Shown here: piece after piece, positions 1 through 64,000 of the stretch
Position numbering within the stretch: the first letter of the stretch is position 1
Layout of the letters: every line of letters begins with the position of its first letter
Origin: a virus
Virus record (IMG/VR): IMGVR_UViG_3300032397_000006
Coordinates: 1-64,000 of that record
Strand: one strand, 5' to 3'
DNA: 64,000 nucleotides
Program-made: the position numbers and the translations under genes
Notes under the pieces: model-generated
Told to the model about the DNA's origin: nothing
The model's input: the letters and a program-made list of their open reading frames with translations, nothing else
Databases searched by the model: none

Positions 1-1907
1 GTTGCGCTCGCCTTAGCTGAGCGCCCCATCGAAATCCCACCGATCGACGCCGCGGGTTTAGCCGCACGCCCCATCGCGATATCGCCTACTGCGGCGCTCG
101 GTCTGCCGATTTCTGCAGCGGGCTTTCCGTATTTTATCCCCATGCCTGGCAGCGCTGTAGGCTCGCCCGCCGTGACAGTAAGGCCCTCGGCCTCTCGTTG
201 TCCCACAATGCGAATACCCTCCCGCATCAGCACGTCAGGATTTACCTCTGGTGCAGGCCCCGAAGGCTCCGGCAGTACAGCACGCAATATATCTTTAGCC
301 GACTGCCCGAAGCCCTGATCCATGCCTTGCTGCCAGGCATCGCCGAGCGCTTCCAGCCCTAGCGCGTCCCCTACGGTGTTCAGGCCCTCGGCGACCGCTT
401 GCCGAGCCTTACCCTTGCCGCCTTTCGCCCGCATGATTGCTTCCGCCGCTTCCATCGCGGCTTTTACGCCTTTCGCAGTTTCAGGCGCGATGCGCACGGA
501 CAGGTCCAGCTCTTTATTCTGCAGGTCTTGCACGATCCCCGCGACCTGCCCGCCGCCCTTTGCCCTTCGCAGCGCAAGGCCAGCCTCATGTCGCGCCGTA
601 CCGCTGACTGCGCCAAACCCGGCGCGGCGCCCCTCGAGTGCGCCCAGCACGTCTTTCACAGGGGATCCGGTATCCTCGAATTCCCTGCTTACCAGGCGCT
701 GCACGTCTACTTGTTGGATGCCGGGCGCGAACACTTGCGCGAGCCCGCGCACTGCGTTGATGTCTCCGCCACCTCCGCGCACGATCAGATCCGTGATCGA
801 ACGAATGAAGGCGCTACTCCGGCTTTGCGCGATCTCGATCAGGCTCGAGATGTCCTCTGACAGCCCTTGCTCCCGCGCTACCACGCGAGCCGCTTCCATC
901 GCCATCGTGGCGCCTATGCCGCCCGCGCCTGGCCCCGTGACAGCCTGCGCGGCACCTTCCCCGATGGTTTGCGCCATCCGCAGCGCGTTTTCACCTCGGA
1001 AATTCATGGCGCTGAAACCGCGCGTGAGCTCGTTTACGGAATCGACTGAAAAGTCGATCCCCTGACTACGCACGTGCTCCACCCAGCTCGAAACGGTTTG
1101 TAGATGCTGATCGAGCCGTGTTTCTTGAATGCCTGCGGTAATACCCGCGCTAACGGATTCAAGCATGAGCTGCGCGGGATTTTCTACGCGCCCACCGCCT
1201 GTCATCTGCGCGCCCACCACAGAACCTGCGCCGCGCACACCGAGTATTTTCTCAAGCTCGAGCTGCGGCTTAAATGCCGCTCCCAGCGCTCCACCCTTAA
1301 GCCCACTGCGCGCAGCAAGCTCCGCCATCATGCCCGGCGCCTCGGAAGGATCTACGCCGTAGCCGGCAGCAAGGCCCGCCATTGAATCCGTGCGCCCCGT
1401 AGCACCGTAAGATCTCGACAGCGCCCCGCGCACCTGCGCAAACGATTGGTAGAGCGTCTGCAGCGCGCCCACCATGGGGCCTAGGGCAGGGCCTGCCACG
1501 GGGACCGCGCCTGCGAGGCTTTGTGCGAGTCCGCTCGGCTGTGAGGCTTGCCCGAGCGCGCCCACGCCTCGACTAAACGCGTTGCCTACGACGGTGCCGG
1601 AAAATGAGCCAACGGCGGTAGGCCAGAAACCGCCACCCTGCCCGCCTTGCTGTGCACCGCTACCTACGCGCCCGCCTTGCTGTCCACCGCCACTGCCGCC
1701 ACCTCCGTGCCCGCCCGCGCCACCCAGCTTCTGCACTTTCGCGGTCTGCGCGGCGAGCTGCGTAAGGGAGCGCGTCATTCGCTCGATCGACTTTTCGAAC
1801 GCGTCGATCGTCTTAGGATCGAACGCGCGTGAAATGTCCTCGCCCGCATTCTTGATATCCGCCGCGTCGACTTCGATCGATACGACTGTTCGGTGGCGCG
1901 TTTCCAT
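1..1907 (-). CDS. Tape measure protein, N-terminal part (runs off the left edge)
   Basis: Not in the ORF track because it has no stop in the window. ATG at 1907 (METRHRTVVSIEVDAADIKNAG...); the frame is open where I translated it (5' end and positions 1-60). Ala/Gly-rich, directly after the tail chaperones. Confidence 0.8.
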   Translation of the reverse strand, partial: METRHRTVVSIEVDAADIKNAGEDISRAFDPKTIDAFEKSIERMTRSLTQLAAQTAKVQKLGGAGGHGGGGSGGGQQGGRVGSGAQQGGQGGGFWPTAVGSFSGTVVGNAFSRGVGALGQASQPSGLAQSLAGAVPVAGPALGPMVGALQTLYQSFAQVRGALSRSYGATGRTDSMAGLAAGYGVDPSEAPGMMAELAARSGLKGGALGAAFKPQLELEKILGVRGAGSVVGAQMTGGGRVENPAQLMLESVSAGITAGIQETRLDQHLQTVSSWVEHVRSQGIDFSVDSVNELTRGFSAMNFRGENALRMAQTIGEGAAQAVTGPGAGGIGATMAMEAARVVAREQGLSEDISSLIEIAQSRSSAFIRSITDLIVRGGGGDINAVRGLAQVFAPGIQQVDVQRLVSREFEDTGSPVKDVLGALEGRRAGFGAVSGTARHEAGLALRRAKGGGQVAGIVQDLQNKELDLSVRIAPETAKGVKAAMEAAEAIMRAKGGKGKARQAVAEGLNTVGDALGLEALGDAWQQGMDQGFGQSAKDILRAVLPEPSGPAPEVNPDVLMREGIRIVGQREAEGLTVTAGEPTALPGMGIKYGKPAAEIGRPSAAVGDIAMGRAAKPAASIGGISMGRSAKASA

Positions 1908-1911
1908 GGGC

Positions 1912-2224
1912 CTATCCTACCTGATTCGCGGGATCGTACTCGGCGAGCTCCATGGCATCCCAGATCGGATCTCCGGTCAGCGCGGGGCCTTCCTGCGGCA
2001 AGCGTGTGGCTTCACCGCCGCGCCGAAGATCCTCGAGCGCTTCCACCGCGAGCACTTGCTCAATCGCCTCTCGCAGATTCAGAGATAAGAACCTTTGATC
2101 GTTGGGCGGAAGCTGGAATGTCTTCGCCCATAGCCACGACACCCGCTGAATCGCTTCCGCGTTTGTTTTCGGCGTCTGAATCACCCGCGAGATCTGCAGG
2201 AGTGTTCTTGTCTGTGCGGTGAAA
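1912..2224 (-). CDS. Tail assembly chaperone, frameshift-extension (GT-type) segment
   Basis: Overlaps the 3' end of 2060..2596 in the +1 frame; WLWAKTFQLPPNDQRFLSL resembles the second chaperone segment of SPO1/Twort-like phages; ends 4 nt before the tape measure ATG. Confidence 0.6.
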
Positions 2225-2596
2225 TCGACGCTCGTATTTGATCGCCTCCGCATACAGCGCGCTTACAGGCGACGCGTCGTAAAGCTCAAATGGTCGAAAC
2301 CACGTAGGCATATTCTTTTTCTGAATCGTGACCTCGAGAAAGCAGCACTGCTCGACAAGCAGCGCGGCATTCGGATCAGCTGCCGATCCTTGCGGGAGGT
2401 ACGCCGACTTAAGCCTACCGATGTCGATCTGCTCTCCGATCGTAGGCACCTTGAATACGAACGATCCTTGGTAGCGCTTGCCGCGTGAGCCTACGACATC
2501 GATCGAAAGCGTCGTTATTGGAGGTAAATCCTCCACTTCTTTTTCGTCGGCAGCAGAGCTCCACTGTCTCCGCAGTTCATCCGGACTAGCTGGCAT
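2060..2596 (-). CDS. Tail assembly chaperone (G-type)
   Basis: 178 aa between tail tube and tape measure; YQGSFVFKVPTIGEQIDIG...PTWF pattern. Confidence 0.7.
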   Translation of the reverse strand: MPASPDELRRQWSSAADEKEVEDLPPITTLSIDVVGSRGKRYQGSFVFKVPTIGEQIDIGRLKSAYLPQGSAADPNAALLVEQCCFLEVTIQKKNMPTWFRPFELYDASPVSALYAEAIKYERRFHRTDKNTPADLAGDSDAENKRGSDSAGVVAMGEDIPASAQRSKVLISESARGD

Positions 2597-2613
2597 TGCG
2601 TCCCCACAAATGC

Positions 2614-2641
2614 AAAAGGGCGCCCCCTCGTGAGGCGCCCC
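2614..2641 (-). terminator. Rho-independent terminator after the tail tube gene
   Basis: Minus strand GGGGCGCCTCACGAGGGGGCGCCC followed by TTTT. Confidence 0.6.
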
Positions 2642-2661
2642 TGCACAGTAGCAGAAACAGA

Positions 2662-3090
2662 TCAGCCCTTAGACTCGTCCTTGATCCGGATCGCCACGAA
2701 TTCGCACTGCGACATGACCACGCCCTTGGCCTGCACCTGCACGCGGTGACTCGTGCAACGCACGTTCTGAATATCCGCGAGGATCTTACCCGTCACGCGA
2801 TCCTCGATCGAGCCAGTCAGCTCCTCGTAACTGAGGATGTTCTCGAGCGAAGGCATGATCACTACGCCGTCGCGTCTCTTGATCGGACTCATGATCAACC
2901 GGACCATTTCCGCGCTCAGCGTCACGCGGTAGGCCACGGGCACATTTTCCGCGACCTCAAATTGATCGAGCACCTCTATCGGAGCGTGCTCGATCTCCTC
3001 ACCGTAAGACACGCCTGTTGCGTACATGACAGGCGTCGGCCCGAGCTTAAACAGCGCGCGCGCCCCTGTGAGAACCATCCCTCTAGCCAT
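2662..3090 (-). CDS. Tail tube protein
   Basis: 142 aa immediately downstream of the sheath; size and beta-rich pattern fit SPO1/Twort-like tubes. Confidence 0.8.
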   Translation of the reverse strand: MARGMVLTGARALFKLGPTPVMYATGVSYGEEIEHAPIEVLDQFEVAENVPVAYRVTLSAEMVRLIMSPIKRRDGVVIMPSLENILSYEELTGSIEDRVTGKILADIQNVRCTSHRVQVQAKGVVMSQCEFVAIRIKDESKG

Positions 3091-3142
3091 CGGATAAACC
3101 CCTCAAGCGTGCGCGCAGTCAGCGGCCCGCCCCCTTTGCTGT

Positions 3143-5398
3143 TTAGGCGGACACGTTTGAAGCCGTCACGTGGATCGTGATAGGCACGAAGTTGATCGGA
3201 TTCACGGGCGCGACTTCCACGCTCACCGGGTAGACGTCGCCGATCGTCTCGACCGTCATATTGCGCCACGCGACAATGGTCTCGTCGCGCACTTGGTTGT
3301 CGAGCTCCGCGCCGCCCTTTACCTGCAGGCTTCCCGCCGCGCCAGAAAGGCCGCGCTTGCCCACGAACTTCTCGAGCGAGCTGCGAAGGTTGTACGCGCA
3401 GGTGTTAAGCGACTCGTTCGACGACATCTCGACGAACACCAAATTGTCGTCGGCGAGGTACGTCGTGATCGAGCGGATCCAACGAATGCCCACGCCGTCT
3501 ACGCGCTCGAGCATCATAAGGCCCGCGTCGATCAGTTCAGACGCGTTGTCCGCAACCGTCCACGACGAGTCGTTCCGGATGTTTGTCATCGTCGGGACCT
3601 TGTGAGTCAGCGGCTCGCCGATCGCACTGCCCGCCTGCATGCCGGCAGCAATGACAGCTGCCATCCATGGCGGGTAGAACGTCGCAAGCCCCGTGTCGGG
3701 ATCGAAGCGCTGCACCTCTTGCGAGATCGCGCAGAGGTGGCGACTTGAGATCGCAAGGATCTGCGATTTGATATTCGCCTTCGTTTCGCCCGCGCCGCCC
3801 GCGGTACCGATGCCGACGTAGCCGTTTGCTTCGCTTCGAAGCGCGCCCGCGCGAGCCACCAAGTGTTCAAGCAGTAGGACATGCACTGCCGGATTCTCCG
3901 TGCAGACCACAATAATGTTTACGCGCCGAGCTTTGAGCGCAGTGAATGCAGCTTGCCAGTGCGTGATGTTTGGTTCGCCCTCGCTGCCCCCTGACAGGAA
4001 CGTGGCTGCGATGTTCGCGGGCGGTAGCGGTGCGTTCGTGGCGCGCGTAGCCGTGACGTAGGCGCTGAGCGAATTGAGTGCGTCCACTGCATCCATGAGC
4101 CCGCGCAGAAAGTTGTACGTCGAGATCACGGTTTGACTCGTGACGTAATCGAGGTCTGCCACAAGGTCTGTGGTCCCTGACGACGTGAGCACCGAGGCAG
4201 TAAAGCCACTCAGTGCATTGAGTCGATCGGCGAGCTTCCGGATCGTCGGGTAGCTCGCATGGGTGTGATTTACCGCGTCCACCGTGACAGTGATTGTCCT
4301 GGCCGCAGCAACATCGCCTAGGGCGATGACCTGAAGTTGGCTAAACGCTGTTGCGCCCGCCTGCGAAGCGACGCTCGTGAAATTGAAGCGCTCGCCCACG
4401 GCAGCGCCCGTCGAGCTCCTACCGAACACGGCCACGTCGACCGCAGCAAGCGTGTCGATCGCGATCGTGGTCAGCGCGCCAGCAGCCCAGGCATTCGTGA
4501 GCTTCGAAATACCGCGCGTGGTCTGGCCCGTGGTGAGCGTGAATAGCGTGGTGGGCAGCACCTGATCGCTGACCGTGACCGTACCAAGCGCAGTCGCGCT
4601 CATTTCGGTACCGAGCACCTTACTGAACGACTGCGAACCGTTGACGTCCGAGGTGCCATTCAAGGTGAGCGTTTCCTGTACCGCGCTCGTACCGCTGAGG
4701 CCGTAGATCGTCACGCGCTGCGTGGTGTCCCCTGCGTTGCTCGACTTGATACGCACGGGCCCCGTTGCGGGAATGTTCGCCGTGCGCTCTGTCGTGAGCC
4801 CCGTAACTGCCTTGGTGGACACGATCTTGAACAGCGTCGCGTTCAAGGTAGCGAGCGCTGTCGAGTAGCCGTTCGAACCCGGAGCGAAGATCAGCGAAAG
4901 GCTCGAGCTCCCTCCGACGTCATCGAAAAGCTCGGTCTTGTCCTCGAAAACGACCGTGAGTTTCTTACCCTGATTTGTGCCGTTGGCGACGGCGACATTG
5001 ATCTGGTTGTTGAAAAGCCCGTAGTCGCGGCTCAGCAGATTCATGCTGTTGGCCGAATTGACGTCGAGCAGCACCGCGCTTGCCTGCGTGGCGGGATTCA
5101 CCTTGATCGGTACGATCCTCTGCGCGCCACCGGGGACCGCTTCGTCGGCGGACGGCTGAAAACAGAACTGCGATGCCGTGCGCAGCGTCCCCGAGCGGTA
5201 CCGTTGAAGTGCGGCATTCGGACTCGTCAGATCGTAAGTGTCAGAAGCGTCCAGGGGCTTTCCGCCCTCGGCCGTTCCGATCAGCGCCACGATTCCGACA
5301 GCTGCGGGACTGGTAGAGGCAAGGGCGCTCGCGTCGATCTTGCTGACCGCCTGCGGGATATTGATCCGCCGCCCGTTGAAAAAAATCGAAGTCGCCAT
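3143..5398 (-). CDS. Contractile tail sheath protein
   Basis: 751 aa; N-terminal VALIGTAEGGKP, FLSGGSEG, EPLTHK and C-terminal PVNPINFVPITIHV are sheath-type motifs. Confidence 0.9.
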   Translation of the reverse strand: MATSIFFNGRRINIPQAVSKIDASALASTSPAAVGIVALIGTAEGGKPLDASDTYDLTSPNAALQRYRSGTLRTASQFCFQPSADEAVPGGAQRIVPIKVNPATQASAVLLDVNSANSMNLLSRDYGLFNNQINVAVANGTNQGKKLTVVFEDKTELFDDVGGSSSLSLIFAPGSNGYSTALATLNATLFKIVSTKAVTGLTTERTANIPATGPVRIKSSNAGDTTQRVTIYGLSGTSAVQETLTLNGTSDVNGSQSFSKVLGTEMSATALGTVTVSDQVLPTTLFTLTTGQTTRGISKLTNAWAAGALTTIAIDTLAAVDVAVFGRSSTGAAVGERFNFTSVASQAGATAFSQLQVIALGDVAAARTITVTVDAVNHTHASYPTIRKLADRLNALSGFTASVLTSSGTTDLVADLDYVTSQTVISTYNFLRGLMDAVDALNSLSAYVTATRATNAPLPPANIAATFLSGGSEGEPNITHWQAAFTALKARRVNIIVVCTENPAVHVLLLEHLVARAGALRSEANGYVGIGTAGGAGETKANIKSQILAISSRHLCAISQEVQRFDPDTGLATFYPPWMAAVIAAGMQAGSAIGEPLTHKVPTMTNIRNDSSWTVADNASELIDAGLMMLERVDGVGIRWIRSITTYLADDNLVFVEMSSNESLNTCAYNLRSSLEKFVGKRGLSGAAGSLQVKGGAELDNQVRDETIVAWRNMTVETIGDVYPVSVEVAPVNPINFVPITIHVTASNVSA

Positions 5399-5416
5399 TT
5401 TTCGTTACCTTCCGGA

Positions 5417-5698
5417 TCAACGCGGTGCAGACTTGAATTCCTGAAAGAGCTGCGCCCACTGCGCATCAGTAAGCTTGCGAGTCCCGTGGACGCGCTCCTC
5501 GCACGAAATGAAGGCCTTCGCGATCGGATCGTGCAGGCTTCCACTGCAGAAGGTTCTCACGGTGCTGTTCGGCTCGTCTACCACGAGCGCAGGAACAGGC
5601 GCGGGCAGCAATGTTTCAGCGTCCACCTGGAAGGTCTGATCAGCGGAGCTGTCCTCGACAGCCTCCGCATCGTCGCGTTTTGCTTTCGCCATGCTCAA
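5417..5698 (-). CDS. Small hypothetical protein upstream of the sheath
   Basis: 93 aa, coupled to the upstream gene; SPO1/Twort-like phages have a small gene in this position. Confidence 0.6.
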   Translation of the reverse strand: MSMAKAKRDDAEAVEDSSADQTFQVDAETLLPAPVPALVVDEPNSTVRTFCSGSLHDPIAKAFISCEERVHGTRKLTDAQWAQLFQEFKSAPR

Positions 5699-6462
5699 TC
5701 GCTCCCCTTCGCAGGATCGAATGTAGCTACGCCCCCGCGCAGTCCATCCACTACCACGTCGTTCACGAAGACTCTAGTTGTGAAGTTCGCGGGATCGCGC
5801 ACCCATTCAGGAACTGTCACGAGGGTTTTCCCGCTAATGCGCACGGTGCGCACGAACATATTTTCAGGCAGTAACTCCGGATTCGGTACGAGCTCTGTGC
5901 CTGAGAATGACGCATCCAGAAAACCATTCTGCACGAGTTCTCGTCGCGCACCGACAAGAATCATCTTCGCGATCTGATACAGGTGCGCGCAGACGTCCGG
6001 GTGCTCCGCGTAAATCCACACGCCATAGGTACAGTCGAAAAACACGCCTCGATACTCTGCGACATTCGCGACGTCGCCCTCGTCCTCAGTCGTGGCGCCG
6101 ATCAGATCCCCGATCATCGTTTCGGATTGCTGCTCGGCCTCGAGCACGATCGCAAGGCAGGGCATTTCGGCCCCTGTGCGGGGATAACCAAGAGTCACGC
6201 GCGGAGGATGCGCAACCAAGTAATCGAGGATGCGATCGCTTTCATCCTTGCCGATCGCGCCATGAAAGAAATGCGTAAAGTAGGCTTCTGCCCGTTCGCG
6301 ATTTGTCGAGAGCAACTCGAATTCTGCGCTGAGCAAATTCAGAATCATGCGCTCGATCAGAATCGAATTGGTGTGAGCCTCTGCTAGGCCTACGTAGTCC
6401 TGCGGCGTGCTGTTTAATAGCGCTTGCCCTATGCGGGTAAGGATCAGATTTTTACGGCTCAT
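5695..6462 (-). CDS. Putative tail terminator / neck protein
   Basis: Start moved to ATG 6462 (MSRKNL); VTLGYPR...PCLAIVLEAE motif; position in the neck cluster. Confidence 0.5.
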   Translation of the reverse strand: MSRKNLILTRIGQALLNSTPQDYVGLAEAHTNSILIERMILNLLSAEFELLSTNRERAEAYFTHFFHGAIGKDESDRILDYLVAHPPRVTLGYPRTGAEMPCLAIVLEAEQQSETMIGDLIGATTEDEGDVANVAEYRGVFFDCTYGVWIYAEHPDVCAHLYQIAKMILVGARRELVQNGFLDASFSGTELVPNPELLPENMFVRTVRISGKTLVTVPEWVRDPANFTTRVFVNDVVVDGLRGGVATFDPAKGSD

Positions 6463-7252
6463 CGGTATTGATCGCTTTCCACACCGCACGACTCAGCAGC
6501 GACGATAACTCGACCTGCACCTTAGGCCCGAGATTGCGCGCCACAATTCCGCCGTGCATCCAGCTGCGCGGATCGTCAGGCGGCTTTGACGAGATCGTTC
6601 GAAATGTCTGGTACGTCGTCGAGCTTGCACCGCTCGGGTAGTGCGTGACGCGCTTAACCATGCTCGTGTAAATGCTCGTCTTGTGCCACGGCTGCAGCAG
6701 ACGGCTTAGCGTTTCCTTCGTGTCCTTACGCAATCCACGTTGGTGTGGCGAAAGTCTCCCGCCCCACGACGTGTGCCGTGTCATGCGTCCGGCCGAGTGT
6801 GTCGTCGCTACGGAAAGTGTGGGCGCGAGATTCTTGGCTACACGGTAGATCTCCGGAGGCATAGCGTTGCCTACGTTGCGCCCCCCTGTACCGGGTGTTC
6901 CATGTCGAAAAGGGACCGCTAGGTAGCGACTGCCGTCCGCTGCAGTTTTCGCCTTCGGACTCTTGAGCATCCAGCCGCGCATGTCGCCGCCTGGCCACCC
7001 GTTCTCAATCATGTTTGGCAGTAGCCCCGTGAGGACAACTTCCTCGCGTTTCGGGTAATGATCGAGCTGCAGTGCCCCGATATAGTCGCGCGACGTGCTG
7101 TGTAGCGTATTCTGCGCGAGCTTTACCCACGCCGCGTAAGCGGCTGCGCCGAGGCCGCGCAGGATCTGATCCGCTTCTTTCTGCGTAGGCACGCCGAGCG
7201 CTACTGCAGCGGCGACCGCTGAAATATCAATGCGCAGCGTGGTCACGATCAA
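6452..7252 (-). CDS. Putative neck / tail completion protein
   Basis: 266 aa, basic; RYLAVPFRH and YQTFRTIS...SW motifs as in SPO1/Twort-like neck genes. Confidence 0.55.
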   Translation of the reverse strand: MIVTTLRIDISAVAAAVALGVPTQKEADQILRGLGAAAYAAWVKLAQNTLHSTSRDYIGALQLDHYPKREEVVLTGLLPNMIENGWPGGDMRGWMLKSPKAKTAADGSRYLAVPFRHGTPGTGGRNVGNAMPPEIYRVAKNLAPTLSVATTHSAGRMTRHTSWGGRLSPHQRGLRKDTKETLSRLLQPWHKTSIYTSMVKRVTHYPSGASSTTYQTFRTISSKPPDDPRSWMHGGIVARNLGPKVQVELSSLLSRAVWKAINTDEP

Positions 7253-8139
7253 ACTTCCCAGGTGCTAGGCAGCGGCTTATTCACGTCGATCAAGTAGTCT
7301 AGCCGCATGATCGCGTGGAGCGGAAGGGCGATCGATTTATTCGCAGTCGTCTTTCGTCCGGACACGTCGTCACGCCAAGCGTGCGGAAAAGTCTCGACGA
7401 TATACACGGGTCGAAATTCGTACCTGATGCTGAGCACCGTGCCATTCGGCACGAGCGCTTGCCCGATCACCGTCCACTGCAGCCAACCATCCTTTGTTAG
7501 CTCGAAATGCGTGCCTTGAATAACGGGTACGAATTTGTCGATGCCATTTGAGAAAATAGCGTGCACCACATTCGCCACACGATAACGACAGGAGTCGTGT
7601 CCAGCCGGCAGCTTCGCGCGGATCCCTCGCCGATTGTTTTTCGTGATCAGCTCGTCGAACACCATCACGCTATCGCGGAGCTCGATCGAATCGCGATGCC
7701 CTAGCCGGTGCTGAGGCGCAACCGTGATCTGGGCCTGCCCGCTCATCCAAGATCCCGCTTTTTCGTAGAGGTTCATGCTCTTGTCAGACATGAGCACGAC
7801 ACCTTGGATCTGAATTGGATCGATGTAGTAAAAGCCGGATCCGTCGCACGTGTCGCACGCGAAATCGGTCTGTCCTGTGGCCTGCGCTTGGCAGGGACAG
7901 AGCAGCGCTTTACGCCAAACCACATACTTACCGTGCTGCCCGATCAGACGTGTGAATTCTTCGTCGCGGAAATCCGCGCGTGTCTTCTTGAGGTTTTGAC
8001 CAGGGCTCGGATCAAGGTGAGCCTCACCGTCTACGCTCGTAAGCGCGAGCGAAACCGGAGAATAAGCATTGCGCGTAGGGCTTTCCCGCGGCGTGTAGCT
8101 CTTACCGTTAGAGTCGATCTTCGGGCCTTTGATAGTCAT
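7249..8139 (-). CDS. Putative head closure / neck protein with Zn-binding motif
   Basis: WRKALLCPC...CDTCDGSGF motif; position after the adaptor. Confidence 0.6.
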   Translation of the reverse strand: MTIKGPKIDSNGKSYTPRESPTRNAYSPVSLALTSVDGEAHLDPSPGQNLKKTRADFRDEEFTRLIGQHGKYVVWRKALLCPCQAQATGQTDFACDTCDGSGFYYIDPIQIQGVVLMSDKSMNLYEKAGSWMSGQAQITVAPQHRLGHRDSIELRDSVMVFDELITKNNRRGIRAKLPAGHDSCRYRVANVVHAIFSNGIDKFVPVIQGTHFELTKDGWLQWTVIGQALVPNGTVLSIRYEFRPVYIVETFPHAWRDDVSGRKTTANKSIALPLHAIMRLDYLIDVNKPLPSTWEV

Positions 8140-8140
8140 A

Positions 8141-9226
8141 TTAGGCGACGGCCATGGCGCCAGTACGCTTGTAGAAGGCTCTCAAGCGAGGTACCTGCGC
8201 CTTTATCTGCTTTTCATATTGTAAAATTCTGCTGCCATAGCCAGCGTTCGTGGCGCTGCTCGTTGTGCCTATACTTTGTGAAAGCCCGTCCATGGACAGC
8301 GAGAAGTTCGCGATACCGGCGCCTGCGATCAAGTCACCGAAGATGTTGAACGGCCCGAGCGACGCGAGCATCCCGATAATCTCGAGGATATCGCGCGGCA
8401 CTTTACCTTCCTCAAATCCCGCCGTGTAGGTCAGCTCGTAAAGCTGCGGGAAAAAGGTGCGCCCGAGGTAGTAAGTGCTCAGGAACAGGTTGCCGCTCTG
8501 CCCGATCAGTACCTCGCTGAGGTTGCCGCTACCGGGCACAAGCTGCACGTGTCCGGCGTCGTTATCGACGCGCAGCCAGCTCGTTGGGTATTCCACCAAG
8601 CTCTGCGTGTTCTCGTATTTCACCGCGAATTTCTCGACGCTGATCACCGGGTAGTAATCAAGAGGGAAAAACGAATATGACGCCTGATCTTGACGGTAAT
8701 AGTCGTGACGCTCTGCGTAGCGCGTCGGCAAAATCGGCACGTCGATCCAGCGCTCGAGCATGCGGATCGCTGCAATGATGTAGTGCTGAAAAACACCGTC
8801 GCCTAGTGTCTCGCCTATGTCGTTCGTAAGGTTGACGCCGAAGAAATAGCGCGCCTTCAATTCGTCCACAGTCAGGATGCTGCGGATTGCGAGGCCTGCG
8901 CCCTCTACAGGGGGCCCTGCCTGCGAAACCGTATCAAGGGCCGAGTTGTAGTAGCGCGTCCGGTACAGGTACGATTCGGCGCCGTGCCCGTCCGCCCATT
9001 TATAAGAAAACACGTTGCGCTCGAGTGCGGGACGCTCGCTAGGCAGCGTGACCTCTGTGTACGTGAGACCTCCATCTGCGGAGCGCTCTACGCGCAGTCG
9101 ATCGAAGCCCGCAGCGAGCACATCGTTAATCGCGTCATCCGTAACCGAAATCTGAATGACGGTACCGAGCGCCTTCGAGCCAACAAAAGGCACCGCATTT
9201 TCGGCGAGGTCGATCGGGAATTGCAT
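8141..9226 (-). CDS. Putative head-tail adaptor
   Basis: LTVDELKARYFFGV, YTAGF and GAGIANFSLSMDGLSQSIGTTSSA...YG motifs typical of SPO1/Twort-like connector proteins. Confidence 0.65.
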   Translation of the reverse strand: MQFPIDLAENAVPFVGSKALGTVIQISVTDDAINDVLAAGFDRLRVERSADGGLTYTEVTLPSERPALERNVFSYKWADGHGAESYLYRTRYYNSALDTVSQAGPPVEGAGLAIRSILTVDELKARYFFGVNLTNDIGETLGDGVFQHYIIAAIRMLERWIDVPILPTRYAERHDYYRQDQASYSFFPLDYYPVISVEKFAVKYENTQSLVEYPTSWLRVDNDAGHVQLVPGSGNLSEVLIGQSGNLFLSTYYLGRTFFPQLYELTYTAGFEEGKVPRDILEIIGMLASLGPFNIFGDLIAGAGIANFSLSMDGLSQSIGTTSSATNAGYGSRILQYEKQIKAQVPRLRAFYKRTGAMAVA

Positions 9227-9236
9227 AGCTCTGAGC

Positions 9237-10604
9237 TTACCCTACGAGTGCCCCTGTGTTAACCGCGATCGTTTTGAACGTCACGCCGACCGGCCAGCCG
9301 TCCACGCGTACGCACTCGAAATGCAGCGCGTTCGTGATAGGCGTCACCGTGGAGCCTTCGTATTGATAGCCGAACACCGCGCCGTCGTAGACCACCTCAT
9401 AGCGCGTGATTTCCGGCAGCTTCGCGAGCACCACGCAAGCAACGAGCCCAGCTGCATCGAATACGTCGAAGCTCACGACCTCGCCGACTGTGATCGTGCC
9501 ATCTGAGGGCAGCAAATTCACGACCGCTGGCGCGACGATAATAGGCACGGGAATCAGCGGTAGTGTTGCTGCGATATCCCGATTTGTAGGATCGACCAGC
9601 GTGTAGCTAATAGCAGGCGTACTGAATTCTAGCAGACTGTCAGCGCTGCGATCGGAGGGGGCGTTATCGGTGAATCCCGCTGCTGCGGCAGGCAGAGCTG
9701 TTGCACCTGAAATGAATTGCTGTACTGGGCTATCGACAAATGCCGTCGAAGTCAGATCGCCGACTGTAAGCGGTGAAAGGAACGTGTCTCCGAGCAGGTT
9801 TGTGCTTTGATCTGCGACTCGGTTTGCCAAATCGTAGCTGATGCTTGGTGTAGCAAACTCTAGCAACGCGTCTGCACTCTGTGTGCTGGGCGCATTATCG
9901 ATTGGCCCCGCAGCAGTTTCCGGTGTGCTCGTGCTGCCAGCCGGATCGGCCTGTAAGTCGTCGAGTTTGTCATTTAGGACGAGGTTCTGTGAAAACTCGA
10001 TCCACGGCGCGAGCGTTGTATCTGTGCTGGTTTCGTCCTCAGGTAGATCACCCGTTGCGGGATCGTCGTGCCAGCGCAGCGTGACGTTGTAGCTCGTCGC
10101 GCTCGCTACGTGCGTGCGGTGTCCGATCTCGACAACGAGGTAATCGCCCGCCTGCGCACTCACGGATGTCAGCGTGTTCGTGGCTGCTAAGAGCGGTATG
10201 CGCCTGTTCGTGGCAGTCGTAACGAACTCACTTGAGAGCGCTCCTGCATCCGACGCGAGCAGCGTACCGCGCACGGTACCGTCCTCGCTTATTACCCGGA
10301 TCTCACACTGCACGCGGCAGTCTTGTGCGGTGTCGCTTTCGCTGAATAGTGCATAGCCTTTGATCGTGCCCGTGATCGTTTGCGCTGCGCCGAGACGCGC
10401 AATGAATTGTGCGTTGAGCTTATTGAGAATCGACGCTGTCGTCTCGCTCGACGTGTTGACGAAAGGCGCTGTGCTTAGGGCAGCCTGATGCTTCACCGTG
10501 CGCATGCGTGCGCGCTGCGGCGTCGAACCTGCAGCGCTCCACGTCGCGCTAAACGCGAGCGCTGGCGTAGTAATGAGCTGCCCGAAGTAAAAGCGCGTTG
10601 CCAT
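9237..10604 (-). CDS. Putative virion structural protein with an internal 24-aa repeat
   Basis: 455 aa, Thr/Ala/Ser-rich; DNAPSTQSADALLEFATPSISYDL and DNAPSDRSADSLLEFSTPAISYTL. Confidence 0.55.
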   Translation of the reverse strand: MATRFYFGQLITTPALAFSATWSAAGSTPQRARMRTVKHQAALSTAPFVNTSSETTASILNKLNAQFIARLGAAQTITGTIKGYALFSESDTAQDCRVQCEIRVISEDGTVRGTLLASDAGALSSEFVTTATNRRIPLLAATNTLTSVSAQAGDYLVVEIGHRTHVASATSYNVTLRWHDDPATGDLPEDETSTDTTLAPWIEFSQNLVLNDKLDDLQADPAGSTSTPETAAGPIDNAPSTQSADALLEFATPSISYDLANRVADQSTNLLGDTFLSPLTVGDLTSTAFVDSPVQQFISGATALPAAAAGFTDNAPSDRSADSLLEFSTPAISYTLVDPTNRDIAATLPLIPVPIIVAPAVVNLLPSDGTITVGEVVSFDVFDAAGLVACVVLAKLPEITRYEVVYDGAVFGYQYEGSTVTPITNALHFECVRVDGWPVGVTFKTIAVNTGALVG

Positions 10605-10607
10605 TGC

Positions 10608-12329
10608 TTAGAGTACAGGCTGGATCGAGACAGGCGATCCGTCGTGAGGCCCGAGTACCATAGCGCCACCTCCCCAGTTATTAGGCGTGTCCTGTCCAGG
10701 GTAGGCTATTTGCACCCAGCCGGGATCGCCTCCGTACACGTCGAATAGAAATCCTCCATTTACCCAATAGAGCCAGCGAAGGGATCCTTTGTACATACGC
10801 GCATTGCCGTAGGAAGTGAGCCATATTTTCTCACGAGGTCGAATAAGCGGGTTTGCGCTAGCGAGCATAACCTGTGCCCATACCGCTGCATCTCGTTGCG
10901 GATAAAAAGAGGACTGTGAAAGTTTCGCCGCAAGCACCATAAATTCTGTAAAGGCCTCGCCCGAAAGAGAACGCCCCCGCCAGCCTGCAAACGGCCCTGC
11001 GTAATTGCTACCCGGCGCTAGAGCGTCCATGAAGTAGAAAGACAGCATATTCATCGTAGTTATATTTAGAGCAGTACCGCTACTGAGTCGGTTAGGCGTG
11101 TTTAGGGCTTTCGTTCCAAATTGCGCGCAAGACACGTAAAGAGAAATTTCCCCATCTTCGGTGTCGTTCAGACGTTGCAGCCCGTACAGAGGGCCGCCTG
11201 ACTGCTGATTGCTGGCGACGTTATTGTAGTAAGCTGAGAAATTCAGCGCGATAGATCCGTCCGCCGAGTAGTTCTGTTCGGGGATCGCATCTACGCAAAC
11301 AATAAGCCCAGTTACCGCAATATTGCCCGTAACGTTGATAATATTCACAGCGGTGCCCGGCGTTGAATTCGTTCCGTAGGCAACCCAGGCGTGTGTGGGG
11401 AACGCATTTCCTGTACCGCCGCCGCCAGGATGTACGGTCGCCGTACATCCCGCTGCTGTGGCAAGCGTAGAAAACAGCTCAGCTGACTCCGCTGCCTTAT
11501 CTACCTGTATGAAAAAGATCTGGATCTGCGTTTGATTCGCGGGTTTGATTATGCAGATCTCGTGTACGTAGTCGATCGCAGTACCTACCTGCGTCACGGT
11601 TGCGCCAGATTTCGAACCCGTGATCAGATTGCCTGTATCCCAGCCGTGGGCGCCTGTTCCAGTGCCGCGCAGACGCGGAGCCACCACGAGCCAGCCGACC
11701 GCGTTGTAATACGTGTATCCTACTAACTCGCCCTCGGCTCCTGTGCTGGCCTGCACGATGTTTTCGCCACGCTTAAAGGCGCCTGTACTGGCTGCCGTGA
11801 TCGGGATCTTGAGTACAGAAGGCCCCTGTCCTACCCACCAACCTATGGCGTTGGGCGCCGTGTACGCCGAAAACTGCTCCCCTAGAGGGTCGTAGATGCT
11901 CCACGTGAGAGATCCGTTACTCGCGTCAGCTGCGACTGCGAAATTGCGCGCGTCGATTCGAACTGACGTGGAGCTGATGATTTCTTCGATCTGATGAAAG
12001 TGATTATTCGCCGCAGTGGCACCTCCCGTAATAACCAGGAAGCGCCCTTTATCTGCTGCAACTATTCCAGTCAGGCCTGTAACGGTAGCGCGCCCTCGCG
12101 TAGGCGTCGCAATGCTCGCTGCTGCAGCGCCAGCGTTTGTCGTGGCCTGCCCCGTCGCTCCCCACTTGTCTAGCGCAGGATCGCCTGTTGTCTCTTTTGC
12201 AGTACCGTCACTAGAAGCTTTGTACTTCCAGCCCGCTTTGCGCATCGTTTTCGTGAATTCCCAGAATCCCCGAAACCCGGTAGTGTTCCCTATGTAAAGG
12301 GTCCGACGAACGTGATTTACTGTGGGCAT
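10608..12329 (-). CDS. Putative virion fibre/decoration protein, paralogue 3
   Basis: 573 aa; shares NAGAAAASIA.PTRGRAT.TGLTGIVAADKGRFL and CVDAIPEQNYSADGS with the next two genes. Confidence 0.6.
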   Translation of the reverse strand: MPTVNHVRRTLYIGNTTGFRGFWEFTKTMRKAGWKYKASSDGTAKETTGDPALDKWGATGQATTNAGAAAASIATPTRGRATVTGLTGIVAADKGRFLVITGGATAANNHFHQIEEIISSTSVRIDARNFAVAADASNGSLTWSIYDPLGEQFSAYTAPNAIGWWVGQGPSVLKIPITAASTGAFKRGENIVQASTGAEGELVGYTYYNAVGWLVVAPRLRGTGTGAHGWDTGNLITGSKSGATVTQVGTAIDYVHEICIIKPANQTQIQIFFIQVDKAAESAELFSTLATAAGCTATVHPGGGGTGNAFPTHAWVAYGTNSTPGTAVNIINVTGNIAVTGLIVCVDAIPEQNYSADGSIALNFSAYYNNVASNQQSGGPLYGLQRLNDTEDGEISLYVSCAQFGTKALNTPNRLSSGTALNITTMNMLSFYFMDALAPGSNYAGPFAGWRGRSLSGEAFTEFMVLAAKLSQSSFYPQRDAAVWAQVMLASANPLIRPREKIWLTSYGNARMYKGSLRWLYWVNGGFLFDVYGGDPGWVQIAYPGQDTPNNWGGGAMVLGPHDGSPVSIQPVL

Positions 12330-12344
12330 TTTGCGCTTTCCTTT

Positions 12345-14090
12345 TTACTGACTCAAGGCCCAGGCGGCACCGTCGCTCGGGCCCACCACCATCGCGCCAA
12401 GATTGTAGGACGAGAGCTGTGTCCACGCGGGATCTGTCCCGTAGACATCTGTCACTTGATCTCCGCTTACCCAGTAAAGCCAGCGGAGGGATCCTTTTGC
12501 GACGTGCGACGTTCCTGATACGGCTGCGCGCGCAGAGTACAGCGTAATCAGCTCGCGCGTTTTTGCGTAGGGACTAGCACTAGAAGCCATGCGGATTGCC
12601 GGCGTTTGACTACGCGCGAGCTCGAAAGCAGGGTTGTTGCCTACAAAAATAGAATCAAGTGCGCCCAACTCAAAATCTGTAAAATGCTCTGGTACTGAGC
12701 CATTTACGAGCGTGCCTATTCCGCGTGCACGCCAACCGTTGAAAAACACACGTGTAGTTCCGACTAAGGCACTCAGCGGCAAACGGCATATGTCGGTTTG
12801 CCCGGCTACGGTGGTCAGCGTGCCAGCGGTTGTGCGCGAGTTTCCGTAAAGTGTCTTCGTGCCGCCAGGATTGATCGTTACGTAAGGGGACAGCTCCCCT
12901 TCCTCGATATTATCAAGGCGATTAAACCCGTAGAGAATCCCGCCAACCGGCGCAGTAGTCGTCGCCTGCGTCGTGAGAATGAATAGATTCCACGAACCAT
13001 CCGCCGAGTAGTTCTGCTCGGGGATCGCATCCACGCAGACGTACTGGCTGTTGAGAAACAGGAATGTGGAAGTATTCGCCGCGACAAGCGAGCCGTTACC
13101 CGCCGTCGTGTTCGTTCCCCACATCACCCAGGCGTGCGCGCCAAACGTGTTGCCTGTACCGCCGCCGCCAGGGTGCACTGTCGCGGTGCACCCTGATTGC
13201 GTCGCGTTGAAGCTGAAAAGCTCAGTTGCCTCCGTGCCCACCGTCGCGGCCTGCGTGACCAGGATCTGCATGGTCGTGTTCGCAGTAGGCTTGATAAATA
13301 CGACCTCGTAGACGTAATCGATCGCCGTGCCGTTCTGAGTCACGGTCGCCGCCGAGTCTCCGCCCGTCACTACGTTGCCGGTATCCCAGCCCCACACGCC
13401 CGTGCCCGTCCCGCGCAGCCTGGGAGCCACCACAAGCCAGCCCGTGTCGCGGTAGTACGTGTAACCGAGCAATTCTCCCTCGGCCCCTGTAGAGGCCTGC
13501 ACGAGGTTTTCGCCGACCTGGAAAGTGCCAGACGCTGCGACCGTGACCGGGATCTTGAGCACGCTCGGTCCCTGCGCGCACCACCAGGCGATGCTAGCGT
13601 CGAGCGTGGCAGTCACAGTCGAGTAAAGGTCGCCTAACGGATCGAGGATGCTCCACGTCAAAGCACCGTTGCTCGCGTCGCTGGCGACCGCAAACTGCCT
13701 CGCGTCGATCCGGACTGAAGTAGAGCTCAGCACTTCTTCGATCTGGTGCTGATTGTTGTTTGCGCTTGTCGTAGCGCCACTGATCAAAAGGAAACGCCCT
13801 TTGTCTGCGGCGACAATGCCCGTGAGCCCTGTGACCGTCGCTCGACCTCGAGTAGGGGCAGCAATACTCGCCGCTGCAGCGCCCGCGTTCGACGTGACGC
13901 CGCCGCCCCACTGATCCGCTGCGGGATCTCCGTTCGACACCTTCGTTGTGCCGTTGCTGGACGCTTTGAACTTCCAGCCTGTTTTCTTGAGCGCGCGCGT
14001 AAGCTTCCAGAAGCATTCGAATCCCTTGGTCTGCACGAGACCCAAAGGGTAATTATTGACGCGTACGTGATTAACTGTCGCCATGCGCAA
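12345..14090 (-). CDS. Putative virion fibre/decoration protein, paralogue 2
   Basis: 581 aa; same conserved blocks. Confidence 0.6.
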   Translation of the reverse strand: MRMATVNHVRVNNYPLGLVQTKGFECFWKLTRALKKTGWKFKASSNGTTKVSNGDPAADQWGGGVTSNAGAAAASIAAPTRGRATVTGLTGIVAADKGRFLLISGATTSANNNQHQIEEVLSSTSVRIDARQFAVASDASNGALTWSILDPLGDLYSTVTATLDASIAWWCAQGPSVLKIPVTVAASGTFQVGENLVQASTGAEGELLGYTYYRDTGWLVVAPRLRGTGTGVWGWDTGNVVTGGDSAATVTQNGTAIDYVYEVVFIKPTANTTMQILVTQAATVGTEATELFSFNATQSGCTATVHPGGGGTGNTFGAHAWVMWGTNTTAGNGSLVAANTSTFLFLNSQYVCVDAIPEQNYSADGSWNLFILTTQATTTAPVGGILYGFNRLDNIEEGELSPYVTINPGGTKTLYGNSRTTAGTLTTVAGQTDICRLPLSALVGTTRVFFNGWRARGIGTLVNGSVPEHFTDFELGALDSIFVGNNPAFELARSQTPAIRMASSASPYAKTRELITLYSARAAVSGTSHVAKGSLRWLYWVSGDQVTDVYGTDPAWTQLSSYNLGAMVVGPSDGAAWALSQ

Positions 14091-14099
14091 TGCTCCGAA

Positions 14100-15752
14100 T
14101 CAGAGATTTAGAACCCATGCGGTCCCATCGTGAGGGCCTATAATCGTACCTGGCATAATGTTCCCGGTTTGAACCCATGCCGGGTCAGTGCCGAATACGT
14201 CTGTCGCCTGCTCGCCTGCGAACAAGTAGATCCACTTGAAAGTGCCTTTGAATACCTTACCGCCAAGGCGGGCACTGATTACCCAAATCGGTTCGCGCAC
14301 ACGAGACGTGGAGTCGGGACTTGTCGCGATACGCGTTACGTCGATCGTATTCAGGTTCTGTATAAAAGAGGCACTCTGTATGCCTTGCAGAATGCACGGC
14401 TCGAATTCTTCGAAACTTTCCGAAGTGAGCGCTCGCCTGCGCCAGCCGTTTAGGCAAGTGCGGGTAGTGCCTACCTGCAGCATTTGCAGCCCGCCTTGGG
14501 AAAGGGTGATCGTAGGCACCGCGCCTGCGCTCGTACGATTCTGACCGTATAAGGTTTTCACTCCACCGTGATTGATCGAAACGTACGGCGAGAAATCGGC
14601 ATCCTCGATATCGTTCAGGCGCTGCAAACCGAGCAAGCTAAATCCATCAGGATTGCCGCTCGCAACGAACGAGTAAATCAGCGCCCACGATCCATCAGCT
14701 GAGTAGTTCTGCTCAGGGATCGCGTCTACGCAGATCACGTGCCCACGTACCGCAGTATTTGCTTGAATCGGGACTCCTGAACCTGGAGCCGTACCCGCCC
14801 CCCATGCCACCCAGGCATGCGCTCCGAATGCGTTTCCCGTACCTCCCCCGCCAGGGTGCACCGTTGCTGTGCACCCCGCTTGCGTTGCGCAGAAAGAGAA
14901 CATCTCGGCAGAGTCCGCAACGGTTTCAAAATGACCAATGAGCAGCTGCGCTATTTCGGTTGCTGCCGTGGGCTTTGCGAACACCAGCTCATGTACGTAC
15001 TCGAGCGCTGTTCCGTTTTGCGTAAGGGTAGCGCCGGAATTGGCACCGCTTACGGCATTCCCGGTATCCCACCCGTAAACACCGGAGCCCGTGCCGCGTA
15101 AACGAGGCGCTACGTTCAAATAGCCGACGCCTGCGCTAAATGTGTACCCTAGTAATTCACCTTCCGCACCTGTCGAGGTCTGCGTGATATTCTCGCCTCG
15201 AATAAAGTTGCCCGTAGCTGCGACCGTGAACGGAATACGAAGAATGCTCGGCCCCTGCCCGCACCACCAAAGCACGGCGGCTGACGTAGCTGCGGCAGTC
15301 GTCGTCGGATCGAGAATGCTCCACGTCAGGGCACCGTTGCTTGCGTCGCTTGCTACCGCGAATTGCCGTGCGTCGATCCGGACTGAGGTAGAGCTCAGCA
15401 CTTCTTCGATCTGGTGCTGGTTATTGTTGGCTCCTGTAGAGGCCCCGCTGATCAGGAGAAAGCGCCCTTTATCCGCCGCAACGATCCCAGTCAGTCCTGT
15501 GATCGTTGCTCGACCTCGAGTAGGGGCAGCGATACTCGCTGCTGCAGCGCCCGCGTTCGTAGTCGTGCCCGCGCCTGCAACTTGATCTAGAGCAGGATTT
15601 CCGTTCGACACCTTCGTTGTACCGTCGCCGGACGCCTTGAATTTCCACCCTGATTTTTTCAAGGCGCGTACAAGTGAGATCATCCACGTCGGCCAGCCTT
15701 GCAATGCGGATGGCGCAAGGTTGTTCAGACGTACGTTATTCGTGGTGCTCAT
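14100..15752 (-). CDS. Putative virion fibre/decoration protein, paralogue 1
   Basis: 550 aa; same conserved blocks. Confidence 0.6.
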   Translation of the reverse strand: MSTTNNVRLNNLAPSALQGWPTWMISLVRALKKSGWKFKASGDGTTKVSNGNPALDQVAGAGTTTNAGAAAASIAAPTRGRATITGLTGIVAADKGRFLLISGASTGANNNQHQIEEVLSSTSVRIDARQFAVASDASNGALTWSILDPTTTAAATSAAVLWWCGQGPSILRIPFTVAATGNFIRGENITQTSTGAEGELLGYTFSAGVGYLNVAPRLRGTGSGVYGWDTGNAVSGANSGATLTQNGTALEYVHELVFAKPTAATEIAQLLIGHFETVADSAEMFSFCATQAGCTATVHPGGGGTGNAFGAHAWVAWGAGTAPGSGVPIQANTAVRGHVICVDAIPEQNYSADGSWALIYSFVASGNPDGFSLLGLQRLNDIEDADFSPYVSINHGGVKTLYGQNRTSAGAVPTITLSQGGLQMLQVGTTRTCLNGWRRRALTSESFEEFEPCILQGIQSASFIQNLNTIDVTRIATSPDSTSRVREPIWVISARLGGKVFKGTFKWIYLFAGEQATDVFGTDPAWVQTGNIMPGTIIGPHDGTAWVLNL

Positions 15753-15758
15753 TGCGGC

Positions 15759-16616
15759 CTACCCTACCGCGACAAAGGCATCTTGATAACCGCGTTGCTG
15801 CATGCGGGAGGCCTGCGCGGGATCAAACTCGAGCGAATCTTGACCTTCACTGAGCAGCTCAGTTTTAGGGCGGATAATCGTTATCGAGATCGGGCGCTTT
15901 TCTGTCAGTCTCGCCATAGCCAACTCCGTGTACAGCTGAGCTCCCGCGAGGTCCCCTTCCAGGATCTCAGTCCCCGCGATGTCTGCCGCGCGGACAATAG
16001 CAGAGAACGCATTCGTCACGGGTGTTGCGTACTCGCGCTTTTCTGGAGTCAGGAGCACAGCGATTATCTCAGTCGCGCCCGCTCGGATCGCAGCTCGGAT
16101 TGGCGCCACGTCTCGTACGGCGCCGTCGCACCACAATCCGCCGTCGAGCTCCACAGGACAGAATATCCCGGGCACTGCCGCGGACGCGATTACCGCGGGG
16201 ATAATGAACGGCGATTGCTCAGTGAAAATCTTCGCGTAGCCGGTGTGCACGCTCGTTGCGCCCACGCGCAAGAGCTTCCCGCTATTCCGGAGTTTCGCTT
16301 CTCTGAGCCTCCTGTGTACGAGCTCGTGAAAAGGCGTAGCGTCCACCATCCCTAGTTTCCACAGTCCGCTCACGCGCCCGAGCGGCCACCAGGAGCGCCA
16401 AACATCAGCGGTGCGCATGCCCAGAATCGAGCGGAGGGCTGCGGCAGCGCTGACCTCGTAGCCCGTGGCGTACTGAGCGAGAATCGCGGCAACCAGGGCG
16501 CCTGCACTATTCCCTGCGTAGATGTCGAATTGCAGCCCAGCATTGAGTAAGCGCTGCGCCGCTCCAACGAGGTACGCGATTCGTGCGCCACCACTTCCCA
16601 GCACAAGCGCTTTCAC
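15759..16616 (-). CDS. Patatin-like phospholipase
   Basis: ALVLGSGGAR glycine-rich loop, GNSAG nucleophile elbow, ASAAVPGIF.PV and DGA catalytic Asp; GAGGTG ribosome-binding site upstream. Confidence 0.9.
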   Translation of the reverse strand: MKALVLGSGGARIAYLVGAAQRLLNAGLQFDIYAGNSAGALVAAILAQYATGYEVSAAAALRSILGMRTADVWRSWWPLGRVSGLWKLGMVDATPFHELVHRRLREAKLRNSGKLLRVGATSVHTGYAKIFTEQSPFIIPAVIASAAVPGIFCPVELDGGLWCDGAVRDVAPIRAAIRAGATEIIAVLLTPEKREYATPVTNAFSAIVRAADIAGTEILEGDLAGAQLYTELAMARLTEKRPISITIIRPKTELLSEGQDSLEFDPAQASRMQQRGYQDAFVAVG

Positions 16617-16625
16617 AGCACACCT

Positions 16626-16757
16626 CTATTTGAAAAAGTCAATTACGGGCGATATATCCTGAGTCGCTAAAAACCATAACAGCAGAGGGAGCCCTAACCC
16701 GAAAAGCACCAATCCGAGCACGTCTATCAGCATCTGTTTCAGCTCGGATTTACGCAT
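16626..16757 (-). CDS. Small single-transmembrane protein (43 aa)
   Basis: Translated by hand: MRKSELKQMLIDVLGLVLFGLGLPLLLWFLATQDISPVIDFFK; fills the gap before the patatin. Confidence 0.45.
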   Translation of the reverse strand: MRKSELKQMLIDVLGLVLFGLGLPLLLWFLATQDISPVIDFFK

Positions 16758-16815
16758 GTCCTTACTGTGTTCGTGCTGGCGACCAGCAATCTCTCAACTT
16801 TCATGGCTTACTCTC

Positions 16816-17778
16816 CTAAACTGTTGTCCAGTAGCGCGACACGAGCACACGCCACACTACGTCGATCGTATGTCCGCCGCCTTCGTTGTGCAGCACGCAT
16901 TCAAAGCGCCACTCAGGCAGGCACAACGAGGCGTTGATGTTCTGCGGCTCGTACTTCGCCTTGCCAGAGCCGAGCAGCAGCTCTTTAGCCACGAACCGAG
17001 TCAGGTCGAACCGTTGCGAGATCAGATGGAACTTGGCCGTACCTTGGCCGTATTCGTTCGGAGGGCTCGTGCTGACAGTAGTAGTACCGCCGAACTGCAT
17101 GTTGGCTGGCAGCGCGTAATCCCAGTAGCCGTCTTCTGCCGGAGCAGGCACAGGGTGAGCTTCGTCGAGGTCCACGTTGTACGCGCCGTTGCCTGCCGCA
17201 GGAACGATCACGCCATAGTAGACGTTGCAGTTGCCGGTGTTTCCACCTGACGATGCGGTGACGGGCGTGGCAGGCGCGTACACGCAGAACGAAACGTGGT
17301 CCCCTATCGTGGCGCCTTGGAACATTAGTTCACCGCCTGCCATCCAAACAGGATCGCGGTACTGCCACGACGTGTCAGTGTCGCCGTCTACTGATTTCGA
17401 GAGCTTGAACTGACCGCCAGCGCGTAACGCCCCAGCCGTATCGCCGATCGAATGCCAGTAGTGCCACTGGTTTGCATCCAACGTAACGGGCTGAGTGACA
17501 AGGCGTCCTTCGCGGTTCCGCTGTTCTATGGCGTTATTGAACGAGTCCGCAGCAAGCATCTCGTCATAGGCATCGAGATCGGCATCGTTCTGCGCCTGAG
17601 AGTATGTGGCTTCGATCGCGTACGGCACTACGCCGCGCCACATCGTGCAGCTGTGCTTCTCTCCGCCATCCTCGAACCAACAGTTTACCTGCGTGCCAAG
17701 CTCCGAGCTTTGTACGCTCGCTTTTCGCAGCACACTCGCGGCTAGCCATTCTTGCCAAACATATGAACGCTGCGTCAT
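16816..17778 (-). CDS. Hypothetical protein, probably virion-associated
   Basis: 320 aa, tightly packed in the structural operon. Confidence 0.6.
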   Translation of the reverse strand: MTQRSYVWQEWLAASVLRKASVQSSELGTQVNCWFEDGGEKHSCTMWRGVVPYAIEATYSQAQNDADLDAYDEMLAADSFNNAIEQRNREGRLVTQPVTLDANQWHYWHSIGDTAGALRAGGQFKLSKSVDGDTDTSWQYRDPVWMAGGELMFQGATIGDHVSFCVYAPATPVTASSGGNTGNCNVYYGVIVPAAGNGAYNVDLDEAHPVPAPAEDGYWDYALPANMQFGGTTTVSTSPPNEYGQGTAKFHLISQRFDLTRFVAKELLLGSGKAKYEPQNINASLCLPEWRFECVLHNEGGGHTIDVVWRVLVSRYWTTV

Positions 17779-17786
17779 CGTGTCCC

Positions 17787-19496
17787 TCAGGCGTCGTATG
17801 AGTCAAAGCTGCCGCGATAGTTGAATGCAGAGCCCGTGGCCGTGGTGACGTACAACGTGATGCGCGCCGGCCCGGCTACTTGGATCTGCGAACCGTAAGA
17901 TCTGAAGACTGAGCTATCCAAGCCAGCAACCGTGATGCCGTCTGAGACCTGCTTTTCGACTGCGTTTGCAGCACCGATGACTTTGGCGCGCAGGAAGCCA
18001 ATACAAGAACCTGCCGTGTTCGTGACGTTGGAGCCGATCAACACGCCTGTGACGTTGGCCGTCTTGCCCGTCACTACGTAGTGATGCGCGAGGAAAGTGC
18101 GGTTGTCGGTTGCGCCGATCGTGGCCACTGTAGCGCCTGCGCCCGCTAGGCCAGCCTTTAGAGTAAGAATGCCGACGTTGGAACCTGTGGAACCAACAGT
18201 GAGCACTTCGATCTTCTCGATGAAGCACTTTGTGGCGGTCACCAGGTTGACGAACGTAACACCGTTCAACGTGACATCTTCGGTACCCGCAGTCGCGCCA
18301 GTCGCATCGACGTAGAAAATGCGGACTGTGCGCGCACCCGTGCCCGCTGCCGCATCGCTCGCACTGCTCGATGCGATCGAGCCGGTGAAGTTCGCGGACT
18401 GCTCCGTATAGGCAGTGCGATACAGGGCCGCTGTAGTGATCGCAGCAAGCGCTATGTCGCCGAATGCTAGCGACGGCGCAGCAGCCGATGGAGTAGTCGT
18501 AACTGCAAGCACCTGATCGCTTGGGAATACGATCGGGATCGAGTTGGCCATTGTTTTCTGGCCGATAGTCGGTGCTGTTGATCCGAGCCACGCACCGTTG
18601 TTGATATCGAGCCTTCCACTGATCAGCGCAGCAGGTAGCCGTGTGAGCAGTTGCTTCAACCGGCCGATCACTGTGAGCGCGGTGTCAGCGTCGCCCGTCG
18701 CGCCCGTTGCGGTATTGATCGCCGCGACGGTACTCTCTGTCGCCCGCGTGCTCAACAGCACGTCTAGGTTGTCAGTCTTGGCCTTGATCAACGCAGCCGT
18801 CGCCTGCGTGGCCAGCGTCGCTACCGTCGCCTCCGTTGCGGCGCCAGCAGGCAAGGCACTGCTCGCTACGTCGACATCGCCGATATTGTTGGTGCCCGCC
18901 GGCAACGGGTCGGTGATTTTCTTGACGCCTGTTGTGTCGCGAATCCCCGTAAGGATTGTCTCGATATCCGCTGCGTTCGTATTGAGCGCAGACAGCGTGC
19001 TCTCTGTTGCCCTCGTGCTCAGCGCTACGTCGAGGCTCGACGCGCTAATGGGCTGCACCGTGCTGCCCGTGGGATCTACGCGTAGCGGATGCGCGGCGTC
19101 GCCGAGAAAGTCTACATTGTTCGGGCTGAGGATCTTACCGTTGGAATCGATCGTACCGCTCGTCACCGACACCGAGCCGCCCGTCACATTCACGTTCTGC
19201 GGATCATCAGGTAGTGCCAAACCGGAATGCGCGTAGAGCAAGCTCCCCGAAATAGGAGGATGCTCCGCGGGTGCAGAAGCTCCGCCGTCAAATGTGACTT
19301 TCTCGCCCGCGGAGAGCGGATCTTTAAACCAGATCGTTACAGTGTCATTTCCGGGCGCAACGATGCCGCCTGCTACGAAATCGATCATTGTGACGATCGA
19401 GCTAAGTTCGATCTCTTGGCGCAGACGCGCAACGCTCACCAGCCCTGACGGGATTTCAGTGCTGATCGTGTAGACGTAGCTGGTAGGCGTCGGCAT
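17787..19496 (-). CDS. Putative virion structural/fibre protein
   Basis: 569 aa, Thr/Ala/Gly-rich; LPAGTNNIGDVDV motif and duplicated LDV.LSTRATEST. Confidence 0.6.
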   Translation of the reverse strand: MPTPTSYVYTISTEIPSGLVSVARLRQEIELSSIVTMIDFVAGGIVAPGNDTVTIWFKDPLSAGEKVTFDGGASAPAEHPPISGSLLYAHSGLALPDDPQNVNVTGGSVSVTSGTIDSNGKILSPNNVDFLGDAAHPLRVDPTGSTVQPISASSLDVALSTRATESTLSALNTNAADIETILTGIRDTTGVKKITDPLPAGTNNIGDVDVASSALPAGAATEATVATLATQATAALIKAKTDNLDVLLSTRATESTVAAINTATGATGDADTALTVIGRLKQLLTRLPAALISGRLDINNGAWLGSTAPTIGQKTMANSIPIVFPSDQVLAVTTTPSAAAPSLAFGDIALAAITTAALYRTAYTEQSANFTGSIASSSASDAAAGTGARTVRIFYVDATGATAGTEDVTLNGVTFVNLVTATKCFIEKIEVLTVGSTGSNVGILTLKAGLAGAGATVATIGATDNRTFLAHHYVVTGKTANVTGVLIGSNVTNTAGSCIGFLRAKVIGAANAVEKQVSDGITVAGLDSSVFRSYGSQIQVAGPARITLYVTTATGSAFNYRGSFDSYDA

Positions 19497-19502
19497 GAAT
19501 CC

Positions 19503-20153
19503 TCAGTTATCGATCAGCCACAAAGTCAGCAGTACGTCTCGAATACCTGCACTGCCTGCACCTGCTGCGCGCCAGTAATCAACGTCGAACGTGTGCACGC
19601 CGGACAATGCGAGCTGCACGTTATGACCTGCGTTGCCAAATTCAGATCCTGCTACGCTCGCTTTACTCGTGATCGTAAACAGGTCCGTGGTGCCGTCCTT
19701 ACGCACGCGCGAGGACACCTGCGTATTGTTGTTTGATCCGATAGTCGTGTACGACCAGAACAGGACGTAATCGCCCGCTGGCAGGCTCGTGGTGGTCAGC
19801 GTGAGCTTGGTGACCGGCGTAGTGCCCACGGTCGTAGCAAGCACTGCGTCGGCTGCGCGATTCAGCTCCGCAGCGACACCTGCGACCACTGACACGAGAT
19901 TCCACAACCCCGCGCCGTTGGCCTGCATGACCTGCCCTGCAGTCGCGGCGCCAGAGCTGAGATTCTGCGCCGTAATAGCCTGCAGGCCTCCCGCAGAGTG
20001 CTCCGCTTGGTGTGCGAGGATCGAACGGACCACGCTGTTAACGTAGATCTTGAGCGCGTTCGCGGTCGTGAGACGCAGCTGCCCTTCCTCGCTTGGATCG
20101 CCCGCAAGCGCCTCGAGCATGAGATTCGCAACGCGTTCGTCGCGTGTGCTCAT
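19503..20153 (-). CDS. Putative virion protein (short fibre-like)
   Basis: Start moved to ATG 20153 (MSTRDER, GAGGAG upstream); GQVMQANGAGLW and a beta-rich C-terminus. Confidence 0.55.
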   Translation of the reverse strand: MSTRDERVANLMLEALAGDPSEEGQLRLTTANALKIYVNSVVRSILAHQAEHSAGGLQAITAQNLSSGAATAGQVMQANGAGLWNLVSVVAGVAAELNRAADAVLATTVGTTPVTKLTLTTTSLPAGDYVLFWSYTTIGSNNNTQVSSRVRKDGTTDLFTITSKASVAGSEFGNAGHNVQLALSGVHTFDVDYWRAAGAGSAGIRDVLLTLWLIDN

Positions 20154-20229
20154 TCGTCGCGCTCCTCTGCCTCTGCCAGAGCTGCGCCAGCCGCAATCTG
20201 TATTTGCCTCTCGTGCGTGCAGCCTTGGC

Positions 20230-20469
20230 TCACGGCGCAACTCCCACGACACGAGGCTCCGCCTTTGCCCCCGGGCAGCGCGCTCGCACCTCGCCTAGGC
20301 TGTCTAGACGGCATGGCCATGGCTCGGCCCACCCGTCCACGAACAGCGCTAGGCTAAGCCCGCGCAGGAGCAATCCTCGCGCTGCGAACATGGACAGTGA
20401 GCGCTCCTGCACGCCTGTTGGGTACGTGACGCGATACCGCTCAACTTCACCGTGAGTCACGTCAGCCAC
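20230..20469 (-). CDS. Hypothetical protein
   Basis: 3' part of ORF 20230..20655, from the GTG just after the upstream stop. Confidence 0.35.
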   Translation of the reverse strand: MADVTHGEVERYRVTYPTGVQERSLSMFAARGLLLRGLSLALFVDGWAEPWPCRLDSLGEVRARCPGAKAEPRVVGVAP

Positions 20470-20470
20470 A

Positions 20471-21064
20471 CTATTTGCCCTTGCTCGGGGGGCGCCCCTT
20501 CCGCTTTGCCGGAGGTAGGATCGTGACTGCTGCGGGCGGATCAGGCTCAGGCGGATTGCTCGCAGGCTTTGGCACTTGCTCGAGCCTTTCCTCCGCCAGC
20601 CTGCGCTCTTTAATCGACATGCTCGGAAATCTTGCAGCGTGCACTCCCGTTTCACCCGACTGCGGTGCTTCTGGAACTGCTACGCGAGCTTGCGCGATCT
20701 TAAGCTGCTCGACCTGTCGGTACTTGGCGATCAGCGCGATAGCTCCCTCGAGCGCTGCGACTTTTCCGCTAGCAGACATGCCTACATTTTCGGCATTGCG
20801 CGCGAGATTCCGTTGCGCATTAGCTGCACGCGTAAGCCAAAGCTTAATCGCTTCTGCTAATTCCATGGAGGCTACGCGCCCCTCGTCTAGATCCTTATTG
20901 ACGACTTCGCAGAGCATTTCACACGCCTTTGCGGCCTGGCCGAAAGACGTGACAGCGCCCTCCTGCCGATACATGTCCTTTTTCGCAGCTTCTAACGAGT
21001 CCTCGATCGAGGCTCCGATATCGGTAGCGATTAGGATTTTCAGCTCTGCTTTTTCGATGCTCAT
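20471..21064 (-). CDS. Hypothetical helical protein with basic KRKGRPP tail
   Basis: 197 aa, GGAGA ribosome-binding site. Confidence 0.65.
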   Translation of the reverse strand: MSIEKAELKILIATDIGASIEDSLEAAKKDMYRQEGAVTSFGQAAKACEMLCEVVNKDLDEGRVASMELAEAIKLWLTRAANAQRNLARNAENVGMSASGKVAALEGAIALIAKYRQVEQLKIAQARVAVPEAPQSGETGVHAARFPSMSIKERRLAEERLEQVPKPASNPPEPDPPAAVTILPPAKRKGRPPSKGK

Positions 21065-21129
21065 GCAAAGGTCTCCGCGCTTAGCCTGCGTTTATAGAAC
21101 AGTCCTACTCTATAAACGCAGGCTCAAGA

Positions 21130-23091
21130 TCACTTGTACGGAATGACGCAGAGCTGGTCAGGCACAGCGCCCGTGCTCTTGAGCGTAAACTCAAACTTGA
21201 GCTGTCCATTCGCGAGCGAGGTGCCCGGGTAGTAATCGTGGTTCGCCGCAGAGTTAGCTCCGGGACGCAGCAGCTCTCCGCCGAGGAACACGTCGTAATC
21301 CGTGAGGAAGTTGCCGAGCGACATGTCCGGCAGCTGCGCGTCGAGGTTCGCGCCGCCCGCCACGCCACCGACGTTCGTATCTGCTGCAACGTTGGCTGTG
21401 AGAACCGCGTAGACCTTGGCCTTACGATCTGACGACTTCGCCTGCACGATCGCATTGAGTAGCGAAACCTCGCCGCCGAACGTCGTCTCGAATAGATCCC
21501 ATTCTGCCGTGGTGTCCGACAGCTTGATGCCGTTCGTTTGCGCCCAGGTGGAGCCCGTCTGATTCGCGTCGTCGAGGAACAACTCTCGCGAGCCGAACAG
21601 GCGCAGATCATTCGAAGCGCCCACGGACTCAATCGTCGCGGTGTTCGCGATGATCGTTTTCGCGATGTCGATCTCGACACCGCCCGTCGCAAATGCCGCG
21701 CCCGTGGCGAAGTCGTTCACGATGGCGTTGTTGTCGAACGTGTCCACGTCCGTGCCGAATTGCAGCGTGGTCGTGCCGCCCGTGCTGCCTTCGGTGATCG
21801 TGAATAGATCGGCATTTGCGAGGTCCCGGATTTTCCAGAACGAACCGGCATTGTTGATGTCGAGCGTGCTGTTAGTCGTGACTTCGACCGGCGTCGTGCC
21901 TTGGTTGTTGTAGACGACCTGCCTGGTGACCGAAGCTGCCGCTGCGATATCCGTATTTGCTCCACGCAGGAAATCCTGCTCAGTCAGATCTTCGAGCGCC
22001 TTACGTTCAGCGACTGAGTAATGGATCGTGAACCCGCCGATGTCTGCAGTCGGCACCGCTTCCAGCACAGTACCTGCGGAATTCAGGCGCACGAACGAGA
22101 TCTGCGCCCTATTAGGCGTGACTCCCGTGAGCACCTGCGCGTCGGTGTTCGTCTCGACCTGAAACAAGCCGTAAATCACGCGCCCGCTGGACAGAATCGG
22201 GTCGTGCGTTACCGAGTCGATAACGGTGCAGATATTTTTCGGCGTGACAGCAGACGAGCCCGACACAAGGTCAAGCGCGTGCGTGCCGAAGGTGCCCGTG
22301 TGAAACGCAGCGACGGTGCCCCGCGTCGTCACGGCGCCGACAGCCACTGTGGTGTTGTTCGGATTCTGCGTGCTCGACAGCACCACGAAGTTTGCCGTGT
22401 TCGATCCGCCCGCAAGCGTGGCAGCTCCCCACGAAGCGTTCGCGCCCGTCTCCGTGGTGGCGATGGAGTTGCCGCCCGTGCCCGCCGTGCGTGCAGTGGC
22501 AACCAACGTGTCGCCCGCGCCTGCGGCTGCACTCACGAAGGTGTTGGCGGTGGTCGCCGCTGCGTACAGCGTGCCGGAGCCCGCGCCGAGATTGATGGCA
22601 GCGATCAAGTTGTCGAGCGAATCGCTTGCCGACGCGCCGATCAGGACGTTGCCGTCTACGTTCGTAAGCACGGTCTGAAACTGATAGGTCTTCGATCCCG
22701 TCGTGACGGTCTCAGTGTCCGCGAAGTTTGCCGTAGCAGTCAGTGTCCCGATTGCAGCGACACCAACCACGATGTCCGTAAGGAACTTGTCGCTGGCGAC
22801 GAGCACACGCTTACGCTCGAGCTCGTGTAGCTCGAGATTAAGCTTATCGACGCCGCGCTTAATTCCACCCTCGAAAGTGCCGGGCGCGGTCAGATCTGAA
22901 TACCAATCGCCAGCTGGGAACGAGGCTCCGTTACGATTGATAATGTTTTGCAGCTGCGATCGGACGTTTGTCAGATCCTCCTGCAGGTTCGTCGGATTTG
23001 TCTCGTACGCAGCGAGGCTCGGTGTGACGGTATCGTCATACGCGTCGCTATTTCGAACCTGAGTCTCTTGCCTGATAAATGTCCTGCTCAC
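21130..23091 (-). CDS. Putative virion structural protein
   Basis: 653 aa, Thr/Ala/Gly/Asn-rich beta pattern; strongly GC3-biased codons like the capsid gene. Confidence 0.65.
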   Translation of the reverse strand: MSRTFIRQETQVRNSDAYDDTVTPSLAAYETNPTNLQEDLTNVRSQLQNIINRNGASFPAGDWYSDLTAPGTFEGGIKRGVDKLNLELHELERKRVLVASDKFLTDIVVGVAAIGTLTATANFADTETVTTGSKTYQFQTVLTNVDGNVLIGASASDSLDNLIAAINLGAGSGTLYAAATTANTFVSAAAGAGDTLVATARTAGTGGNSIATTETGANASWGAATLAGGSNTANFVVLSSTQNPNNTTVAVGAVTTRGTVAAFHTGTFGTHALDLVSGSSAVTPKNICTVIDSVTHDPILSSGRVIYGLFQVETNTDAQVLTGVTPNRAQISFVRLNSAGTVLEAVPTADIGGFTIHYSVAERKALEDLTEQDFLRGANTDIAAAASVTRQVVYNNQGTTPVEVTTNSTLDINNAGSFWKIRDLANADLFTITEGSTGGTTTLQFGTDVDTFDNNAIVNDFATGAAFATGGVEIDIAKTIIANTATIESVGASNDLRLFGSRELFLDDANQTGSTWAQTNGIKLSDTTAEWDLFETTFGGEVSLLNAIVQAKSSDRKAKVYAVLTANVAADTNVGGVAGGANLDAQLPDMSLGNFLTDYDVFLGGELLRPGANSAANHDYYPGTSLANGQLKFEFTLKSTGAVPDQLCVIPYK

Positions 23092-23103
23092 AGCAACCCC
23101 CTT

Positions 23104-23397
23104 CTAAACAACCCCGTAATCCAACAAGACGACATCGCCAGCACGCGGTGCAAGCGTGAAGATCACCTGATCAAAACCCGCAGCAGGAACAGACTCTGCG
23201 CGCGTGTAATCGTTGCTCCCGCCGAATCGCTGCCGCACCCCATTAAGGAACAGCGCCTCACTTCCGGGCGTGAATTTCTGCGTGGCAAGAAAAACGACGT
23301 TCGCACCGTTGATAGCTCCCGCGGGCTCCTCGCCGAAAACGCGCGTGCCTGCGCTAGTACCTGTGCTCTGTGATCCTACGTAACCGCGAGTCAGCAC
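23104..23397 (-). CDS. Small virion-associated beta protein
   Basis: GAINGANVVF...LFLNGVRQ...DY motif common in phage structural proteins. Confidence 0.55.
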   Translation of the reverse strand: MLTRGYVGSQSTGTSAGTRVFGEEPAGAINGANVVFLATQKFTPGSEALFLNGVRQRFGGSNDYTRAESVPAAGFDQVIFTLAPRAGDVVLLDYGVV

Positions 23398-23422
23398 GAT
23401 CCGCCTCCCCGCTCGTTACATA

Positions 23423-23803
23423 CTACGCGTCTCGGGAGATACGCGTCGCGTAAAGAGTTGCCGCGCCGGAGGTCACGATTGCACTCAGGCGATCGCTGTA
23501 CCCTTTCAGCGCATGCGTTTCGATGGCAATTACGGCAGTCTGTAAAAGCGGAATGCGCTGAGGTCCCTCTCCTATTGGGCTTGGAATATTGGGAGGCGTG
23601 TCTTGGAATTTGTCGAAGTGCACCCACGCTATGGCCCCCGCACTCAGCCCGCCTACCTGGATCAGGTAGCGCCCGGGAACGAGCGCGCCGAGCGCGGCAG
23701 GGAGCGTGGTTAATCCTGTCGACAGCGACAGCACGTAGGTGTGCCCGATGTCTGCTGCGAAAAAGGCGATGTCATCCTCGCCGTTATGCGCAGAACCGCT
23801 CAC
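23423..23803 (-). CDS. Hypothetical protein (possible capsid decoration)
   Basis: 126 aa; shares PGRY.I and a terminal TRISR with the adjacent gene. Confidence 0.5.
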   Translation of the reverse strand: MSGSAHNGEDDIAFFAADIGHTYVLSLSTGLTTLPAALGALVPGRYLIQVGGLSAGAIAWVHFDKFQDTPPNIPSPIGEGPQRIPLLQTAVIAIETHALKGYSDRLSAIVTSGAATLYATRISRDA

Positions 23804-23806
23804 AGC

Positions 23807-24145
23807 TCACCTCGAGATTCGGGTGACTATGATTTGCGCGGTGCCTGCGTCGAGAATGAACGAGAGCACCTGCTTTGCGCCGGAGCCCCGCACATTCGTT
23901 GCGAACAAATAGCCGCTTGCCGCATTGAATAATGCGACGTCGTAGGGAGTGCTAGGAGCAGCAGCTGTTGCCGTCGCCCCTTGCCGCACCCAAATGGTCG
24001 CCGCACCCGCGATACTCCGGTAGCGGATAGCATAGCGCCCGGGTGCGAGTGAGACCTGTGCCGCAGCTACTGAGGCAGCTACCGCGACGCTATCTCCTAG
24101 GTCAGTCGCGTAAAAATCCCGTAGATCGTCTGCATTCGCAGCCAT
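23807..24145 (-). CDS. Hypothetical protein (possible capsid decoration)
   Basis: 112 aa; probable paralogue of 23423..23803 (LAPGRYAI...TRISR). Confidence 0.5.
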   Translation of the reverse strand: MAANADDLRDFYATDLGDSVAVAASVAAAQVSLAPGRYAIRYRSIAGAATIWVRQGATATAAAPSTPYDVALFNAASGYLFATNVRGSGAKQVLSFILDAGTAQIIVTRISR

Positions 24146-24151
24146 GAGTTT

Positions 24152-24703
24152 TCAGCCTTTCGTTTCCTCGTCGAACAGTGCGGCGTGCAGTGTCTCCCGA
24201 ATACGCTGATCACTCCAGCGACGGTCAATCCCCACGCCGTAGCCCTCAGCAGTAGTGATCAGCGCCGCTCGATCCATCGCCTCGAGGTTAGGCTCCCCCG
24301 CAGCAAGACTCGCTGCAGGGGAAGGTACTTCGGGCGCAGGGGGCGCGAGCTCGAGAGCTTTCGCGGCCTCGTAAGCGAGCTTGGCGGCTTTCTCGTCTGC
24401 CACCACGACAGTGGCTGCCGCTGCAGCTGCAGTCTCTTGCGCAATCTGTGCAACGCGCTGCGCCTGCAGCGTTGCCTCATGCACACGCGAGGCCTCGTGC
24501 GCGGCCTCGTGCTGCCGCGTCACCGCGTCCGCTTGCGCTTGCCGAGCTGGATCGAACAGACGCCAGCCCGACGTGCCGAGTAGAAATTGCGCGTCCTCGT
24601 CCGGCATGTCGAACGTACCAAACGAGTCGCCTGTCGCGATCTGACCAGGATGGAATCGCAGCGCCAGTGCCACGCCAGCCAGAGCTTGATTCTGAATTTT
24701 CAT
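24152..24703 (-). CDS. Hypothetical protein downstream of the capsid gene
   Basis: 183 aa; C-terminal LEAMDRAALITTAEGYGVGID resembles small Rho-N/HeH-like helical modules. Confidence 0.55.
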   Translation of the reverse strand: MKIQNQALAGVALALRFHPGQIATGDSFGTFDMPDEDAQFLLGTSGWRLFDPARQAQADAVTRQHEAAHEASRVHEATLQAQRVAQIAQETAAAAAATVVVADEKAAKLAYEAAKALELAPPAPEVPSPAASLAAGEPNLEAMDRAALITTAEGYGVGIDRRWSDQRIRETLHAALFDEETKG

Positions 24704-24721
24704 GTCTCTGTCCCCTATGCG

Positions 24722-24751
24722 AAAAGGGCGGGAGCTCGCCGCCGCCCGCCC
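24722..24751 (-). terminator. Terminator after the major capsid gene
   Basis: Minus strand GGGCGGG...CCCGCCC followed by TTTT. Confidence 0.5.
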
Positions 24752-24861
24752 ACTCTAGCCCAGTGCAGATCTAGGCGATGCACATTTATCGCTCACACGG
24801 GTAACAAATTTGCCCTTGTATCACCCGTGAAGCGATAATGTGCCACGTAACACGCTGAGAC

Positions 24862-26262
24862 TTACAGCGAGCCCGCAGCGCGGCCGATGTTCTTGAGCAC
24901 CACGTTTTTCGCGGGCGCGTACATCTTGATTGCGCCGTACAGCACCTGCGCCCAGCGAATGGAGGTGTCGATGGTAGCAAGAGGGATACGGGTCATCGGA
25001 AGTAGCTGAGACCACGAAAAGCTCTGCTGATTCTGCATGACGACGAAACCCTTGGTCGTGCCCGGAATGTCGCCGTTCAAATCGGTCACAACTTGCGTTG
25101 CGCCCGTGCGCGCAACGCGCGTCGCCATCTTCGCGGTGGCTGCTGCGCCGTTCTTGTCCGAGCGATAGATCTCGTAGGCCGTGGGCGCCTGCCCGCCGTC
25201 CTGAATCGTGAAGGTCACGGCATCGCCAGCGACCACCGCGACCGCTGCGCTCGTGACAGGGACCGACATGCCGTAGCGATTGATCGCGACGACCTTGTAG
25301 ATGTACGTGCCCGCGTCGCCCGCGACGAACTTCGAGGCCGCGTTCGCACCCGCTGCCGGTGCCACCGTGATGGTGGGCGCGAGCGGGCGACGATCGGTGC
25401 GGCCGAGACCTGCGTCGAGGCCCAGCTGACCAGCCTGAATGAACACGTGGTCGTGCAGGTTGATCCGGCCATTCTGACCTTGAAACGCCGTCACCGTGGC
25501 GCCGAGCACGCCGGGTGCAGGCGCATAGGCGAACCGCTGCCGGTCGTAGACCTGCTTCGCAAGGTCGCTGAATGCACCCGTGGCGAAATAGCCATCGGTC
25601 GCGACACCGAAGTTGTCGCGGATCAGCAGCAGCACATCGTTCAGATTTTCTTCGGTCAGCGAAGCGCCGCGAAGATCGATCACGTTCTGCGGAGCGCCGT
25701 CGAGAATGAGTTTCTCGAGCCCGTCGATCTGCTCGGGAATCATGGAGCTGTCGCCGAAAAAGAGGGCGTTCTCAAGCATCTTGAGAAGCTCCATCGTCTT
25801 GTTCATCGTTTCCATGGCGATCACGTTGCCGTGAGCGGCCCGGATCACGTTGGCCACATGCGTCACGCGGCCCGTGATGCCAAGGAACTTCACGAGCACG
25901 GGAACGCGCTGGTAAGTCGAATCTTCTTCTTCGGGCAGATCACCCTCAGGCATCCACCCGAGGTTGAATCGACGCGTGCCCGCTTTGCCGTAGCTCAGCA
26001 GTCGGTTGAATTCCTCGACCGTGTTGGTGGCCTGCACCTTCGGAATCGTCTTGAACAGCTTGATCTCGTCCATCTCGAAAGTGAGATTCTTGAGCGTCGA
26101 CTCAAGACTCTGCGGACGCAGCGGAAAGCCTTCACCGGGAGCGACGCCCGGATCCGTTACCGCGTTGCCGGCGTAGAGCGCTTTTCTGAGCTCTGCGATC
26201 TCGTCAGGACTGGACGCGCCGAATCCGTTGTAGTCGCGCGCGGAAACCATAGGTGCCAACAT
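24862..26262 (-). CDS. Major capsid protein (SPO1/Twort-like), with predicted N-terminal propeptide
   Basis: 466 aa; LRPQSLESTLKNLT, ATNTVEEF, ENALFFGDS, QIDGLEKLI and QLLPMTRIPLA match the Herelleviridae-type capsid pattern; ELRK-ALYAG fits the Lys-Ser/Ala maturation site known for that group. Confidence 0.92.
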   Translation of the reverse strand: MLAPMVSARDYNGFGASSPDEIAELRKALYAGNAVTDPGVAPGEGFPLRPQSLESTLKNLTFEMDEIKLFKTIPKVQATNTVEEFNRLLSYGKAGTRRFNLGWMPEGDLPEEEDSTYQRVPVLVKFLGITGRVTHVANVIRAAHGNVIAMETMNKTMELLKMLENALFFGDSSMIPEQIDGLEKLILDGAPQNVIDLRGASLTEENLNDVLLLIRDNFGVATDGYFATGAFSDLAKQVYDRQRFAYAPAPGVLGATVTAFQGQNGRINLHDHVFIQAGQLGLDAGLGRTDRRPLAPTITVAPAAGANAASKFVAGDAGTYIYKVVAINRYGMSVPVTSAAVAVVAGDAVTFTIQDGGQAPTAYEIYRSDKNGAAATAKMATRVARTGATQVVTDLNGDIPGTTKGFVVMQNQQSFSWSQLLPMTRIPLATIDTSIRWAQVLYGAIKMYAPAKNVVLKNIGRAAGSL

Positions 26263-26327
26263 GTCAAATCTCCCTGGTAATTAATCTTTGTTCGGTCGCG
26301 TGCGCGACTGGAAATTGGAAGGTGCGA

Positions 26328-27221
26328 TCAGGCGTAGCGGCGTGCGGCGTCTGCCTCGTTGGGATTCTGCGCAAGGAAGCTGCGCGCTGCGTGAATGACG
26401 CCATCGTCGATCACGTCGCCCGCTTCGAAGCGACCGATGATTTCCGACGTGCGCACGCCGTTGATGTCGCGAATTCCCTTTTCGAGATTCATGTAGCTGA
26501 GCGTCGAGAGCAGTTCGCTCTTACGCAGCTGACCTGCCTCGCCTGCCTCGTTGGGCATGCCCTTACTGAGGGCCTTCGCGCCCGAGAGCTGCGTGCGGCC
26601 CTTCGGCTGTGCCACCGGAGCGCGCTCGACGATTCCGAGACGGCTGCGGAGCTCGTCGATCACGCCGGCCTGAGACTTGAGCAGCTGCCCGCTCTGGTAA
26701 ATCGCAGCGGCCATCGCGCGATTGACCTTCGCCTGCTCGCCGCGGTGTGCGCCCAGGCTTTTCTCGAGCGAGCCGAGCGCATCGGTCGTGCGCGCGACGA
26801 GCGCGTCGAGGAAGGGAGAAACGTCAATCGCTTCTGCGACCGTGGGATCCGAGGCAATGCCCTTGATCAGATCACCCTGTGCCGAAGATTTCGACGTGAA
26901 CGGGGGCTGAGGGACCTTGCCCTCGTCGTCCTCGTCACCGTCGTCCTCGTCTTCGTCGTCGTCGTCCGCCATGAAGGCGGCGAAGTTCGCGATCGTGCCC
27001 GCGTCGATTCCTGCCGCGGTCATTTTCGCGATCATGAGCGCGTCGAGCCCGCCCGCGTCGCTCATCGAACCTTGCCCGCCACCGGAGGGCTTGCCATCGG
27101 ACATAGTGCCGGAGTTTGCGATCTGCACGCCGTCGCCCTTCGCAAGCTTCGTTGCGTCCGCGACTTTGATCAGATCGGCGAGGCTCTTTTCAAGCTGAAT
27201 TGTGTCGACTCTATCGGCCAT
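26328..27221 (-). CDS. Putative scaffold protein
   Basis: 297 aa between protease and capsid; acidic tract, coiled coil and several LxKS/LxKG sites. Confidence 0.65.
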   Translation of the reverse strand: MADRVDTIQLEKSLADLIKVADATKLAKGDGVQIANSGTMSDGKPSGGGQGSMSDAGGLDALMIAKMTAAGIDAGTIANFAAFMADDDDEDEDDGDEDDEGKVPQPPFTSKSSAQGDLIKGIASDPTVAEAIDVSPFLDALVARTTDALGSLEKSLGAHRGEQAKVNRAMAAAIYQSGQLLKSQAGVIDELRSRLGIVERAPVAQPKGRTQLSGAKALSKGMPNEAGEAGQLRKSELLSTLSYMNLEKGIRDINGVRTSEIIGRFEAGDVIDDGVIHAARSFLAQNPNEADAARRYA

Positions 27222-27226
27222 TTTCC

Positions 27227-27943
27227 CTAGTCCTCCGCGCGATGATTTCGCATCGCAAACTCCACGATTTTCACCGCAGCCTCTGCGCTTAACGCAGGCT
27301 GCAAACTCTTAAGCAGCGCGACCGCTTCGGCCTTACGCATGCGTCTGCGCTTCTTCTTTCGCAGCGGCTCCCCGCCCTCGAGCGACTGCCGGCGCAAAGG
27401 GAAGCCCTCGCCCGGGGCAACGCCTGGATCCGTTACCGCGCTGCCTGCAGAGAGCGACTTCGCAAGCACCTGTAATGCCGTCGCCTCGTTCACGGGGCAG
27501 CGTGTGATCGCCACCTCGCGCACGACGGCCTTACGCACGATCTTGGGATTGCTCGGGTCGCGCTCGACGACGGTACCTTCGACCGAGAAGCCAAGGCGTC
27601 GATCGCTCTTTTGCAGAGAGCGAGCGAGATCCCAAATTCGATCCGCGCGAGCCGTCCCTTTCAGGAGATAGCCCTCGACATACCACCCACGGTGCCCGCC
27701 CGAGAGCTCGCGGAGCTCGACCTTTGCCGGATACCCGAGCACCGCGTCCGTGTCCGCGCTGTGGTTGTCGTTAAACCAGCCAGACTTGAGAAAAGGCCCG
27801 AAATCTAGGCCTTCCTGCAGCAATACCTCAGACTGCCTGTCGAGGTTGTCTGTCGACACGATCCCCGCGATGCGTCGATCCCGATCGCCCTCGCCGGCTT
27901 TCTCGAAAAACTCTGCATCCAGATCGAATGAAAAGTGCTGCAC
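27227..27943 (-). CDS. Prohead protease (HK97/U35-like, SPO1/Twort type)
   Basis: IAGIVSTDNLDRQSE, GWFNDNH, LGFSVEG and VAITRCPVN motifs; start moved to GTG 27943 behind GAGGGG. Confidence 0.88.
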   Translation of the reverse strand: MQHFSFDLDAEFFEKAGEGDRDRRIAGIVSTDNLDRQSEVLLQEGLDFGPFLKSGWFNDNHSADTDAVLGYPAKVELRELSGGHRGWYVEGYLLKGTARADRIWDLARSLQKSDRRLGFSVEGTVVERDPSNPKIVRKAVVREVAITRCPVNEATALQVLAKSLSAGSAVTDPGVAPGEGFPLRRQSLEGGEPLRKKKRRRMRKAEAVALLKSLQPALSAEAAVKIVEFAMRNHRAED

Positions 27944-27971
27944 TGAACCCCTCTGGTAGGGGCCCAAAACG

Positions 27972-28006
27972 GAAAAGGCGCCGCCACCGTTAGGTGACAG
28001 CGCCTC
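27972..28006 (-). promoter_or_regulatory. Stem-loop with U-tract (terminator or RNA regulatory element) between the zinc-ribbon gene and the protease
   Basis: Minus strand AGGCGCTGTCACC-TAAC-GGTGGCGGCGCCT followed by TTTCCGTTTT. Confidence 0.6.
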
Positions 28007-28030
28007 TAAACGAATCAGGCCCCTGAGGGC

Positions 28031-28294
28031 TCATTCTTGCCGCACAGCCTCCGTGCTTGTCAACCCTACGACGTAGCGAGGTTCCGCTTTGCGCAACACG
28101 AACGCGCCTGACGCGAGCGTGAGCGGCAGCAGCACGCCGTGTTTACAACGTCTGCAGTTAATCTCGACCTCCCCCGATTTGTGCAACACGAGCATGGAGG
28201 TGGGCGCCTTTAATCGCTCGCCCGCTGCAGCACTTCGAAAAATCAGCTCACCGCAGTAAGGGCAGCAAAATGGATCACGCACGTCAGCAGCCAT
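28031..28294 (-). CDS. Com-like zinc-ribbon protein
   Basis: CPYCGELIFR...EVEINCRRCK, the CxxC...EIxCxRC pattern of the Mu Com family. Confidence 0.6.
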   Translation of the reverse strand: MAADVRDPFCCPYCGELIFRSAAAGERLKAPTSMLVLHKSGEVEINCRRCKHGVLLPLTLASGAFVLRKAEPRYVVGLTSTEAVRQE

Positions 28295-28316
28295 TGCGGC
28301 GCCAGACTACCACGGA

Positions 28317-28838
28317 TCAGGAGGCCACCCTTTTGCGCCGCTGCGTAGCGGCGAGCCCGGGCACTTCGCGGTCAATCAAGAAAGCCCGCGCGGCATCCGG
28401 CGCGAACAGGTAGCCGCTCGAATCCTGGCTCGAGCTCAAGAGCTTTTTCGCGCGCACGAAATTGCCGATCTGAATATGTGAAATGCCTGCGAGCAGCGCG
28501 AGCTGTGCAGTCGAAACGCACTCGCCATCGTCCAGCGATTTGCGCGCCTCGACTGCGCGGATCACGGCGATCATACGATCGTCCCATGCGGGAGGCGCGT
28601 CGCGCAGTAGCGCAGGCGTTTCCTTGTGCCCGGTCTGCGCGTACTCCACCCAGGTAAATACGCGCTGCCAGAGACGCGTCTCGCGCACCTGCGCTGCTGC
28701 GTGTTTCGTCACGCGCGCGTACGGGTGCAAATCCTTGATCAGCGCCTCAGCTTGCGCGAGTAGTGCCGAGCACGTCTCGTTCGCGAACGTGTGCGGCGAG
28801 ATGTCCCTCAATCGAAATCTGGCGATTCTTTCGTCCAC
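28317..28838 (-). CDS. Putative HTH DNA-binding regulator
   Basis: C-terminal STAQLALLAGISHIQIGNFVRAKKL helix-turn-helix pattern. Start moved to GTG 28838 because the TTG at 28886 coincides with a -35 box. Confidence 0.55.
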   Translation of the reverse strand: MDERIARFRLRDISPHTFANETCSALLAQAEALIKDLHPYARVTKHAAAQVRETRLWQRVFTWVEYAQTGHKETPALLRDAPPAWDDRMIAVIRAVEARKSLDDGECVSTAQLALLAGISHIQIGNFVRAKKLLSSSQDSSGYLFAPDAARAFLIDREVPGLAATQRRKRVAS

Positions 28839-28857
28839 GGTGCCCTGCCTTTCGCCT

Positions 28858-28886
28858 AGCTTATCACGCGACGGGATAACGAGCAA
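28858..28886 (-). promoter_or_regulatory. Sigma70-like promoter with embedded palindrome
   Basis: TTGCTC-17 nt-TAAGCT; plus strand TTATCAC-GCGAC-GGGATAA at 28861-28879. Confidence 0.6.
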
Positions 28887-28934
28887 CCTCGTTGACGCCT
28901 CTTATCCTGCGTGCGCGAAGGGCCGCAGTCGCCG

Positions 28935-29132
28935 CTAAGCGGCCTCCGGAGGTGCAGGCGGAGGGCTAACCGGCGCGAGCAGCGCCGTAACCTCGCGCTG
29001 CCACTGGTGCGCCGCAACCAGGTCTGCCGTGACCACCCAGTGCGCCGGACGTGCTGCCGCGAGCAGCTTGCGCCCTCGTTCTAGGTGTTCGATCAATTCC
29101 GAGCGGCCCATGCGGCTGTAATTCGAGGTCAC
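28935..29132 (-). CDS. Small hypothetical protein
   Basis: 3' part of ORF 28935..29474 from a GTG preceded by GGGAGA. Confidence 0.4.
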   Translation of the reverse strand: MTSNYSRMGRSELIEHLERGRKLLAAARPAHWVVTADLVAAHQWQREVTALLAPVSPPPAPPEAA

Positions 29133-29146
29133 TGGCGGTCTCCCGA

Positions 29147-30889
29147 TCAATCTCGCAACGCGTCTGCATACGAGCGATGCACAAATCCGAACGTGCGCGG
29201 AAAATTGGCGCGCAAGAACGGTCGCGCGTACAGGTACAGGCGCGAGCACTCGGCCGCGTTTTCGATCGGCTCGCGCCTCGCGTAATTCGATACGTAGCCT
29301 TCGGCGCGGCTGAGCTCCCATAGTTCCCGGTGCCAAGCATGCACGCGATCGATGTCTCGATCGAATTTCTCCCACAGCCACACGTTCAGGGAGTGCCCGA
29401 TCTCGTGCTCGAGCACGCGCCGCACCTTTTTCAACGGTAAGGTCTGCATGAGTCGTATTTCGTTCCCGCTCCAATACGCGAGATCGTTCGACTTGAGCGG
29501 CGTCGTTTCGCGATCGGTGTCTGTCGTGATCAGCGTGACGCCTCGACCTCGCCGAAATACGGCTGCAGGCGTTGCAGCAACCACAGCGTCTACGATCTCT
29601 CGAGTTGCCGGATCCGCGACGCGGATAGCCACTCCATCCTCCGGTACGCTCGCGCTCATGCTCGCTGGCTTTTCGTACCAGGTTTGCGCTTTACGCAAAT
29701 TCCGATCGAGCAGCTCTGATCGCGTGAGGCTTTCGGGTACGAGATTTCCGAATTCGTCGAAGCCCCACCCCTCAGGCACGCGCACTAATGCGCACGCGCA
29801 CCAAGGATGCACGGGCTGCACTGTTGCTAGCCAGTCGCGCGCTTTTTTGCCAACGTTTGATCCGTTGCCAATGAGCTCTGCAAGCTTGAAAATGCGAGGG
29901 GGCGAGCCTTGCCCCGCCGTAAGATGTAGTCGAACGCAGTGGTCGCACGCGGTTGGTGACGGAATCTTCGCGACCGAAATAGTTTCCGGATCACCATGCC
30001 TTTTTACCATTTCTCGCGCCTGACCTTCCTGCATGGCGCGTTGTTTTTCCGTAGCTGCGATTCGACCTAGATCACGACTCCAATCGCCGGAGGCGTCGCC
30101 GAGCTCTGAAATGATCGTACGCCACGCGGTGCGCTGCCGTAGCGAGCGATCAACAGCGTCGGTCACGTCCTCGTGCGTGAGCGACGACACCGTGTCTGTG
30201 ATCGTGCTCGTGAGATCCGCCTGCATGCGTTGACTCAGCCCGCGCACGTATTCTGCTGCATGCTCCTCGTTGAAGGAAAGCGCCTCGCGCTCGGCCTGCG
30301 TGAGCGGCAGATCGCGCCCTGTCCATGCAAAGGTCTGCAGACTGAGCGCATGCTGCTTTTCTTGCTCCCCCATAGGCGCGGCAGCCTGAGCCTTACCGTA
30401 TTGATACGCCGTCGTGATCATGCGCTGAGCTGTTGGCGGAAGCTCTCCGGGTTTCGGCTGCAGCACGTAGGCCAGATCCTCAGGCAGGATTCCGAGATCG
30501 ATCAGTCGCGCGAGCTCTCCGTGGTGGAGCAAGCGCGGATCGATCATTCCCGCGATGAAGGCCTCGTGATAGTCGCCGATAATTTTCTTGATCTCTTTCA
30601 TCTGCGCGGGCGAGACGAGCACGAAGTCACCGACTGAAAATGGGCGCTCTGCTTTCTCGAGCGGCCCGTGGGTAATGTGCTGCTCAACCCACGTACGAAT
30701 CGCGGCAATCATGCGCGCGTAAATCGCCGCGTACGCACTGATCGCGTGCAGGTGCAGGTCGCGCATAACGCGGTGCGAGTGCCACGTTTTCGAGTCGCGC
30801 TCGTACTCTGCTTTCAGTAGCTGCCCCGGGATAATGGCTTGCGCGATCTCGATCGGCATGAGGTTTGCGGGAGCTGTTACGCGGATCAC
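29147..30889 (-). CDS. MuF/SPP1 gp7-like head morphogenesis protein fused to a C-terminal zincin metallopeptidase
   Basis: RIAATE, ACDHC and PVHPWCAC (MuF signature); C-terminal LEHEIGH...VSNYARREPIENAAE. Confidence 0.8.
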   Translation of the reverse strand: MIRVTAPANLMPIEIAQAIIPGQLLKAEYERDSKTWHSHRVMRDLHLHAISAYAAIYARMIAAIRTWVEQHITHGPLEKAERPFSVGDFVLVSPAQMKEIKKIIGDYHEAFIAGMIDPRLLHHGELARLIDLGILPEDLAYVLQPKPGELPPTAQRMITTAYQYGKAQAAAPMGEQEKQHALSLQTFAWTGRDLPLTQAEREALSFNEEHAAEYVRGLSQRMQADLTSTITDTVSSLTHEDVTDAVDRSLRQRTAWRTIISELGDASGDWSRDLGRIAATEKQRAMQEGQAREMVKRHGDPETISVAKIPSPTACDHCVRLHLTAGQGSPPRIFKLAELIGNGSNVGKKARDWLATVQPVHPWCACALVRVPEGWGFDEFGNLVPESLTRSELLDRNLRKAQTWYEKPASMSASVPEDGVAIRVADPATREIVDAVVAATPAAVFRRGRGVTLITTDTDRETTPLKSNDLAYWSGNEIRLMQTLPLKKVRRVLEHEIGHSLNVWLWEKFDRDIDRVHAWHRELWELSRAEGYVSNYARREPIENAAECSRLYLYARPFLRANFPRTFGFVHRSYADALRD

Positions 30890-31812
30890 CGGGCACTCGC
30901 AATTCTGCGCTCTGCTATTTCGGCAAATTCTGCCTGCTGCTCAATGCCGACGAAGTAATAGCCCTCGAGCGCTGCTGCTTTTCCTGTGCTGCCACTACCT
31001 GCGAACGGATCAAGCACAATGCCTCCCTGCGGCGTCACGAGGCGCACTAGGTAGCGCATTAGTGCCGTAGGCTTGACGGTAGGGTGGCTATTGCCGGCGC
31101 CGCGATCAGAGCTACTCGCGCGAGCACAATAAAAAAATCGAGCTGCGCTTCCTACGTCTTTTCGCGCGACGCAGGGTGCGTTTTTCGCAAAGGTACCAAA
31201 CGTGTTTTTAGTTTTACGCCCGTTGTCTGATCGATTCGCTAACTGCCCAGGAGCATCAGGGAACGCAGCGAGCACTTCAAGACTACCATCGTGCAGCACG
31301 TTCGTAGGCCAGCGACATCGCGTGCTGTCTTCTACAGGCACGCGCGCAGTTTCTATATTCAGTCCGCCCGTACCGTACCGCGCCTTGTTATTCTTGCGTG
31401 TCCCGCGCGCCGGCTTTCGCGCCAAAACAATCGGCTCATATGCGGGTTTCAAGGCCTCTACTGATTTCGGGAATCCAGACCCGTAAATCCACATCAAGCA
31501 ATCTCGGATCTCCCATCCAGCAGCTTCGATCGAGGTCATCATTTTGTGGTGCGTGCGCGTGCCGCCGAACGCGAGCAAATGAGCGCCTGGCTTGGCAACA
31601 CGTAACACCGCGCGCCACGTGTCCACGTCAAACGCAATGCCCGTGCTATCCCATTTCGCGCCCATAAAGCCGCCCGTGCCGATACGCGCACGACCTGCGG
31701 GCGAATTGAGATTCCCCGACGTCAGGTCGTAAGGCGGATCGGTCACAACAGCATCGAAACTGTTTTCGTCGAGTAGCGGCAGCTGCTCTCGCATGTCCCC
31801 GTGAATCAGCAT
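30886..31812 (-). CDS. DNA methyltransferase, N6-A/N4-C type (beta class)
   Basis: VVTDPPY, HPTVKP and VLDPFAGSGSTG motifs. Confidence 0.92.
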   Translation of the reverse strand: MLIHGDMREQLPLLDENSFDAVVTDPPYDLTSGNLNSPAGRARIGTGGFMGAKWDSTGIAFDVDTWRAVLRVAKPGAHLLAFGGTRTHHKMMTSIEAAGWEIRDCLMWIYGSGFPKSVEALKPAYEPIVLARKPARGTRKNNKARYGTGGLNIETARVPVEDSTRCRWPTNVLHDGSLEVLAAFPDAPGQLANRSDNGRKTKNTFGTFAKNAPCVARKDVGSAARFFYCARASSSDRGAGNSHPTVKPTALMRYLVRLVTPQGGIVLDPFAGSGSTGKAAALEGYYFVGIEQQAEFAEIAERRIASAR

Positions 31813-31827
31813 GCCGCGCAGCCTACC

Positions 31828-32307
31828 TCAGCCCGGGACGTGCGAGTTGTCGATCCAGCCGCGCGCGTGAGAGGCTGCCACGTCGAATCCCGGGTCACCT
31901 GCTACCAGCACTCGGCCCGAGCGGTGCCTGACCGCCACACGCCCAGGGACGCGCTCCCAATCGTCGTCAGGGAGCTCGGGAGGCATCACGCTTTTCGGCG
32001 CCTGCGTAACAGGTTCGGCTCGTAGCCCGTCGCGCCAGTCGAACCACGCGATAAACAGCACGTTGCAGGTCGCGTGTGCGAGGTGCGGCAGTCCGGTCTC
32101 CGGATCTAGGAGCTCGCCCCTACGCCACGCAACGAGGTGCCTCTCTACTGCGCCGAAATACTGCTCGCGCGCGTTCGGCACTTTCTGCCAATTCCAAGGC
32201 TCGTATTTGTTGGCCCCGTACCACAGTACACGCACGACGTCGCGAACCTGTTCCCACGGTAGAAGCTGCCACGGCTCTTTATCTCGAAATTCTTTAAAGC
32301 CTTGCAT
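31828..32307 (-). CDS. dATP/dGTP diphosphohydrolase-like domain protein (DUF5664)
   Basis: K..W.LLP...VL.YGANKY..WNW...RHL.AW..GE.LDPETGLPHLAHA.CN signature. Confidence 0.8.
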   Translation of the reverse strand: MQGFKEFRDKEPWQLLPWEQVRDVVRVLWYGANKYEPWNWQKVPNAREQYFGAVERHLVAWRRGELLDPETGLPHLAHATCNVLFIAWFDWRDGLRAEPVTQAPKSVMPPELPDDDWERVPGRVAVRHRSGRVLVAGDPGFDVAASHARGWIDNSHVPG

Positions 32308-32312
32308 CCCGT

Positions 32313-32873
32313 CTATCTATCACTGAACGCGGCGTGTGCCTCGATCAAGCTCGCGTAAAGGCCCTCGACATTGGATCGATTGCGAGCTCGCTCGAGTGCT
32401 GCGCTGCCGACCAACAAACTGCGCGCCTTGAATCGAGCGATCCGATCCTCCGGCCAATCGGGAGCGTAACGTTTCAGATCGCGGAGATTCGCGATCTTGT
32501 CCGCGAGCTTTACGCAGCGCACGAGATCCGAGGTCTCTGCGCGCAACATCACGCCGATCTGGTGATCGGTTTTCGCGGTGCCCTTCACGTGCGGATCGGT
32601 AGTGAGCAGCTGGACGTCGCGCGCGATGTCCTCGCTAAACTCGCGTGCGATTTCTCGATAGCCGTAGGGAGTGTCCTCGATCACGTCGTGCAGAAACGCG
32701 ACGACGTAGACCTCGTTGCCGAGCATGCGTGGCGCGAAACTCCCGCGCAGGATCGAAACTACGTCGCACGGGTGCTGTAGGAACGGCACGCCCTCAGCGC
32801 CGTCGCGCACCTGCCCGCGGTGCGCCATCGCGGCAAATTCCAGAGCCTTTAGAACGTCCTCAGTTCTGTGCAC
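32313..32873 (-). CDS. HD-domain phosphohydrolase, RelA/SpoT (Mesh1-like small alarmone hydrolase) type
   Basis: AHRGQVR...PFLQHP, LHDVIEDT and VKLADKIANLRD motifs; likely start GTG 32873 behind GGAAGG. Confidence 0.85.
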   Translation of the reverse strand: MHRTEDVLKALEFAAMAHRGQVRDGAEGVPFLQHPCDVVSILRGSFAPRMLGNEVYVVAFLHDVIEDTPYGYREIAREFSEDIARDVQLLTTDPHVKGTAKTDHQIGVMLRAETSDLVRCVKLADKIANLRDLKRYAPDWPEDRIARFKARSLLVGSAALERARNRSNVEGLYASLIEAHAAFSDR

Positions 32874-33039
32874 GGCTACCTTCCATTCCGCTTCCACCAC
32901 CCGCACCGCCTTTGGCCTTTGCTCGGAGACACGCCCTCCCGTCCGGGCGATCATGATCTCGCATGAACGCAGCCCAGTTCTTACTCCAAGTTCGAACCTT
33001 GCAATGTGGACATTGCAGCCTGCTGTCTTTCTTTTCCAT
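32860..33039 (-). CDS. Small Cys/His protein
   Basis: ATG 33039 follows the repeated GAAGGGAAGGTG leader; CPHC...H...C. Confidence 0.5.
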   Translation of the reverse strand: MEKKDSRLQCPHCKVRTWSKNWAAFMRDHDRPDGRACLRAKAKGGAGGGSGMEGSRAQN

Positions 33040-33091
33040 CGAACACCTTCCCTTCACTCCAGAGCTTATCGCGTCCTGCGATAACCTGCAA
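33032..33091 (-). promoter_or_regulatory. Promoter-palindrome-leader cassette
   Basis: TTGCAG-17 nt-TAAGCT; perfect TTATCGC-N5-GCGATAA at 33066-33084; 33032-33064 is identical to 34246-34278. Confidence 0.75.
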
Positions 33092-33248
33092 GCGCTTTCA
33101 AAGGCACGAGGAGAATCACCCGCTCCCACGCCTCGAGTGCGGCCCGGTACTCGGCTGAGCTCAGCCCGTGGCGCTCGCGTGCCGCGCGTACGCACTCGGC
33201 CGCGGCCTCTACGCGGAGCTCTCGCTCAGTGCTCACAGCTTCGGGCAT
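33066..33248 (-). CDS. Small hypothetical protein
   Basis: MPEAVSTERE... behind GGAGG. Confidence 0.45.
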   Translation of the reverse strand: MPEAVSTERELRVEAAAECVRAARERHGLSSAEYRAALEAWERVILLVPLKALAGYRRTR

Positions 33249-33472
33249 CGCGCAATCGCCTCCGGAGTGAAATGCCACGCCTGCAGGCGCTTGGTGCACA
33301 CGGGACAAGTGAGCTCGTCTTCGTGCACGTCGCACAGGTTACCCGCCTTCACGCGCCCGCACAGTGCGGTTTTCCCGCCATCCTGAGACGCGTGCGTCAA
33401 GAGCGTGCCTGCAAGCGAGCTGTCCGCGTACGCGCCAGCGAGCACGCCGTGGAATGTGACGGGCGCGCTCAC
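33233..33472 (-). CDS. Small Zn-binding hypothetical protein
   Basis: H...ALCGR...TCPVC pattern; GTGA overlap with the upstream gene. Confidence 0.55.
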   Translation of the reverse strand: MSAPVTFHGVLAGAYADSSLAGTLLTHASQDGGKTALCGRVKAGNLCDVHEDELTCPVCTKRLQAWHFTPEAIARCPKL

Positions 33473-33852
33473 GACTCACACTCGAATTGCTGGCGCTGCT
33501 TGCGAAAGCCGTCGTAGCCGTGCAGAGCAATACAGCGGTATGTACGAAAACCGCACGCCTCGATCCGTGTGAGTGCTTCGGCAGCAAGTGCTTCGTCCGC
33601 GTTGTGGCTAAGCAACGAGATAGCCGACAGTGTGTCGTCGATGAATTCGACGGTAAGTGCGTGAGCGCGCAAAGGCTTTACAGCGCTAGCTATTTCGGCG
33701 CGTGATACAAGCGCGGCAGTATGCCGCCCTGCGTACTCCCTGTTAAACTCATACACGTTCGCAACGTGCGCGAGGTACAGGTCTCGTATTTCGGCACCTG
33801 TTAGATAGGCGATAGCCGCCAACTCTTGCACCGGCATGATCCGAACACTCAC
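33469..33852 (-). CDS. Hypothetical protein
   Basis: 127 aa, coupled at both ends. Confidence 0.55.
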   Translation of the reverse strand: MSVRIMPVQELAAIAYLTGAEIRDLYLAHVANVYEFNREYAGRHTAALVSRAEIASAVKPLRAHALTVEFIDDTLSAISLLSHNADEALAAEALTRIEACGFRTYRCIALHGYDGFRKQRQQFECES

Positions 33853-34253
33853 GATGCCACCTCCCGCACCTGCGAAGCCACGCCAACACCGCGCACGTAC
33901 CAGTACGGCTCCACCTCGAGGGGCAAGGCCAAGCTATGCCCCGGGCTGAAATCCACCGGGCCTGCGCTTGCTGCATACTGCCGCGCTTCCCCGTAGGTCC
34001 GCCAGCCCCCGTGATGCACGGTCGCGCCGAACACGCGGTCACCGTTCGCAGTCACAATCATCACCACGAAGTGACACAGCAACGCACGTGCCTCGCTGGT
34101 TTTGCCCTCGTGCGCGTGCTCGAGATCAGTCAGCCAGCCCATTTTATCAACGCCCATGGTTGCCACGGCCTCACGACGTTCCGGCGCAAACCGCCAGCTC
34201 TGCGCATCGCCTACCCGCCGCCACTCACGATCCATTTCCCGCTCATTTTCCAT
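33849..34253 (-). CDS. Hypothetical protein
   Basis: ATG 34253 follows the repeated leader cassette. Confidence 0.55.
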   Translation of the reverse strand: MENEREMDREWRRVGDAQSWRFAPERREAVATMGVDKMGWLTDLEHAHEGKTSEARALLCHFVVMIVTANGDRVFGATVHHGGWRTYGEARQYAASAGPVDFSPGHSLALPLEVEPYWYVRGVGVASQVREVAS

Positions 34254-34305
34254 CGAACACCTTCCCTTCACTCCAGAGTTTATCGCACGCTGCGATAAAC
34301 AGCAA
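34246..34305 (-). promoter_or_regulatory. Promoter-palindrome-leader cassette
   Basis: TTGCTG-17 nt-TAAACT; perfect TTATCGC-ACGCT-GCGATAA at 34280-34298. Confidence 0.75.
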
Positions 34306-34313
34306 GCCTCGAA

Positions 34314-34952
34314 TCAGCCGTCGTCGTCCTGCAAGAGATTTTGCAGTCGTTCCCGCAGCTTCGCGTCGCGCTCGTCGTCGTCTGCATCGTCGTCGTGTTT
34401 CTCGAGCCACTTTGCTGCGGCGCCGAGCAGCCACTTGCGCACGTCGTCTGCGTCGAGGGCCGCATCAGCGTTCGCGTTCGCGACCTCGTTAGCAACGAGC
34501 TCGCCGAGCTCAAGATCCGAGGTCACGACATCGTACAGAGTGACCGGCGCGAACCAGTCGGAGGCCTCCCAGTAGGTTCGCGCGCTTCCTACGGCCTCTC
34601 CGATTTTCTCGCACAGCCGATCCATGCGGTCGCGATCGGCCTCGCCGCCCCACGAACCCACGTGATTATTTCCATTCCACTTGGCGCCGCGATAGAAGCC
34701 CGCGAGCTCCACCAATTCAGCCTCGTGCGCCCGCAGCACGGCCTCAACCTCGTCAGGCACTGCGGTGGCCGACACGCGGCACACGCACAGCCAGCGGTGG
34801 TGCCAGGCGGGCTCTGGGCAGCCCGCGCCAACGGTGCCCCACACGAACACCTCAGGCGCTGGCCCGTCCGCAGGGATCAGGTACACGCTGTTGTTTGCAC
34901 CCGAGGTCTGCACGAGATCCATGTTTCCGTAACGCATCTTTTCCACGATCAC
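34314..34952 (-). CDS. Hypothetical acidic protein
   Basis: 212 aa behind its own promoter cassette; WNGNNHVG motif; acidic C-terminus. Confidence 0.65.
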   Translation of the reverse strand: MIVEKMRYGNMDLVQTSGANNSVYLIPADGPAPEVFVWGTVGAGCPEPAWHHRWLCVCRVSATAVPDEVEAVLRAHEAELVELAGFYRGAKWNGNNHVGSWGGEADRDRMDRLCEKIGEAVGSARTYWEASDWFAPVTLYDVVTSDLELGELVANEVANANADAALDADDVRKWLLGAAAKWLEKHDDDADDDERDAKLRERLQNLLQDDDG

Positions 34953-34968
34953 CTACCCTTCACCCTTG

Positions 34969-34997
34969 AAGTTATCGCGCTTTGTGATAACTGTCAA
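34969..34997 (-). promoter_or_regulatory. Sigma70-like promoter with embedded palindrome
   Basis: TTGACA-17 nt-TAACTT; TTATCGC-GCTTT-GTGATAA at 34972-34990. Confidence 0.75.
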
Positions 34998-35215
34998 GGG
35001 AGTACCTCCGTTATTCCACGCAGCTCGGCGAGGGCCGATCGAAGTGCTTTGATGGCGGCTTCTGCGTCCTGCAGGGGAAGGGCGCCTCGTATTTGAGGGC
35101 GCACTCGCTCAAGCGCGCAAACTGCCTCGAGTAGTAGCGCGTGCAAATCCGCGGCTGTGATTTGCACAACTTCGGGAGTGCCCCGAGTCGGCAAATGGTA
35201 GCGCGAGATAATCAC
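34994..35215 (-). CDS. Hypothetical protein
   Basis: 73 aa, GTGA overlap with the upstream gene. Confidence 0.45.
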   Translation of the reverse strand: MIISRYHLPTRGTPEVVQITAADLHALLLEAVCALERVRPQIRGALPLQDAEAAIKALRSALAELRGITEVLP

Positions 35216-35409
35216 AGCTCACTACTCAGCACGCCGTTACGCAGCCAACCACAAGCCTGCACCGGGCGCTTTCCGTTCCTCTGCACAACAAACTTTTCCT
35301 CGGAAGCAAGATGCACGTAAACGGCGTCACCTTCCTTGCAACCAACTGCGAGCACCTTCCAGCGAGCTCCAGCAATCAGCAACGCGGTGCCTTGTTTAAT
35401 TTCGTCCAT
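35212..35409 (-). CDS. Hypothetical protein
   Basis: 65 aa directly behind a palindrome/promoter. Confidence 0.55.
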   Translation of the reverse strand: MDEIKQGTALLIAGARWKVLAVGCKEGDAVYVHLASEEKFVVQRNGKRPVQACGWLRNGVLSSEL

Positions 35410-35416
35410 GCTTCAT

Positions 35417-35445
35417 TTATCGCACGCTTGGATAACAGCGGTCAA
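35417..35445 (-). promoter_or_regulatory. Promoter with degenerate palindrome
   Basis: TTATCGC-ACGCT-TGGATAA at 35417-35435; TTGACC upstream on the minus strand. Confidence 0.55.
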
Positions 35446-35447
35446 CC

Positions 35448-36119
35448 CTAAAGCTCGATCTCGCACGAGCGCTCGACCGCGCCCTGCGCTTGCGCGTAAG
35501 ACTCGGCCTTGCCCTCAGTCGCCCGCGTACAGTAGCGCCAGCCCGCAGAGAGCGGCGCAAGGTCGTAGTAGACCAGGCCTAGCGGGAGCTCGTCGAAAAC
35601 ACCGGGTAGCGCCCAGCCGCTGCGATGGAGCTCCGTGGGAGCCTTACGCAGTCTGGCGATGGCCGCTGCGGGCACTCGGCCTACGTGCGTCCGACACTCC
35701 GGAGACAGCCCTGTCAGTGTCACGCAGCCAAGCCGTGGCACAATGGCCACGGCCGCAGGAAAGCTCGACGTGAGCTGCGACGCCTCGTAAAGCACGATCA
35801 GCCCTGGCACGCAGTTTTTCTCGGTCACGGTATCGTTGCAGCGCTCGCCTGCCTGCAGCGGCTGAAACGCGCTAGACAGGAGCTCACCCTCGAGTTGATA
35901 GCGCCACTTCGCGGAGTCCGAACCTCCGATCTCGACCTCGCGAGCAGGCGACGATTTCGCAGTTTCTGAAAACAGCAGATCGGATGCGAAAGTCATCACG
36001 CACACACGGTAAGGCCTCAGCACGCCTGGCACCGCAACGCGAACGGGCCACACGCCAAACCGAGCGTGCAGCCATTGCACCGAGCGTTGCAGACTGCGCG
36101 GATCAACGGGCTGCGTCAT
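35448..36119 (-). CDS. Hypothetical protein
   Basis: 223 aa ORF in the gene run. Confidence 0.5.
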   Translation of the reverse strand: MTQPVDPRSLQRSVQWLHARFGVWPVRVAVPGVLRPYRVCVMTFASDLLFSETAKSSPAREVEIGGSDSAKWRYQLEGELLSSAFQPLQAGERCNDTVTEKNCVPGLIVLYEASQLTSSFPAAVAIVPRLGCVTLTGLSPECRTHVGRVPAAAIARLRKAPTELHRSGWALPGVFDELPLGLVYYDLAPLSAGWRYCTRATEGKAESYAQAQGAVERSCEIEL

Positions 36120-36358
36120 TTACGAGCGCCCGCGTCCGCAGCAATCCGGGCGATCACGCGCTCGAGGCACTGCGGACAACCGAGCAACCTTCCTTTCTGC
36201 ACACTGTTGTAAAACCAGTGATCTGTGTCGACGAAAACAAACTCAGTAGCCCGTAGCTCGCCGTCGACATTACTGCCTATGCGGCGCCCGCACAAAGATC
36301 TGCCTATCCTGTCGGCGTGCGTAGCAGCAATGCACTTAACGTATCCAGGTCTGTCCAT
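36116..36358 (-). CDS. Small Zn-binding hypothetical protein
   Basis: KCI...SLCGR...CPQC. Confidence 0.55.
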   Translation of the reverse strand: MDRPGYVKCIAATHADRIGRSLCGRRIGSNVDGELRATEFVFVDTDHWFYNSVQKGRLLGCPQCLERVIARIAADAGARK

Positions 36359-36361
36359 TGT

Positions 36362-36595
36362 CTAGATCCACGTTTCGATGATCTTCGGATCGTCTTGCTC
36401 GCAACGCTCCAAACGAGAGAGCCCCTTCTGCGAAAGGAAAGCGCGCAACGCTTCTAGCGTTTCGAATAGGTAGCACTCTTTCGGCGCAGTCAATTCCCAA
36501 CGCCTCGTCACGTAATGCTCCGGGTAGTCGCCTGGATGATCATAGACCGTCCAGATATCGAGAAGGTTCTGATCACTCACGACGGATCCCACCAC
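36362..36595 (-). CDS. Hypothetical protein
   Basis: WTVYDHPGDYP...DDPKIIETWI, a pattern I recall from small phage/plasmid proteins. Confidence 0.6.
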   Translation of the reverse strand: MVGSVVSDQNLLDIWTVYDHPGDYPEHYVTRRWELTAPKECYLFETLEALRAFLSQKGLSRLERCEQDDPKIIETWI

Positions 36596-36840
36596 ACGTC
36601 GCCGGGCTCGATATCGAACGCAGCTGTCGCGTGAATCGCTACGTTACTATTCGTGCCGTGCTTTTCGATAATCGTAGGCAACGTATTACGCAGCGCCGTT
36701 ACGACTGCCGTTGCTTCCTCCGCCGCAAGCACAGGATCGCTGTGCTCTTTAATGCTGCGCACATAAACCATGGACCAGATAACGATCGCACTTTCCACAG
36801 AGCACCTCTTACTGTTCCAAAGGGGGGTATTCGTGATCAT
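36577..36840 (-). CDS. Hypothetical protein
   Basis: 87 aa ORF overlapping both neighbours. Confidence 0.4.
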   Translation of the reverse strand: MITNTPLWNSKRCSVESAIVIWSMVYVRSIKEHSDPVLAAEEATAVVTALRNTLPTIIEKHGTNSNVAIHATAAFDIEPGDVWWDPS

Positions 36841-37321
36841 ATGCGTCGAGGTTCAAATCCTCGTCATCGATCTCGGCCTTTTCGTGGAAAACCTCCAAGA
36901 TCGCAGCCCGCACAATAGCGTCGTGCTCTTTATCGGAAAGCATGCCCTTGGATTTTTTCAGCGCCGCCCGTATGCGCGCAGTTAACATGGAAGCATCCGC
37001 TTCCATTAGAGCGATCGTTGCAAACACGTTTGCGCACCCCTCATAGTGTTCGAATACCTCTTGCAGATCGTGGAAAAACTCCTCACTTAGCTTTGACATA
37101 AGAGGGTGCAGCAACTCCTCCGCAATTTCACGCGCGAGTTGTACCGGCGGAGAATAGGGAGGTCTGCTCGCCAAGCCTCTACTCTGATCAGCAAGCTCTC
37201 TGTAAAATACAGACGCATCCTCGTGCGAATGAATTGACGCTTTGCGAACTTTATCGATCGCGTCCAGCACGTTATCGTGTAGCGCTTCTTCTTTATCGCG
37301 ATCTCGTTTTGTGTGCTTCAT
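36809..37321 (-). CDS. Hypothetical helical acidic protein
   Basis: Start moved to ATG 37321 (MKHTKRD); a degenerate palindrome TTTTCGC-N5-ACGATAA lies immediately upstream. Confidence 0.55.
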   Translation of the reverse strand: MKHTKRDRDKEEALHDNVLDAIDKVRKASIHSHEDASVFYRELADQSRGLASRPPYSPPVQLAREIAEELLHPLMSKLSEEFFHDLQEVFEHYEGCANVFATIALMEADASMLTARIRAALKKSKGMLSDKEHDAIVRAAILEVFHEKAEIDDEDLNLDAYDHEYPPLEQ

Positions 37322-37384
37322 AGTTTTCGCTCTGTACGATAAGCGCTCAGTGCGAGCAAGGCAACGCGAAAGCACCGCCACAAC

Positions 37385-38125
37385 TCACGTCAAAACGTCG
37401 CCCGCGATGGCCACGCGCACCGTCGTCACCTTCGCAGTCTCGAGACTGCTCAGCGTGATCGAGCTCGTGACCGCCGTAAGCAACGCGTACACGTACACGC
37501 CATCCGCACTCGACGCCGCGGCGTCGATCGGCTTGCGCAGCTGGATCGGCGCCGAGCCGATCAGCGGATCGGTCCCGAGGTCACTCGTCAACGCAGCGAA
37601 ACCAAGCACCGCATTGATGGTCAGCACCTCGACCTTGCCGGATAGCGAGGCGTTCGCGCCGCTCACTCGGATCTGCCCACCGTCGACCGTGAACGGTAGG
37701 AAGGCCAGCCCCGCCAGCACCGCGGCAGAATTGAGCCGCTGCGCGCACTGCGCGGCAGACTGATCGCCCGACAAGAACGTGCCCGAAACCGTCACGCCGT
37801 CAACCTTGAAACTGAACGCCTGTCCGCCCGTAAACGCAGTGGGGAACGTGCCCCCCACACCGAGCAGCGTGGCCACGGTGCCAACCGTCCCGCCCAACGT
37901 GACCTCGAGCGCCCCGTCCGCGTCGATCCAGATCAGGCGCGCTTGCGCGACGTCGCCAAAGTCGACCACCACGTTCTGCTCGCCCGCGTTCAGGGAGTAC
38001 GTCCCCGACTCCGCGCGTGCGAGCGAATCAAGTGCCTGCGACACACTGCCCGCAAACAAAGCAGGCGTGAGGGTCGCGCCGAGGCCCACGTCGAGAGTCA
38101 TTTCTACGCTATGCCGGACGCCCAT
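37385..38125 (-). CDS. Putative virion structural protein
   Basis: 246 aa, Gly/Ala/Thr-rich, directly after the portal. Confidence 0.6.
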   Translation of the reverse strand: MGVRHSVEMTLDVGLGATLTPALFAGSVSQALDSLARAESGTYSLNAGEQNVVVDFGDVAQARLIWIDADGALEVTLGGTVGTVATLLGVGGTFPTAFTGGQAFSFKVDGVTVSGTFLSGDQSAAQCAQRLNSAAVLAGLAFLPFTVDGGQIRVSGANASLSGKVEVLTINAVLGFAALTSDLGTDPLIGSAPIQLRKPIDAAASSADGVYVYALLTAVTSSITLSSLETAKVTTVRVAIAGDVLT

Positions 38126-38128
38126 TTT

Positions 38129-39877
38129 TCAATCCTCCGTGATCTCGATCGTCTGCTCAGCGCCACGCACTACTCGAGTCACGCGCGCCTTACGTAGCTC
38201 GTTCGTCGCAAACTGCGCGATCGCCCTCGCCGATTTCCGCGCTTGCTGCGAAATCAGCTTGTCGTCGCCCTCGTCGTCGTCGCCCTGTGCGGCCCACGGC
38301 GGCGTCTGCCCGTCCTGGTGGAGCAAGTTATCGTCGGGCTCCTCGTCGGGCTGCGCTGGCCCCGCCGCGCCTGCGCCCGGGGGCTGCCCGGGCTCCCCTT
38401 GCCCAGGCTCCCCGCCTTGCTGCTGTTGCTGCGCGGCTGCGTCCTTTTGAAGCGCCCACTGGATCCAGGTGGAATTCAGAATCGCCTTACCCTGTTCGCC
38501 GGGCAGTGGCTTCATGTCCTCTTGAGCTCGGATCTCGTTGACCGTCTTGTAGGTAGAGCCGTCCTTCGACAACGCTTCGCGATCCGCTTCCTCACCCGAG
38601 CCGAACATACCGCCGAAAATGAATTCGAAGTCGGGCGCGAGATCCCAAATCAGGTGGCTGTTGATCACGTCCGTAAAGTGATCGGATAGCGGACGCAGGC
38701 CCTTGTCTTTCGACTCCGCGAGTTTCGATTCTTGATCGCCCGTGTTGAGCGAACTCGACTGCCCAGTGTTGCCGAACTGGAAATTGATCTCGAGCGGATC
38801 GACGCCGTACACCGCGCAGATCAGCTTAGTCACCCAATCCATCCACGCCGAGAATTCCATTTCTCGGTTGTTGGAGTGCATCGACACCCATTGAATGTCT
38901 TCGCTGTTTAGGATCGGCGTACGCCACGCATTCTCGACGCCGGAGATCATCGAATACCACTGGCGCCGGAAGGCACGCATTTGCTTATCCGGGATCGTAC
39001 CCTTGATATTAAGCAGCCCCTTTACCGCGCTGCCTTGCTGGAAAAAGGCCTGGTTATACTGGAATCCGAAAAGCCACGCAGTCACGAGGCGAATGATCTG
39101 CTCGATCGGCGAAAACCCAAACCCGTTCGTACGCAGGTCAGAGCGGGGATTCATGATGCACCACGCGAGCTCATCGTATGCGAACTCAGCGATCACCGTG
39201 TTTTCGTAGACCTGGACGTAGCTCACGCGCTGCCGCATTTCCGCCATGCCTGCATGCTCAACGTCGAGCACCGCGGGACGGATCGTTTCGCTTGGTAACG
39301 CAATGAAACGCGACACGCGCCCTTCTCGATCGGAGAGCTTTTCAAAGGCCCACTGATCGTAGGTCAGGGTGTCGCGCAGCCCCTTTTTCAAGAACGAGCG
39401 GAAGCTATCCCGGTCTCGAGCTCGCTCGCCGGTCTGCAGCACGCCGGTAGTCTCGAGCATGCGCTCAATTTCCATCGCGCGTTTACGCTCGACCGGAGTC
39501 ATGCTCCGATTTCGATCACGCCGATCTCGCAAGATCACGCGATAGCCCTTGTCATACTTCCCTTGTTGCGGGCGAGCGAACTGCGCCATTTGATTCGTGC
39601 GCAGCTGAATGATCGCAGCGAGGGGGGCGCACGTCATGGACATGTGCCGCAAAGCCTCGTAGGTCAGCATGGACGGACGCTGGCGCCACCCTCCCCAATC
39701 GTTGATCGCGTAGGGATCGAAGAACATCGCCTTAGGCTTTTCTTGCGTAGGCTCCGCGAGCCCACGCGCCTGCAGCGCCTTCACCATTTCATCGGCGGAG
39801 ATATCCTCGTTGCTCCCATTTGCCCACGCGCTGAGCGCGTTAACAGACCGTCGCCGGATATCGTCAATGATCCCCAT
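38129..39877 (-). CDS. Portal protein (SPO1/Twort-like)
   Basis: AIIQLRTNQ, RDTLTYDQ, NPRSD...GFSPIE, FFQQGS..KGLLNI, REMEFSAW, SKDKGLRPL and TVNEIRA motifs. Confidence 0.93.
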   Translation of the reverse strand: MGIIDDIRRRSVNALSAWANGSNEDISADEMVKALQARGLAEPTQEKPKAMFFDPYAINDWGGWRQRPSMLTYEALRHMSMTCAPLAAIIQLRTNQMAQFARPQQGKYDKGYRVILRDRRDRNRSMTPVERKRAMEIERMLETTGVLQTGERARDRDSFRSFLKKGLRDTLTYDQWAFEKLSDREGRVSRFIALPSETIRPAVLDVEHAGMAEMRQRVSYVQVYENTVIAEFAYDELAWCIMNPRSDLRTNGFGFSPIEQIIRLVTAWLFGFQYNQAFFQQGSAVKGLLNIKGTIPDKQMRAFRRQWYSMISGVENAWRTPILNSEDIQWVSMHSNNREMEFSAWMDWVTKLICAVYGVDPLEINFQFGNTGQSSSLNTGDQESKLAESKDKGLRPLSDHFTDVINSHLIWDLAPDFEFIFGGMFGSGEEADREALSKDGSTYKTVNEIRAQEDMKPLPGEQGKAILNSTWIQWALQKDAAAQQQQQGGEPGQGEPGQPPGAGAAGPAQPDEEPDDNLLHQDGQTPPWAAQGDDDEGDDKLISQQARKSARAIAQFATNELRKARVTRVVRGAEQTIEITED

Positions 39878-39886
39878 TTGCCTGCC

Positions 39887-41860
39887 TTAGCCGTGAGGGC
39901 AGGAACATGCCCCGAATGCGTGCGTGAGCATATCCGTTTGCTGCACCGCACGGTAACCGTGGATCACGCAGTCGCCCGCGATCGAAGCTTTTGCTACACG
40001 GTCGCGCTCGCTGTAGTCGAGCGCCACGTTTGCGGCGCGCCCGAAAGTCGGCACCTGCCGATCGTCTGCGAATCGCACCAACTTGAGATGCGAGGGGGCG
40101 ACAGAGAGCCGCGTCGAGGAACTGTGCGCGTGCTGGTTTGCGTCGAGCGCTTTGAACCAATCGTTTCCCTGACTGAGCTGAAACACCGCACCGCCGATGC
40201 CCGCCGATCCTGTCGCCGTGTGGCTGTCCTCGTCGGTGGGTAGCGTGCTTTTCGCCGCCAGCGCTTCGGTCACACCGATGATTTGTCGCTCGCGCAAGAT
40301 CTTGGCTACCGCGTCCTGCGTGACCTTGTAGCGCGACGCGGCTGCTCGCAAATTCTTACTCGTGCCCAGCGACTGCACGAGCTGCCCCATAATGGCTTGA
40401 GCCATTGCTTGCTCGTTGTACATTTGCTGCGGCGATTCTTGCGACACCACGCCGTAGCTCGTCTCGATAAAGCTCACGAGATACGGCATGAGAAACCGCT
40501 CCGGAATCGCGACGTCGGTACCGTCGTCTGCAAAGCCGTCGAGTCCCTTGCGCAGCACGTTGCGCTGCAACGCGTGGAAAAGTGATTTCCCAAGAGCACG
40601 CGCGCTTTTCTTGACCCTGAACGGATTCTGCTTTTCTTGCTCAGCTGCGTACTCGCGATCGAGGCGCTCTGCATACTCGCGCGCTTCCGCTTGCGGTTCG
40701 TACGTGTCCAGGTGTTCCTTGGCTGCGGCCTCGTGCTTCTCCGCTTCAGAATGAAAGCCGTACTTCCTGTGATCCTCTGCGACGATCAAATGCGCTTCTG
40801 CTGCGCGTTTGTGTAGCACTTTCTTGTTTTTTGCGCGCTTATTCGACGCTTCCATATCCGCAATCTCTGCGTCTGCTTTCTTAGCGCGCAGCAGACGGTG
40901 GATTTTCTCGTCGACCGCAACGGGCGCGGGAGGCGCAGAGCCCTCGATATACGCGTATTGCCAGCCTCCCTTACCGTCTGGCTTGCGCGTAATGTACTTG
41001 TGCCCAGGTCGCTCCGAATTCCAGCTCGATCCCTCCGCCTTAAACATGGAGGATTTTCCGAACGGCTTCTTTCCGCCGAACGCGGGAGGCTTCTTTTTCG
41101 GCTTGGCCTGATCGCCACCGAACGGCTTAGCCTTTGGCTTCGCGCCGAACTGCTGCGCGGGCTTTCCTGTACCGCCGTCTGCATCCTGATCGTCAGGTAC
41201 GCCGTCGTCGTCGGCATCCACGTCCTGATCGTCGGGCACGCCGTCCCCGTCCTGATCAGCATCCTGATCGTCAGGCACACCGTCCCCGTCCTGATCGGGC
41301 GCGTCCTGATCGGGCTGCTCGTCGCCGGGACCACCGCCGCCAGCCTCGAGCCCTTGCCCGCCCTGCACCGCACGCACGAGCTTGCGCACAAGCTTGTGGT
41401 ACGTGTCGAGCAGCGCCATGGAGTTATGGTGCTGCGCGCCGTGAAATCCCTTCGCGGCGTAGTAGTCGCGCTCTGCATCGGCGATTTGCTGCACGAGTGC
41501 CTGAGGGTCTTCGCTCGCGTCGCCACCTGCGTCCGCGCCGTCGTCGCCCTCCGGCAGATCCTCCCCATCGCCCTCGTCGTCGAAGCCCTCGTCGTCGCCT
41601 TCCTCGCCCGCGCCGTCGTCGAGCTCGTCACCGTCACCATCACCAGGCCCGGGCTCGCCCTCGTCGCCATCGGGCTCCTCGCCCTGATCGTCGCCCTGCC
41701 CGTCGTCGGGTGCCGTGTCAGACGCGTCCGGAGCTCCGCTGTTCGGATCCTGATCGTCGGGCACACCGTCCCCGTCCTGATCATTCTCCTCGTCAGCGCC
41801 CGCCTTTTTCTTGGCGAACGGCGGCACGGCTTTCAGCAAAAGATCGATCGCGTCTAGCAT
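39887..41860 (-). CDS. Acidic modular protein with DxDGDG repeats and one GHKY-PDGKGGW motif
   Basis: 657 aa; DQDGDGVPDDQD repeats; several LxK[AS] sites. Confidence 0.75.
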   Translation of the reverse strand: MLDAIDLLLKAVPPFAKKKAGADEENDQDGDGVPDDQDPNSGAPDASDTAPDDGQGDDQGEEPDGDEGEPGPGDGDGDELDDGAGEEGDDEGFDDEGDGEDLPEGDDGADAGGDASEDPQALVQQIADAERDYYAAKGFHGAQHHNSMALLDTYHKLVRKLVRAVQGGQGLEAGGGGPGDEQPDQDAPDQDGDGVPDDQDADQDGDGVPDDQDVDADDDGVPDDQDADGGTGKPAQQFGAKPKAKPFGGDQAKPKKKPPAFGGKKPFGKSSMFKAEGSSWNSERPGHKYITRKPDGKGGWQYAYIEGSAPPAPVAVDEKIHRLLRAKKADAEIADMEASNKRAKNKKVLHKRAAEAHLIVAEDHRKYGFHSEAEKHEAAAKEHLDTYEPQAEAREYAERLDREYAAEQEKQNPFRVKKSARALGKSLFHALQRNVLRKGLDGFADDGTDVAIPERFLMPYLVSFIETSYGVVSQESPQQMYNEQAMAQAIMGQLVQSLGTSKNLRAAASRYKVTQDAVAKILRERQIIGVTEALAAKSTLPTDEDSHTATGSAGIGGAVFQLSQGNDWFKALDANQHAHSSSTRLSVAPSHLKLVRFADDRQVPTFGRAANVALDYSERDRVAKASIAGDCVIHGYRAVQQTDMLTHAFGACSCPHG

Positions 41861-41921
41861 AGGTCTCCCCTCGGATTCTCGCCGAGAGTACCCTAGCGCC
41901 TACGCGAGCGCGAGCGTTGAC

Positions 41922-42092
41922 CTACTTCGCCGCGGACTCGCGTGCAACGCACGCACGGAATCGGACAACATCCTCGCTATCCTCGAGACTTGAATCCGCC
42001 CTGTCGTCGCTGTCGTCGCGCACGTAGTTTTTCAAGCGTTCAAGCATATCCTCGCGACTGAACGAGGCCTTTCTTGGTTTCTGATCCTCCAT
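41922..42092 (-). CDS. Small acidic protein coupled to the zeta-like gene
   Basis: TGATG overlap at 42090-42094; MEDQKPRK..., 56 aa. Confidence 0.5.
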   Translation of the reverse strand: MEDQKPRKASFSREDMLERLKNYVRDDSDDRADSSLEDSEDVVRFRACVARESAAK

Positions 42093-43387
42093 CACACCCT
42101 CCGGAGCACGAGCTTTACAGCTCGCATAGACTTCATCCAACCACGGGCGCGCGCGATCAAATGTCGGCGTAATCCCGTCTGTTTGAATTTTCGCACATAG
42201 TTCGGATCAATAACAACGTCGGGCTGATTTTCTCCGCCCGCCCACACTAGGCGCGGTTTCGGGCCTGCGTTGTCAAATAGCGAGAATTCATGAGCTCTAC
42301 GCGCTATCTGCTCGAAATTCCCAGGAATGACGTGGTGCGCTTCCCGCACGAAATTGTCAGGCACGTAACGCCCGGTATTCCGCGCTCGGGAGCCCACGCG
42401 GGAGACAGCCTCAGCGAGCGGAATGTGTGGCATCACGAGGTGCACGTGGTAGCCCGCGGCTTTCAGTGCCTCGATTCGCCCAATGAATTTCTCCGTGTTT
42501 TTCCCCGTGCCGTCGAGAATCAAATTCTTGCGCTCTGCCACAGCGCGAGCTCGGACCTTTTCGCCGAGGTCGCTGGACTCCTCGTGTGCCATGGCCGCGG
42601 CATCTTTCGCCGTCACCGTCGATCCGTCCGCTGTGAGTCCGTACGCGAGAGCTCGCTGATACTCAGGTAGCTTTTCCTTACACGCGTCTGGATCGGACAC
42701 GACGAAATCATTGTGGTCGCCCACTAGCGTGGCGAGGATCGAGCCCTTGCCGACGCCGGAGCCTCCCATGGTGACGATCGCCGTGGGCGTGCGATCGAGC
42801 GGCACGGGCTTCACGTGCTTGGTAAATGAATCCACGATCGCCGCGTGGAGCGCTTTACGCTCAGGCGTGTAATCCTTGAAGCGCACCGGGCGAATACGAC
42901 CGACCTCGATTGTGTGCGCGGTTTTCGTTTCCGCAGGAAGCCCGATCGAAGTCGCGGATTCGAGCCAAGCGCGATCGCGCTTGGTTGCGTGCGTTGCGCG
43001 CTCCGCGTCTGAAAATACGTGCACCACTTCGGCCGGGCTCACGATCGGGAAACTGCTGGGCGCCTCGCGACGCTGCACCGGCTTTGTGCCCGTGTGTCCG
43101 TAGTCGTAGTTCCAGCCGCCCTTACCATCTGGCGTGCGACGAATGTATTTATGCCCGGGCCGCTCCTCGCCCTTTTCCGACTTGAGCAAATCGAGCGGGA
43201 TCACGTGCGCCTTTTGTGTCGGCTGCTGCTGCGCTTGCTGTCGAGGAAAGCGAGCTCGAAATCCGCGCTCCCTCGAGCGTCGGATGTCCGAATATTTCTT
43301 AGGCTGCGCGAGCCCTTGTGCGAGGCCTCCGCGCAGCATATCGGCGAGGCGTGCCGTCTCGCGTGGATCCTTCGGCGGTAGGCTCAC
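42092..43387 (-). CDS. Zeta-toxin-family P-loop kinase with an N-terminal GHKY-PDGKGGW motif
   Basis: MGGSGVGKG Walker A, DPDACKEKLPEY, AHEESS, NLILDGTG, R...TGRYVP and LFDN; GTGA-coupled start at 43387. Confidence 0.85.
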   Translation of the reverse strand: MSLPPKDPRETARLADMLRGGLAQGLAQPKKYSDIRRSRERGFRARFPRQQAQQQPTQKAHVIPLDLLKSEKGEERPGHKYIRRTPDGKGGWNYDYGHTGTKPVQRREAPSSFPIVSPAEVVHVFSDAERATHATKRDRAWLESATSIGLPAETKTAHTIEVGRIRPVRFKDYTPERKALHAAIVDSFTKHVKPVPLDRTPTAIVTMGGSGVGKGSILATLVGDHNDFVVSDPDACKEKLPEYQRALAYGLTADGSTVTAKDAAAMAHEESSDLGEKVRARAVAERKNLILDGTGKNTEKFIGRIEALKAAGYHVHLVMPHIPLAEAVSRVGSRARNTGRYVPDNFVREAHHVIPGNFEQIARRAHEFSLFDNAGPKPRLVWAGGENQPDVVIDPNYVRKFKQTGLRRHLIARARGWMKSMRAVKLVLRRV

Positions 43388-46300
43388 GTGTCCCCCCAAA
43401 TGCGCTTTCCTGCGGTCGCGCCCTGATAAATGTGCGAGGCGATTTTGCCTGCACGGTGCTGATCTTCAATGTAACTCATGGAGTCTCGATAAATCGAGTC
43501 TGCATTTATTGCGCGCGCACTGTCTGGCATGCTGTCGCCCAACGCTACGTTCGGTTTGCCCCCTGGAAATGTCACCTCAGCGAATACGAAATCCGCGTGA
43601 TCCTTGTGCGCTTCGTGGAATTTCGAGAAGTTTTTCGCGCCCTCTGCGTAGCTGTCGGCGAATACGCGTGCGTCGACCATACGCCCCGCGCCCACCGCAC
43701 GTGCGACAGCGCCTGGCCAAGCGCGCTTTGGATCCGAGTGCACAAACATGAACGTGGGCTTTATCCCACGTTTCGCGCACTCAGAAATCAACCACTCGTT
43801 CTCCGTTGCGTTCTGCTCGCCTGCCGCGTCCCAGGTAGCAGCTACTGACTTCGGCAGATCAGGACGCGCGGCAAGGCCTACGCCTTTGCCCGCCGCACAG
43901 CCGCCGCTCGTGACCAAGATCTTACGGTCTCCCGGTGCCATTTTCGCGATCTCGTCAAGGCGCGTGATAAAGGCACGCTTCGCGATCGCGTTCGCAGTCT
44001 GATGCAGCGCAGTGTTGTACAAGCTCCGCGCCTTGGCACGCTCGAGATTCATCGGCTCGCCTGGCTTATCCGGAGGCAAGTCGTCGCGCTTCCAGTCGGC
44101 GAGCAATGCCTTCGCGCCATCTGTTTCGAACACGTAATTGTTCTTTTTCGCGATCTCGCCGAAAGCCTGAGCTGTACCGTTCGGGTCGCGCTCGAATGCG
44201 TCCGCGAAACGCGTCTCGATCGCACGCTCCTCGTGCGTGAGGTTAGGCAGCTTCGGCACACCAGGCGGGGGCAGCACAGCATCGCCCGGAATGCCGACGC
44301 GTGCGGCTTTCTCGTTCGGCTTCTGCGGCGTGGCGCTCCTCGAGAGCGGCTTACGCTTGACGGCTTGGCCTTGCGCAGATCGCGCCGTGCGTGGTGGCGC
44401 GTTCGTGTAGAAATACTGCCAGCCGCCCTTACCATCTGGCTTGCGCCGCATGTACTTGTGGCCGGCGCGTTCTTGCCCCGGTACAAATGCCTTTTTCATC
44501 GCACGACGGCGCACGCAAAACGTCGTCTGCGATTCCTTCGCACCGGCTTCTACACTGCGCAGTTTCTTGTAGTAGTCCGGACGCTCGCACAGGTGATCGA
44601 GGGCGATATCCGCGGCTTTCTCGAGATCCTTTGTGTGCTCGAGCTCGACCTGCATTCCTGCCTGTAGATCGGTCGCTGTCCAGCGCGCATGCTCCCACTC
44701 CACACCGAGGCGCTTCGCAGCGCTCATAGCTGCATCGTGCGAAACACGAAGTGCTTTCGACTTCCGCGTAGTGTCAGTGGCGCAGCTCGCGCAAGGCACA
44801 ACGGGATCGCAGCCAGAGCAGCTCTTTTTCAGCCCCTTTTTCGCCTTCGCGCGAGCTCGGGCCTTACGCCCCTTTGCGCGGTGCGACCACTCGAGCGCCT
44901 TACCTTCTGGCAGCTTGCCCTCAGCTTCTGCAGCGAAAGCCCAACGGCGCTGCTTTTCGCTAAACGGGTGCTGCATCTTGCCCTTCGCGAAAGCTTCAAG
45001 CTCGTCGAGCGGATCGAGTGATTTCTTTTTCTCAGCTGCCGCCAGCTGCTTTGCTACGCCGTGCGCATAGCTTTCAGCCAGCAGAGAAGCTCCGCCAAAT
45101 TCGACATCCTTTGGTGCCACGTGCGACATCTCGCGCACAAAGTGCTCGGCCTCCGCTTTGCTCGTGAGTGCTCCGCCCGCGTTGATGGAGTATCCGCTCG
45201 GAATATGCGTGACGTGGTAAATGCCGTACTGCCCGCGCGTGATTCCGTAATCGCCGATCGCCGGCATGGACGTGACCTCAGGATCGCGGATTTCCTTACC
45301 GTCTTTATCGCGGATCGCCAAGTGCACGTCGACCGTGCGCAGCTTCTCAGGCTTGATGCCCGCGACCTTTTCAGCTGCGCGCATAGCGTCGCGGTGCTTC
45401 GCGACCTTTTCGAATGCAGATTCCATCGCCTCGTTCAGACCAGGCGCCGCTTTGCGTGAAAACACGTAGGGGTGGCTGTTCTCCCAAGACTCGCGCCGCG
45501 CCTTTGAAGCGACGTCGAGATCCTTACGCGCTTCGGAGAGCTGCTGACTGTGGGAGGCAGCCTCGCGCGCGTGCTCGTGTGGCGTATCGCCCGCGACGAC
45601 GTGTGAATAGACGTAGTGCCAGCCCCCGCGACCATCGGGCTTGCGAGTCAGGTATTTGTGCCCTGCAACCTCGTCGCCCTTCGCGGCCTTGCTGAGCTCG
45701 CCGAGATTGTCTAGCGCATCGCCACTCTTGAGAGCCAGCATTCCCCATTTTTGCGACTCGGCGAGGCCTGCGCGCATGCCTGAGAACGCACCCTCAGACA
45801 TACCTGCCCGCTCGAGAGCAGCATCTAAACGCTCGCGTGTGACCTTCGCATGCGCCTTGGCCTCAGCGTGCCGCGTCGAACCCGGAGTGTGCGCGTATTG
45901 GCTGGCGACACGCTCTGCGCTCGCGCGCTCGTGCTCGCGCGACGCTGCCACCACAGCGCGCTGTGCAAGTGGCGCCTTACGCTTCGCATGCGCGTCTGCG
46001 TAGTCGTAGCGCCAGCCGCCGTGCCCGTTCGGCTCGCGCTTGAGATACTTGTGGCTGGTTGCCTCGTCGCCCTTGGAGGCCTTGATCAAAGGCAAGAGTG
46101 CATCGATCGCGTCGGCTGATTTATACGCGAGCGAAGTCGTCTTGAGGGCAACCCTACGCACGGTGCTAGGACTCGCGCGCAAACGGGACACGGTTTGCTT
46201 GTTCCAGAAATGCTCGATCTTACGTTTCGCTTTGCGCTTGGCTTTACGCGCAGCGAGCGCGCCCTTGATCTTTGCGTAGACGTAACTCCAACCGCCCTTA

Positions 46301-47586
46301 CCGTCAGGCTTGCGCTCCGTGTACTGATGCCCTGCCTGCTCCCCGCCGCGTACAGCATCAGCCTTCGCTGCTTTAATAAACAGCACAGGTGCCGATTTCT
46401 CGACTTTTGCCGGACGCCACGCATCGGGCTTCGTGTCAGGCTTTACGCCGTCTGCATTCTTGTCGTAGGAGCTGTCTTTTATGTAGCCACGCGGCACGAC
46501 GTCGAACGTGCAGTAGATGCCCATAATACCGATCGTGCTCCCCCAATTTTCGGTTGTGATCGGCGACGCTTTGTAGACGCTGTGCCGCTCAGTAAGGATC
46601 TTTTTTCGCATCTCTTTCACAGCACCCCACAGAGCATCTTTCTCGCCCTTGTTCGCGTAGGTGCTGTGGAACTTGATCGTCGCCTTAGCAGTCGGGCGAA
46701 ATGTCTTCGGGTGCGTTTCGCGTATCACGCTAACGGTCCCTTTTTCGCCGAACGTCTTCGGTCCTTTCTCGATATCAGAGAGCAGCTTGTCTATTTCCGG
46801 TGGCGGCAGCTCGCCCTCTTTTTTAGAGGCCGCATGCTCCGCGCTACCCTCTGCGGGATATTCATAATCCCAGCCGCCCTTACCGTCTGGCTTGCGCGTA
46901 AGGTATTTGTGCCCCGGGCGCTCCTCGCCCTTGGCTAGAGATTTCTCGTATTTGAATTCCGCGGTCTCCCGCTCGTATTTCGGCACTTGATAAGGATCTA
47001 CGTGTTTCCACCGCCCCTCGTGCCATACGGGCTCGAGATTCTTTTTCTTGCGCGCAGCTGGTAAAGGCGCCGTAAATAGCGGCGTAGCCGGCTTGTGCTC
47101 ATCGATTCGCGCTTCGGAATAGCCGCCAGGCAAGCGCCGCGTGCGCACATACGAAGGGTAATTGCCGAGACTGCGCGGCATGTCGAAATCAACGTTGTCG
47201 GAAGTCGCGCCGTCTCCCTCCAATAGGTGCCCGAAAACCTTAATCTCTTTCGAGTGCCAGCTCCCGCCCGCCGTGGCCAGGTACACCTTACCGTTATGCG
47301 GCAGCAGAAAAGGCGCGCTGTGCCCCTCGGTCGCGGCTTGCTCGATCGCTTGCTTGAGCACGCTCGGATCAAAGGCGCCCACTTGTTTCTTGTGATCGGC
47401 GGGAGGCTTGTAGCTGTATTTCCATCCGCCTTTACCATCTGGCGAGCGCAGCAGATATTTGTGCCCCTCGACCTCTACGCCCTTCGCCGCTTTCTCGAGT
47501 AGCGCTAGGGGATCGAGCTCAGGCTGAGCTCTCACAAGGCTCAAGCCGATTGCGTGCTTTCGAAGTGCTGAGATCGCATCAGTCAT
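43384..47586 (-). CDS. Large modular (polyvalent) protein: six GHKY-PDGKGGW motifs, DUF5661-like domain, C-terminal zeta-like P-loop kinase
   Basis: ATGA-coupled start at 47586 (MTDAISAL); GMQVELEHT...IALDHL.E.PDYYKKL; ILVTSGGCAAGKG...RAVGAGRMVD. Confidence 0.8.
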   Translation of the reverse strand: MTDAISALRKHAIGLSLVRAQPELDPLALLEKAAKGVEVEGHKYLLRSPDGKGGWKYSYKPPADHKKQVGAFDPSVLKQAIEQAATEGHSAPFLLPHNGKVYLATAGGSWHSKEIKVFGHLLEGDGATSDNVDFDMPRSLGNYPSYVRTRRLPGGYSEARIDEHKPATPLFTAPLPAARKKKNLEPVWHEGRWKHVDPYQVPKYERETAEFKYEKSLAKGEERPGHKYLTRKPDGKGGWDYEYPAEGSAEHAASKKEGELPPPEIDKLLSDIEKGPKTFGEKGTVSVIRETHPKTFRPTAKATIKFHSTYANKGEKDALWGAVKEMRKKILTERHSVYKASPITTENWGSTIGIMGIYCTFDVVPRGYIKDSSYDKNADGVKPDTKPDAWRPAKVEKSAPVLFIKAAKADAVRGGEQAGHQYTERKPDGKGGWSYVYAKIKGALAARKAKRKAKRKIEHFWNKQTVSRLRASPSTVRRVALKTTSLAYKSADAIDALLPLIKASKGDEATSHKYLKREPNGHGGWRYDYADAHAKRKAPLAQRAVVAASREHERASAERVASQYAHTPGSTRHAEAKAHAKVTRERLDAALERAGMSEGAFSGMRAGLAESQKWGMLALKSGDALDNLGELSKAAKGDEVAGHKYLTRKPDGRGGWHYVYSHVVAGDTPHEHAREAASHSQQLSEARKDLDVASKARRESWENSHPYVFSRKAAPGLNEAMESAFEKVAKHRDAMRAAEKVAGIKPEKLRTVDVHLAIRDKDGKEIRDPEVTSMPAIGDYGITRGQYGIYHVTHIPSGYSINAGGALTSKAEAEHFVREMSHVAPKDVEFGGASLLAESYAHGVAKQLAAAEKKKSLDPLDELEAFAKGKMQHPFSEKQRRWAFAAEAEGKLPEGKALEWSHRAKGRKARARAKAKKGLKKSCSGCDPVVPCASCATDTTRKSKALRVSHDAAMSAAKRLGVEWEHARWTATDLQAGMQVELEHTKDLEKAADIALDHLCERPDYYKKLRSVEAGAKESQTTFCVRRRAMKKAFVPGQERAGHKYMRRKPDGKGGWQYFYTNAPPRTARSAQGQAVKRKPLSRSATPQKPNEKAARVGIPGDAVLPPPGVPKLPNLTHEERAIETRFADAFERDPNGTAQAFGEIAKKNNYVFETDGAKALLADWKRDDLPPDKPGEPMNLERAKARSLYNTALHQTANAIAKRAFITRLDEIAKMAPGDRKILVTSGGCAAGKGVGLAARPDLPKSVAATWDAAGEQNATENEWLISECAKRGIKPTFMFVHSDPKRAWPGAVARAVGAGRMVDARVFADSYAEGAKNFSKFHEAHKDHADFVFAEVTFPGGKPNVALGDSMPDSARAINADSIYRDSMSYIEDQHRAGKIASHIYQGATAGKRIWGDT

Positions 47587-50500
47587 CGCTTCCCCGTTTC
47601 CACAGCGTCCCGGATCGTAGCCCATTCTCGCACGTTGAAGCGTATCGAAGGCTTCTGCGGCGCCGCCCCATGGAAAGCGTATTTACCACTGTTCCGGCGT
47701 GCGAGGGCCTTCCTTCGGCGCCTGGAGGCCTTCACTTCCTTTTCGGTCTGCACGGTCCCGTAGATGCCCTCGAAATCGGGGGACTCCTGCGAAGGGCTGT
47801 AGCGCTGCACGACGTAGGATTTCACGAGAGCTCCGTGGTTGCTCGGGTCGGTCACGAACGCGGCGAAATCTTCGAACGCGACCGCGCGCACTTGCCCCAA
47901 GAATCGAGGATCGTCGTAGTGCGCTTGGTAAGCCTGCACCGCGGCACCGAGATTCGAAAACCCGAGCATGCACTTCTGTTCGTCTACGTGCACGAAGTCG
48001 GGCGACTTGAGCTGATCGATCACGAACACGTAAGGCGCCATCTTGTCGGGCCCGACGTAGACGTCCACGTGATCGCCATCCGTGCCTTGCGTGCGCCGCA
48101 CATAGCCGTAGTCGTGCACCATCTTTGTTTTGCCTGCGCGCTTCGCGTGTGCGTCGTACCAGTGCCGGTAAGATCCTGCCTGGTTTTCGACGCTCACCTT
48201 TAGCCCGCGGAAATCCCGACGCCTGTGCAGCTTGCGCGACTTCTCGAGCGGAGCTTTCAAGCTGTCGATCACTTCTGTAATCGCATCGTCGCTGTCCTCA
48301 ATATGCGCGCCGAAACGCGCGAAAGCCTGCCTGATCGCAGGTTCAATCATGCGCCGCCCCCCGGGCTCGCTCGCGAGCTCTGCGTACTCCTCTCGATATT
48401 CAGCCAGCGCATTGATCGCGTGCGACACTGCTTGCTTTCTGCCCTCAGGCGAAGCAATAGGCTGCAGCTCGTAGGAGCGTTGATCCTCTTTTGATAGAGG
48501 CGCGTCGTAGGTCACGGTGCCGTGCCGAAAAGCAGGATGCTTTCCAATCGAGGAAAATCCTTTAGGCGCTGTGAACGTACCGATCGGCCTATTCTGCATA
48601 CCGTACACGTAGTGCCAGCCTCCCTTACCATCAGGGTGACGCTCCGCGTAAAGGTGCCCCGCTTGCTCCTCGCCCTTTGCCGCTTTACGCAACACGAGCA
48701 GCGCCTTCAATACAGCATCCTGAAACGCGTGGCGCTTATCCCAATCGAAATCGAGCGCGAATTTCGACGGTCTGCCGGGTGTCTCGACGCGCGTATAGAA
48801 ATCCTCAGCTGCGGGCTTATATTCGTAGCCCTTGCCTTTATGGTGCTCGCCCGCGTGTCCGCCCGTCGTGAAATGCATCTCATGCGCTCCGCGGTGCGAA
48901 TGAATTACTGAGTCTTGATTAAACTGCTTTCCGAGCGCGCGCATAACACCAAACTCGCTAGGCGAATCGTGGTGCACCATGAAGGCATTACTTTTCTGCG
49001 GCTTCGCGCTCTCGTGATGCACGATAAAGCTCGCCTCACGCGAACCATAATGCCCCTCGACCTCGGTATAGCGGAGCTTGCGCTTTTTCAGCTCGCCTCG
49101 CAGGCGTTCGTGTCGCGCTTTGAATTCCGCGTGATCCTCAGACATGTCCTTTTCGCGCGCGTCGTTTCCGTTGCGACCTGCGCTGATAATCGAATAGGTG
49201 CCGTGCTCGAGCAGATCGTCCAGCTGCGGACGCGTGAGACGCACCTCGCCCGCGGGTTTGCGTGGAGGTCTGTCGCTCGGGTGCCCGGGCAGATCATAGC
49301 CGTAGCGCCAGCCTCCCTTACCGTCTGGCGTGCGGCGCACGTACTTGTGCCCCGGACGCTCGCCTTCGCTGCCCTCGCGCGCTTTACGGATCGCTTCGCC
49401 CCACGGAATGATATGCATACTTTTCTCCGTACCCTCTGCGCGGGCTTTGACGGCTGCGTAAGTGTCAGGGTGCACCGCAGGCGCATCGCCATCGTCGCGC
49501 GTCGCGTTGCCCTTCATGTCCACGCCCAGCCACATTCGCCAGTGTCGATCAAGCTGCCCGATCGAGGAAATCACTCCGGGCTTAGCGAGCAGTTCCTTTG
49601 CCATCTTTTCGCGCTCGGCCTTCGGCAGCTTGCTCGCGTGATACTGCTCGACCTCGAGTTTCTGTTGCTGCTCTGCGGCAACCTTGTCCTGCGCTGCGCG
49701 CTTCGCTTGCGCCGCTTCGCGTTCGGCCTGCGCGGCTGCCTCGCGTGCTGGAGCGCCCGCTTCCCACTCCGCTTGCTTTTGCTTCTCTGCAGCCTTCGCG
49801 GATTTCTTTTCAGCCTCTCGCCGCGCTTCGCGTTCGGCCTCGACCTTCTCTGTCTCGTGCGGCAACGAAATACGATGGCGCTTGAAAGCATCCGGATCCG
49901 GATCGCCGAGCTCCCCTTGTGCTTCCTGAATCGCTGCTGCGGGGACCTGCAAATCATCGCGTGCCATCACGAGCGTTTCTTCTTCGCCCTCGTACGCACC
50001 TAGATCAGCCTCGTGCTCCGCGTGAAACAAGACGGCTTCAACAGGCACGTCGAGCGTGACCACGGCGCCGCGCGTTGCGTACTGCGTGCCGAAGTCGTGC
50101 GCGCTTTCGTGGTCGCTGGTCCAGCTCGACAAGCTGCGCACTGCAACGGGAACGGTGCCGCCCTGCGCTTGCTTCGCTTGCTCGACAAGGGCCTTACCCT
50201 GGTCGTGCGCAATGCCGCGATGAATGCGCACTGTGCGCTCGCCCTTGGCAGCGAATAGCGCCTGCGTCGCTGCGTACTGCCTGATCGCCATCGCTTCGCA
50301 GTCGTCGATTTCCTTTTTCGAGATACGGGACGCACGCGTAACCGCTTCTGCAAACGTACGCTTTTCGTCTGCGCTTGCGCGACCTCGAGCGATCTTGCCG
50401 ATCAACGCGAGTTGTGGCGTGGTTTTCGTCATCCATTCATTTCGCCAAGCGTTACGCACGTGTGACTCGTCGGAATGATCGGCGAAAGCATCATCCGTGT

Positions 50501-52835
50501 GGGAAATGCCTTTCATGGACGCGGCGAGCGCTGCGATTTTCTTTTTATGCGCAGGCGACATGCCGAGATCAGGAGATACCGCGTAAGTGTTCTGCGCTGC
50601 CGGCGTGCGCACGCCCTTACTGTCCTCGTAGAAGTAGTTATGCCCGCCCTTACCATCGGGCTCACGGCGAATGTATTTGTGTCCCGGGCGCTCGCTGCCT
50701 TCGCTCTTTTTCAGTTTGAATCTGGCGAGCACTTCTGGCTTGCGCATTACGCGCTCGATCGGACGCCCAAAACGGTCAGTATCTTCTCCCTCCTCGGATG
50801 ATTGCGAGCCCAGCAGGAGGGCGTACTTTCCTTGATAGGCTTTTGCGTGATCTAATGCCCGCGAGACGTCGCTACCGTCTCGGCTACCTAGATCAATTGC
50901 GCTAGTCCCGTCGAGAACATCATCCGTAGGTTCACCATCCTCCCAGCGGCGGGACTCTGCTAAAATAGAACCGACCTCAGGTGGATCTGCGTCGTCAACA
51001 ATGCGCAAGCCGATCGTATGAAATTCAGGCGCATATTCTTTCAGTATCGACTTCACGGCGTCTATGTGCAACGGCGAGATGTCAGTTCTCTCGCGCTGCT
51101 TGAGTCTATCTTCGAATTGGAGGTCGGAGAATTGCCGCGTAGGCGCGAGCTCGCGCACTTTCGCAACATGCTCGCGCAGCTGATCGAGCGACATCGCGCC
51201 TTCATCGAAAGTCGCGAATAAATCGAGGCTCAAGTCGAGCGCGAGGTGCGGCTCAATCTGAAAATCAATTGCGCGTAGCCCTTTGATCTTGGTGTTGAGC
51301 TCTGCTGCTGCACGCTTACCGATCGGCTGCACGTAGCCGATATCGATCATCTTCGGTTTATCGCCCTCGATCACGAATGAGTTTTCCTTGAATTCAGGCG
51401 CTGTGAATTCGTGCTCGCGCAGCACCTTCGCAATCGTCTGGTGCGCCTCCCACAAGCCTTTCGAACCCCACCCCCCGGGTCTGCCCTCGACCTCAGCGCG
51501 CACGAGCGTGTCAGTGTCCGCGTCGTATTTTTCGAACGAGGGCACGAGGTCTTTCGTGCGCGGATCCTTGCTCAGCACCTCGAGAGCGTGCGCTTCATTC
51601 TTGCGCGAGCTCACGCCGCGGCGACCGACCTTGTACGCGGAGGCTCCATCCGTGAACACGATGCCCTCAGCGCCCGCCCCTAGCAGGCTCAGGGTGCCCG
51701 CTCTCGCGCCAGCCTTCACGGCACGTGCCGCAGCCTGCGGGAGCTCCGCGTGGACGGCGGCAGGCGCGTCCTCGAGTAACTTTGCGACGTCGACCTGTTC
51801 CGGGCGCTCCAACTTTTTCAGCGCTTCGGCCAGATCCTGATCAATGACCAGCTTACCGAAGGCGTCGGCATCCTTGCGGAGCGCGTGCGACATATCGATC
51901 AACTCGAGTGCGAATTTGTCCCGTTGCGCGTCTTGCTTCGGCGGGAACTTCAACACGTGTCGTAGCTGCGCTTCCCACTCATATTCGAGATTCGCGCCGC
52001 GAGGCGTGTAACGCTGTCCATTGCGTGCGTACAGACTCTCAAGTCCGTCGAGATCACTCTGCTGCGGAGACAGATGCCGGTAGCCGTCGTAGGGCTCCGC
52101 CTTGCCCGCCTTGCCTACGTCGAACATGAAGGCCTTACCGTCGTCATCGACACCGATCTGCGGCGTGTCGCCGAGCACGTAGCCGGCTTTGTGCATCGCG
52201 AGCACCGTATCGTGGGCCGCGTCGAGCTGCTCTAGCGTGAGCTTGTCGGGAATGCCGAGATAGCGCTTGATCGTGTAGCCGCGCCCGTCGTGCTCCACGA
52301 AGCGCTCAGGCAGTAGCCCGGGCACTCCGGCATCGCGGAGAGCTTGCTGTGTCTCGTGCTGCTCGCGTGCGACCTCGACAGCTTTCTGCGCTGTCTTGTA
52401 CCAGGGGTTTGACGGCTGATAGGGGACAACCGTGCTGACTTTGACAACGTTGTCCCCTGACTTGAAAACAAGACCGTCGTCGCCCTTACCAAGAAACTCG
52501 GCAGTACCTCCGGTCACGGCGTCGATATCCGGATCTCCGCTTTTCTTATCGCTGACTACGCGGCCTTCTAAATCATCCTTGTACATAGCAAGCGCGTCGT
52601 GCGAAATCTTGTGCCCGTAGCCAGGCACCGTCGCGTGAAAGCCGACGCTCGCGTGCGTGTCGTCGGAATCAAATACTTTCCATTTGAGCGTGCCGCGCAT
52701 TCCGAGCTTTTCGTGCGGCGTAATGTCGATCTCATGCCCCGCTAAATAGCGATAGAGCCAGCCGCCCTTACCATCAGGATGGCGCTCGAGATACTTGTGC
52801 CCCTCTACGGTTTCGCCCTTGGCTGCCTTCTGCAT
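47583..52835 (-). CDS. Large polyvalent protein (1750 aa): two kinase-like domains, ADP-ribosyltransferase, SAM-lyase-like, DarA-C-like and pyrophosphatase-like domains, four GHKY-PDGKGGW motifs
   Basis: LGKGDDGLVF..VVK; LGAGAEGIVF..AYK..MIDIG; IHRG..SSWT..GEEE; YSIISA..GHY..E.SF..FNQDSVI; NRPIG..PKG..HG.V.Y..PL..YELQPI; DYGYVRRTQGTDGDHVDVYVG..DEQKCMLGF. Confidence 0.8.
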   Translation of the reverse strand: MQKAAKGETVEGHKYLERHPDGKGGWLYRYLAGHEIDITPHEKLGMRGTLKWKVFDSDDTHASVGFHATVPGYGHKISHDALAMYKDDLEGRVVSDKKSGDPDIDAVTGGTAEFLGKGDDGLVFKSGDNVVKVSTVVPYQPSNPWYKTAQKAVEVAREQHETQQALRDAGVPGLLPERFVEHDGRGYTIKRYLGIPDKLTLEQLDAAHDTVLAMHKAGYVLGDTPQIGVDDDGKAFMFDVGKAGKAEPYDGYRHLSPQQSDLDGLESLYARNGQRYTPRGANLEYEWEAQLRHVLKFPPKQDAQRDKFALELIDMSHALRKDADAFGKLVIDQDLAEALKKLERPEQVDVAKLLEDAPAAVHAELPQAAARAVKAGARAGTLSLLGAGAEGIVFTDGASAYKVGRRGVSSRKNEAHALEVLSKDPRTKDLVPSFEKYDADTDTLVRAEVEGRPGGWGSKGLWEAHQTIAKVLREHEFTAPEFKENSFVIEGDKPKMIDIGYVQPIGKRAAAELNTKIKGLRAIDFQIEPHLALDLSLDLFATFDEGAMSLDQLREHVAKVRELAPTRQFSDLQFEDRLKQRERTDISPLHIDAVKSILKEYAPEFHTIGLRIVDDADPPEVGSILAESRRWEDGEPTDDVLDGTSAIDLGSRDGSDVSRALDHAKAYQGKYALLLGSQSSEEGEDTDRFGRPIERVMRKPEVLARFKLKKSEGSERPGHKYIRREPDGKGGHNYFYEDSKGVRTPAAQNTYAVSPDLGMSPAHKKKIAALAASMKGISHTDDAFADHSDESHVRNAWRNEWMTKTTPQLALIGKIARGRASADEKRTFAEAVTRASRISKKEIDDCEAMAIRQYAATQALFAAKGERTVRIHRGIAHDQGKALVEQAKQAQGGTVPVAVRSLSSWTSDHESAHDFGTQYATRGAVVTLDVPVEAVLFHAEHEADLGAYEGEEETLVMARDDLQVPAAAIQEAQGELGDPDPDAFKRHRISLPHETEKVEAEREARREAEKKSAKAAEKQKQAEWEAGAPAREAAAQAEREAAQAKRAAQDKVAAEQQQKLEVEQYHASKLPKAEREKMAKELLAKPGVISSIGQLDRHWRMWLGVDMKGNATRDDGDAPAVHPDTYAAVKARAEGTEKSMHIIPWGEAIRKAREGSEGERPGHKYVRRTPDGKGGWRYGYDLPGHPSDRPPRKPAGEVRLTRPQLDDLLEHGTYSIISAGRNGNDAREKDMSEDHAEFKARHERLRGELKKRKLRYTEVEGHYGSREASFIVHHESAKPQKSNAFMVHHDSPSEFGVMRALGKQFNQDSVIHSHRGAHEMHFTTGGHAGEHHKGKGYEYKPAAEDFYTRVETPGRPSKFALDFDWDKRHAFQDAVLKALLVLRKAAKGEEQAGHLYAERHPDGKGGWHYVYGMQNRPIGTFTAPKGFSSIGKHPAFRHGTVTYDAPLSKEDQRSYELQPIASPEGRKQAVSHAINALAEYREEYAELASEPGGRRMIEPAIRQAFARFGAHIEDSDDAITEVIDSLKAPLEKSRKLHRRRDFRGLKVSVENQAGSYRHWYDAHAKRAGKTKMVHDYGYVRRTQGTDGDHVDVYVGPDKMAPYVFVIDQLKSPDFVHVDEQKCMLGFSNLGAAVQAYQAHYDDPRFLGQVRAVAFEDFAAFVTDPSNHGALVKSYVVQRYSPSQESPDFEGIYGTVQTEKEVKASRRRRKALARRNSGKYAFHGAAPQKPSIRFNVREWATIRDAVETGKR

Positions 52836-52850
52836 GGGCGAGAGCGTAGC

Positions 52851-52888
52851 AAAAGGCCTGACACGCGTGCGGTTTGAATGTCAGGCCC
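52851..52888 (-). terminator. Terminator-like hairpin separating the accessory genes from the polyprotein operon
   Basis: Minus strand GGCCTGACA...TGTCAGGCC followed by TTTT. Confidence 0.55.
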
Positions 52889-52899
52889 GGGGGAAGCTG

Positions 52900-53199
52900 T
52901 TATGTAACCTCAACTGCCCGGCAATTAAAACAGCACACCGAGAACACCTGAGGGGCGGGCGCAACCCGCGCGCATAAACCCGGAGTAGGTTTTGCCCTAA
53001 TGGCACAGCGCTTATATTGCCTGGTGTGTATGGATGCGGCAAACCGCGTTTCAGCGCGCGGGCGCAAGTGGCAAGTGACGTGGCGCGGCTGTGGGCTGAT
53101 CTCGCAGTGCTGCGGCGTAGCTCGGTCTATTTTCGAAGGTGGCGGCAAAGCTCCCGCGAAAACGAGAAAGCAAATCAGCAGTGCGAAGATCAGCGCCAC
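52900..53199 (-). CDS. Possible small membrane/secreted protein
   Basis: Hydrophobic N-terminus; otherwise weak. Confidence 0.3.
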   Translation of the reverse strand: MALIFALLICFLVFAGALPPPSKIDRATPQHCEISPQPRHVTCHLRPRAETRFAASIHTRQYKRCAIRAKPTPGLCARVAPAPQVFSVCCFNCRAVEVT

Positions 53200-53299
53200 G
53201 CGTTGATCCGTACACGAAGGGAGGCTGCGCTGTCTAGTCGATCAGTACGGGCCGATTATCCCCGTGCGGTCTGTGTTAATTGCAGAGGCGTTTTTGCGT

Positions 53300-54040
53300 T
53301 CAGAGCTCGTCGAGCGCGATATGAGCCGCTTCGTGATCGGGCAGCCCTTGCGAGACGAGGCGGTAAAAATCACTCAGCAGTTTCGGCGCCAGTATGCGCG
53401 ACGAGTAAGAAATCATGTAATCAGCCCACGTATCGTAATCGCTAGGCACCGTCGCAAATCCTGTCCATTCCATATGGCAGCCGCGGCAGTGGAAGCGCCC
53501 TACCGCACACGCGCTCGAGAGCGAGATATGAAGGCAGCGCTCGTAAAGCTCCTCGTGCAGATGCCGGTACTCGACTTCGCGCCCTTCGCTCAGCGCAGCC
53601 TTTATGGCCATTTGCATACCAGGAGAAACACCTCGATCCCTGTAAACAACGTGTGCCGCAGAGGCCGCACGAGCCCAGGCAAAGCCCGCATTCATACCCT
53701 GTGCACGCTCGCCCGGATCGAGATCGTCGAGCGCCTCTGTGTACATCTGGTGCGACGCGAAAGGGGCCTCGCCACGCAGGATGCTGTCTCGAATACAGCG
53801 CTGCAGATATTCCCTATTCGCTGCGACGTCTACAGCTTTATTCTCTGTCGCACCGCTCGCGTAGGGACTCTCGATCACTACGAGCCTAGGCACGCGCGGC
53901 ACAACGAGCGTTTCGCTCGGCAGCGGTTCACCCAGACAGTTAACAGCGTGCGTCTGCTCCATCCGAGACAAGCGATAGTCAGGATCGACGATGGAGTAGT
54001 AAATAGAGTTGCGACATTTTTTGCAGATGAAGTGAGCCAT
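53300..54040 (-). CDS. Conserved phage protein, nucleoside deoxyribosyltransferase-like fold suspected
   Basis: LVVIESPYA...RGEAPFASH.MY...LDD..P.ER..G...G.AW...VY.D.G.SPGM; flanked by Cys motifs. Confidence 0.55.
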   Translation of the reverse strand: MAHFICKKCRNSIYYSIVDPDYRLSRMEQTHAVNCLGEPLPSETLVVPRVPRLVVIESPYASGATENKAVDVAANREYLQRCIRDSILRGEAPFASHQMYTEALDDLDPGERAQGMNAGFAWARAASAAHVVYRDRGVSPGMQMAIKAALSEGREVEYRHLHEELYERCLHISLSSACAVGRFHCRGCHMEWTGFATVPSDYDTWADYMISYSSRILAPKLLSDFYRLVSQGLPDHEAAHIALDEL

Positions 54041-54453
54041 TACGCCTCTTTTGATAACCAATATTTTCGCACCACGCGAGGCGACACACCGAGCTCACGC
54101 CCCGCAGCGCGTGCCGAACCTGAGTGCACTCGGATCCTGCGAATAAGCGACGAGGGCAGTTTCTTGCACGCGCGCTTGTCCTCTTTCGATCGTGTGTTCT
54201 GGAATGACGCGGGTACCTTACGCGGCTGATCTGTACGCCCGTGCTCGAGCAGCCACGATGCCAAAGGCATGCACGCGAAACCCTCGTTGATCACCCAGCG
54301 TGTCTCGAAATCATCCTCGCTGATTAGCGCGGCGACCGGACGCACGACTACTTCGACACTTCCGCGTGTACCTTGGTAATGCCAGCCGAAACCATTTCGC
54401 ACCGCGCACCATTCCCAGTCCGGAGCTCGCTCGCGAAGGTAGGCCGCGTTCAC
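54040..54453 (-). CDS. Hypothetical protein, possible C-terminal HTH
   Basis: GTGA-coupled start; GSARAAGRELGVSPRVVRKY. Confidence 0.4.
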   Translation of the reverse strand: MNAAYLRERAPDWEWCAVRNGFGWHYQGTRGSVEVVVRPVAALISEDDFETRWVINEGFACMPLASWLLEHGRTDQPRKVPASFQNTRSKEDKRACKKLPSSLIRRIRVHSGSARAAGRELGVSPRVVRKYWLSKEA

Positions 54454-54725
54454 GGTATCGACTCCGCGTCCCATATAGGTTCGAACGAAGTAATTCCTAC
54501 CCTGAAACGATAAAGCTCGCCGCTAGCAGCACGCACTGATATCGGCTGTCCTTGCCCTTGCCCTGTGGCGATCTCCCTTCCGTGGTCAGCGCAATACAAC
54601 TCCTCGCGCAGGCCCTCAGTATCCTGTTTTGCGTACGCGATCGCCGCGTCGTAGGGCTCCTCAACAAAAAACTCTTTCGCGTCCGACTCGTCCGCATTTA
54701 GCTCATCCCACACTCGATAAATCAT
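54450..54725 (-). CDS. Hypothetical protein
   Basis: ATGA-coupled start (MIYRVWD). Confidence 0.5.
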   Translation of the reverse strand: MIYRVWDELNADESDAKEFFVEEPYDAAIAYAKQDTEGLREELYCADHGREIATGQGQGQPISVRAASGELYRFRVGITSFEPIWDAESIP

Positions 54726-55039
54726 ACGCTCTGATTCCCTTCGCTCGGCATAAATGACAGATCGATAGCGCAATCGCCGTGCCCCACTGAAAGCGTCCAC
54801 GCAACGCGCCCGTGATTCTTTTTCTCAGAAGCACCCACGACAATAATCGCGAACGTGCGCGTGATAGCGGCGACGACAAGAGACGGATCGGCAACACGCT
54901 CAGCCCAGGGGACACAAATCAGATCCATGTCGCGCCCGAGTGTCCCGTGTATCGCTAACGCGTAACCATAGGAACGCGCGATCACAGCGAGCTCCGGATA
55001 AAGCGCGCAGTACACGGGCGCGTAGGTCGGATCTTTCAC
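54722..55039 (-). CDS. Conserved phage protein, nucleotidyltransferase-like motif
   Basis: GYALAIHGTLGRDMDLICVPW (G[ST]..xDxD-like). Confidence 0.55.
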   Translation of the reverse strand: MKDPTYAPVYCALYPELAVIARSYGYALAIHGTLGRDMDLICVPWAERVADPSLVVAAITRTFAIIVVGASEKKNHGRVAWTLSVGHGDCAIDLSFMPSEGNQSV

Positions 55040-55275
55040 GGCTCGTCTCCCTGCTCCTCCGCTAGCTCGGCCTCGACTTGCGCGAGAATCCGATCGAGCA
55101 AGAGTTTCGTTTCCAGCAGCGCATTACGCTGCATGCTCGAACCCCACACTCCCTCAAGCGACGTCTGCGAAATGTAGTGCTGCATTAATTCTTTCACTGA
55201 TCCGAACACGTCAACCTTTACGGTGCTCGGACTGTGAATAATCAGAGTCACGTGACCTTGCTTGATCATTCCCAC
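55036..55275 (-). CDS. Hypothetical protein
   Basis: 79 aa in the gene run. Confidence 0.45.
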   Translation of the reverse strand: MGMIKQGHVTLIIHSPSTVKVDVFGSVKELMQHYISQTSLEGVWGSSMQRNALLETKLLLDRILAQVEAELAEEQGDEP

Positions 55276-55279
55276 GGTA

Positions 55280-55480
55280 TTACTCCCATCCGATCGGCGC
55301 GCAGACGCACACCTGTTCGTACTGAGTCACAACAAATTCCGGACGCAGGCCTAGCGGGCATTTCGTACGCGCGCATTCGCGATGCTTATACGTCAAGCCC
55401 GCCACAGCACCGATTATCGCGACGATTAGGACGATCCAGATCGCGACGAAATACTTTTTAGTCGCTTGTACGCTGTCCAT
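55280..55480 (-). CDS. Small membrane protein with Cys-rich tail
   Basis: One hydrophobic helix, then C...CP...CVC. Confidence 0.55.
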   Translation of the reverse strand: MDSVQATKKYFVAIWIVLIVAIIGAVAGLTYKHRECARTKCPLGLRPEFVVTQYEQVCVCAPIGWE

Positions 55481-55492
55481 ACGGCGGAGCTC

Positions 55493-56137
55493 CTACTCGT
55501 TATCTAGTATCGCGAGCGCTGACAGTAACTGCACAGGCGCGTACGCAAATGAAACGACGTCAGCGTGAGACATAATGCGCCCTCGCAACGCGTGCCCCAC
55601 ACCGAGATCGAGCACGTCTACTTTGGTGCCTGATGGAGCTCCGCAAAGCGCGGGATCGGAGGTCACGAAATACGTGCGGCATGCGACGGGACGCACCGCG
55701 TACACGCTGCACGTATTGTCCGGCCGCAAGAACACGCAGGCTTCGTTTTCCTCCCACCACAACGTGCACAGTGCGTCGTTCTTTTTCGTGTAGTCGTCGA
55801 GGTCTTCGGTGCTCGCCAATTCCGTGTCAGGATTATCGCCGAACGTCTTCGCGTAATGCGGCTTGAGCTTTTCGACTTGAGCTAGCAGCTGCTTTCGCTT
55901 CGCGCGTAGCTTGTGCGGATAGGCCGCTGCGATGGCGAGAGCTTCCTCCGCGCTGATCAGAATCAGCATCTTGCAACAGTGCGCGCAGCCTTTTGTACAC
56001 GAGGGCTCGGCCTGCGCGAGCACCGCATCCATCGCAAGATCGGCGCGTAAGTATTCGTGCGTCAGCTGCTGTCCGATTATCGCCAACGAGCGCTTTCTTG
56101 ATTCAGGGACACCAGGAGCTTTCATGTGTCCCCTCAT
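55493..56137 (-). CDS. CxxCxxCC (YkgJ/FliB-like) zinc/iron-cluster protein
   Basis: CTKGCAHCC...CVFL...CSVYAVRPVACR. Confidence 0.85.
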   Translation of the reverse strand: MRGHMKAPGVPESRKRSLAIIGQQLTHEYLRADLAMDAVLAQAEPSCTKGCAHCCKMLILISAEEALAIAAAYPHKLRAKRKQLLAQVEKLKPHYAKTFGDNPDTELASTEDLDDYTKKNDALCTLWWEENEACVFLRPDNTCSVYAVRPVACRTYFVTSDPALCGAPSGTKVDVLDLGVGHALRGRIMSHADVVSFAYAPVQLLSALAILDNE

Positions 56138-56805
56138 AGCGCGTCGAGCTGCTTACTCTTGAATTGGCCAGGGTTGCTCCGCGGTGAGTTGCGGTATTTC
56201 TTGATCGTACTCTCTGCAACGCCGAGCTCTTTCGCCGCGGCCTTCACGGTGCCTTCGTGTTGTTTGATTTGCGTGATTAGCTCCGCAGACAGCACCTTGC
56301 GCGTGGACGCAGGTAGCTTGTGCCCCGTGACGGCACCGTGGCTCACGCCACGCTTAATGCAACCTACGTGCGCGGGAGACAGATCGTATTTCTGCCCGAT
56401 CTCCTGCAGCGTCCCCTTTGCAGCGTAGATCTCGAGCACCTGTTTCTTGGTCAGCTTTTCCGGCATCTTTTCCCCCAATGTGGCCGCGAACGTCTTGTGC
56501 TGCTCTCCTACTGTCACCATTTTACCGAAGCGCCCACCGAGAGCAGCAAAGCGCAGCGCTATATTGTTGCCCGGGCCTGCCTGATTTACGAACCAACCGA
56601 CGCACACTTGCTCGGCACCCGCCTCTGTTTCGTGGCACGCCATTAAGCGTAAGGCGCCGTCGCTGTTATAACCGCGATTCTCTGGCGTCGCGATCGTGCG
56701 CACGAGCGCAGCGTGTTTCGTTGCGCAATAGTTACCCGGGATATCGCGCTCGGGAACAGTGCTCGTTTTCCACGGGCACGCTTTACACTGCACGCGCGTT
56801 TTCAT
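56134..56805 (-). CDS. Cys-rich N-terminal domain fused to two HTH-like segments
   Basis: CKACPW...MACHE...CVGW; TLQEIGQKYDLS and TVKAAAKELGVAESTIKKY. Confidence 0.6.
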   Translation of the reverse strand: MKTRVQCKACPWKTSTVPERDIPGNYCATKHAALVRTIATPENRGYNSDGALRLMACHETEAGAEQVCVGWFVNQAGPGNNIALRFAALGGRFGKMVTVGEQHKTFAATLGEKMPEKLTKKQVLEIYAAKGTLQEIGQKYDLSPAHVGCIKRGVSHGAVTGHKLPASTRKVLSAELITQIKQHEGTVKAAAKELGVAESTIKKYRNSPRSNPGQFKSKQLDAL

Positions 56806-56817
56806 TCGATCACCTCA

Positions 56818-57081
56818 CTAGGGACTCAAAACGCTGCGTACCGCGCAGTCCTTCGACTCCAGCAGCTTGCGCAACGCTACCGTCGCCTCAGCGTTGGCAG
56901 GCATTGTATCCGCCATCTCGTACGCGAGCTCGCAGTAAGGCCTACTCACTTCCTGCAGGTTCTTCGGCAAGTGCTCGTACTTAAAGAAGCTCAAAAGCTT
57001 CCGTACGACGGGGTTATCGGACGCACAACCATTCACCTTGTACAAATCCTCAACGCTTTGCTTTACATCATCGTTACTCAT
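56818..57081 (-). CDS. Small helical-hairpin protein (candidate nucleotide-signal sponge)
   Basis: FFKYEHLP..LQEVS.P...LA...AEATVALRKLLESKDCAVR; next to Tad1. Confidence 0.55.
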   Translation of the reverse strand: MSNDDVKQSVEDLYKVNGCASDNPVVRKLLSFFKYEHLPKNLQEVSRPYCELAYEMADTMPANAEATVALRKLLESKDCAVRSVLSP

Positions 57082-57127
57082 TCTGTCACCTTTCTACACT
57101 GCACGTCCTCATCGCTAAGCGTGCGCG

Positions 57128-57499
57128 TCATATAACGTTCGTGCCTTCCACACCGCGTGCCACGCGCGCCCTCGTTCGTTCCTGCAGCCAGCGCATTGCA
57201 TTAAGCAAGCACGCGAGCACTTCGCGGTTATCCTCGCAAGCAAACGCTCCGGACTGAAATCCATCCATGCGATCAATAAGGATCGCTAAAAGCGCTTCGT
57301 TCGTAACGCCGTTGACGCCGACTTCCTTGATCGGGCCTCGCTGGAACTCGATGTCGCAGCCCTGAGGGTCGCCGTGCTTAGGCTGAAACCGAACCTTGTA
57401 GACGTGGCTCGCGTTGCCGTACTGCTCATCGCGCGCGTCCGCAATGATCGTGATCGCCTCGTTGCAGGCGTTGCTTTTATGTGACGTTACTTCGTGCAT
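57128..57499 (-). CDS. tad1: Tad1-family anti-Thoeris/anti-CBASS sponge
   Basis: G.ASH.Y, IEFQRGPIKEVGVNGV, LLAILIDR..GFQSG.FAC..N and W...R...R..RGVEGT follow the Tad1 pattern across the full 123 aa. Confidence 0.85.
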   Translation of the reverse strand: MHEVTSHKSNACNEAITIIADARDEQYGNASHVYKVRFQPKHGDPQGCDIEFQRGPIKEVGVNGVTNEALLAILIDRMDGFQSGAFACEDNREVLACLLNAMRWLQERTRARVARGVEGTNVI

Positions 57500-57524
57500 T
57501 ACTCGAGTACCCTTTCGCTATGGC

Positions 57525-57761
57525 TTACGGCATCACTCCCACAGACACGATCTCCGCGTAGCCCTGTGAGCGGATCGCGTGCTCTGCGAATTTCGCTCCG
57601 TGGAATACGCGCACGACATAGCAGCCGTCGCGACGCTCGGGCCCCTCAGGCGTCCCGCAACCCACGACGCGCGCCATACATACAGGCAGCATGGTTAGCG
57701 TCGCGTCGAGCGCATCAGGATTCGCCACGCGCACCAAGATCTCTACAATTTCATCCGCCAT
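57525..57761 (-). CDS. Hypothetical protein
   Basis: MADEIVE... downstream of the promoter at 57784-57811. Confidence 0.5.
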   Translation of the reverse strand: MADEIVEILVRVANPDALDATLTMLPVCMARVVGCGTPEGPERRDGCYVVRVFHGAKFAEHAIRSQGYAEIVSVGVMP

Positions 57762-57783
57762 ACGCACCCCGCAATTTCGGCGG

Positions 57784-57811
57784 TTATCGCGCGCAAGGGT
57801 AAGCTTGTCAA
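57784..57811 (-). promoter_or_regulatory. Sigma70-like promoter with half-conserved palindrome
   Basis: TTGACA-17 nt-GATAAC; TTATCGC-GCGCA-AGGGTAA. Confidence 0.55.
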
Positions 57812-58005
57812 GCTGCGTGATTGCGTAGCAGGGCAAGCGCCTACGCATTCGCTACGCAATCTTTACGGGCCGCGCCTGCGCTGCGTGTACGCCTCATAGA
57901 GGCGCAGCGCGACCTTGAACAGGGCAGCACTCGCCCGCGAGCCTAGGGCGCCTGCAAGGAACAGCGCGAGGGCAAGCAACGCGTACAAAAGCCAGTCGTG
58001 CACTG

Positions 58006-58647
58006 TCAGAGATTCCACGCTCGTGCCTCCGCGCTATCGCGCCCTCCGGACATCTCCCACACAAAAGCGTTCGCGTGCAGCACGTCGCCGTCTGCGGCCA
58101 GCCCCGTGCACATTAATAGCACGTGCAAAGTCTCGTGCCGGATCGACGAAAGCACGTGCGTATTGTCTGGCGCGAGGTGCGCCGTGTAAACGACCGCTTG
58201 CCACGGTGCGTGGCTGAAAACCGAAGTTATGCAGCTCGTTGCACGCAGCGGATCGTCGTGCCTCAGCGCAGCAGCACACGTCTCTGCAAATGCCATGGAG
58301 TTGAGCTCACGCACAACGCGCAAATCGTCAATGCAGCTCGACCTTGGCATCGGGAGGCCTACGGCAAGCCACGCGTTACGCGCCGAAATGATCGCTGCTG
58401 TGTCCTGAATATCGCGCTCCGGTGTACAGCTCTCGAGCAGCACGATCACGCACACGAGAAACACGAACGCAGCGAAGGCCCACACCAGGCGGCGCACACG
58501 TTGAATGCGTTCACGCTCGCGCTCACGAAGTTGAGGGTGTTCGAACAGCACGCGATTACGGGCAGCGTTTCGAGCTCGGCGCCGTTCGAATTCATTCGTC
58601 GACAGTCGAATCGCGCGCAGTGCTCGCTCTCGTTCCGGACGGCTCAT
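58006..58647 (-). CDS. Membrane-anchored protein with HExxH motif
   Basis: Basic N-terminus, hydrophobic helix ending LLESC, IRHETLHVLL. Confidence 0.55.
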   Translation of the reverse strand: MSRPERERALRAIRLSTNEFERRRARNAARNRVLFEHPQLRERERERIQRVRRLVWAFAAFVFLVCVIVLLESCTPERDIQDTAAIISARNAWLAVGLPMPRSSCIDDLRVVRELNSMAFAETCAAALRHDDPLRATSCITSVFSHAPWQAVVYTAHLAPDNTHVLSSIRHETLHVLLMCTGLAADGDVLHANAFVWEMSGGRDSAEARAWNL

Positions 58648-58656
58648 GATTCCCCC

Positions 58657-59154
58657 TCAGTCGTCATAGGCAGCACGCAGTAGTTTACGCGCAGTGTGGA
58701 GCCTCGAGTACACGGTGCCTACCGGGATATCGAGCTCTGCCGCGATATCCTCGCACGTGTAGCCCATGGCAAACGACAGCAGCGCGTCTCGGTAGTGTGC
58801 GGGTATCGCGTCGAGCTCCGCACGTAGGCGCGCTACGGCTTGCTCTTGTCCTAGCTGCGCGTCCTGTGATGGCGTGCTGGCGACACGGTAGCGTGCGTAG
58901 CTCATTTCGCTGAATATCTTACGCTGTCTTGCTCGCCGCATATTCGCCGCGATTCGAATTGCGATAGCGCCAAGCCACGTGCGCGGTGCTGCAGCGCCTG
59001 GGCGATATCCGCCGTAGTGATTCGCCACAATAAACACGGACTGCACGCCGTCGTCGACCGCGGACGGGTGCACGCCTGAACGCAACAGTAAGGCCGCAAC
59101 GTAGTGCGAGTGCTGCCGGAATAACTGCCCCGCGTCTGCGGCTGCGTGTTCCAC
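58657..59154 (-). CDS. ECF-type sigma-70 factor
   Basis: Region 2 DDGVQSVF...RTWLGAIA; region 4 EDIAAELDIPVGTVYSRLHTAR. Confidence 0.88.
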   Translation of the reverse strand: MEHAAADAGQLFRQHSHYVAALLLRSGVHPSAVDDGVQSVFIVANHYGGYRPGAAAPRTWLGAIAIRIAANMRRARQRKIFSEMSYARYRVASTPSQDAQLGQEQAVARLRAELDAIPAHYRDALLSFAMGYTCEDIAAELDIPVGTVYSRLHTARKLLRAAYDD

Positions 59155-59170
59155 AGCTGCAAGAGTAACA

Positions 59171-59419
59171 CTACGGCAACTTTCGGATCTCGCGCTGAAT
59201 CTCTAGCAGGAAGTTCTGCACTTCCTTGGCTAAGCCTGAGAATTTCGGCTGCAACGAAACGAGACGCAAGTCTTGATCAAATTCGAGCATTTCCCCGCAC
59301 GCTACACAGAACGTAGCGTCCCCCGCTTCAGGCGCACTCTCGCCGGCAACGCGCATTGCGCCTACTGCCGCAAGCGGTGCGCTGCACGTCGGGCACAGGT
59401 CTCTGTCAGGCACTTTCAT
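59171..59419 (-). CDS. Zinc-ribbon protein
   Basis: CPTC...CVACGE. Confidence 0.55.
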   Translation of the reverse strand: MKVPDRDLCPTCSAPLAAVGAMRVAGESAPEAGDATFCVACGEMLEFDQDLRLVSLQPKFSGLAKEVQNFLLEIQREIRKLP

Positions 59420-59937
59420 TTCGTAGCTCTCATGCGATTCTCGAGTCCAGCGATGTCCCTATCGCGCAGGTGCACTTGCTCTGTGAGCGCGTCGACCGTG
59501 GCGTGCAGTCGGATAAATTCGCGGTCCCTCTGCGCGAGCACCGTTTGCAGCCTGACGATCTCTTTATCCTGTGCCTCGACCACCAAGCGCGTCACCTGCA
59601 GACGTAACGTGTCAGCGAGCGAAACAGGATCGGAAGGCTCCGCTGCAGTAATTCCGCGCATTACGTTACGTGCGAGCACAAGGTAGTGGAGCGCATCCTG
59701 TTTATGCAGCACCTCAACCATGCGTAGCCGATCGATCAGGATAGCGAGCAGTACGTCCTCAGTGATTCCATTGACGCTGCCGTTCGGCATTTCGCCTTCG
59801 TGAAACTCAAGTACGAAGCCGCAGCACTTGTTATCCGGGCCGCGCCACGTCACGGCATAGACGCGACTGGCGGTCACATCATCACCGTTACCCGTGATTG
59901 CGATCGCTGAATTGCTCGCGTGTTTTACGTCGCGCAT
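59416..59937 (-). CDS. Degenerate Tad1-like domain fused to a coiled coil
   Basis: ASRVY...LEFHEG...VNGITEDVLLAILIDRL matches the N-terminal half of 57128..57499. Confidence 0.6.
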   Translation of the reverse strand: MRDVKHASNSAIAITGNGDDVTASRVYAVTWRGPDNKCCGFVLEFHEGEMPNGSVNGITEDVLLAILIDRLRMVEVLHKQDALHYLVLARNVMRGITAAEPSDPVSLADTLRLQVTRLVVEAQDKEIVRLQTVLAQRDREFIRLHATVDALTEQVHLRDRDIAGLENRMRATK

Positions 59938-59942
59938 TAGCG

Positions 59943-60131
59943 CTAGCCTTTCCGCTTGCCCGGAGCTCGGATCACGAGGCGTGAACCATCCGTGAATTCG
60001 ATTGTCGTTCCTACGCCCGGATTAAGCCTGCGGTAGGCCTGCACGAGCTGCGCGGCTGCAGTGACCATATTATCCGCGCGAATGTTGTACGCCCACGCGT
60101 GCTCTGGCGCTTCGTCCTCAGTCGACATCAC
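59943..60131 (-). CDS. Hypothetical protein
   Basis: 62 aa, coupled. Confidence 0.4.
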   Translation of the reverse strand: MMSTEDEAPEHAWAYNIRADNMVTAAAQLVQAYRRLNPGVGTTIEFTDGSRLVIRAPGKRKG

Positions 60132-60553
60132 GTCACCCTCAGTGCGCGTAGTGCGCAGTCCCGGGCCTCGAGCAGTCTGCGCACTGCAACCACTGACTCA
60201 GCGTTCACGGTCAGGTATTGCGCGAGCATTTGCGCAAACTCGAAAAAGTCGCGAGTTACGTTCGGAGATTCAGGGCTGTACTCGAAAAAGCTCAAGATGG
60301 TTTGCACTGAGCTGTGCTCGCTTGCTGCACGTAGGCCGTGCTGCACGGCGCTGCGATCCAGGCGCTGCGAACGTAGCGCACAGTCCTGTGACTCAAGTAG
60401 CTTGCGCACCATCGTTGTTGCCTCTGCATTTGCCGGCAGCTGTGCGGCGATTACGCGTGCGAATACTCCAAACAGTGTTTCCTCGAAAAGCTGTAGCAAG
60501 CTCTGCACTGAGGGGTGCTGTGCCGCCGTTACCTTGTTATCGTCAGGTGTCAT
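60128..60553 (-). CDS. Tandem two-domain paralogue of 56818..57081
   Basis: NAEATTMVRKLLESQDCALR and NAESVVAVRRLLEARDCALR. Confidence 0.65.
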   Translation of the reverse strand: MTPDDNKVTAAQHPSVQSLLQLFEETLFGVFARVIAAQLPANAEATTMVRKLLESQDCALRSQRLDRSAVQHGLRAASEHSSVQTILSFFEYSPESPNVTRDFFEFAQMLAQYLTVNAESVVAVRRLLEARDCALRALRVT

Positions 60554-60819
60554 TCGCTCCCTTTACTCGCGGGTTGCGGCATCGCGTCTTTCAAGAGTTG
60601 CAACATGCGTTCTTGTACAGGCGCCACTTCTCCTACGTGCGACGCCACTTCCTTTTCTTTTCGTCCTACGACCAGAATGCGCGCCGTAATCGCTTCCGGC
60701 TGCACACTCACTCGCGGGAACTGCACGTGCAACAGGCTACCTGTGATCCTGACGATCTCGCCTGTATGCTGCTCACCTGCATATTCGAAGTCGACGATAT
60801 CTCCCACTGAGAAACTCAC
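60550..60819 (-). CDS. Small SH3/KOW-like protein
   Basis: FSVGDIVDF...GEIVRI. Confidence 0.5.
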   Translation of the reverse strand: MSFSVGDIVDFEYAGEQHTGEIVRITGSLLHVQFPRVSVQPEAITARILVVGRKEKEVASHVGEVAPVQERMLQLLKDAMPQPASKGSE

Positions 60820-61043
60820 GGCTTATACCTTTCTAACGCGTCGACTAGGACATCGGTCAACGCGTCGGGCTCGTCCCTTACGTGTATGTGATTCGTTAGA
60901 ATGCCAGCAAGCTCGAGTAGCGTTTTACGCATAGCGGCATTCTCTTTTCGTAGCCGCTCCACCGTACCAGGCTCCTCGACATCCGCCAACTTTCCGAATG
61001 CTGCGTGTAGGGCTCTTACTATTCCGCGCTCGGTTTCGTCCAT
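60816..61043 (-). CDS. Hypothetical protein
   Basis: 75 aa, GAGG ribosome-binding site, palindrome half-site at 61066-61084. Confidence 0.5.
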   Translation of the reverse strand: MDETERGIVRALHAAFGKLADVEEPGTVERLRKENAAMRKTLLELAGILTNHIHVRDEPDALTDVLVDALERYKP

Positions 61044-61257
61044 TTTATACCTCTACGCTGGCGCCTTATCGCACGGTATTATAAGTGTGCATTGATCGAC
61101 TGCGCGGGATTTCCGAGTCTTGGTTTATGCGCTCCACTCGAGAGCCTTATCGCAGCGAGGACAAGCAATCATCGCCCGTTATCGAAATGCGCCCACGTCC
61201 ACACCAACCAGCACAGCAGCAGCGCTAACGAAAAAACAATTAGCGCATCGTAGCGTG

Positions 61258-61641
61258 TCATTTGTAGCGATCACTCAGCGTGCGGGCTGCGTCTAACCAC
61301 TCGTCGAGATCGCGTGCGAGACGCGCTGCGCTTTCATCCTGCAACGTGTACGTACCTATTCCGAACGCGAGCGAAGTCGAGTATCCGATCAGCCGGCCTT
61401 CGCCATCATGTAGTGGGAAATGATGCTGTCCGGATACGTGCTGAATCGCATCTTGCTCGTAGAGCTCGCACGCTCGCTTATGCGCCTCCATTTGTTCCGG
61501 TGCGCAGCTCTCTGGATCAGGGAAAAAGTCGCGCGGATCTCCGCCTGGAAAAAAGCCGTAGCTTACTATGCCGCTCTCCTCGCGGATCTTGTCTGCGATA
61601 GCGCGGAGCATGGTGATTTCGTCCTCGGGCAGTTCGTACAC
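61258..61641 (-). CDS. Hypothetical protein
   Basis: 127 aa; GFFPGGDPRDFFPDPESC. Confidence 0.55.
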   Translation of the reverse strand: MYELPEDEITMLRAIADKIREESGIVSYGFFPGGDPRDFFPDPESCAPEQMEAHKRACELYEQDAIQHVSGQHHFPLHDGEGRLIGYSTSLAFGIGTYTLQDESAARLARDLDEWLDAARTLSDRYK

Positions 61642-61651
61642 CGCGCGCCTT

Positions 61652-61948
61652 TCAGTGCGTTGCCGAATCCACGCGCTCCGAGATAGCCGCGAGCGCGATC
61701 TTTGCCGTGTCTGCTACGAACGTCTTTTCGTCGGCTAATTTAGCGCTCGCTCCCGTTAGCAGGAACAGCACGGCATTATGTCTACGGTGCCAGCGCTCGT
61801 GATCGAGCTTCGCCGTGCACTCGCTATCGTTGTCCGCATTCAGCACGCCCTCGTGTGCGTCCTGCCACTCCGTATCGAGCAGCATTAACGCCACTGCTAG
61901 CGTCACGACTCCGGTAAATAGACCCGTTGCATCCTCGTCAGTTTCCAT
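61652..61948 (-). CDS. Hypothetical protein
   Basis: ATG 61948 right after the upstream stop. Confidence 0.45.
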   Translation of the reverse strand: METDEDATGLFTGVVTLAVALMLLDTEWQDAHEGVLNADNDSECTAKLDHERWHRRHNAVLFLLTGASAKLADEKTFVADTAKIALAAISERVDSATH

Positions 61949-61949
61949 T

Positions 61950-62513
61950 TTAGCTAGTCTCCATTCCCCACGCGTCCCAGCCGCTGACACGCGCACGCGC
62001 AAACAATTCAATTCGCGGCCTGTCGCCGTACAGACTCACGATCTTGTCGCGAATCACCGGAGGCTTCTCCGAGTGCCTTCCGCGACCGTGCAGCACGACC
62101 TGCCCCATTGCACAGTCCAGCAACGGAAAAGGTCGCCCGCGAGGCCTCAGCGTCGCCAGCAGGCATAATTCAGTCGTGGGCTTGGTGCACGTCGGAGGCA
62201 CGCCTTGCCCGTTGATTATCGCGCCTGATTTATTCGTTTTCACCCACACGAACGCGACACCTCGATAGTGCAAGCCCCACGATGCGATCGCGCGAAATGC
62301 GAGGTCCGCACGAGGACACGTGCACCACAGAAACAACGCACCTTCGCGCCCTCGAAACAGCGCGCGGATCGGCATGTCGCAAATCTCGTCGATCGACATC
62401 AGATCGTAGTGCTTACCCGCAGCTCCATCCTTTGTCGCCGAGCCGTACATAGGCCAGGGCGGATCGGCGTAGATCAGATCGTAGCCGGCTGCGTGCTCAC
62501 TGAGCGCGATCAT
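61950..62513 (-). CDS. MT-A70 family adenine methyltransferase
   Basis: YDLIYADPPW, LFLWCT, FVWVK, HSEKP and RIELFAR...GWDAWG; ATG 62513. Confidence 0.92.
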   Translation of the reverse strand: MIALSEHAAGYDLIYADPPWPMYGSATKDGAAGKHYDLMSIDEICDMPIRALFRGREGALFLWCTCPRADLAFRAIASWGLHYRGVAFVWVKTNKSGAIINGQGVPPTCTKPTTELCLLATLRPRGRPFPLLDCAMGQVVLHGRGRHSEKPPVIRDKIVSLYGDRPRIELFARARVSGWDAWGMETS

Positions 62514-62803
62514 TTGCGACACCGCGGCATCCTGCGCGCTAGCGGCACGGTGCGAAGTGCTGCCGTGTGCTCGCGTAGAAAATCGAGCACGTACCGCGTG
62601 GCCTCGGCCTTCGCGTCCTCGATTCCCTTGTGCTCTAACGGCACGCGCGAGATCCCTAGTCGGGGGCAGCTCAACAGCCACTGCGTAGCGGCAAAATCAA
62701 TATGCCGGTGCACGCACAGCTCGCACTGCCCGAATTTCACGCGATGCGCGTACGCGATCGTCGTGCCTGCCCTCGTGTCCTCGATCCAATCGCCCACGCT
62801 CAC
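62510..62803 (-). CDS. Hypothetical protein
   Basis: 97 aa, ATGA-coupled to MT-A70. Confidence 0.5.
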   Translation of the reverse strand: MSVGDWIEDTRAGTTIAYAHRVKFGQCELCVHRHIDFAATQWLLSCPRLGISRVPLEHKGIEDAKAEATRYVLDFLREHTAALRTVPLARRMPRCRK

Positions 62804-62814
62804 CCCTGCGCGCG

Positions 62815-62843
62815 GCTTTACTACGGCGTACGATAACCGTCAA
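62815..62843 (-). promoter_or_regulatory. Sigma70-like promoter with degenerate palindrome
   Basis: TTGACG-17 nt-TAAAGC; TTACTAC-GGCGT-ACGATAA. Confidence 0.5.
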
Positions 62844-62851
62844 GCTGCAGA

Positions 62852-63433
62852 TCAACGCTCGATAAACGCGAGCAAACGATCTATTGCTTCGACCTCCGGA
62901 TCGGGCGCTTGCGCGGGCACTAGGCGGAGCACCGCGGCTTGCCTAGGCGCGTGCAGCAGTCGCACCGGAGGTGCTGCTACAGGCGCTTCGAACGAGGCCA
63001 AGGTGCGCGCCTTATCGTCGCGCTCAAGCTCCCAATCAAACGAGACCGAACCGTAAAAGTTCACGTCGAAATAGTCGGTCATCCTGTCCGATCGGTCATA
63101 GTTGTAAGCGTCTCGAATGCCCTCTAGCGCGTCCAGCAAAGCCCGCGCTGCGTCGGTGTAGCGGCCTCCCGGGTGCGAGGTCGAGTGCGGGTAATCCCGT
63201 TCGTACAGCACGCGTTCAGGGCTGCAAATCACGAAACCCTCAGGCGCCGCAGTGACCTCCACGTCGAGACTGCGCCCTCCGCTATATTTTCGTACGCGCA
63301 CCGAGATTTTGCAGTCCGGCATCGCGCCCGACTTGATCGAGGCCTTGATCTCCGCGCGCACACGCTTTGCGATGGCCACGATCGACAAGTCGCGATCGTA
63401 TTTCGAACCTGAGCTATTGCAGTTTTCCATCAC
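62852..63433 (-). CDS. LPD29-like domain protein
   Basis: AKRVRAEIK...KISVR...YSGGRSLDV...YNYDRSDRMTDYFDVNFY; GGGAAGGG leader. Confidence 0.6.
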   Translation of the reverse strand: MMENCNSSGSKYDRDLSIVAIAKRVRAEIKASIKSGAMPDCKISVRVRKYSGGRSLDVEVTAAPEGFVICSPERVLYERDYPHSTSHPGGRYTDAARALLDALEGIRDAYNYDRSDRMTDYFDVNFYGSVSFDWELERDDKARTLASFEAPVAAPPVRLLHAPRQAAVLRLVPAQAPDPEVEAIDRLLAFIER

Positions 63434-63452
63434 GGTACCCTTCCCTTTTTAT

Positions 63453-63710
63453 TCACACGCGCTTGTACGAACTGCTCAGTGCGTACTCAGCGGCAACGCG
63501 CCGGCACGCGGATTTCAGAAAGCTTTTCGAGTACCCGCGCAGCACCTTCAACTCGTGCGCCCAGCATCCAAGAATACTCCCGCCAAGCACCTTCACTTCG
63601 ACGCGAACATCGTCCGCCCAAACCACTTCGCCCTCGAGACCAGCCCAGCTCGGACACTGCACACCGACGTACCGAACGATCGCGCCTTTTTTGACTTCCT
63701 TGTTTCCCAC
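63453..63710 (-). CDS. Small SH3/KOW-like protein
   Basis: GTG 63710 behind the GAAGGGAAGGTG leader. Confidence 0.5.
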   Translation of the reverse strand: MGNKEVKKGAIVRYVGVQCPSWAGLEGEVVWADDVRVEVKVLGGSILGCWAHELKVLRGYSKSFLKSACRRVAAEYALSSSYKRV

Positions 63711-63761
63711 AAAGCACCTTCCCTTCAATCTAGTTATCTCACGACGCGATAACTCGCGCAA
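63711..63761 (-). promoter_or_regulatory. Promoter-palindrome-leader cassette
   Basis: TTATCTC-ACGAC-GCGATAA at 63734-63752, TTGCGC upstream, same GAAGGGAAGGTG leader as 33.0 and 34.2 kb. Confidence 0.65.
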
Positions 63762-63777
63762 GCGGAAACGCCCGCGG

Positions 63778-63996
63778 TCAGGAGACCGAGCGCGCCAGAT
63801 CTTCGACCGCTCGCCGCAAGTCAAACCGATTCAAGTCTTCGTCCAGACTTTCGCGCCCGAGTACGCGCTCAGCGAGAGCTCGCACTTTCAAGATGTCGTC
63901 ACTGAATTCCTCGTTCACACACTCGAGTTTTTCCACCTGATCTTCGAGCTCGCTGATCTCGCCGCGCAAGCGCTCGATCACGTTGCGTTCACTCAC
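63778..63996 (-). CDS. Small coiled-coil protein
   Basis: 72 aa with heptad pattern. Confidence 0.5.
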   Translation of the reverse strand: MSERNVIERLRGEISELEDQVEKLECVNEEFSDDILKVRALAERVLGRESLDEDLNRFDLRRAVEDLARSVS

Positions 63997-64000
63997 GAGC

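Follow-up and report, generated by a model that had tools for sequence, protein, structure and literature searches.

To our knowledge, the way in which phages select the proteins that they package and inject is known for a few models only, namely the CTS of T4, the Dar hierarchy of P1, MuF/gp7 and the inner body of phiKZ. Alt of T4 is an ART that is packaged, processed and injected. According to PMC9024508 and PMC10052503, which cite Mullaney and Black (1996), a CTS is carried by Alt and by IPI-III and is removed by the prohead protease gp21. [quoted passage not shown] In phiKZ and SPN3US many head-internal proteins are cut by the prohead protease at a simple motif, several times each, and their propeptides have been proposed to act in targeting (PMC10052503, PMC5694885).

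Similar in domain content are the polyvalent proteins of phages and conjugative elements, giant proteins that join unrelated effector domains; their genes lie close to head genes, and packaging and an early role in infection are predicted for them (Iyer, Burroughs, Anand, de Souza and Aravind 2017, PMC5512222). For these proteins the same authors proposed processing by a zincin-like metallopeptidase (MPTase) and anchoring to the head through MuF (PMC5512222). The concept considered below is not wholly new, since the T4 CTS, the DarB signal of P1, the propeptides of phiKZ and SPN3US and the polyvalent proteins are all precedents.

The putative cargo locus and its repeated cassette

The window analysed here comprises 64,000 nucleotides (positions 1 to 64,000 of the IMG/VR virus record IMGVR_UViG_3300032397_000006) of a 104-kb virus contig, on which four putative cargo genes sit between the terminase and the portal genes, a layout shared by 37 related loci. 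The features referred to in the text are the following.

24862..26262, minus strand: major capsid protein (phrog_752, 5.6e-91)
26328..27221, minus strand: scaffolding protein (homology)
27227..27967, minus strand: prohead maturation protease, the presumed cutting enzyme (phrog_1028, 7e-44)
38129..39877, minus strand: portal protein, next gene downstream of protein 4 (Pfam Phage_portal 7e-21; phrog_12 2.5e-51)
39887..41860, minus strand: candidate cargo protein 4, 657 aa, 1 cassette (phrog_11550, 'internal virion protein')
39896-40555, minus strand: C-terminal module of protein 4, always the last part of the polyprotein in relatives (comparison with relatives)
40943..41044, minus strand: cassette of protein 4 (regex and profile)
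42092..43399, minus strand: candidate cargo protein 3, 435 aa, 1 cassette followed by a kinase; GTG at 43387 overlaps the upstream stop
42293-42817, minus strand: zeta-toxin-like P-loop kinase of protein 3 (Zeta_toxin 1.7e-24)
43094..43195, minus strand: cassette of protein 3, heading the zeta kinase (regex and profile)
43384..47625, minus strand: candidate cargo polyprotein 2 (putative polyvalent protein), 6 cassettes, longest ORF 1413 aa
44401..44502, minus strand: cassette 6 of protein 2 (regex and profile)
44548-44721, minus strand: DUF5661 of protein 2, immediately before cassette 6 (Pfam)
45601..45702, minus strand: cassette 5 of protein 2, with whose module the homologues P0008 and P0019 begin (regex, profile and AlphaFold)
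45994..46095, minus strand: cassette 4 of protein 2 (regex and profile)
46270..46371, minus strand: cassette 3 of protein 2 (regex and profile)
46852..46953, minus strand: cassette 2 of protein 2 (regex and profile)
47404..47505, minus strand: cassette 1 of protein 2 (regex and profile)
47583..52835, minus strand: candidate cargo polyprotein 1 (putative polyvalent protein), 1750 aa, 4 cassettes (Pfam, PHROG and NCBIfam domains)
within 47583..52835, minus strand: module of protein 1, about 670 aa, without assigned function
47856-48224, minus strand: InPase of protein 1 (4.9e-32)
48456-48611, minus strand: DarA_C of protein 1 (Pfam)
48597..48698, minus strand: cassette 4 of protein 1, heading the DarA_C module (regex and profile)
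48792-49190, minus strand: SAM-lyase family region of protein 1 (29.8 bits against a cut-off of 28)
49290..49391, minus strand: cassette 3 of protein 1, heading the SAM-lyase module (regex and profile)
49965-50252, minus strand: DRAT-like ART region of protein 1 (match below the Pfam cut-off)
50622..50723, minus strand: cassette 2 of protein 1 (regex and profile)
52740..52835, minus strand: cassette 1 of protein 1, N-terminal, beginning M-Q-K|A (regex and profile)

For protein 2 the likely start is an ATG at 47586 that shares bases with the upstream TGA; the resulting 1400-aa form is present in the protein collection (P0181). Protein 4 begins with a leader-type helix ending in L-L-K|A, followed by an acidic Asp/Gly-rich region, the cassette and the C-terminal module.

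A regex scan of the window's six frames for the core PDG-x-GG-aromatic returned 12 copies, all on the minus strand and inside the four ORFs (4+6+1+1 in proteins 1, 2, 3 and 4), and none elsewhere in the window. The profile made from these copies has 9 invariant columns and, when run on the 104-kb genome, rescored each of them at 59-70 bits, with E values from 4e-17 to 2.5e-20; these scores and a 13th copy found by the same profile beyond the window, at genome position 65913-66002, exclude chance as the source of the repeat. When the tags were removed, the 15 remaining segments had no pairwise BLASTP similarity at E<=1e-3. A preliminary description of this DNA, made from the sequence alone, had counted the same 12 copies in four co-oriented genes next to the portal, each followed by an unrelated segment and forming a small beta-hairpin; regex and profile bear out the count, BLASTP the lack of relationship among the segments, and AlphaFold models of 42 cassettes predict the hairpin. 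The complete cassette, of about 35 residues, has three parts.

Part 1: a short amphipathic acidic leader helix, often D-x-[IL]-D-x-L-x-x-h-x-K
Part 2: a putative scissile bond after the leader Lys, followed by Ala, Ser or Gly
Part 3: a basic and aromatic beta-hairpin 2-13 residues further on, with the core H-K-Y-x-x-R-x-P-D-G-K-G-G-W-x-Y-x-Y

No family for the tag was found with Pfam, PHROG and NCBIfam on the proteins or with Pfam on the isolated tags, a search of the ESM Atlas with the tag region gave no usable match, and a full-text literature search with the motif strings returned no relevant paper; the earlier statement that the motif has no named family thus stands for these collections.

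Comparison with described systems

With the polyvalent proteins the locus and its relatives share a repertoire of ART, InPase, DarA, zeta kinase, RelA/SpoT, ddrB-ParB, kinase and NUDIX domains, but here each module is associated with a prohead-protease-type site and a hairpin, without MPTase or MuF. The whole genome gave no PF04233 (MuF) match, nor do the Pfam families of the 69 relatives that bear the tag include one, and the zincin-like MPTase domain is absent, by Pfam, from the four cargo proteins and from the same relatives. The hairpin is not among the 131 domains or the 40 LPDs (Pfam versions) of PMC5512222, in which no hairpin or repeat is mentioned. The single polypeptide of protein 1 unites several domains of the polyvalent repertoire, effectors that are unrelated to one another, and its PHROG matches read 'minor head protein', 'virion structural protein' and 'released from the phage upon host infection'; together with 'internal virion protein' for protein 4, such family names are indirect support for packaging in the virion. 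Among the 69 relatives, Pfam detected Zeta_toxin in 6 and InPase, ART-PolyVal, ddrB-ParB and RelA_SpoT in 4 each; DarA_C, Kinase-PolyVal and NUDIX were present too, and a wider search added a DarB-like methylase-helicase to the cargo. The fit of the Pfam, PHROG and NCBIfam domains supports the assignment of the four proteins as phage-type polyvalent proteins, and the polyproteins taken for effectors in the preliminary description may, on this comparison of domains, be placed in that virion-type class. The cargo most likely has a role in counter-defence, as judged by domain names only (SAM lyase, DarA_C and a weak ART-like match).

As in T4, a short N-terminal peptide is proposed here to mark prohead cargo and to be trimmed by the prohead protease. 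Nevertheless, T4 cuts after Glu and the lineage of this phage after Lys; the CTS lies upstream of the cut and is lost, whereas the conserved hairpin lies downstream and would be kept; and the cargo of T4 consists of separate small proteins, in contrast to the multi-cassette polyproteins of this locus, with no sequence similarity between the two. P1 likewise has its cargo genes beside the head genes, and the DarA_C domain of protein 1 is a further likeness, but a profile search found no tag or repeated cassette in P1, and the N-terminus of DarB does not carry the hairpin motif. Derivation of the tag from DarA was considered and rejected, as was a resemblance to the DarB signal. The proteases of phiKZ and SPN3US differ in specificity from the cleavage after Lys proposed here, and their propeptides are long and non-conserved, without a shared portable tag or a polyprotein of unrelated enzymes.

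The head itself resembles that of the Herelleviridae (SPO1-like), to which portal, protease, scaffold and capsid protein are homologous, the portal being 34-38% identical; Lys|Ser/Ala occupies the same alignment column as in Cps of A511, and in both the C-terminal extension of the protease repeats the cut site together with the N-arm of the capsid protein. Unlike this phage, the cultured Herelleviridae that were checked are without the tag, both CP-51 (profile search of the whole genome) and the others in the phage collection (tblastn with two single copies).

The putative cleavage site

In A511 the annotated mat_peptide of the capsid protein begins at residue 24 (GenBank X91069.1), corresponding to K23|S24, and this bond aligns with K27|A28 of the capsid protein of this phage (bases 26179-26184); the same column reads L-x-K|A in 11 capsid proteins of the tag lineage. 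By this alignment K27|A28 is the homologue of the A511 maturation site. The site was written as [LIVMF]-x-K-[ASG] (h-x-K-[ASG]), which is a short and degenerate pattern, and its counts were compared with those in residue shuffles. The capsid protein has exactly one such site, whereas 8 are present in the scaffold (1.34 expected, p<0.0005) and 8 in the protease (0.98 expected), a 6-8-fold enrichment. The cargo proteins, with 12, 13 and 7 sites against 6.8, 7.3 and 2.3 expected, are enriched about 2-fold overall, and further strings of this kind occur inside cargo domains, among them one in the Walker A loop of the zeta kinase.

All 12 local tags are preceded by h-x-K-[A/S/G] within 14 residues, in line with the K-A or K-S dipeptide of the preliminary description, whose suggestion of an SPO1-type site after Lys agrees with the A511 alignment and with the enrichment in scaffold and protease. 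Family-wide, K-[ASG] lies upstream of 186 of the 193 internal tags (background 30%), with Leu, Met, Phe or Ile at P3 and a spacing of 2 to 13 residues between Lys and hairpin. At N-terminal tags a leader of 6-20 aa ending in the site is present in 51/66, and in 12/66 the hairpin opens the protein without a site, which suggests that the site is near-obligatory only where there is something upstream to remove. Some modules start with a leader and a site but no hairpin (K1532|S before InPase, K881|G in protein 2 and K10|A in protein 4). Cutting of the cassettes by the prohead protease is well supported by these comparisons as a prediction.

Cassettes at module boundaries

The tag opens the protein in 66 of 149 representatives; only 5 of 225 copies fall in the last fifth of the protein, and the tail after the last copy has a median of 302 aa. 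BLASTP breakpoints between internal and N-terminal positions fall at the cassettes, as the preliminary description of the tag as leading each module would predict: residue 638 of protein 2 corresponds to residue 4 of P0008, residue 1394 of protein 1 to residue 13 of P0123, and residues 62-83 of protein 3 to residues 5-23 in eight homologous proteins. Precisely the module made of tag 4 and DarA_C is missing from P0037, and P0042 is a fusion of proteins 3 and 4. These coincidences between cassette positions and the N-termini of stand-alone homologues support the tag as the leading element of evolutionary modules.

In the AlphaFold models of the 42 cassettes a helix spans leader and cut site and is followed by the hairpin, with a mean pLDDT of 88 for the 10-residue block. 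For protein 3, residues 140-420 are predicted with pLDDT >90, and residues 1-139, including the tag, are unstructured and detached from the kinase. We rejected the view that the tag belongs to the fold of its cargo, since the segments that follow are unrelated and the tag is detached in this model.

Proposed mechanism and alternatives

We propose, with an even chance of being right, a tag-and-cleave cargo system in which a phage with an SPO1-like head incorporates effector polyproteins in its procapsid. The polyproteins would be cut at the cassettes by the prohead serine protease (27227-27967), an enzyme expected to trim its own chain, the scaffold and the capsid protein at h-x-K|[A/S/G] as well. 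Separate enzymes (kinase-like, ART-like, SAM lyase, DarA_C, InPase and zeta kinases) would be freed in this way, each keeping the hairpin near its new N-terminus, and would enter the host together with the DNA. The hairpin would most likely be a constant address label that binds a lineage-specific head-assembly component, standing in for the MuF fusions or the T4 CTS of other phages. We infer packaging in the virion, actual cleavage, a binding partner of the hairpin and injection; likewise, that the hairpin is a head-loading label, guiding packaging or co-ejection, is something we only infer. The leader helix before the cut site could be an equally good candidate for a signal of the T4-CTS type. 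The capsid, scaffold and protease sites are, by homology, cut without a hairpin, so the protease does not seem to need it, and one tag should be enough to load a whole polyprotein, so loading alone does not explain the many copies.

Cleavage may also occur as proposed while the hairpin acts as a nucleic-acid-binding or ejection leader and not as a loading label, tethering the module to the packaged DNA or threading it into the portal and tail channel so that every fragment exits with the genome. We consider this unlikely. In its favour, the hairpin lies downstream of the cut and would be retained on the mature product, unlike the T4 CTS, and only a role exercised once cleavage is over accounts for each module having its own copy. 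Nucleic acid could suitably be bound by the aromatic and basic faces of the hairpin, whose conserved residues (His, Tyr, Trp, Tyr and Tyr, with Lys and Arg) would be appropriate to such a strand surface, and its core, up to 78% identical across loci, is far better kept than the head proteins (about 27-35%), which fits a universal ligand; the short leader resembles a CTS-type propeptide in size and position. However, only one head lineage has the tag, while its cargo domains are widespread among phages, and a generic DNA binder should have spread as well. Moreover, the modules that begin at a site without a hairpin do not fit, and no likeness to a known nucleic-acid-binding fold was detected, the profile search of PDB sequences giving chance strings only and Foldseek with the hairpin model giving nothing below E=2.

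The hairpin could instead be a P'-side docking element that presents the Lys site to the prohead protease, such that only the linkers between modules are cut and look-alike sites in folded enzymes are spared. In favour of docking, site and hairpin are tightly coupled at the internal copies, strings within domains such as the Walker A loop must escape cutting, and in locus L009 the protease ORF continues directly into a cassette and about 75 aa. Nevertheless docking appears improbable, given that the distance from Lys to hairpin varies, that the sites of capsid protein, scaffold and protease have no hairpin, and that a docking element would be of little use to the N-terminal tags without a site or to the many leaders of 6-10 residues.

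Processing might not take place at all, the proteins being intact multidomain giants, packaged or not, in which the cassette is a recurrent linker or interaction module with Lys-Ala inside its fold. Cleavage at the cassette is a prediction, and a weak local resemblance to DUF3892 (PF13031) suggests a strand-turn element also found in small domains, but these matches, of 13.9-20.2 bits over about 20 of 71 profile positions, stay below the gathering cut-off of 22.3. The variable spacing between Lys and hairpin is ill-suited to a single fold, as are the leaderless N-terminal copies without a site; furthermore, homology ties the site to a proven maturation site, scaffold and protease are enriched in it, and modules fuse and split exactly at the cassettes, all of which renders intact proteins decidedly improbable.

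It is barely credible that the repeat is maintained as DNA, to anchor the recombination that shuffles cargo modules, since, even if module breakpoints coincide with cassettes and the Gly-Lys-Gly-Gly-Trp codons are frequently identical from copy to copy, the 60-nt core has a mean nucleotide identity of only 70% (maximum 85%), third codon positions at identical residues agree at 0.57 against 0.46 expected from codon usage, and the peptide is retained across phages of very different codon composition, which points to selection on the protein. The third-position values indicate old copies under selection at the peptide level, and recent duplication, or a DNA-level repeat, was ruled out by this synonymous-site analysis.

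Returning to the tag-and-cleave proposal, we suggest more tentatively that a whole lineage of uncultured phages with SPO1-like heads uses the cassette as a portable code for addressing proteins to the capsid and releasing them, a reading that we place somewhat short of even. If so, a conserved head component would recruit any protein that bears the hairpin and the Lys site would free the cargo, so that these phages could freely exchange, join and separate the counter-defence enzymes that they inject, the cassette replacing anchoring by MuF. Standing before hundreds of enzyme modules, the cassette would provide a sequence rule for predicting the early effectors injected by metagenomic phages, among them anti-restriction, nucleotide-signal-degrading and ADP-ribosylating enzymes, and it would flag many modules without assigned function as candidate counter-defence enzymes. 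It would also explain how polyvalent proteins without a metallopeptidase resolve into active units and why their genes fuse and split freely. If this reading is true, a compact tag with its release site could serve to put chosen (foreign) proteins into phage heads.

Distribution of the tag

The tag is present in 211 metagenomic protein clusters. In about 30 of 37 IMG/VR loci the tag genes run in the same direction as portal, protease, capsid or terminase homologues and lie no more than about 10 kb from them, and two larger contigs without such a gene in the locus have a capsid gene elsewhere on the contig. The expectation of the preliminary description, that a profile search would find tags near portal and protease homologues and fused to varied domains, agrees with these loci. 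Judged by homology to the portal, protease and capsid protein of this phage, the tag is shown to be restricted to one head lineage. A search of 185,579 species genomes turned up only 2 tag loci, and an origin from prophages or conjugative elements was rejected for this reason. When 50,697 phage records were searched by tblastn with two tag variants, the only copy, a divergent one, was found in the Thermus phages Lalka8, Lalka27a and Lalka27b, the nearest relatives in culture, in which a DarB-like protein has an N-terminal leader ending in L-A-K|A. The same search also returned two weak fragments from faecal samples.

Probable cargo proteins and tag copies

The best-supported reading of the genes preceding the portal is a tag-and-cleave cargo system, in which polyvalent polyproteins would enter the procapsid and the prohead protease would cut them at the cassettes (about 35 residues: leader helix, Lys site and hairpin tag) into separate enzymes, each of which would keep the hairpin near its N-terminus. 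The genes concerned are as follows, the last with genome coordinates.

47583-52835, minus strand, cargo protein 1, 1750 aa, four tag copies
43384-47625, minus strand, cargo protein 2, 1413 aa, six tag copies
42092-43399, minus strand, cargo protein 3, 435 aa, one tag copy
39887-41860, minus strand, cargo protein 4, 657 aa, one tag copy
38129-39877, minus strand, portal, the next gene downstream of the four cargo ORFs
27227-27967, minus strand, prohead protease
26328-27221, minus strand, scaffold
24862-26262, minus strand, capsid protein
64668-66077 (L002:2668-4077), minus strand, 13th tagged protein, 469 aa, downstream of the large terminase

A six-frame regex scan found the motif core (H-K-Y-x-x-R-x-P-D-G-K-G-G-W-x-Y-x-Y) 12 times in the window, confined to the four cargo ORFs; in their alignment 9 columns are invariant and 5 nearly so, and each copy reaches 59-70 bits when rescored with the tag profile. 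The preliminary description had counted 4+6+1+1 copies upstream of the portal, each behind a K-A or K-S dipeptide and ahead of an unrelated segment. All of this is borne out: regex, profile and translations agree on the count, [LIVMF]-x-K-[ASG] lies within 14 residues ahead of 12/12 copies, and the 15 segments between tags (tags removed) have no BLASTP similarity to one another. Since synonymous positions among the copies are near-randomised (identity 0.57 versus 0.46 expected), the repeats are old and have been maintained as a peptide. The source record (104,085 bp, rated "complete" in IMG/VR), whose first 64 kb make up the window, has a 13th copy, located outside the window by profile search of the genome (position 65913-66002). 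Its protein has a leader ending in L-R-K/A (a slash marks a proposed or annotated cleavage point), the hairpin, and about 380 Lys/Ala/Gln-rich residues of predicted coiled coil.

SAM-lyase, DarA_C and InPase domains were identified in protein 1, together with a sub-threshold match to a DRAT-like ART, while protein 2 carries DUF5661 and protein 3 a zeta-toxin kinase; the PHROG family names matched are minor head protein, virion structural protein, internal virion protein and 'released from the phage upon host infection'. The four are phage-type polyvalent proteins of Iyer et al. 2017 (PMC5512222), and very probably virion cargo. Those authors proposed that metallopeptidase domains process polyvalent proteins (PMC5512222); none is found in these cargo proteins, and the text of that paper makes no mention of a comparable hairpin or repeat.

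Proteins 2 and 3 most likely start at codons that overlap the stop of the gene before (ATGA at 47583-47586, GTGA at 43384-43387), so the four cargo genes look translationally coupled; begun at the overlapping ATG, protein 2 would open with a leader-type helix, M-T-D-A-I-S-A-L-R-K. The ATG of a 56-aa acidic ORF (41923-42093, minus strand) shares bases with the stop codon of the zeta-kinase gene (TGATG); the product of this ORF is a candidate kinase inhibitor or partner. In protein 4, the N-terminal part (41050-41830, minus strand) has a leader-type helix ending in L-L-K/A with no hairpin behind that site, followed by about 250 very acidic, Asp/Gly/Glu-rich residues with repeated D-Q-D-G-D-G-V-P-D-D-Q-D units that look like calcium-binding repeats. 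Its C-terminal module of about 220 aa (39896-40555, minus strand; phrog_11550, 'internal virion protein') also forms the very C-terminal end of six or more polyproteins that differ elsewhere (P0017, P0031, P0042, P0082, P0106, P0109) and may be a head-anchoring end-piece.

The lysine site

According to the annotation of Listeria phage A511 (GenBank X91069.1), its mature capsid protein begins at residue 24, that is, with cleavage at K23/S24. In a MAFFT alignment this Lys-Ser shares columns with K27/A28 of the capsid protein of this phage, and corresponds to L-x-K/A in 11/11 capsid proteins from tag-bearing loci and to Lys-Ser or Lys-Ala in Twort and CP-51. The C-terminal extension of the protease likewise has such a site and, after it, a close copy of the capsid N-arm: in this phage, L-A-K/S and a near-duplicate of capsid protein residues about 23-57 (protease residues about 165-200), with the same arrangement in A511 ORF1 and the CP-51 protease. 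The extension may imitate a capsid subunit, and so bring the protease into the assembling procapsid, and may in addition provide an autocleavage site. Counts of [LIVMF]-x-K-[ASG] were compared with 2000 residue shuffles, none of which attained the observed number in protease or scaffold.

Occurrences of [LIVMF]-x-K-[ASG], observed and expected
Protease: 8 observed, 0.98 expected
Scaffold: 8 observed, 1.34 expected
Capsid protein: 1 observed (the homologous site), 1.44 expected
Cargo protein 1: 12 observed, 6.8 expected
Cargo protein 2: 13 observed, 7.3 expected
Cargo protein 4: 7 observed, 2.3 expected

Family-wide, K-[ASG] occurs within 14 residues upstream of 186/193 internal tag copies, versus 30% of random windows, with mostly Leu, Met, Phe or Ile at P3 and an acidic amphipathic stretch (D-A-[IL]-D-x-L) further upstream. 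Among tag-initial proteins, 51/66 have a leader of 6-20 residues ending in the site, and 12/66 have the hairpin at or near residue 1 and no site. Because the distance from Lys to hairpin varies (2 to 13 residues) and leaderless tags are without a site, the Lys site is an element separate from the hairpin. It is near-obligatory when sequence lies upstream and dispensable otherwise, as would be expected of a cleavage site, and cleavage at these sites is reasonably probable.

Module boundaries

In BLASTP comparisons of the four cargo proteins with tag-bearing representatives, the breakpoints coincide with cassettes. Protein 2 residues 638 and 644 correspond to residue 4 of P0008 and residue 9 of P0019, respectively, protein 1 residue 1394 pairs with P0123 residue 13, and in eight homologous proteins residues 5-23 pair with protein 3 residues 62-83; P0020 and P0109 have this module in an internal position. 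P0037 directly joins the modules that flank tag4 and DarA_C in protein 1, in P0040 the first module of protein 1 is followed by its last, and P0042 fuses proteins 3 and 4 in one gene. The InPase module opens at an untagged site, K1532/S, and is the protein start in four relatives. At one locus (L009:9200-10291, plus strand) the protease ORF continues past its C-terminal extension through a complete cassette (leader, K/A, hairpin) and about 75 further residues, which makes it a protease-cargo fusion. Such free fusion and fission at cassettes is expected if the mature products are identical either way.

DUF5661, a small domain ending in a D-P-x-Y-Y motif, lies repeatedly directly upstream of a cassette (44548-44721, minus strand; loci L005, L013, L019, L022, L031), as though it commonly closed off the C-terminal end of the module before it.

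Distribution and head lineage

In a profile search of 1.84 billion representative proteins, 211 clusters match the tag at E<=1e-3, of which 39 reach E<=1e-10. In the best 149 proteins, 57 have 2-4 copies, 66 have the tag at the protein start, only 5/225 copies fall in the last fifth, and the tail beyond the last copy has a median of 302 aa; hence the tag precedes something. Pfam domains on 69 tag-bearing relatives include Zeta_toxin (6), InPase, ART-PolyVal, ddrB-ParB and RelA_SpoT (4 each), DarA_C, DUF5661, Kinase-PolyVal, NUDIX and others; a second search adds a DarB-like methylase-helicase, a GNAT and a tRNA-nucleotidyltransferase/HD protein. Database names describe the cargo domain only, and wherever domain positions were given the tags lie upstream of and outside the domains. 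The tag has no counterpart in Pfam, PHROG or NCBIfam families, Atlas clusters, PDB sequences or the searched literature; a local DUF3892 signal over the tag recurs in Pfam below threshold.

Scanning IMG/VR gave 37 loci, mostly with 1-3 copies in each large ORF, and in many cases more than one ORF of a locus is tagged. Iterated searches with the head proteins of this phage placed co-oriented portal, prohead protease, capsid or terminase homologues within about 10 kb of the tagged genes in about 30 of the 37; two larger contigs have a capsid gene elsewhere, and the remaining three contigs are 3-23% fragments. The place of the tagged genes varies: in some loci they stand between terminase and portal, in others between portal and protease, immediately ahead of the protease, or behind the capsid gene. 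The head module is distantly related to Herelleviridae (identity 34-38% for portal, 27-35% for capsid protein), and no MuF domain is found in this genome or in the 69 relatives. Profile searches found no tag in CP-51 or P1. Only 2 tag loci occur among 185,579 prokaryotic species (one genome each); since the prokaryotic genomes scanned thus have almost no copies, the tag is one of phage contigs rather than of prophages or conjugative elements.

Among cultured-phage records, tblastn with two copies returned nothing beyond a divergent copy in Thermus phages Lalka8/27a/27b. Lalka8 gp4 opens with this tag (M-A-K/A, then the hairpin; features at L001:8001-9284 and L001:10322-10621), and a neighbouring DarB-like protein has a leader-type helix ending in L-L-A-K/A, without hairpin; these proteins are the sole cultured-phage handles found for experiments.

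Role of the hairpin

In an AlphaFold2 model from an alignment of 42 cassettes, leader and cut site are helical, and a loop connects this helix to a two-stranded hairpin (residues 27-32 and 38-42); the mean pLDDT is 88 in the 10-residue block containing most of the hairpin and 63 for the model as a whole. The protein 3 model has a confidently predicted kinase domain at residues 140-420, and its residues 1-139, tag included, are unstructured; as its alignment contains no canonical tag copies, all that this model shows is a predicted position of the tag outside the kinase fold. Foldseek returned no analogue for so small an element.

We tentatively infer, with chances close to even at best, that the hairpin is a head-loading label read by a lineage-specific head component, because nothing else is constant across all cargo, leaderless proteins included, because the hairpin keeps to a single head lineage although the cargo domains are promiscuous, and because it occurs where MuF is absent. 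A retained DNA-binding or ejection leader, which would account for one copy per module and for the aromatic and basic faces of the hairpin, is an unlikely role; docking of the protease onto the hairpin is quite unlikely, and that the cassette is a plain linker module without cleavage is very unlikely. A DNA-level recombination anchor is extremely improbable given the near-randomised synonymous positions.

The proposed tag-and-cleave system would have working parallels in the T4 CTS and gp21, in P1 Dar loading with its 30-residue DarB signal (PMC9024508), and in phiKZ and SPN3US propeptide processing (PMC10052503); by sequence it belongs to none of these. What is new here is a conserved, uncatalogued cassette of site and hairpin that recurs within polyproteins, sits at the borders between exchangeable effector modules and goes with a single head lineage of uncultured phages.

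Variant hairpins stand behind the same kind of Lys site in two zeta-kinase homologues (P0156, P0175) and at loci L005, L006 and L013, one with the turn V-P-K-x-x-G-K-G-F-x-Y-F-Y and others opening G-G-K-Y-Y/W; as several variants share one phage, these sequences suggest that small basic hairpin tags make up a larger superfamily.

Directly after the portal lies a Gly/Ala/Thr/Val-rich ORF of 246 aa (37385-38125, minus strand), which matches neither a Pfam nor a PHROG family and, by tblastn, nothing in cultured phages. It is kept behind the portal in 10 tag-bearing loci (L020, L021, L023-L028, L030, L041), and is therefore a lineage-specific head gene and a possible partner of the tag.
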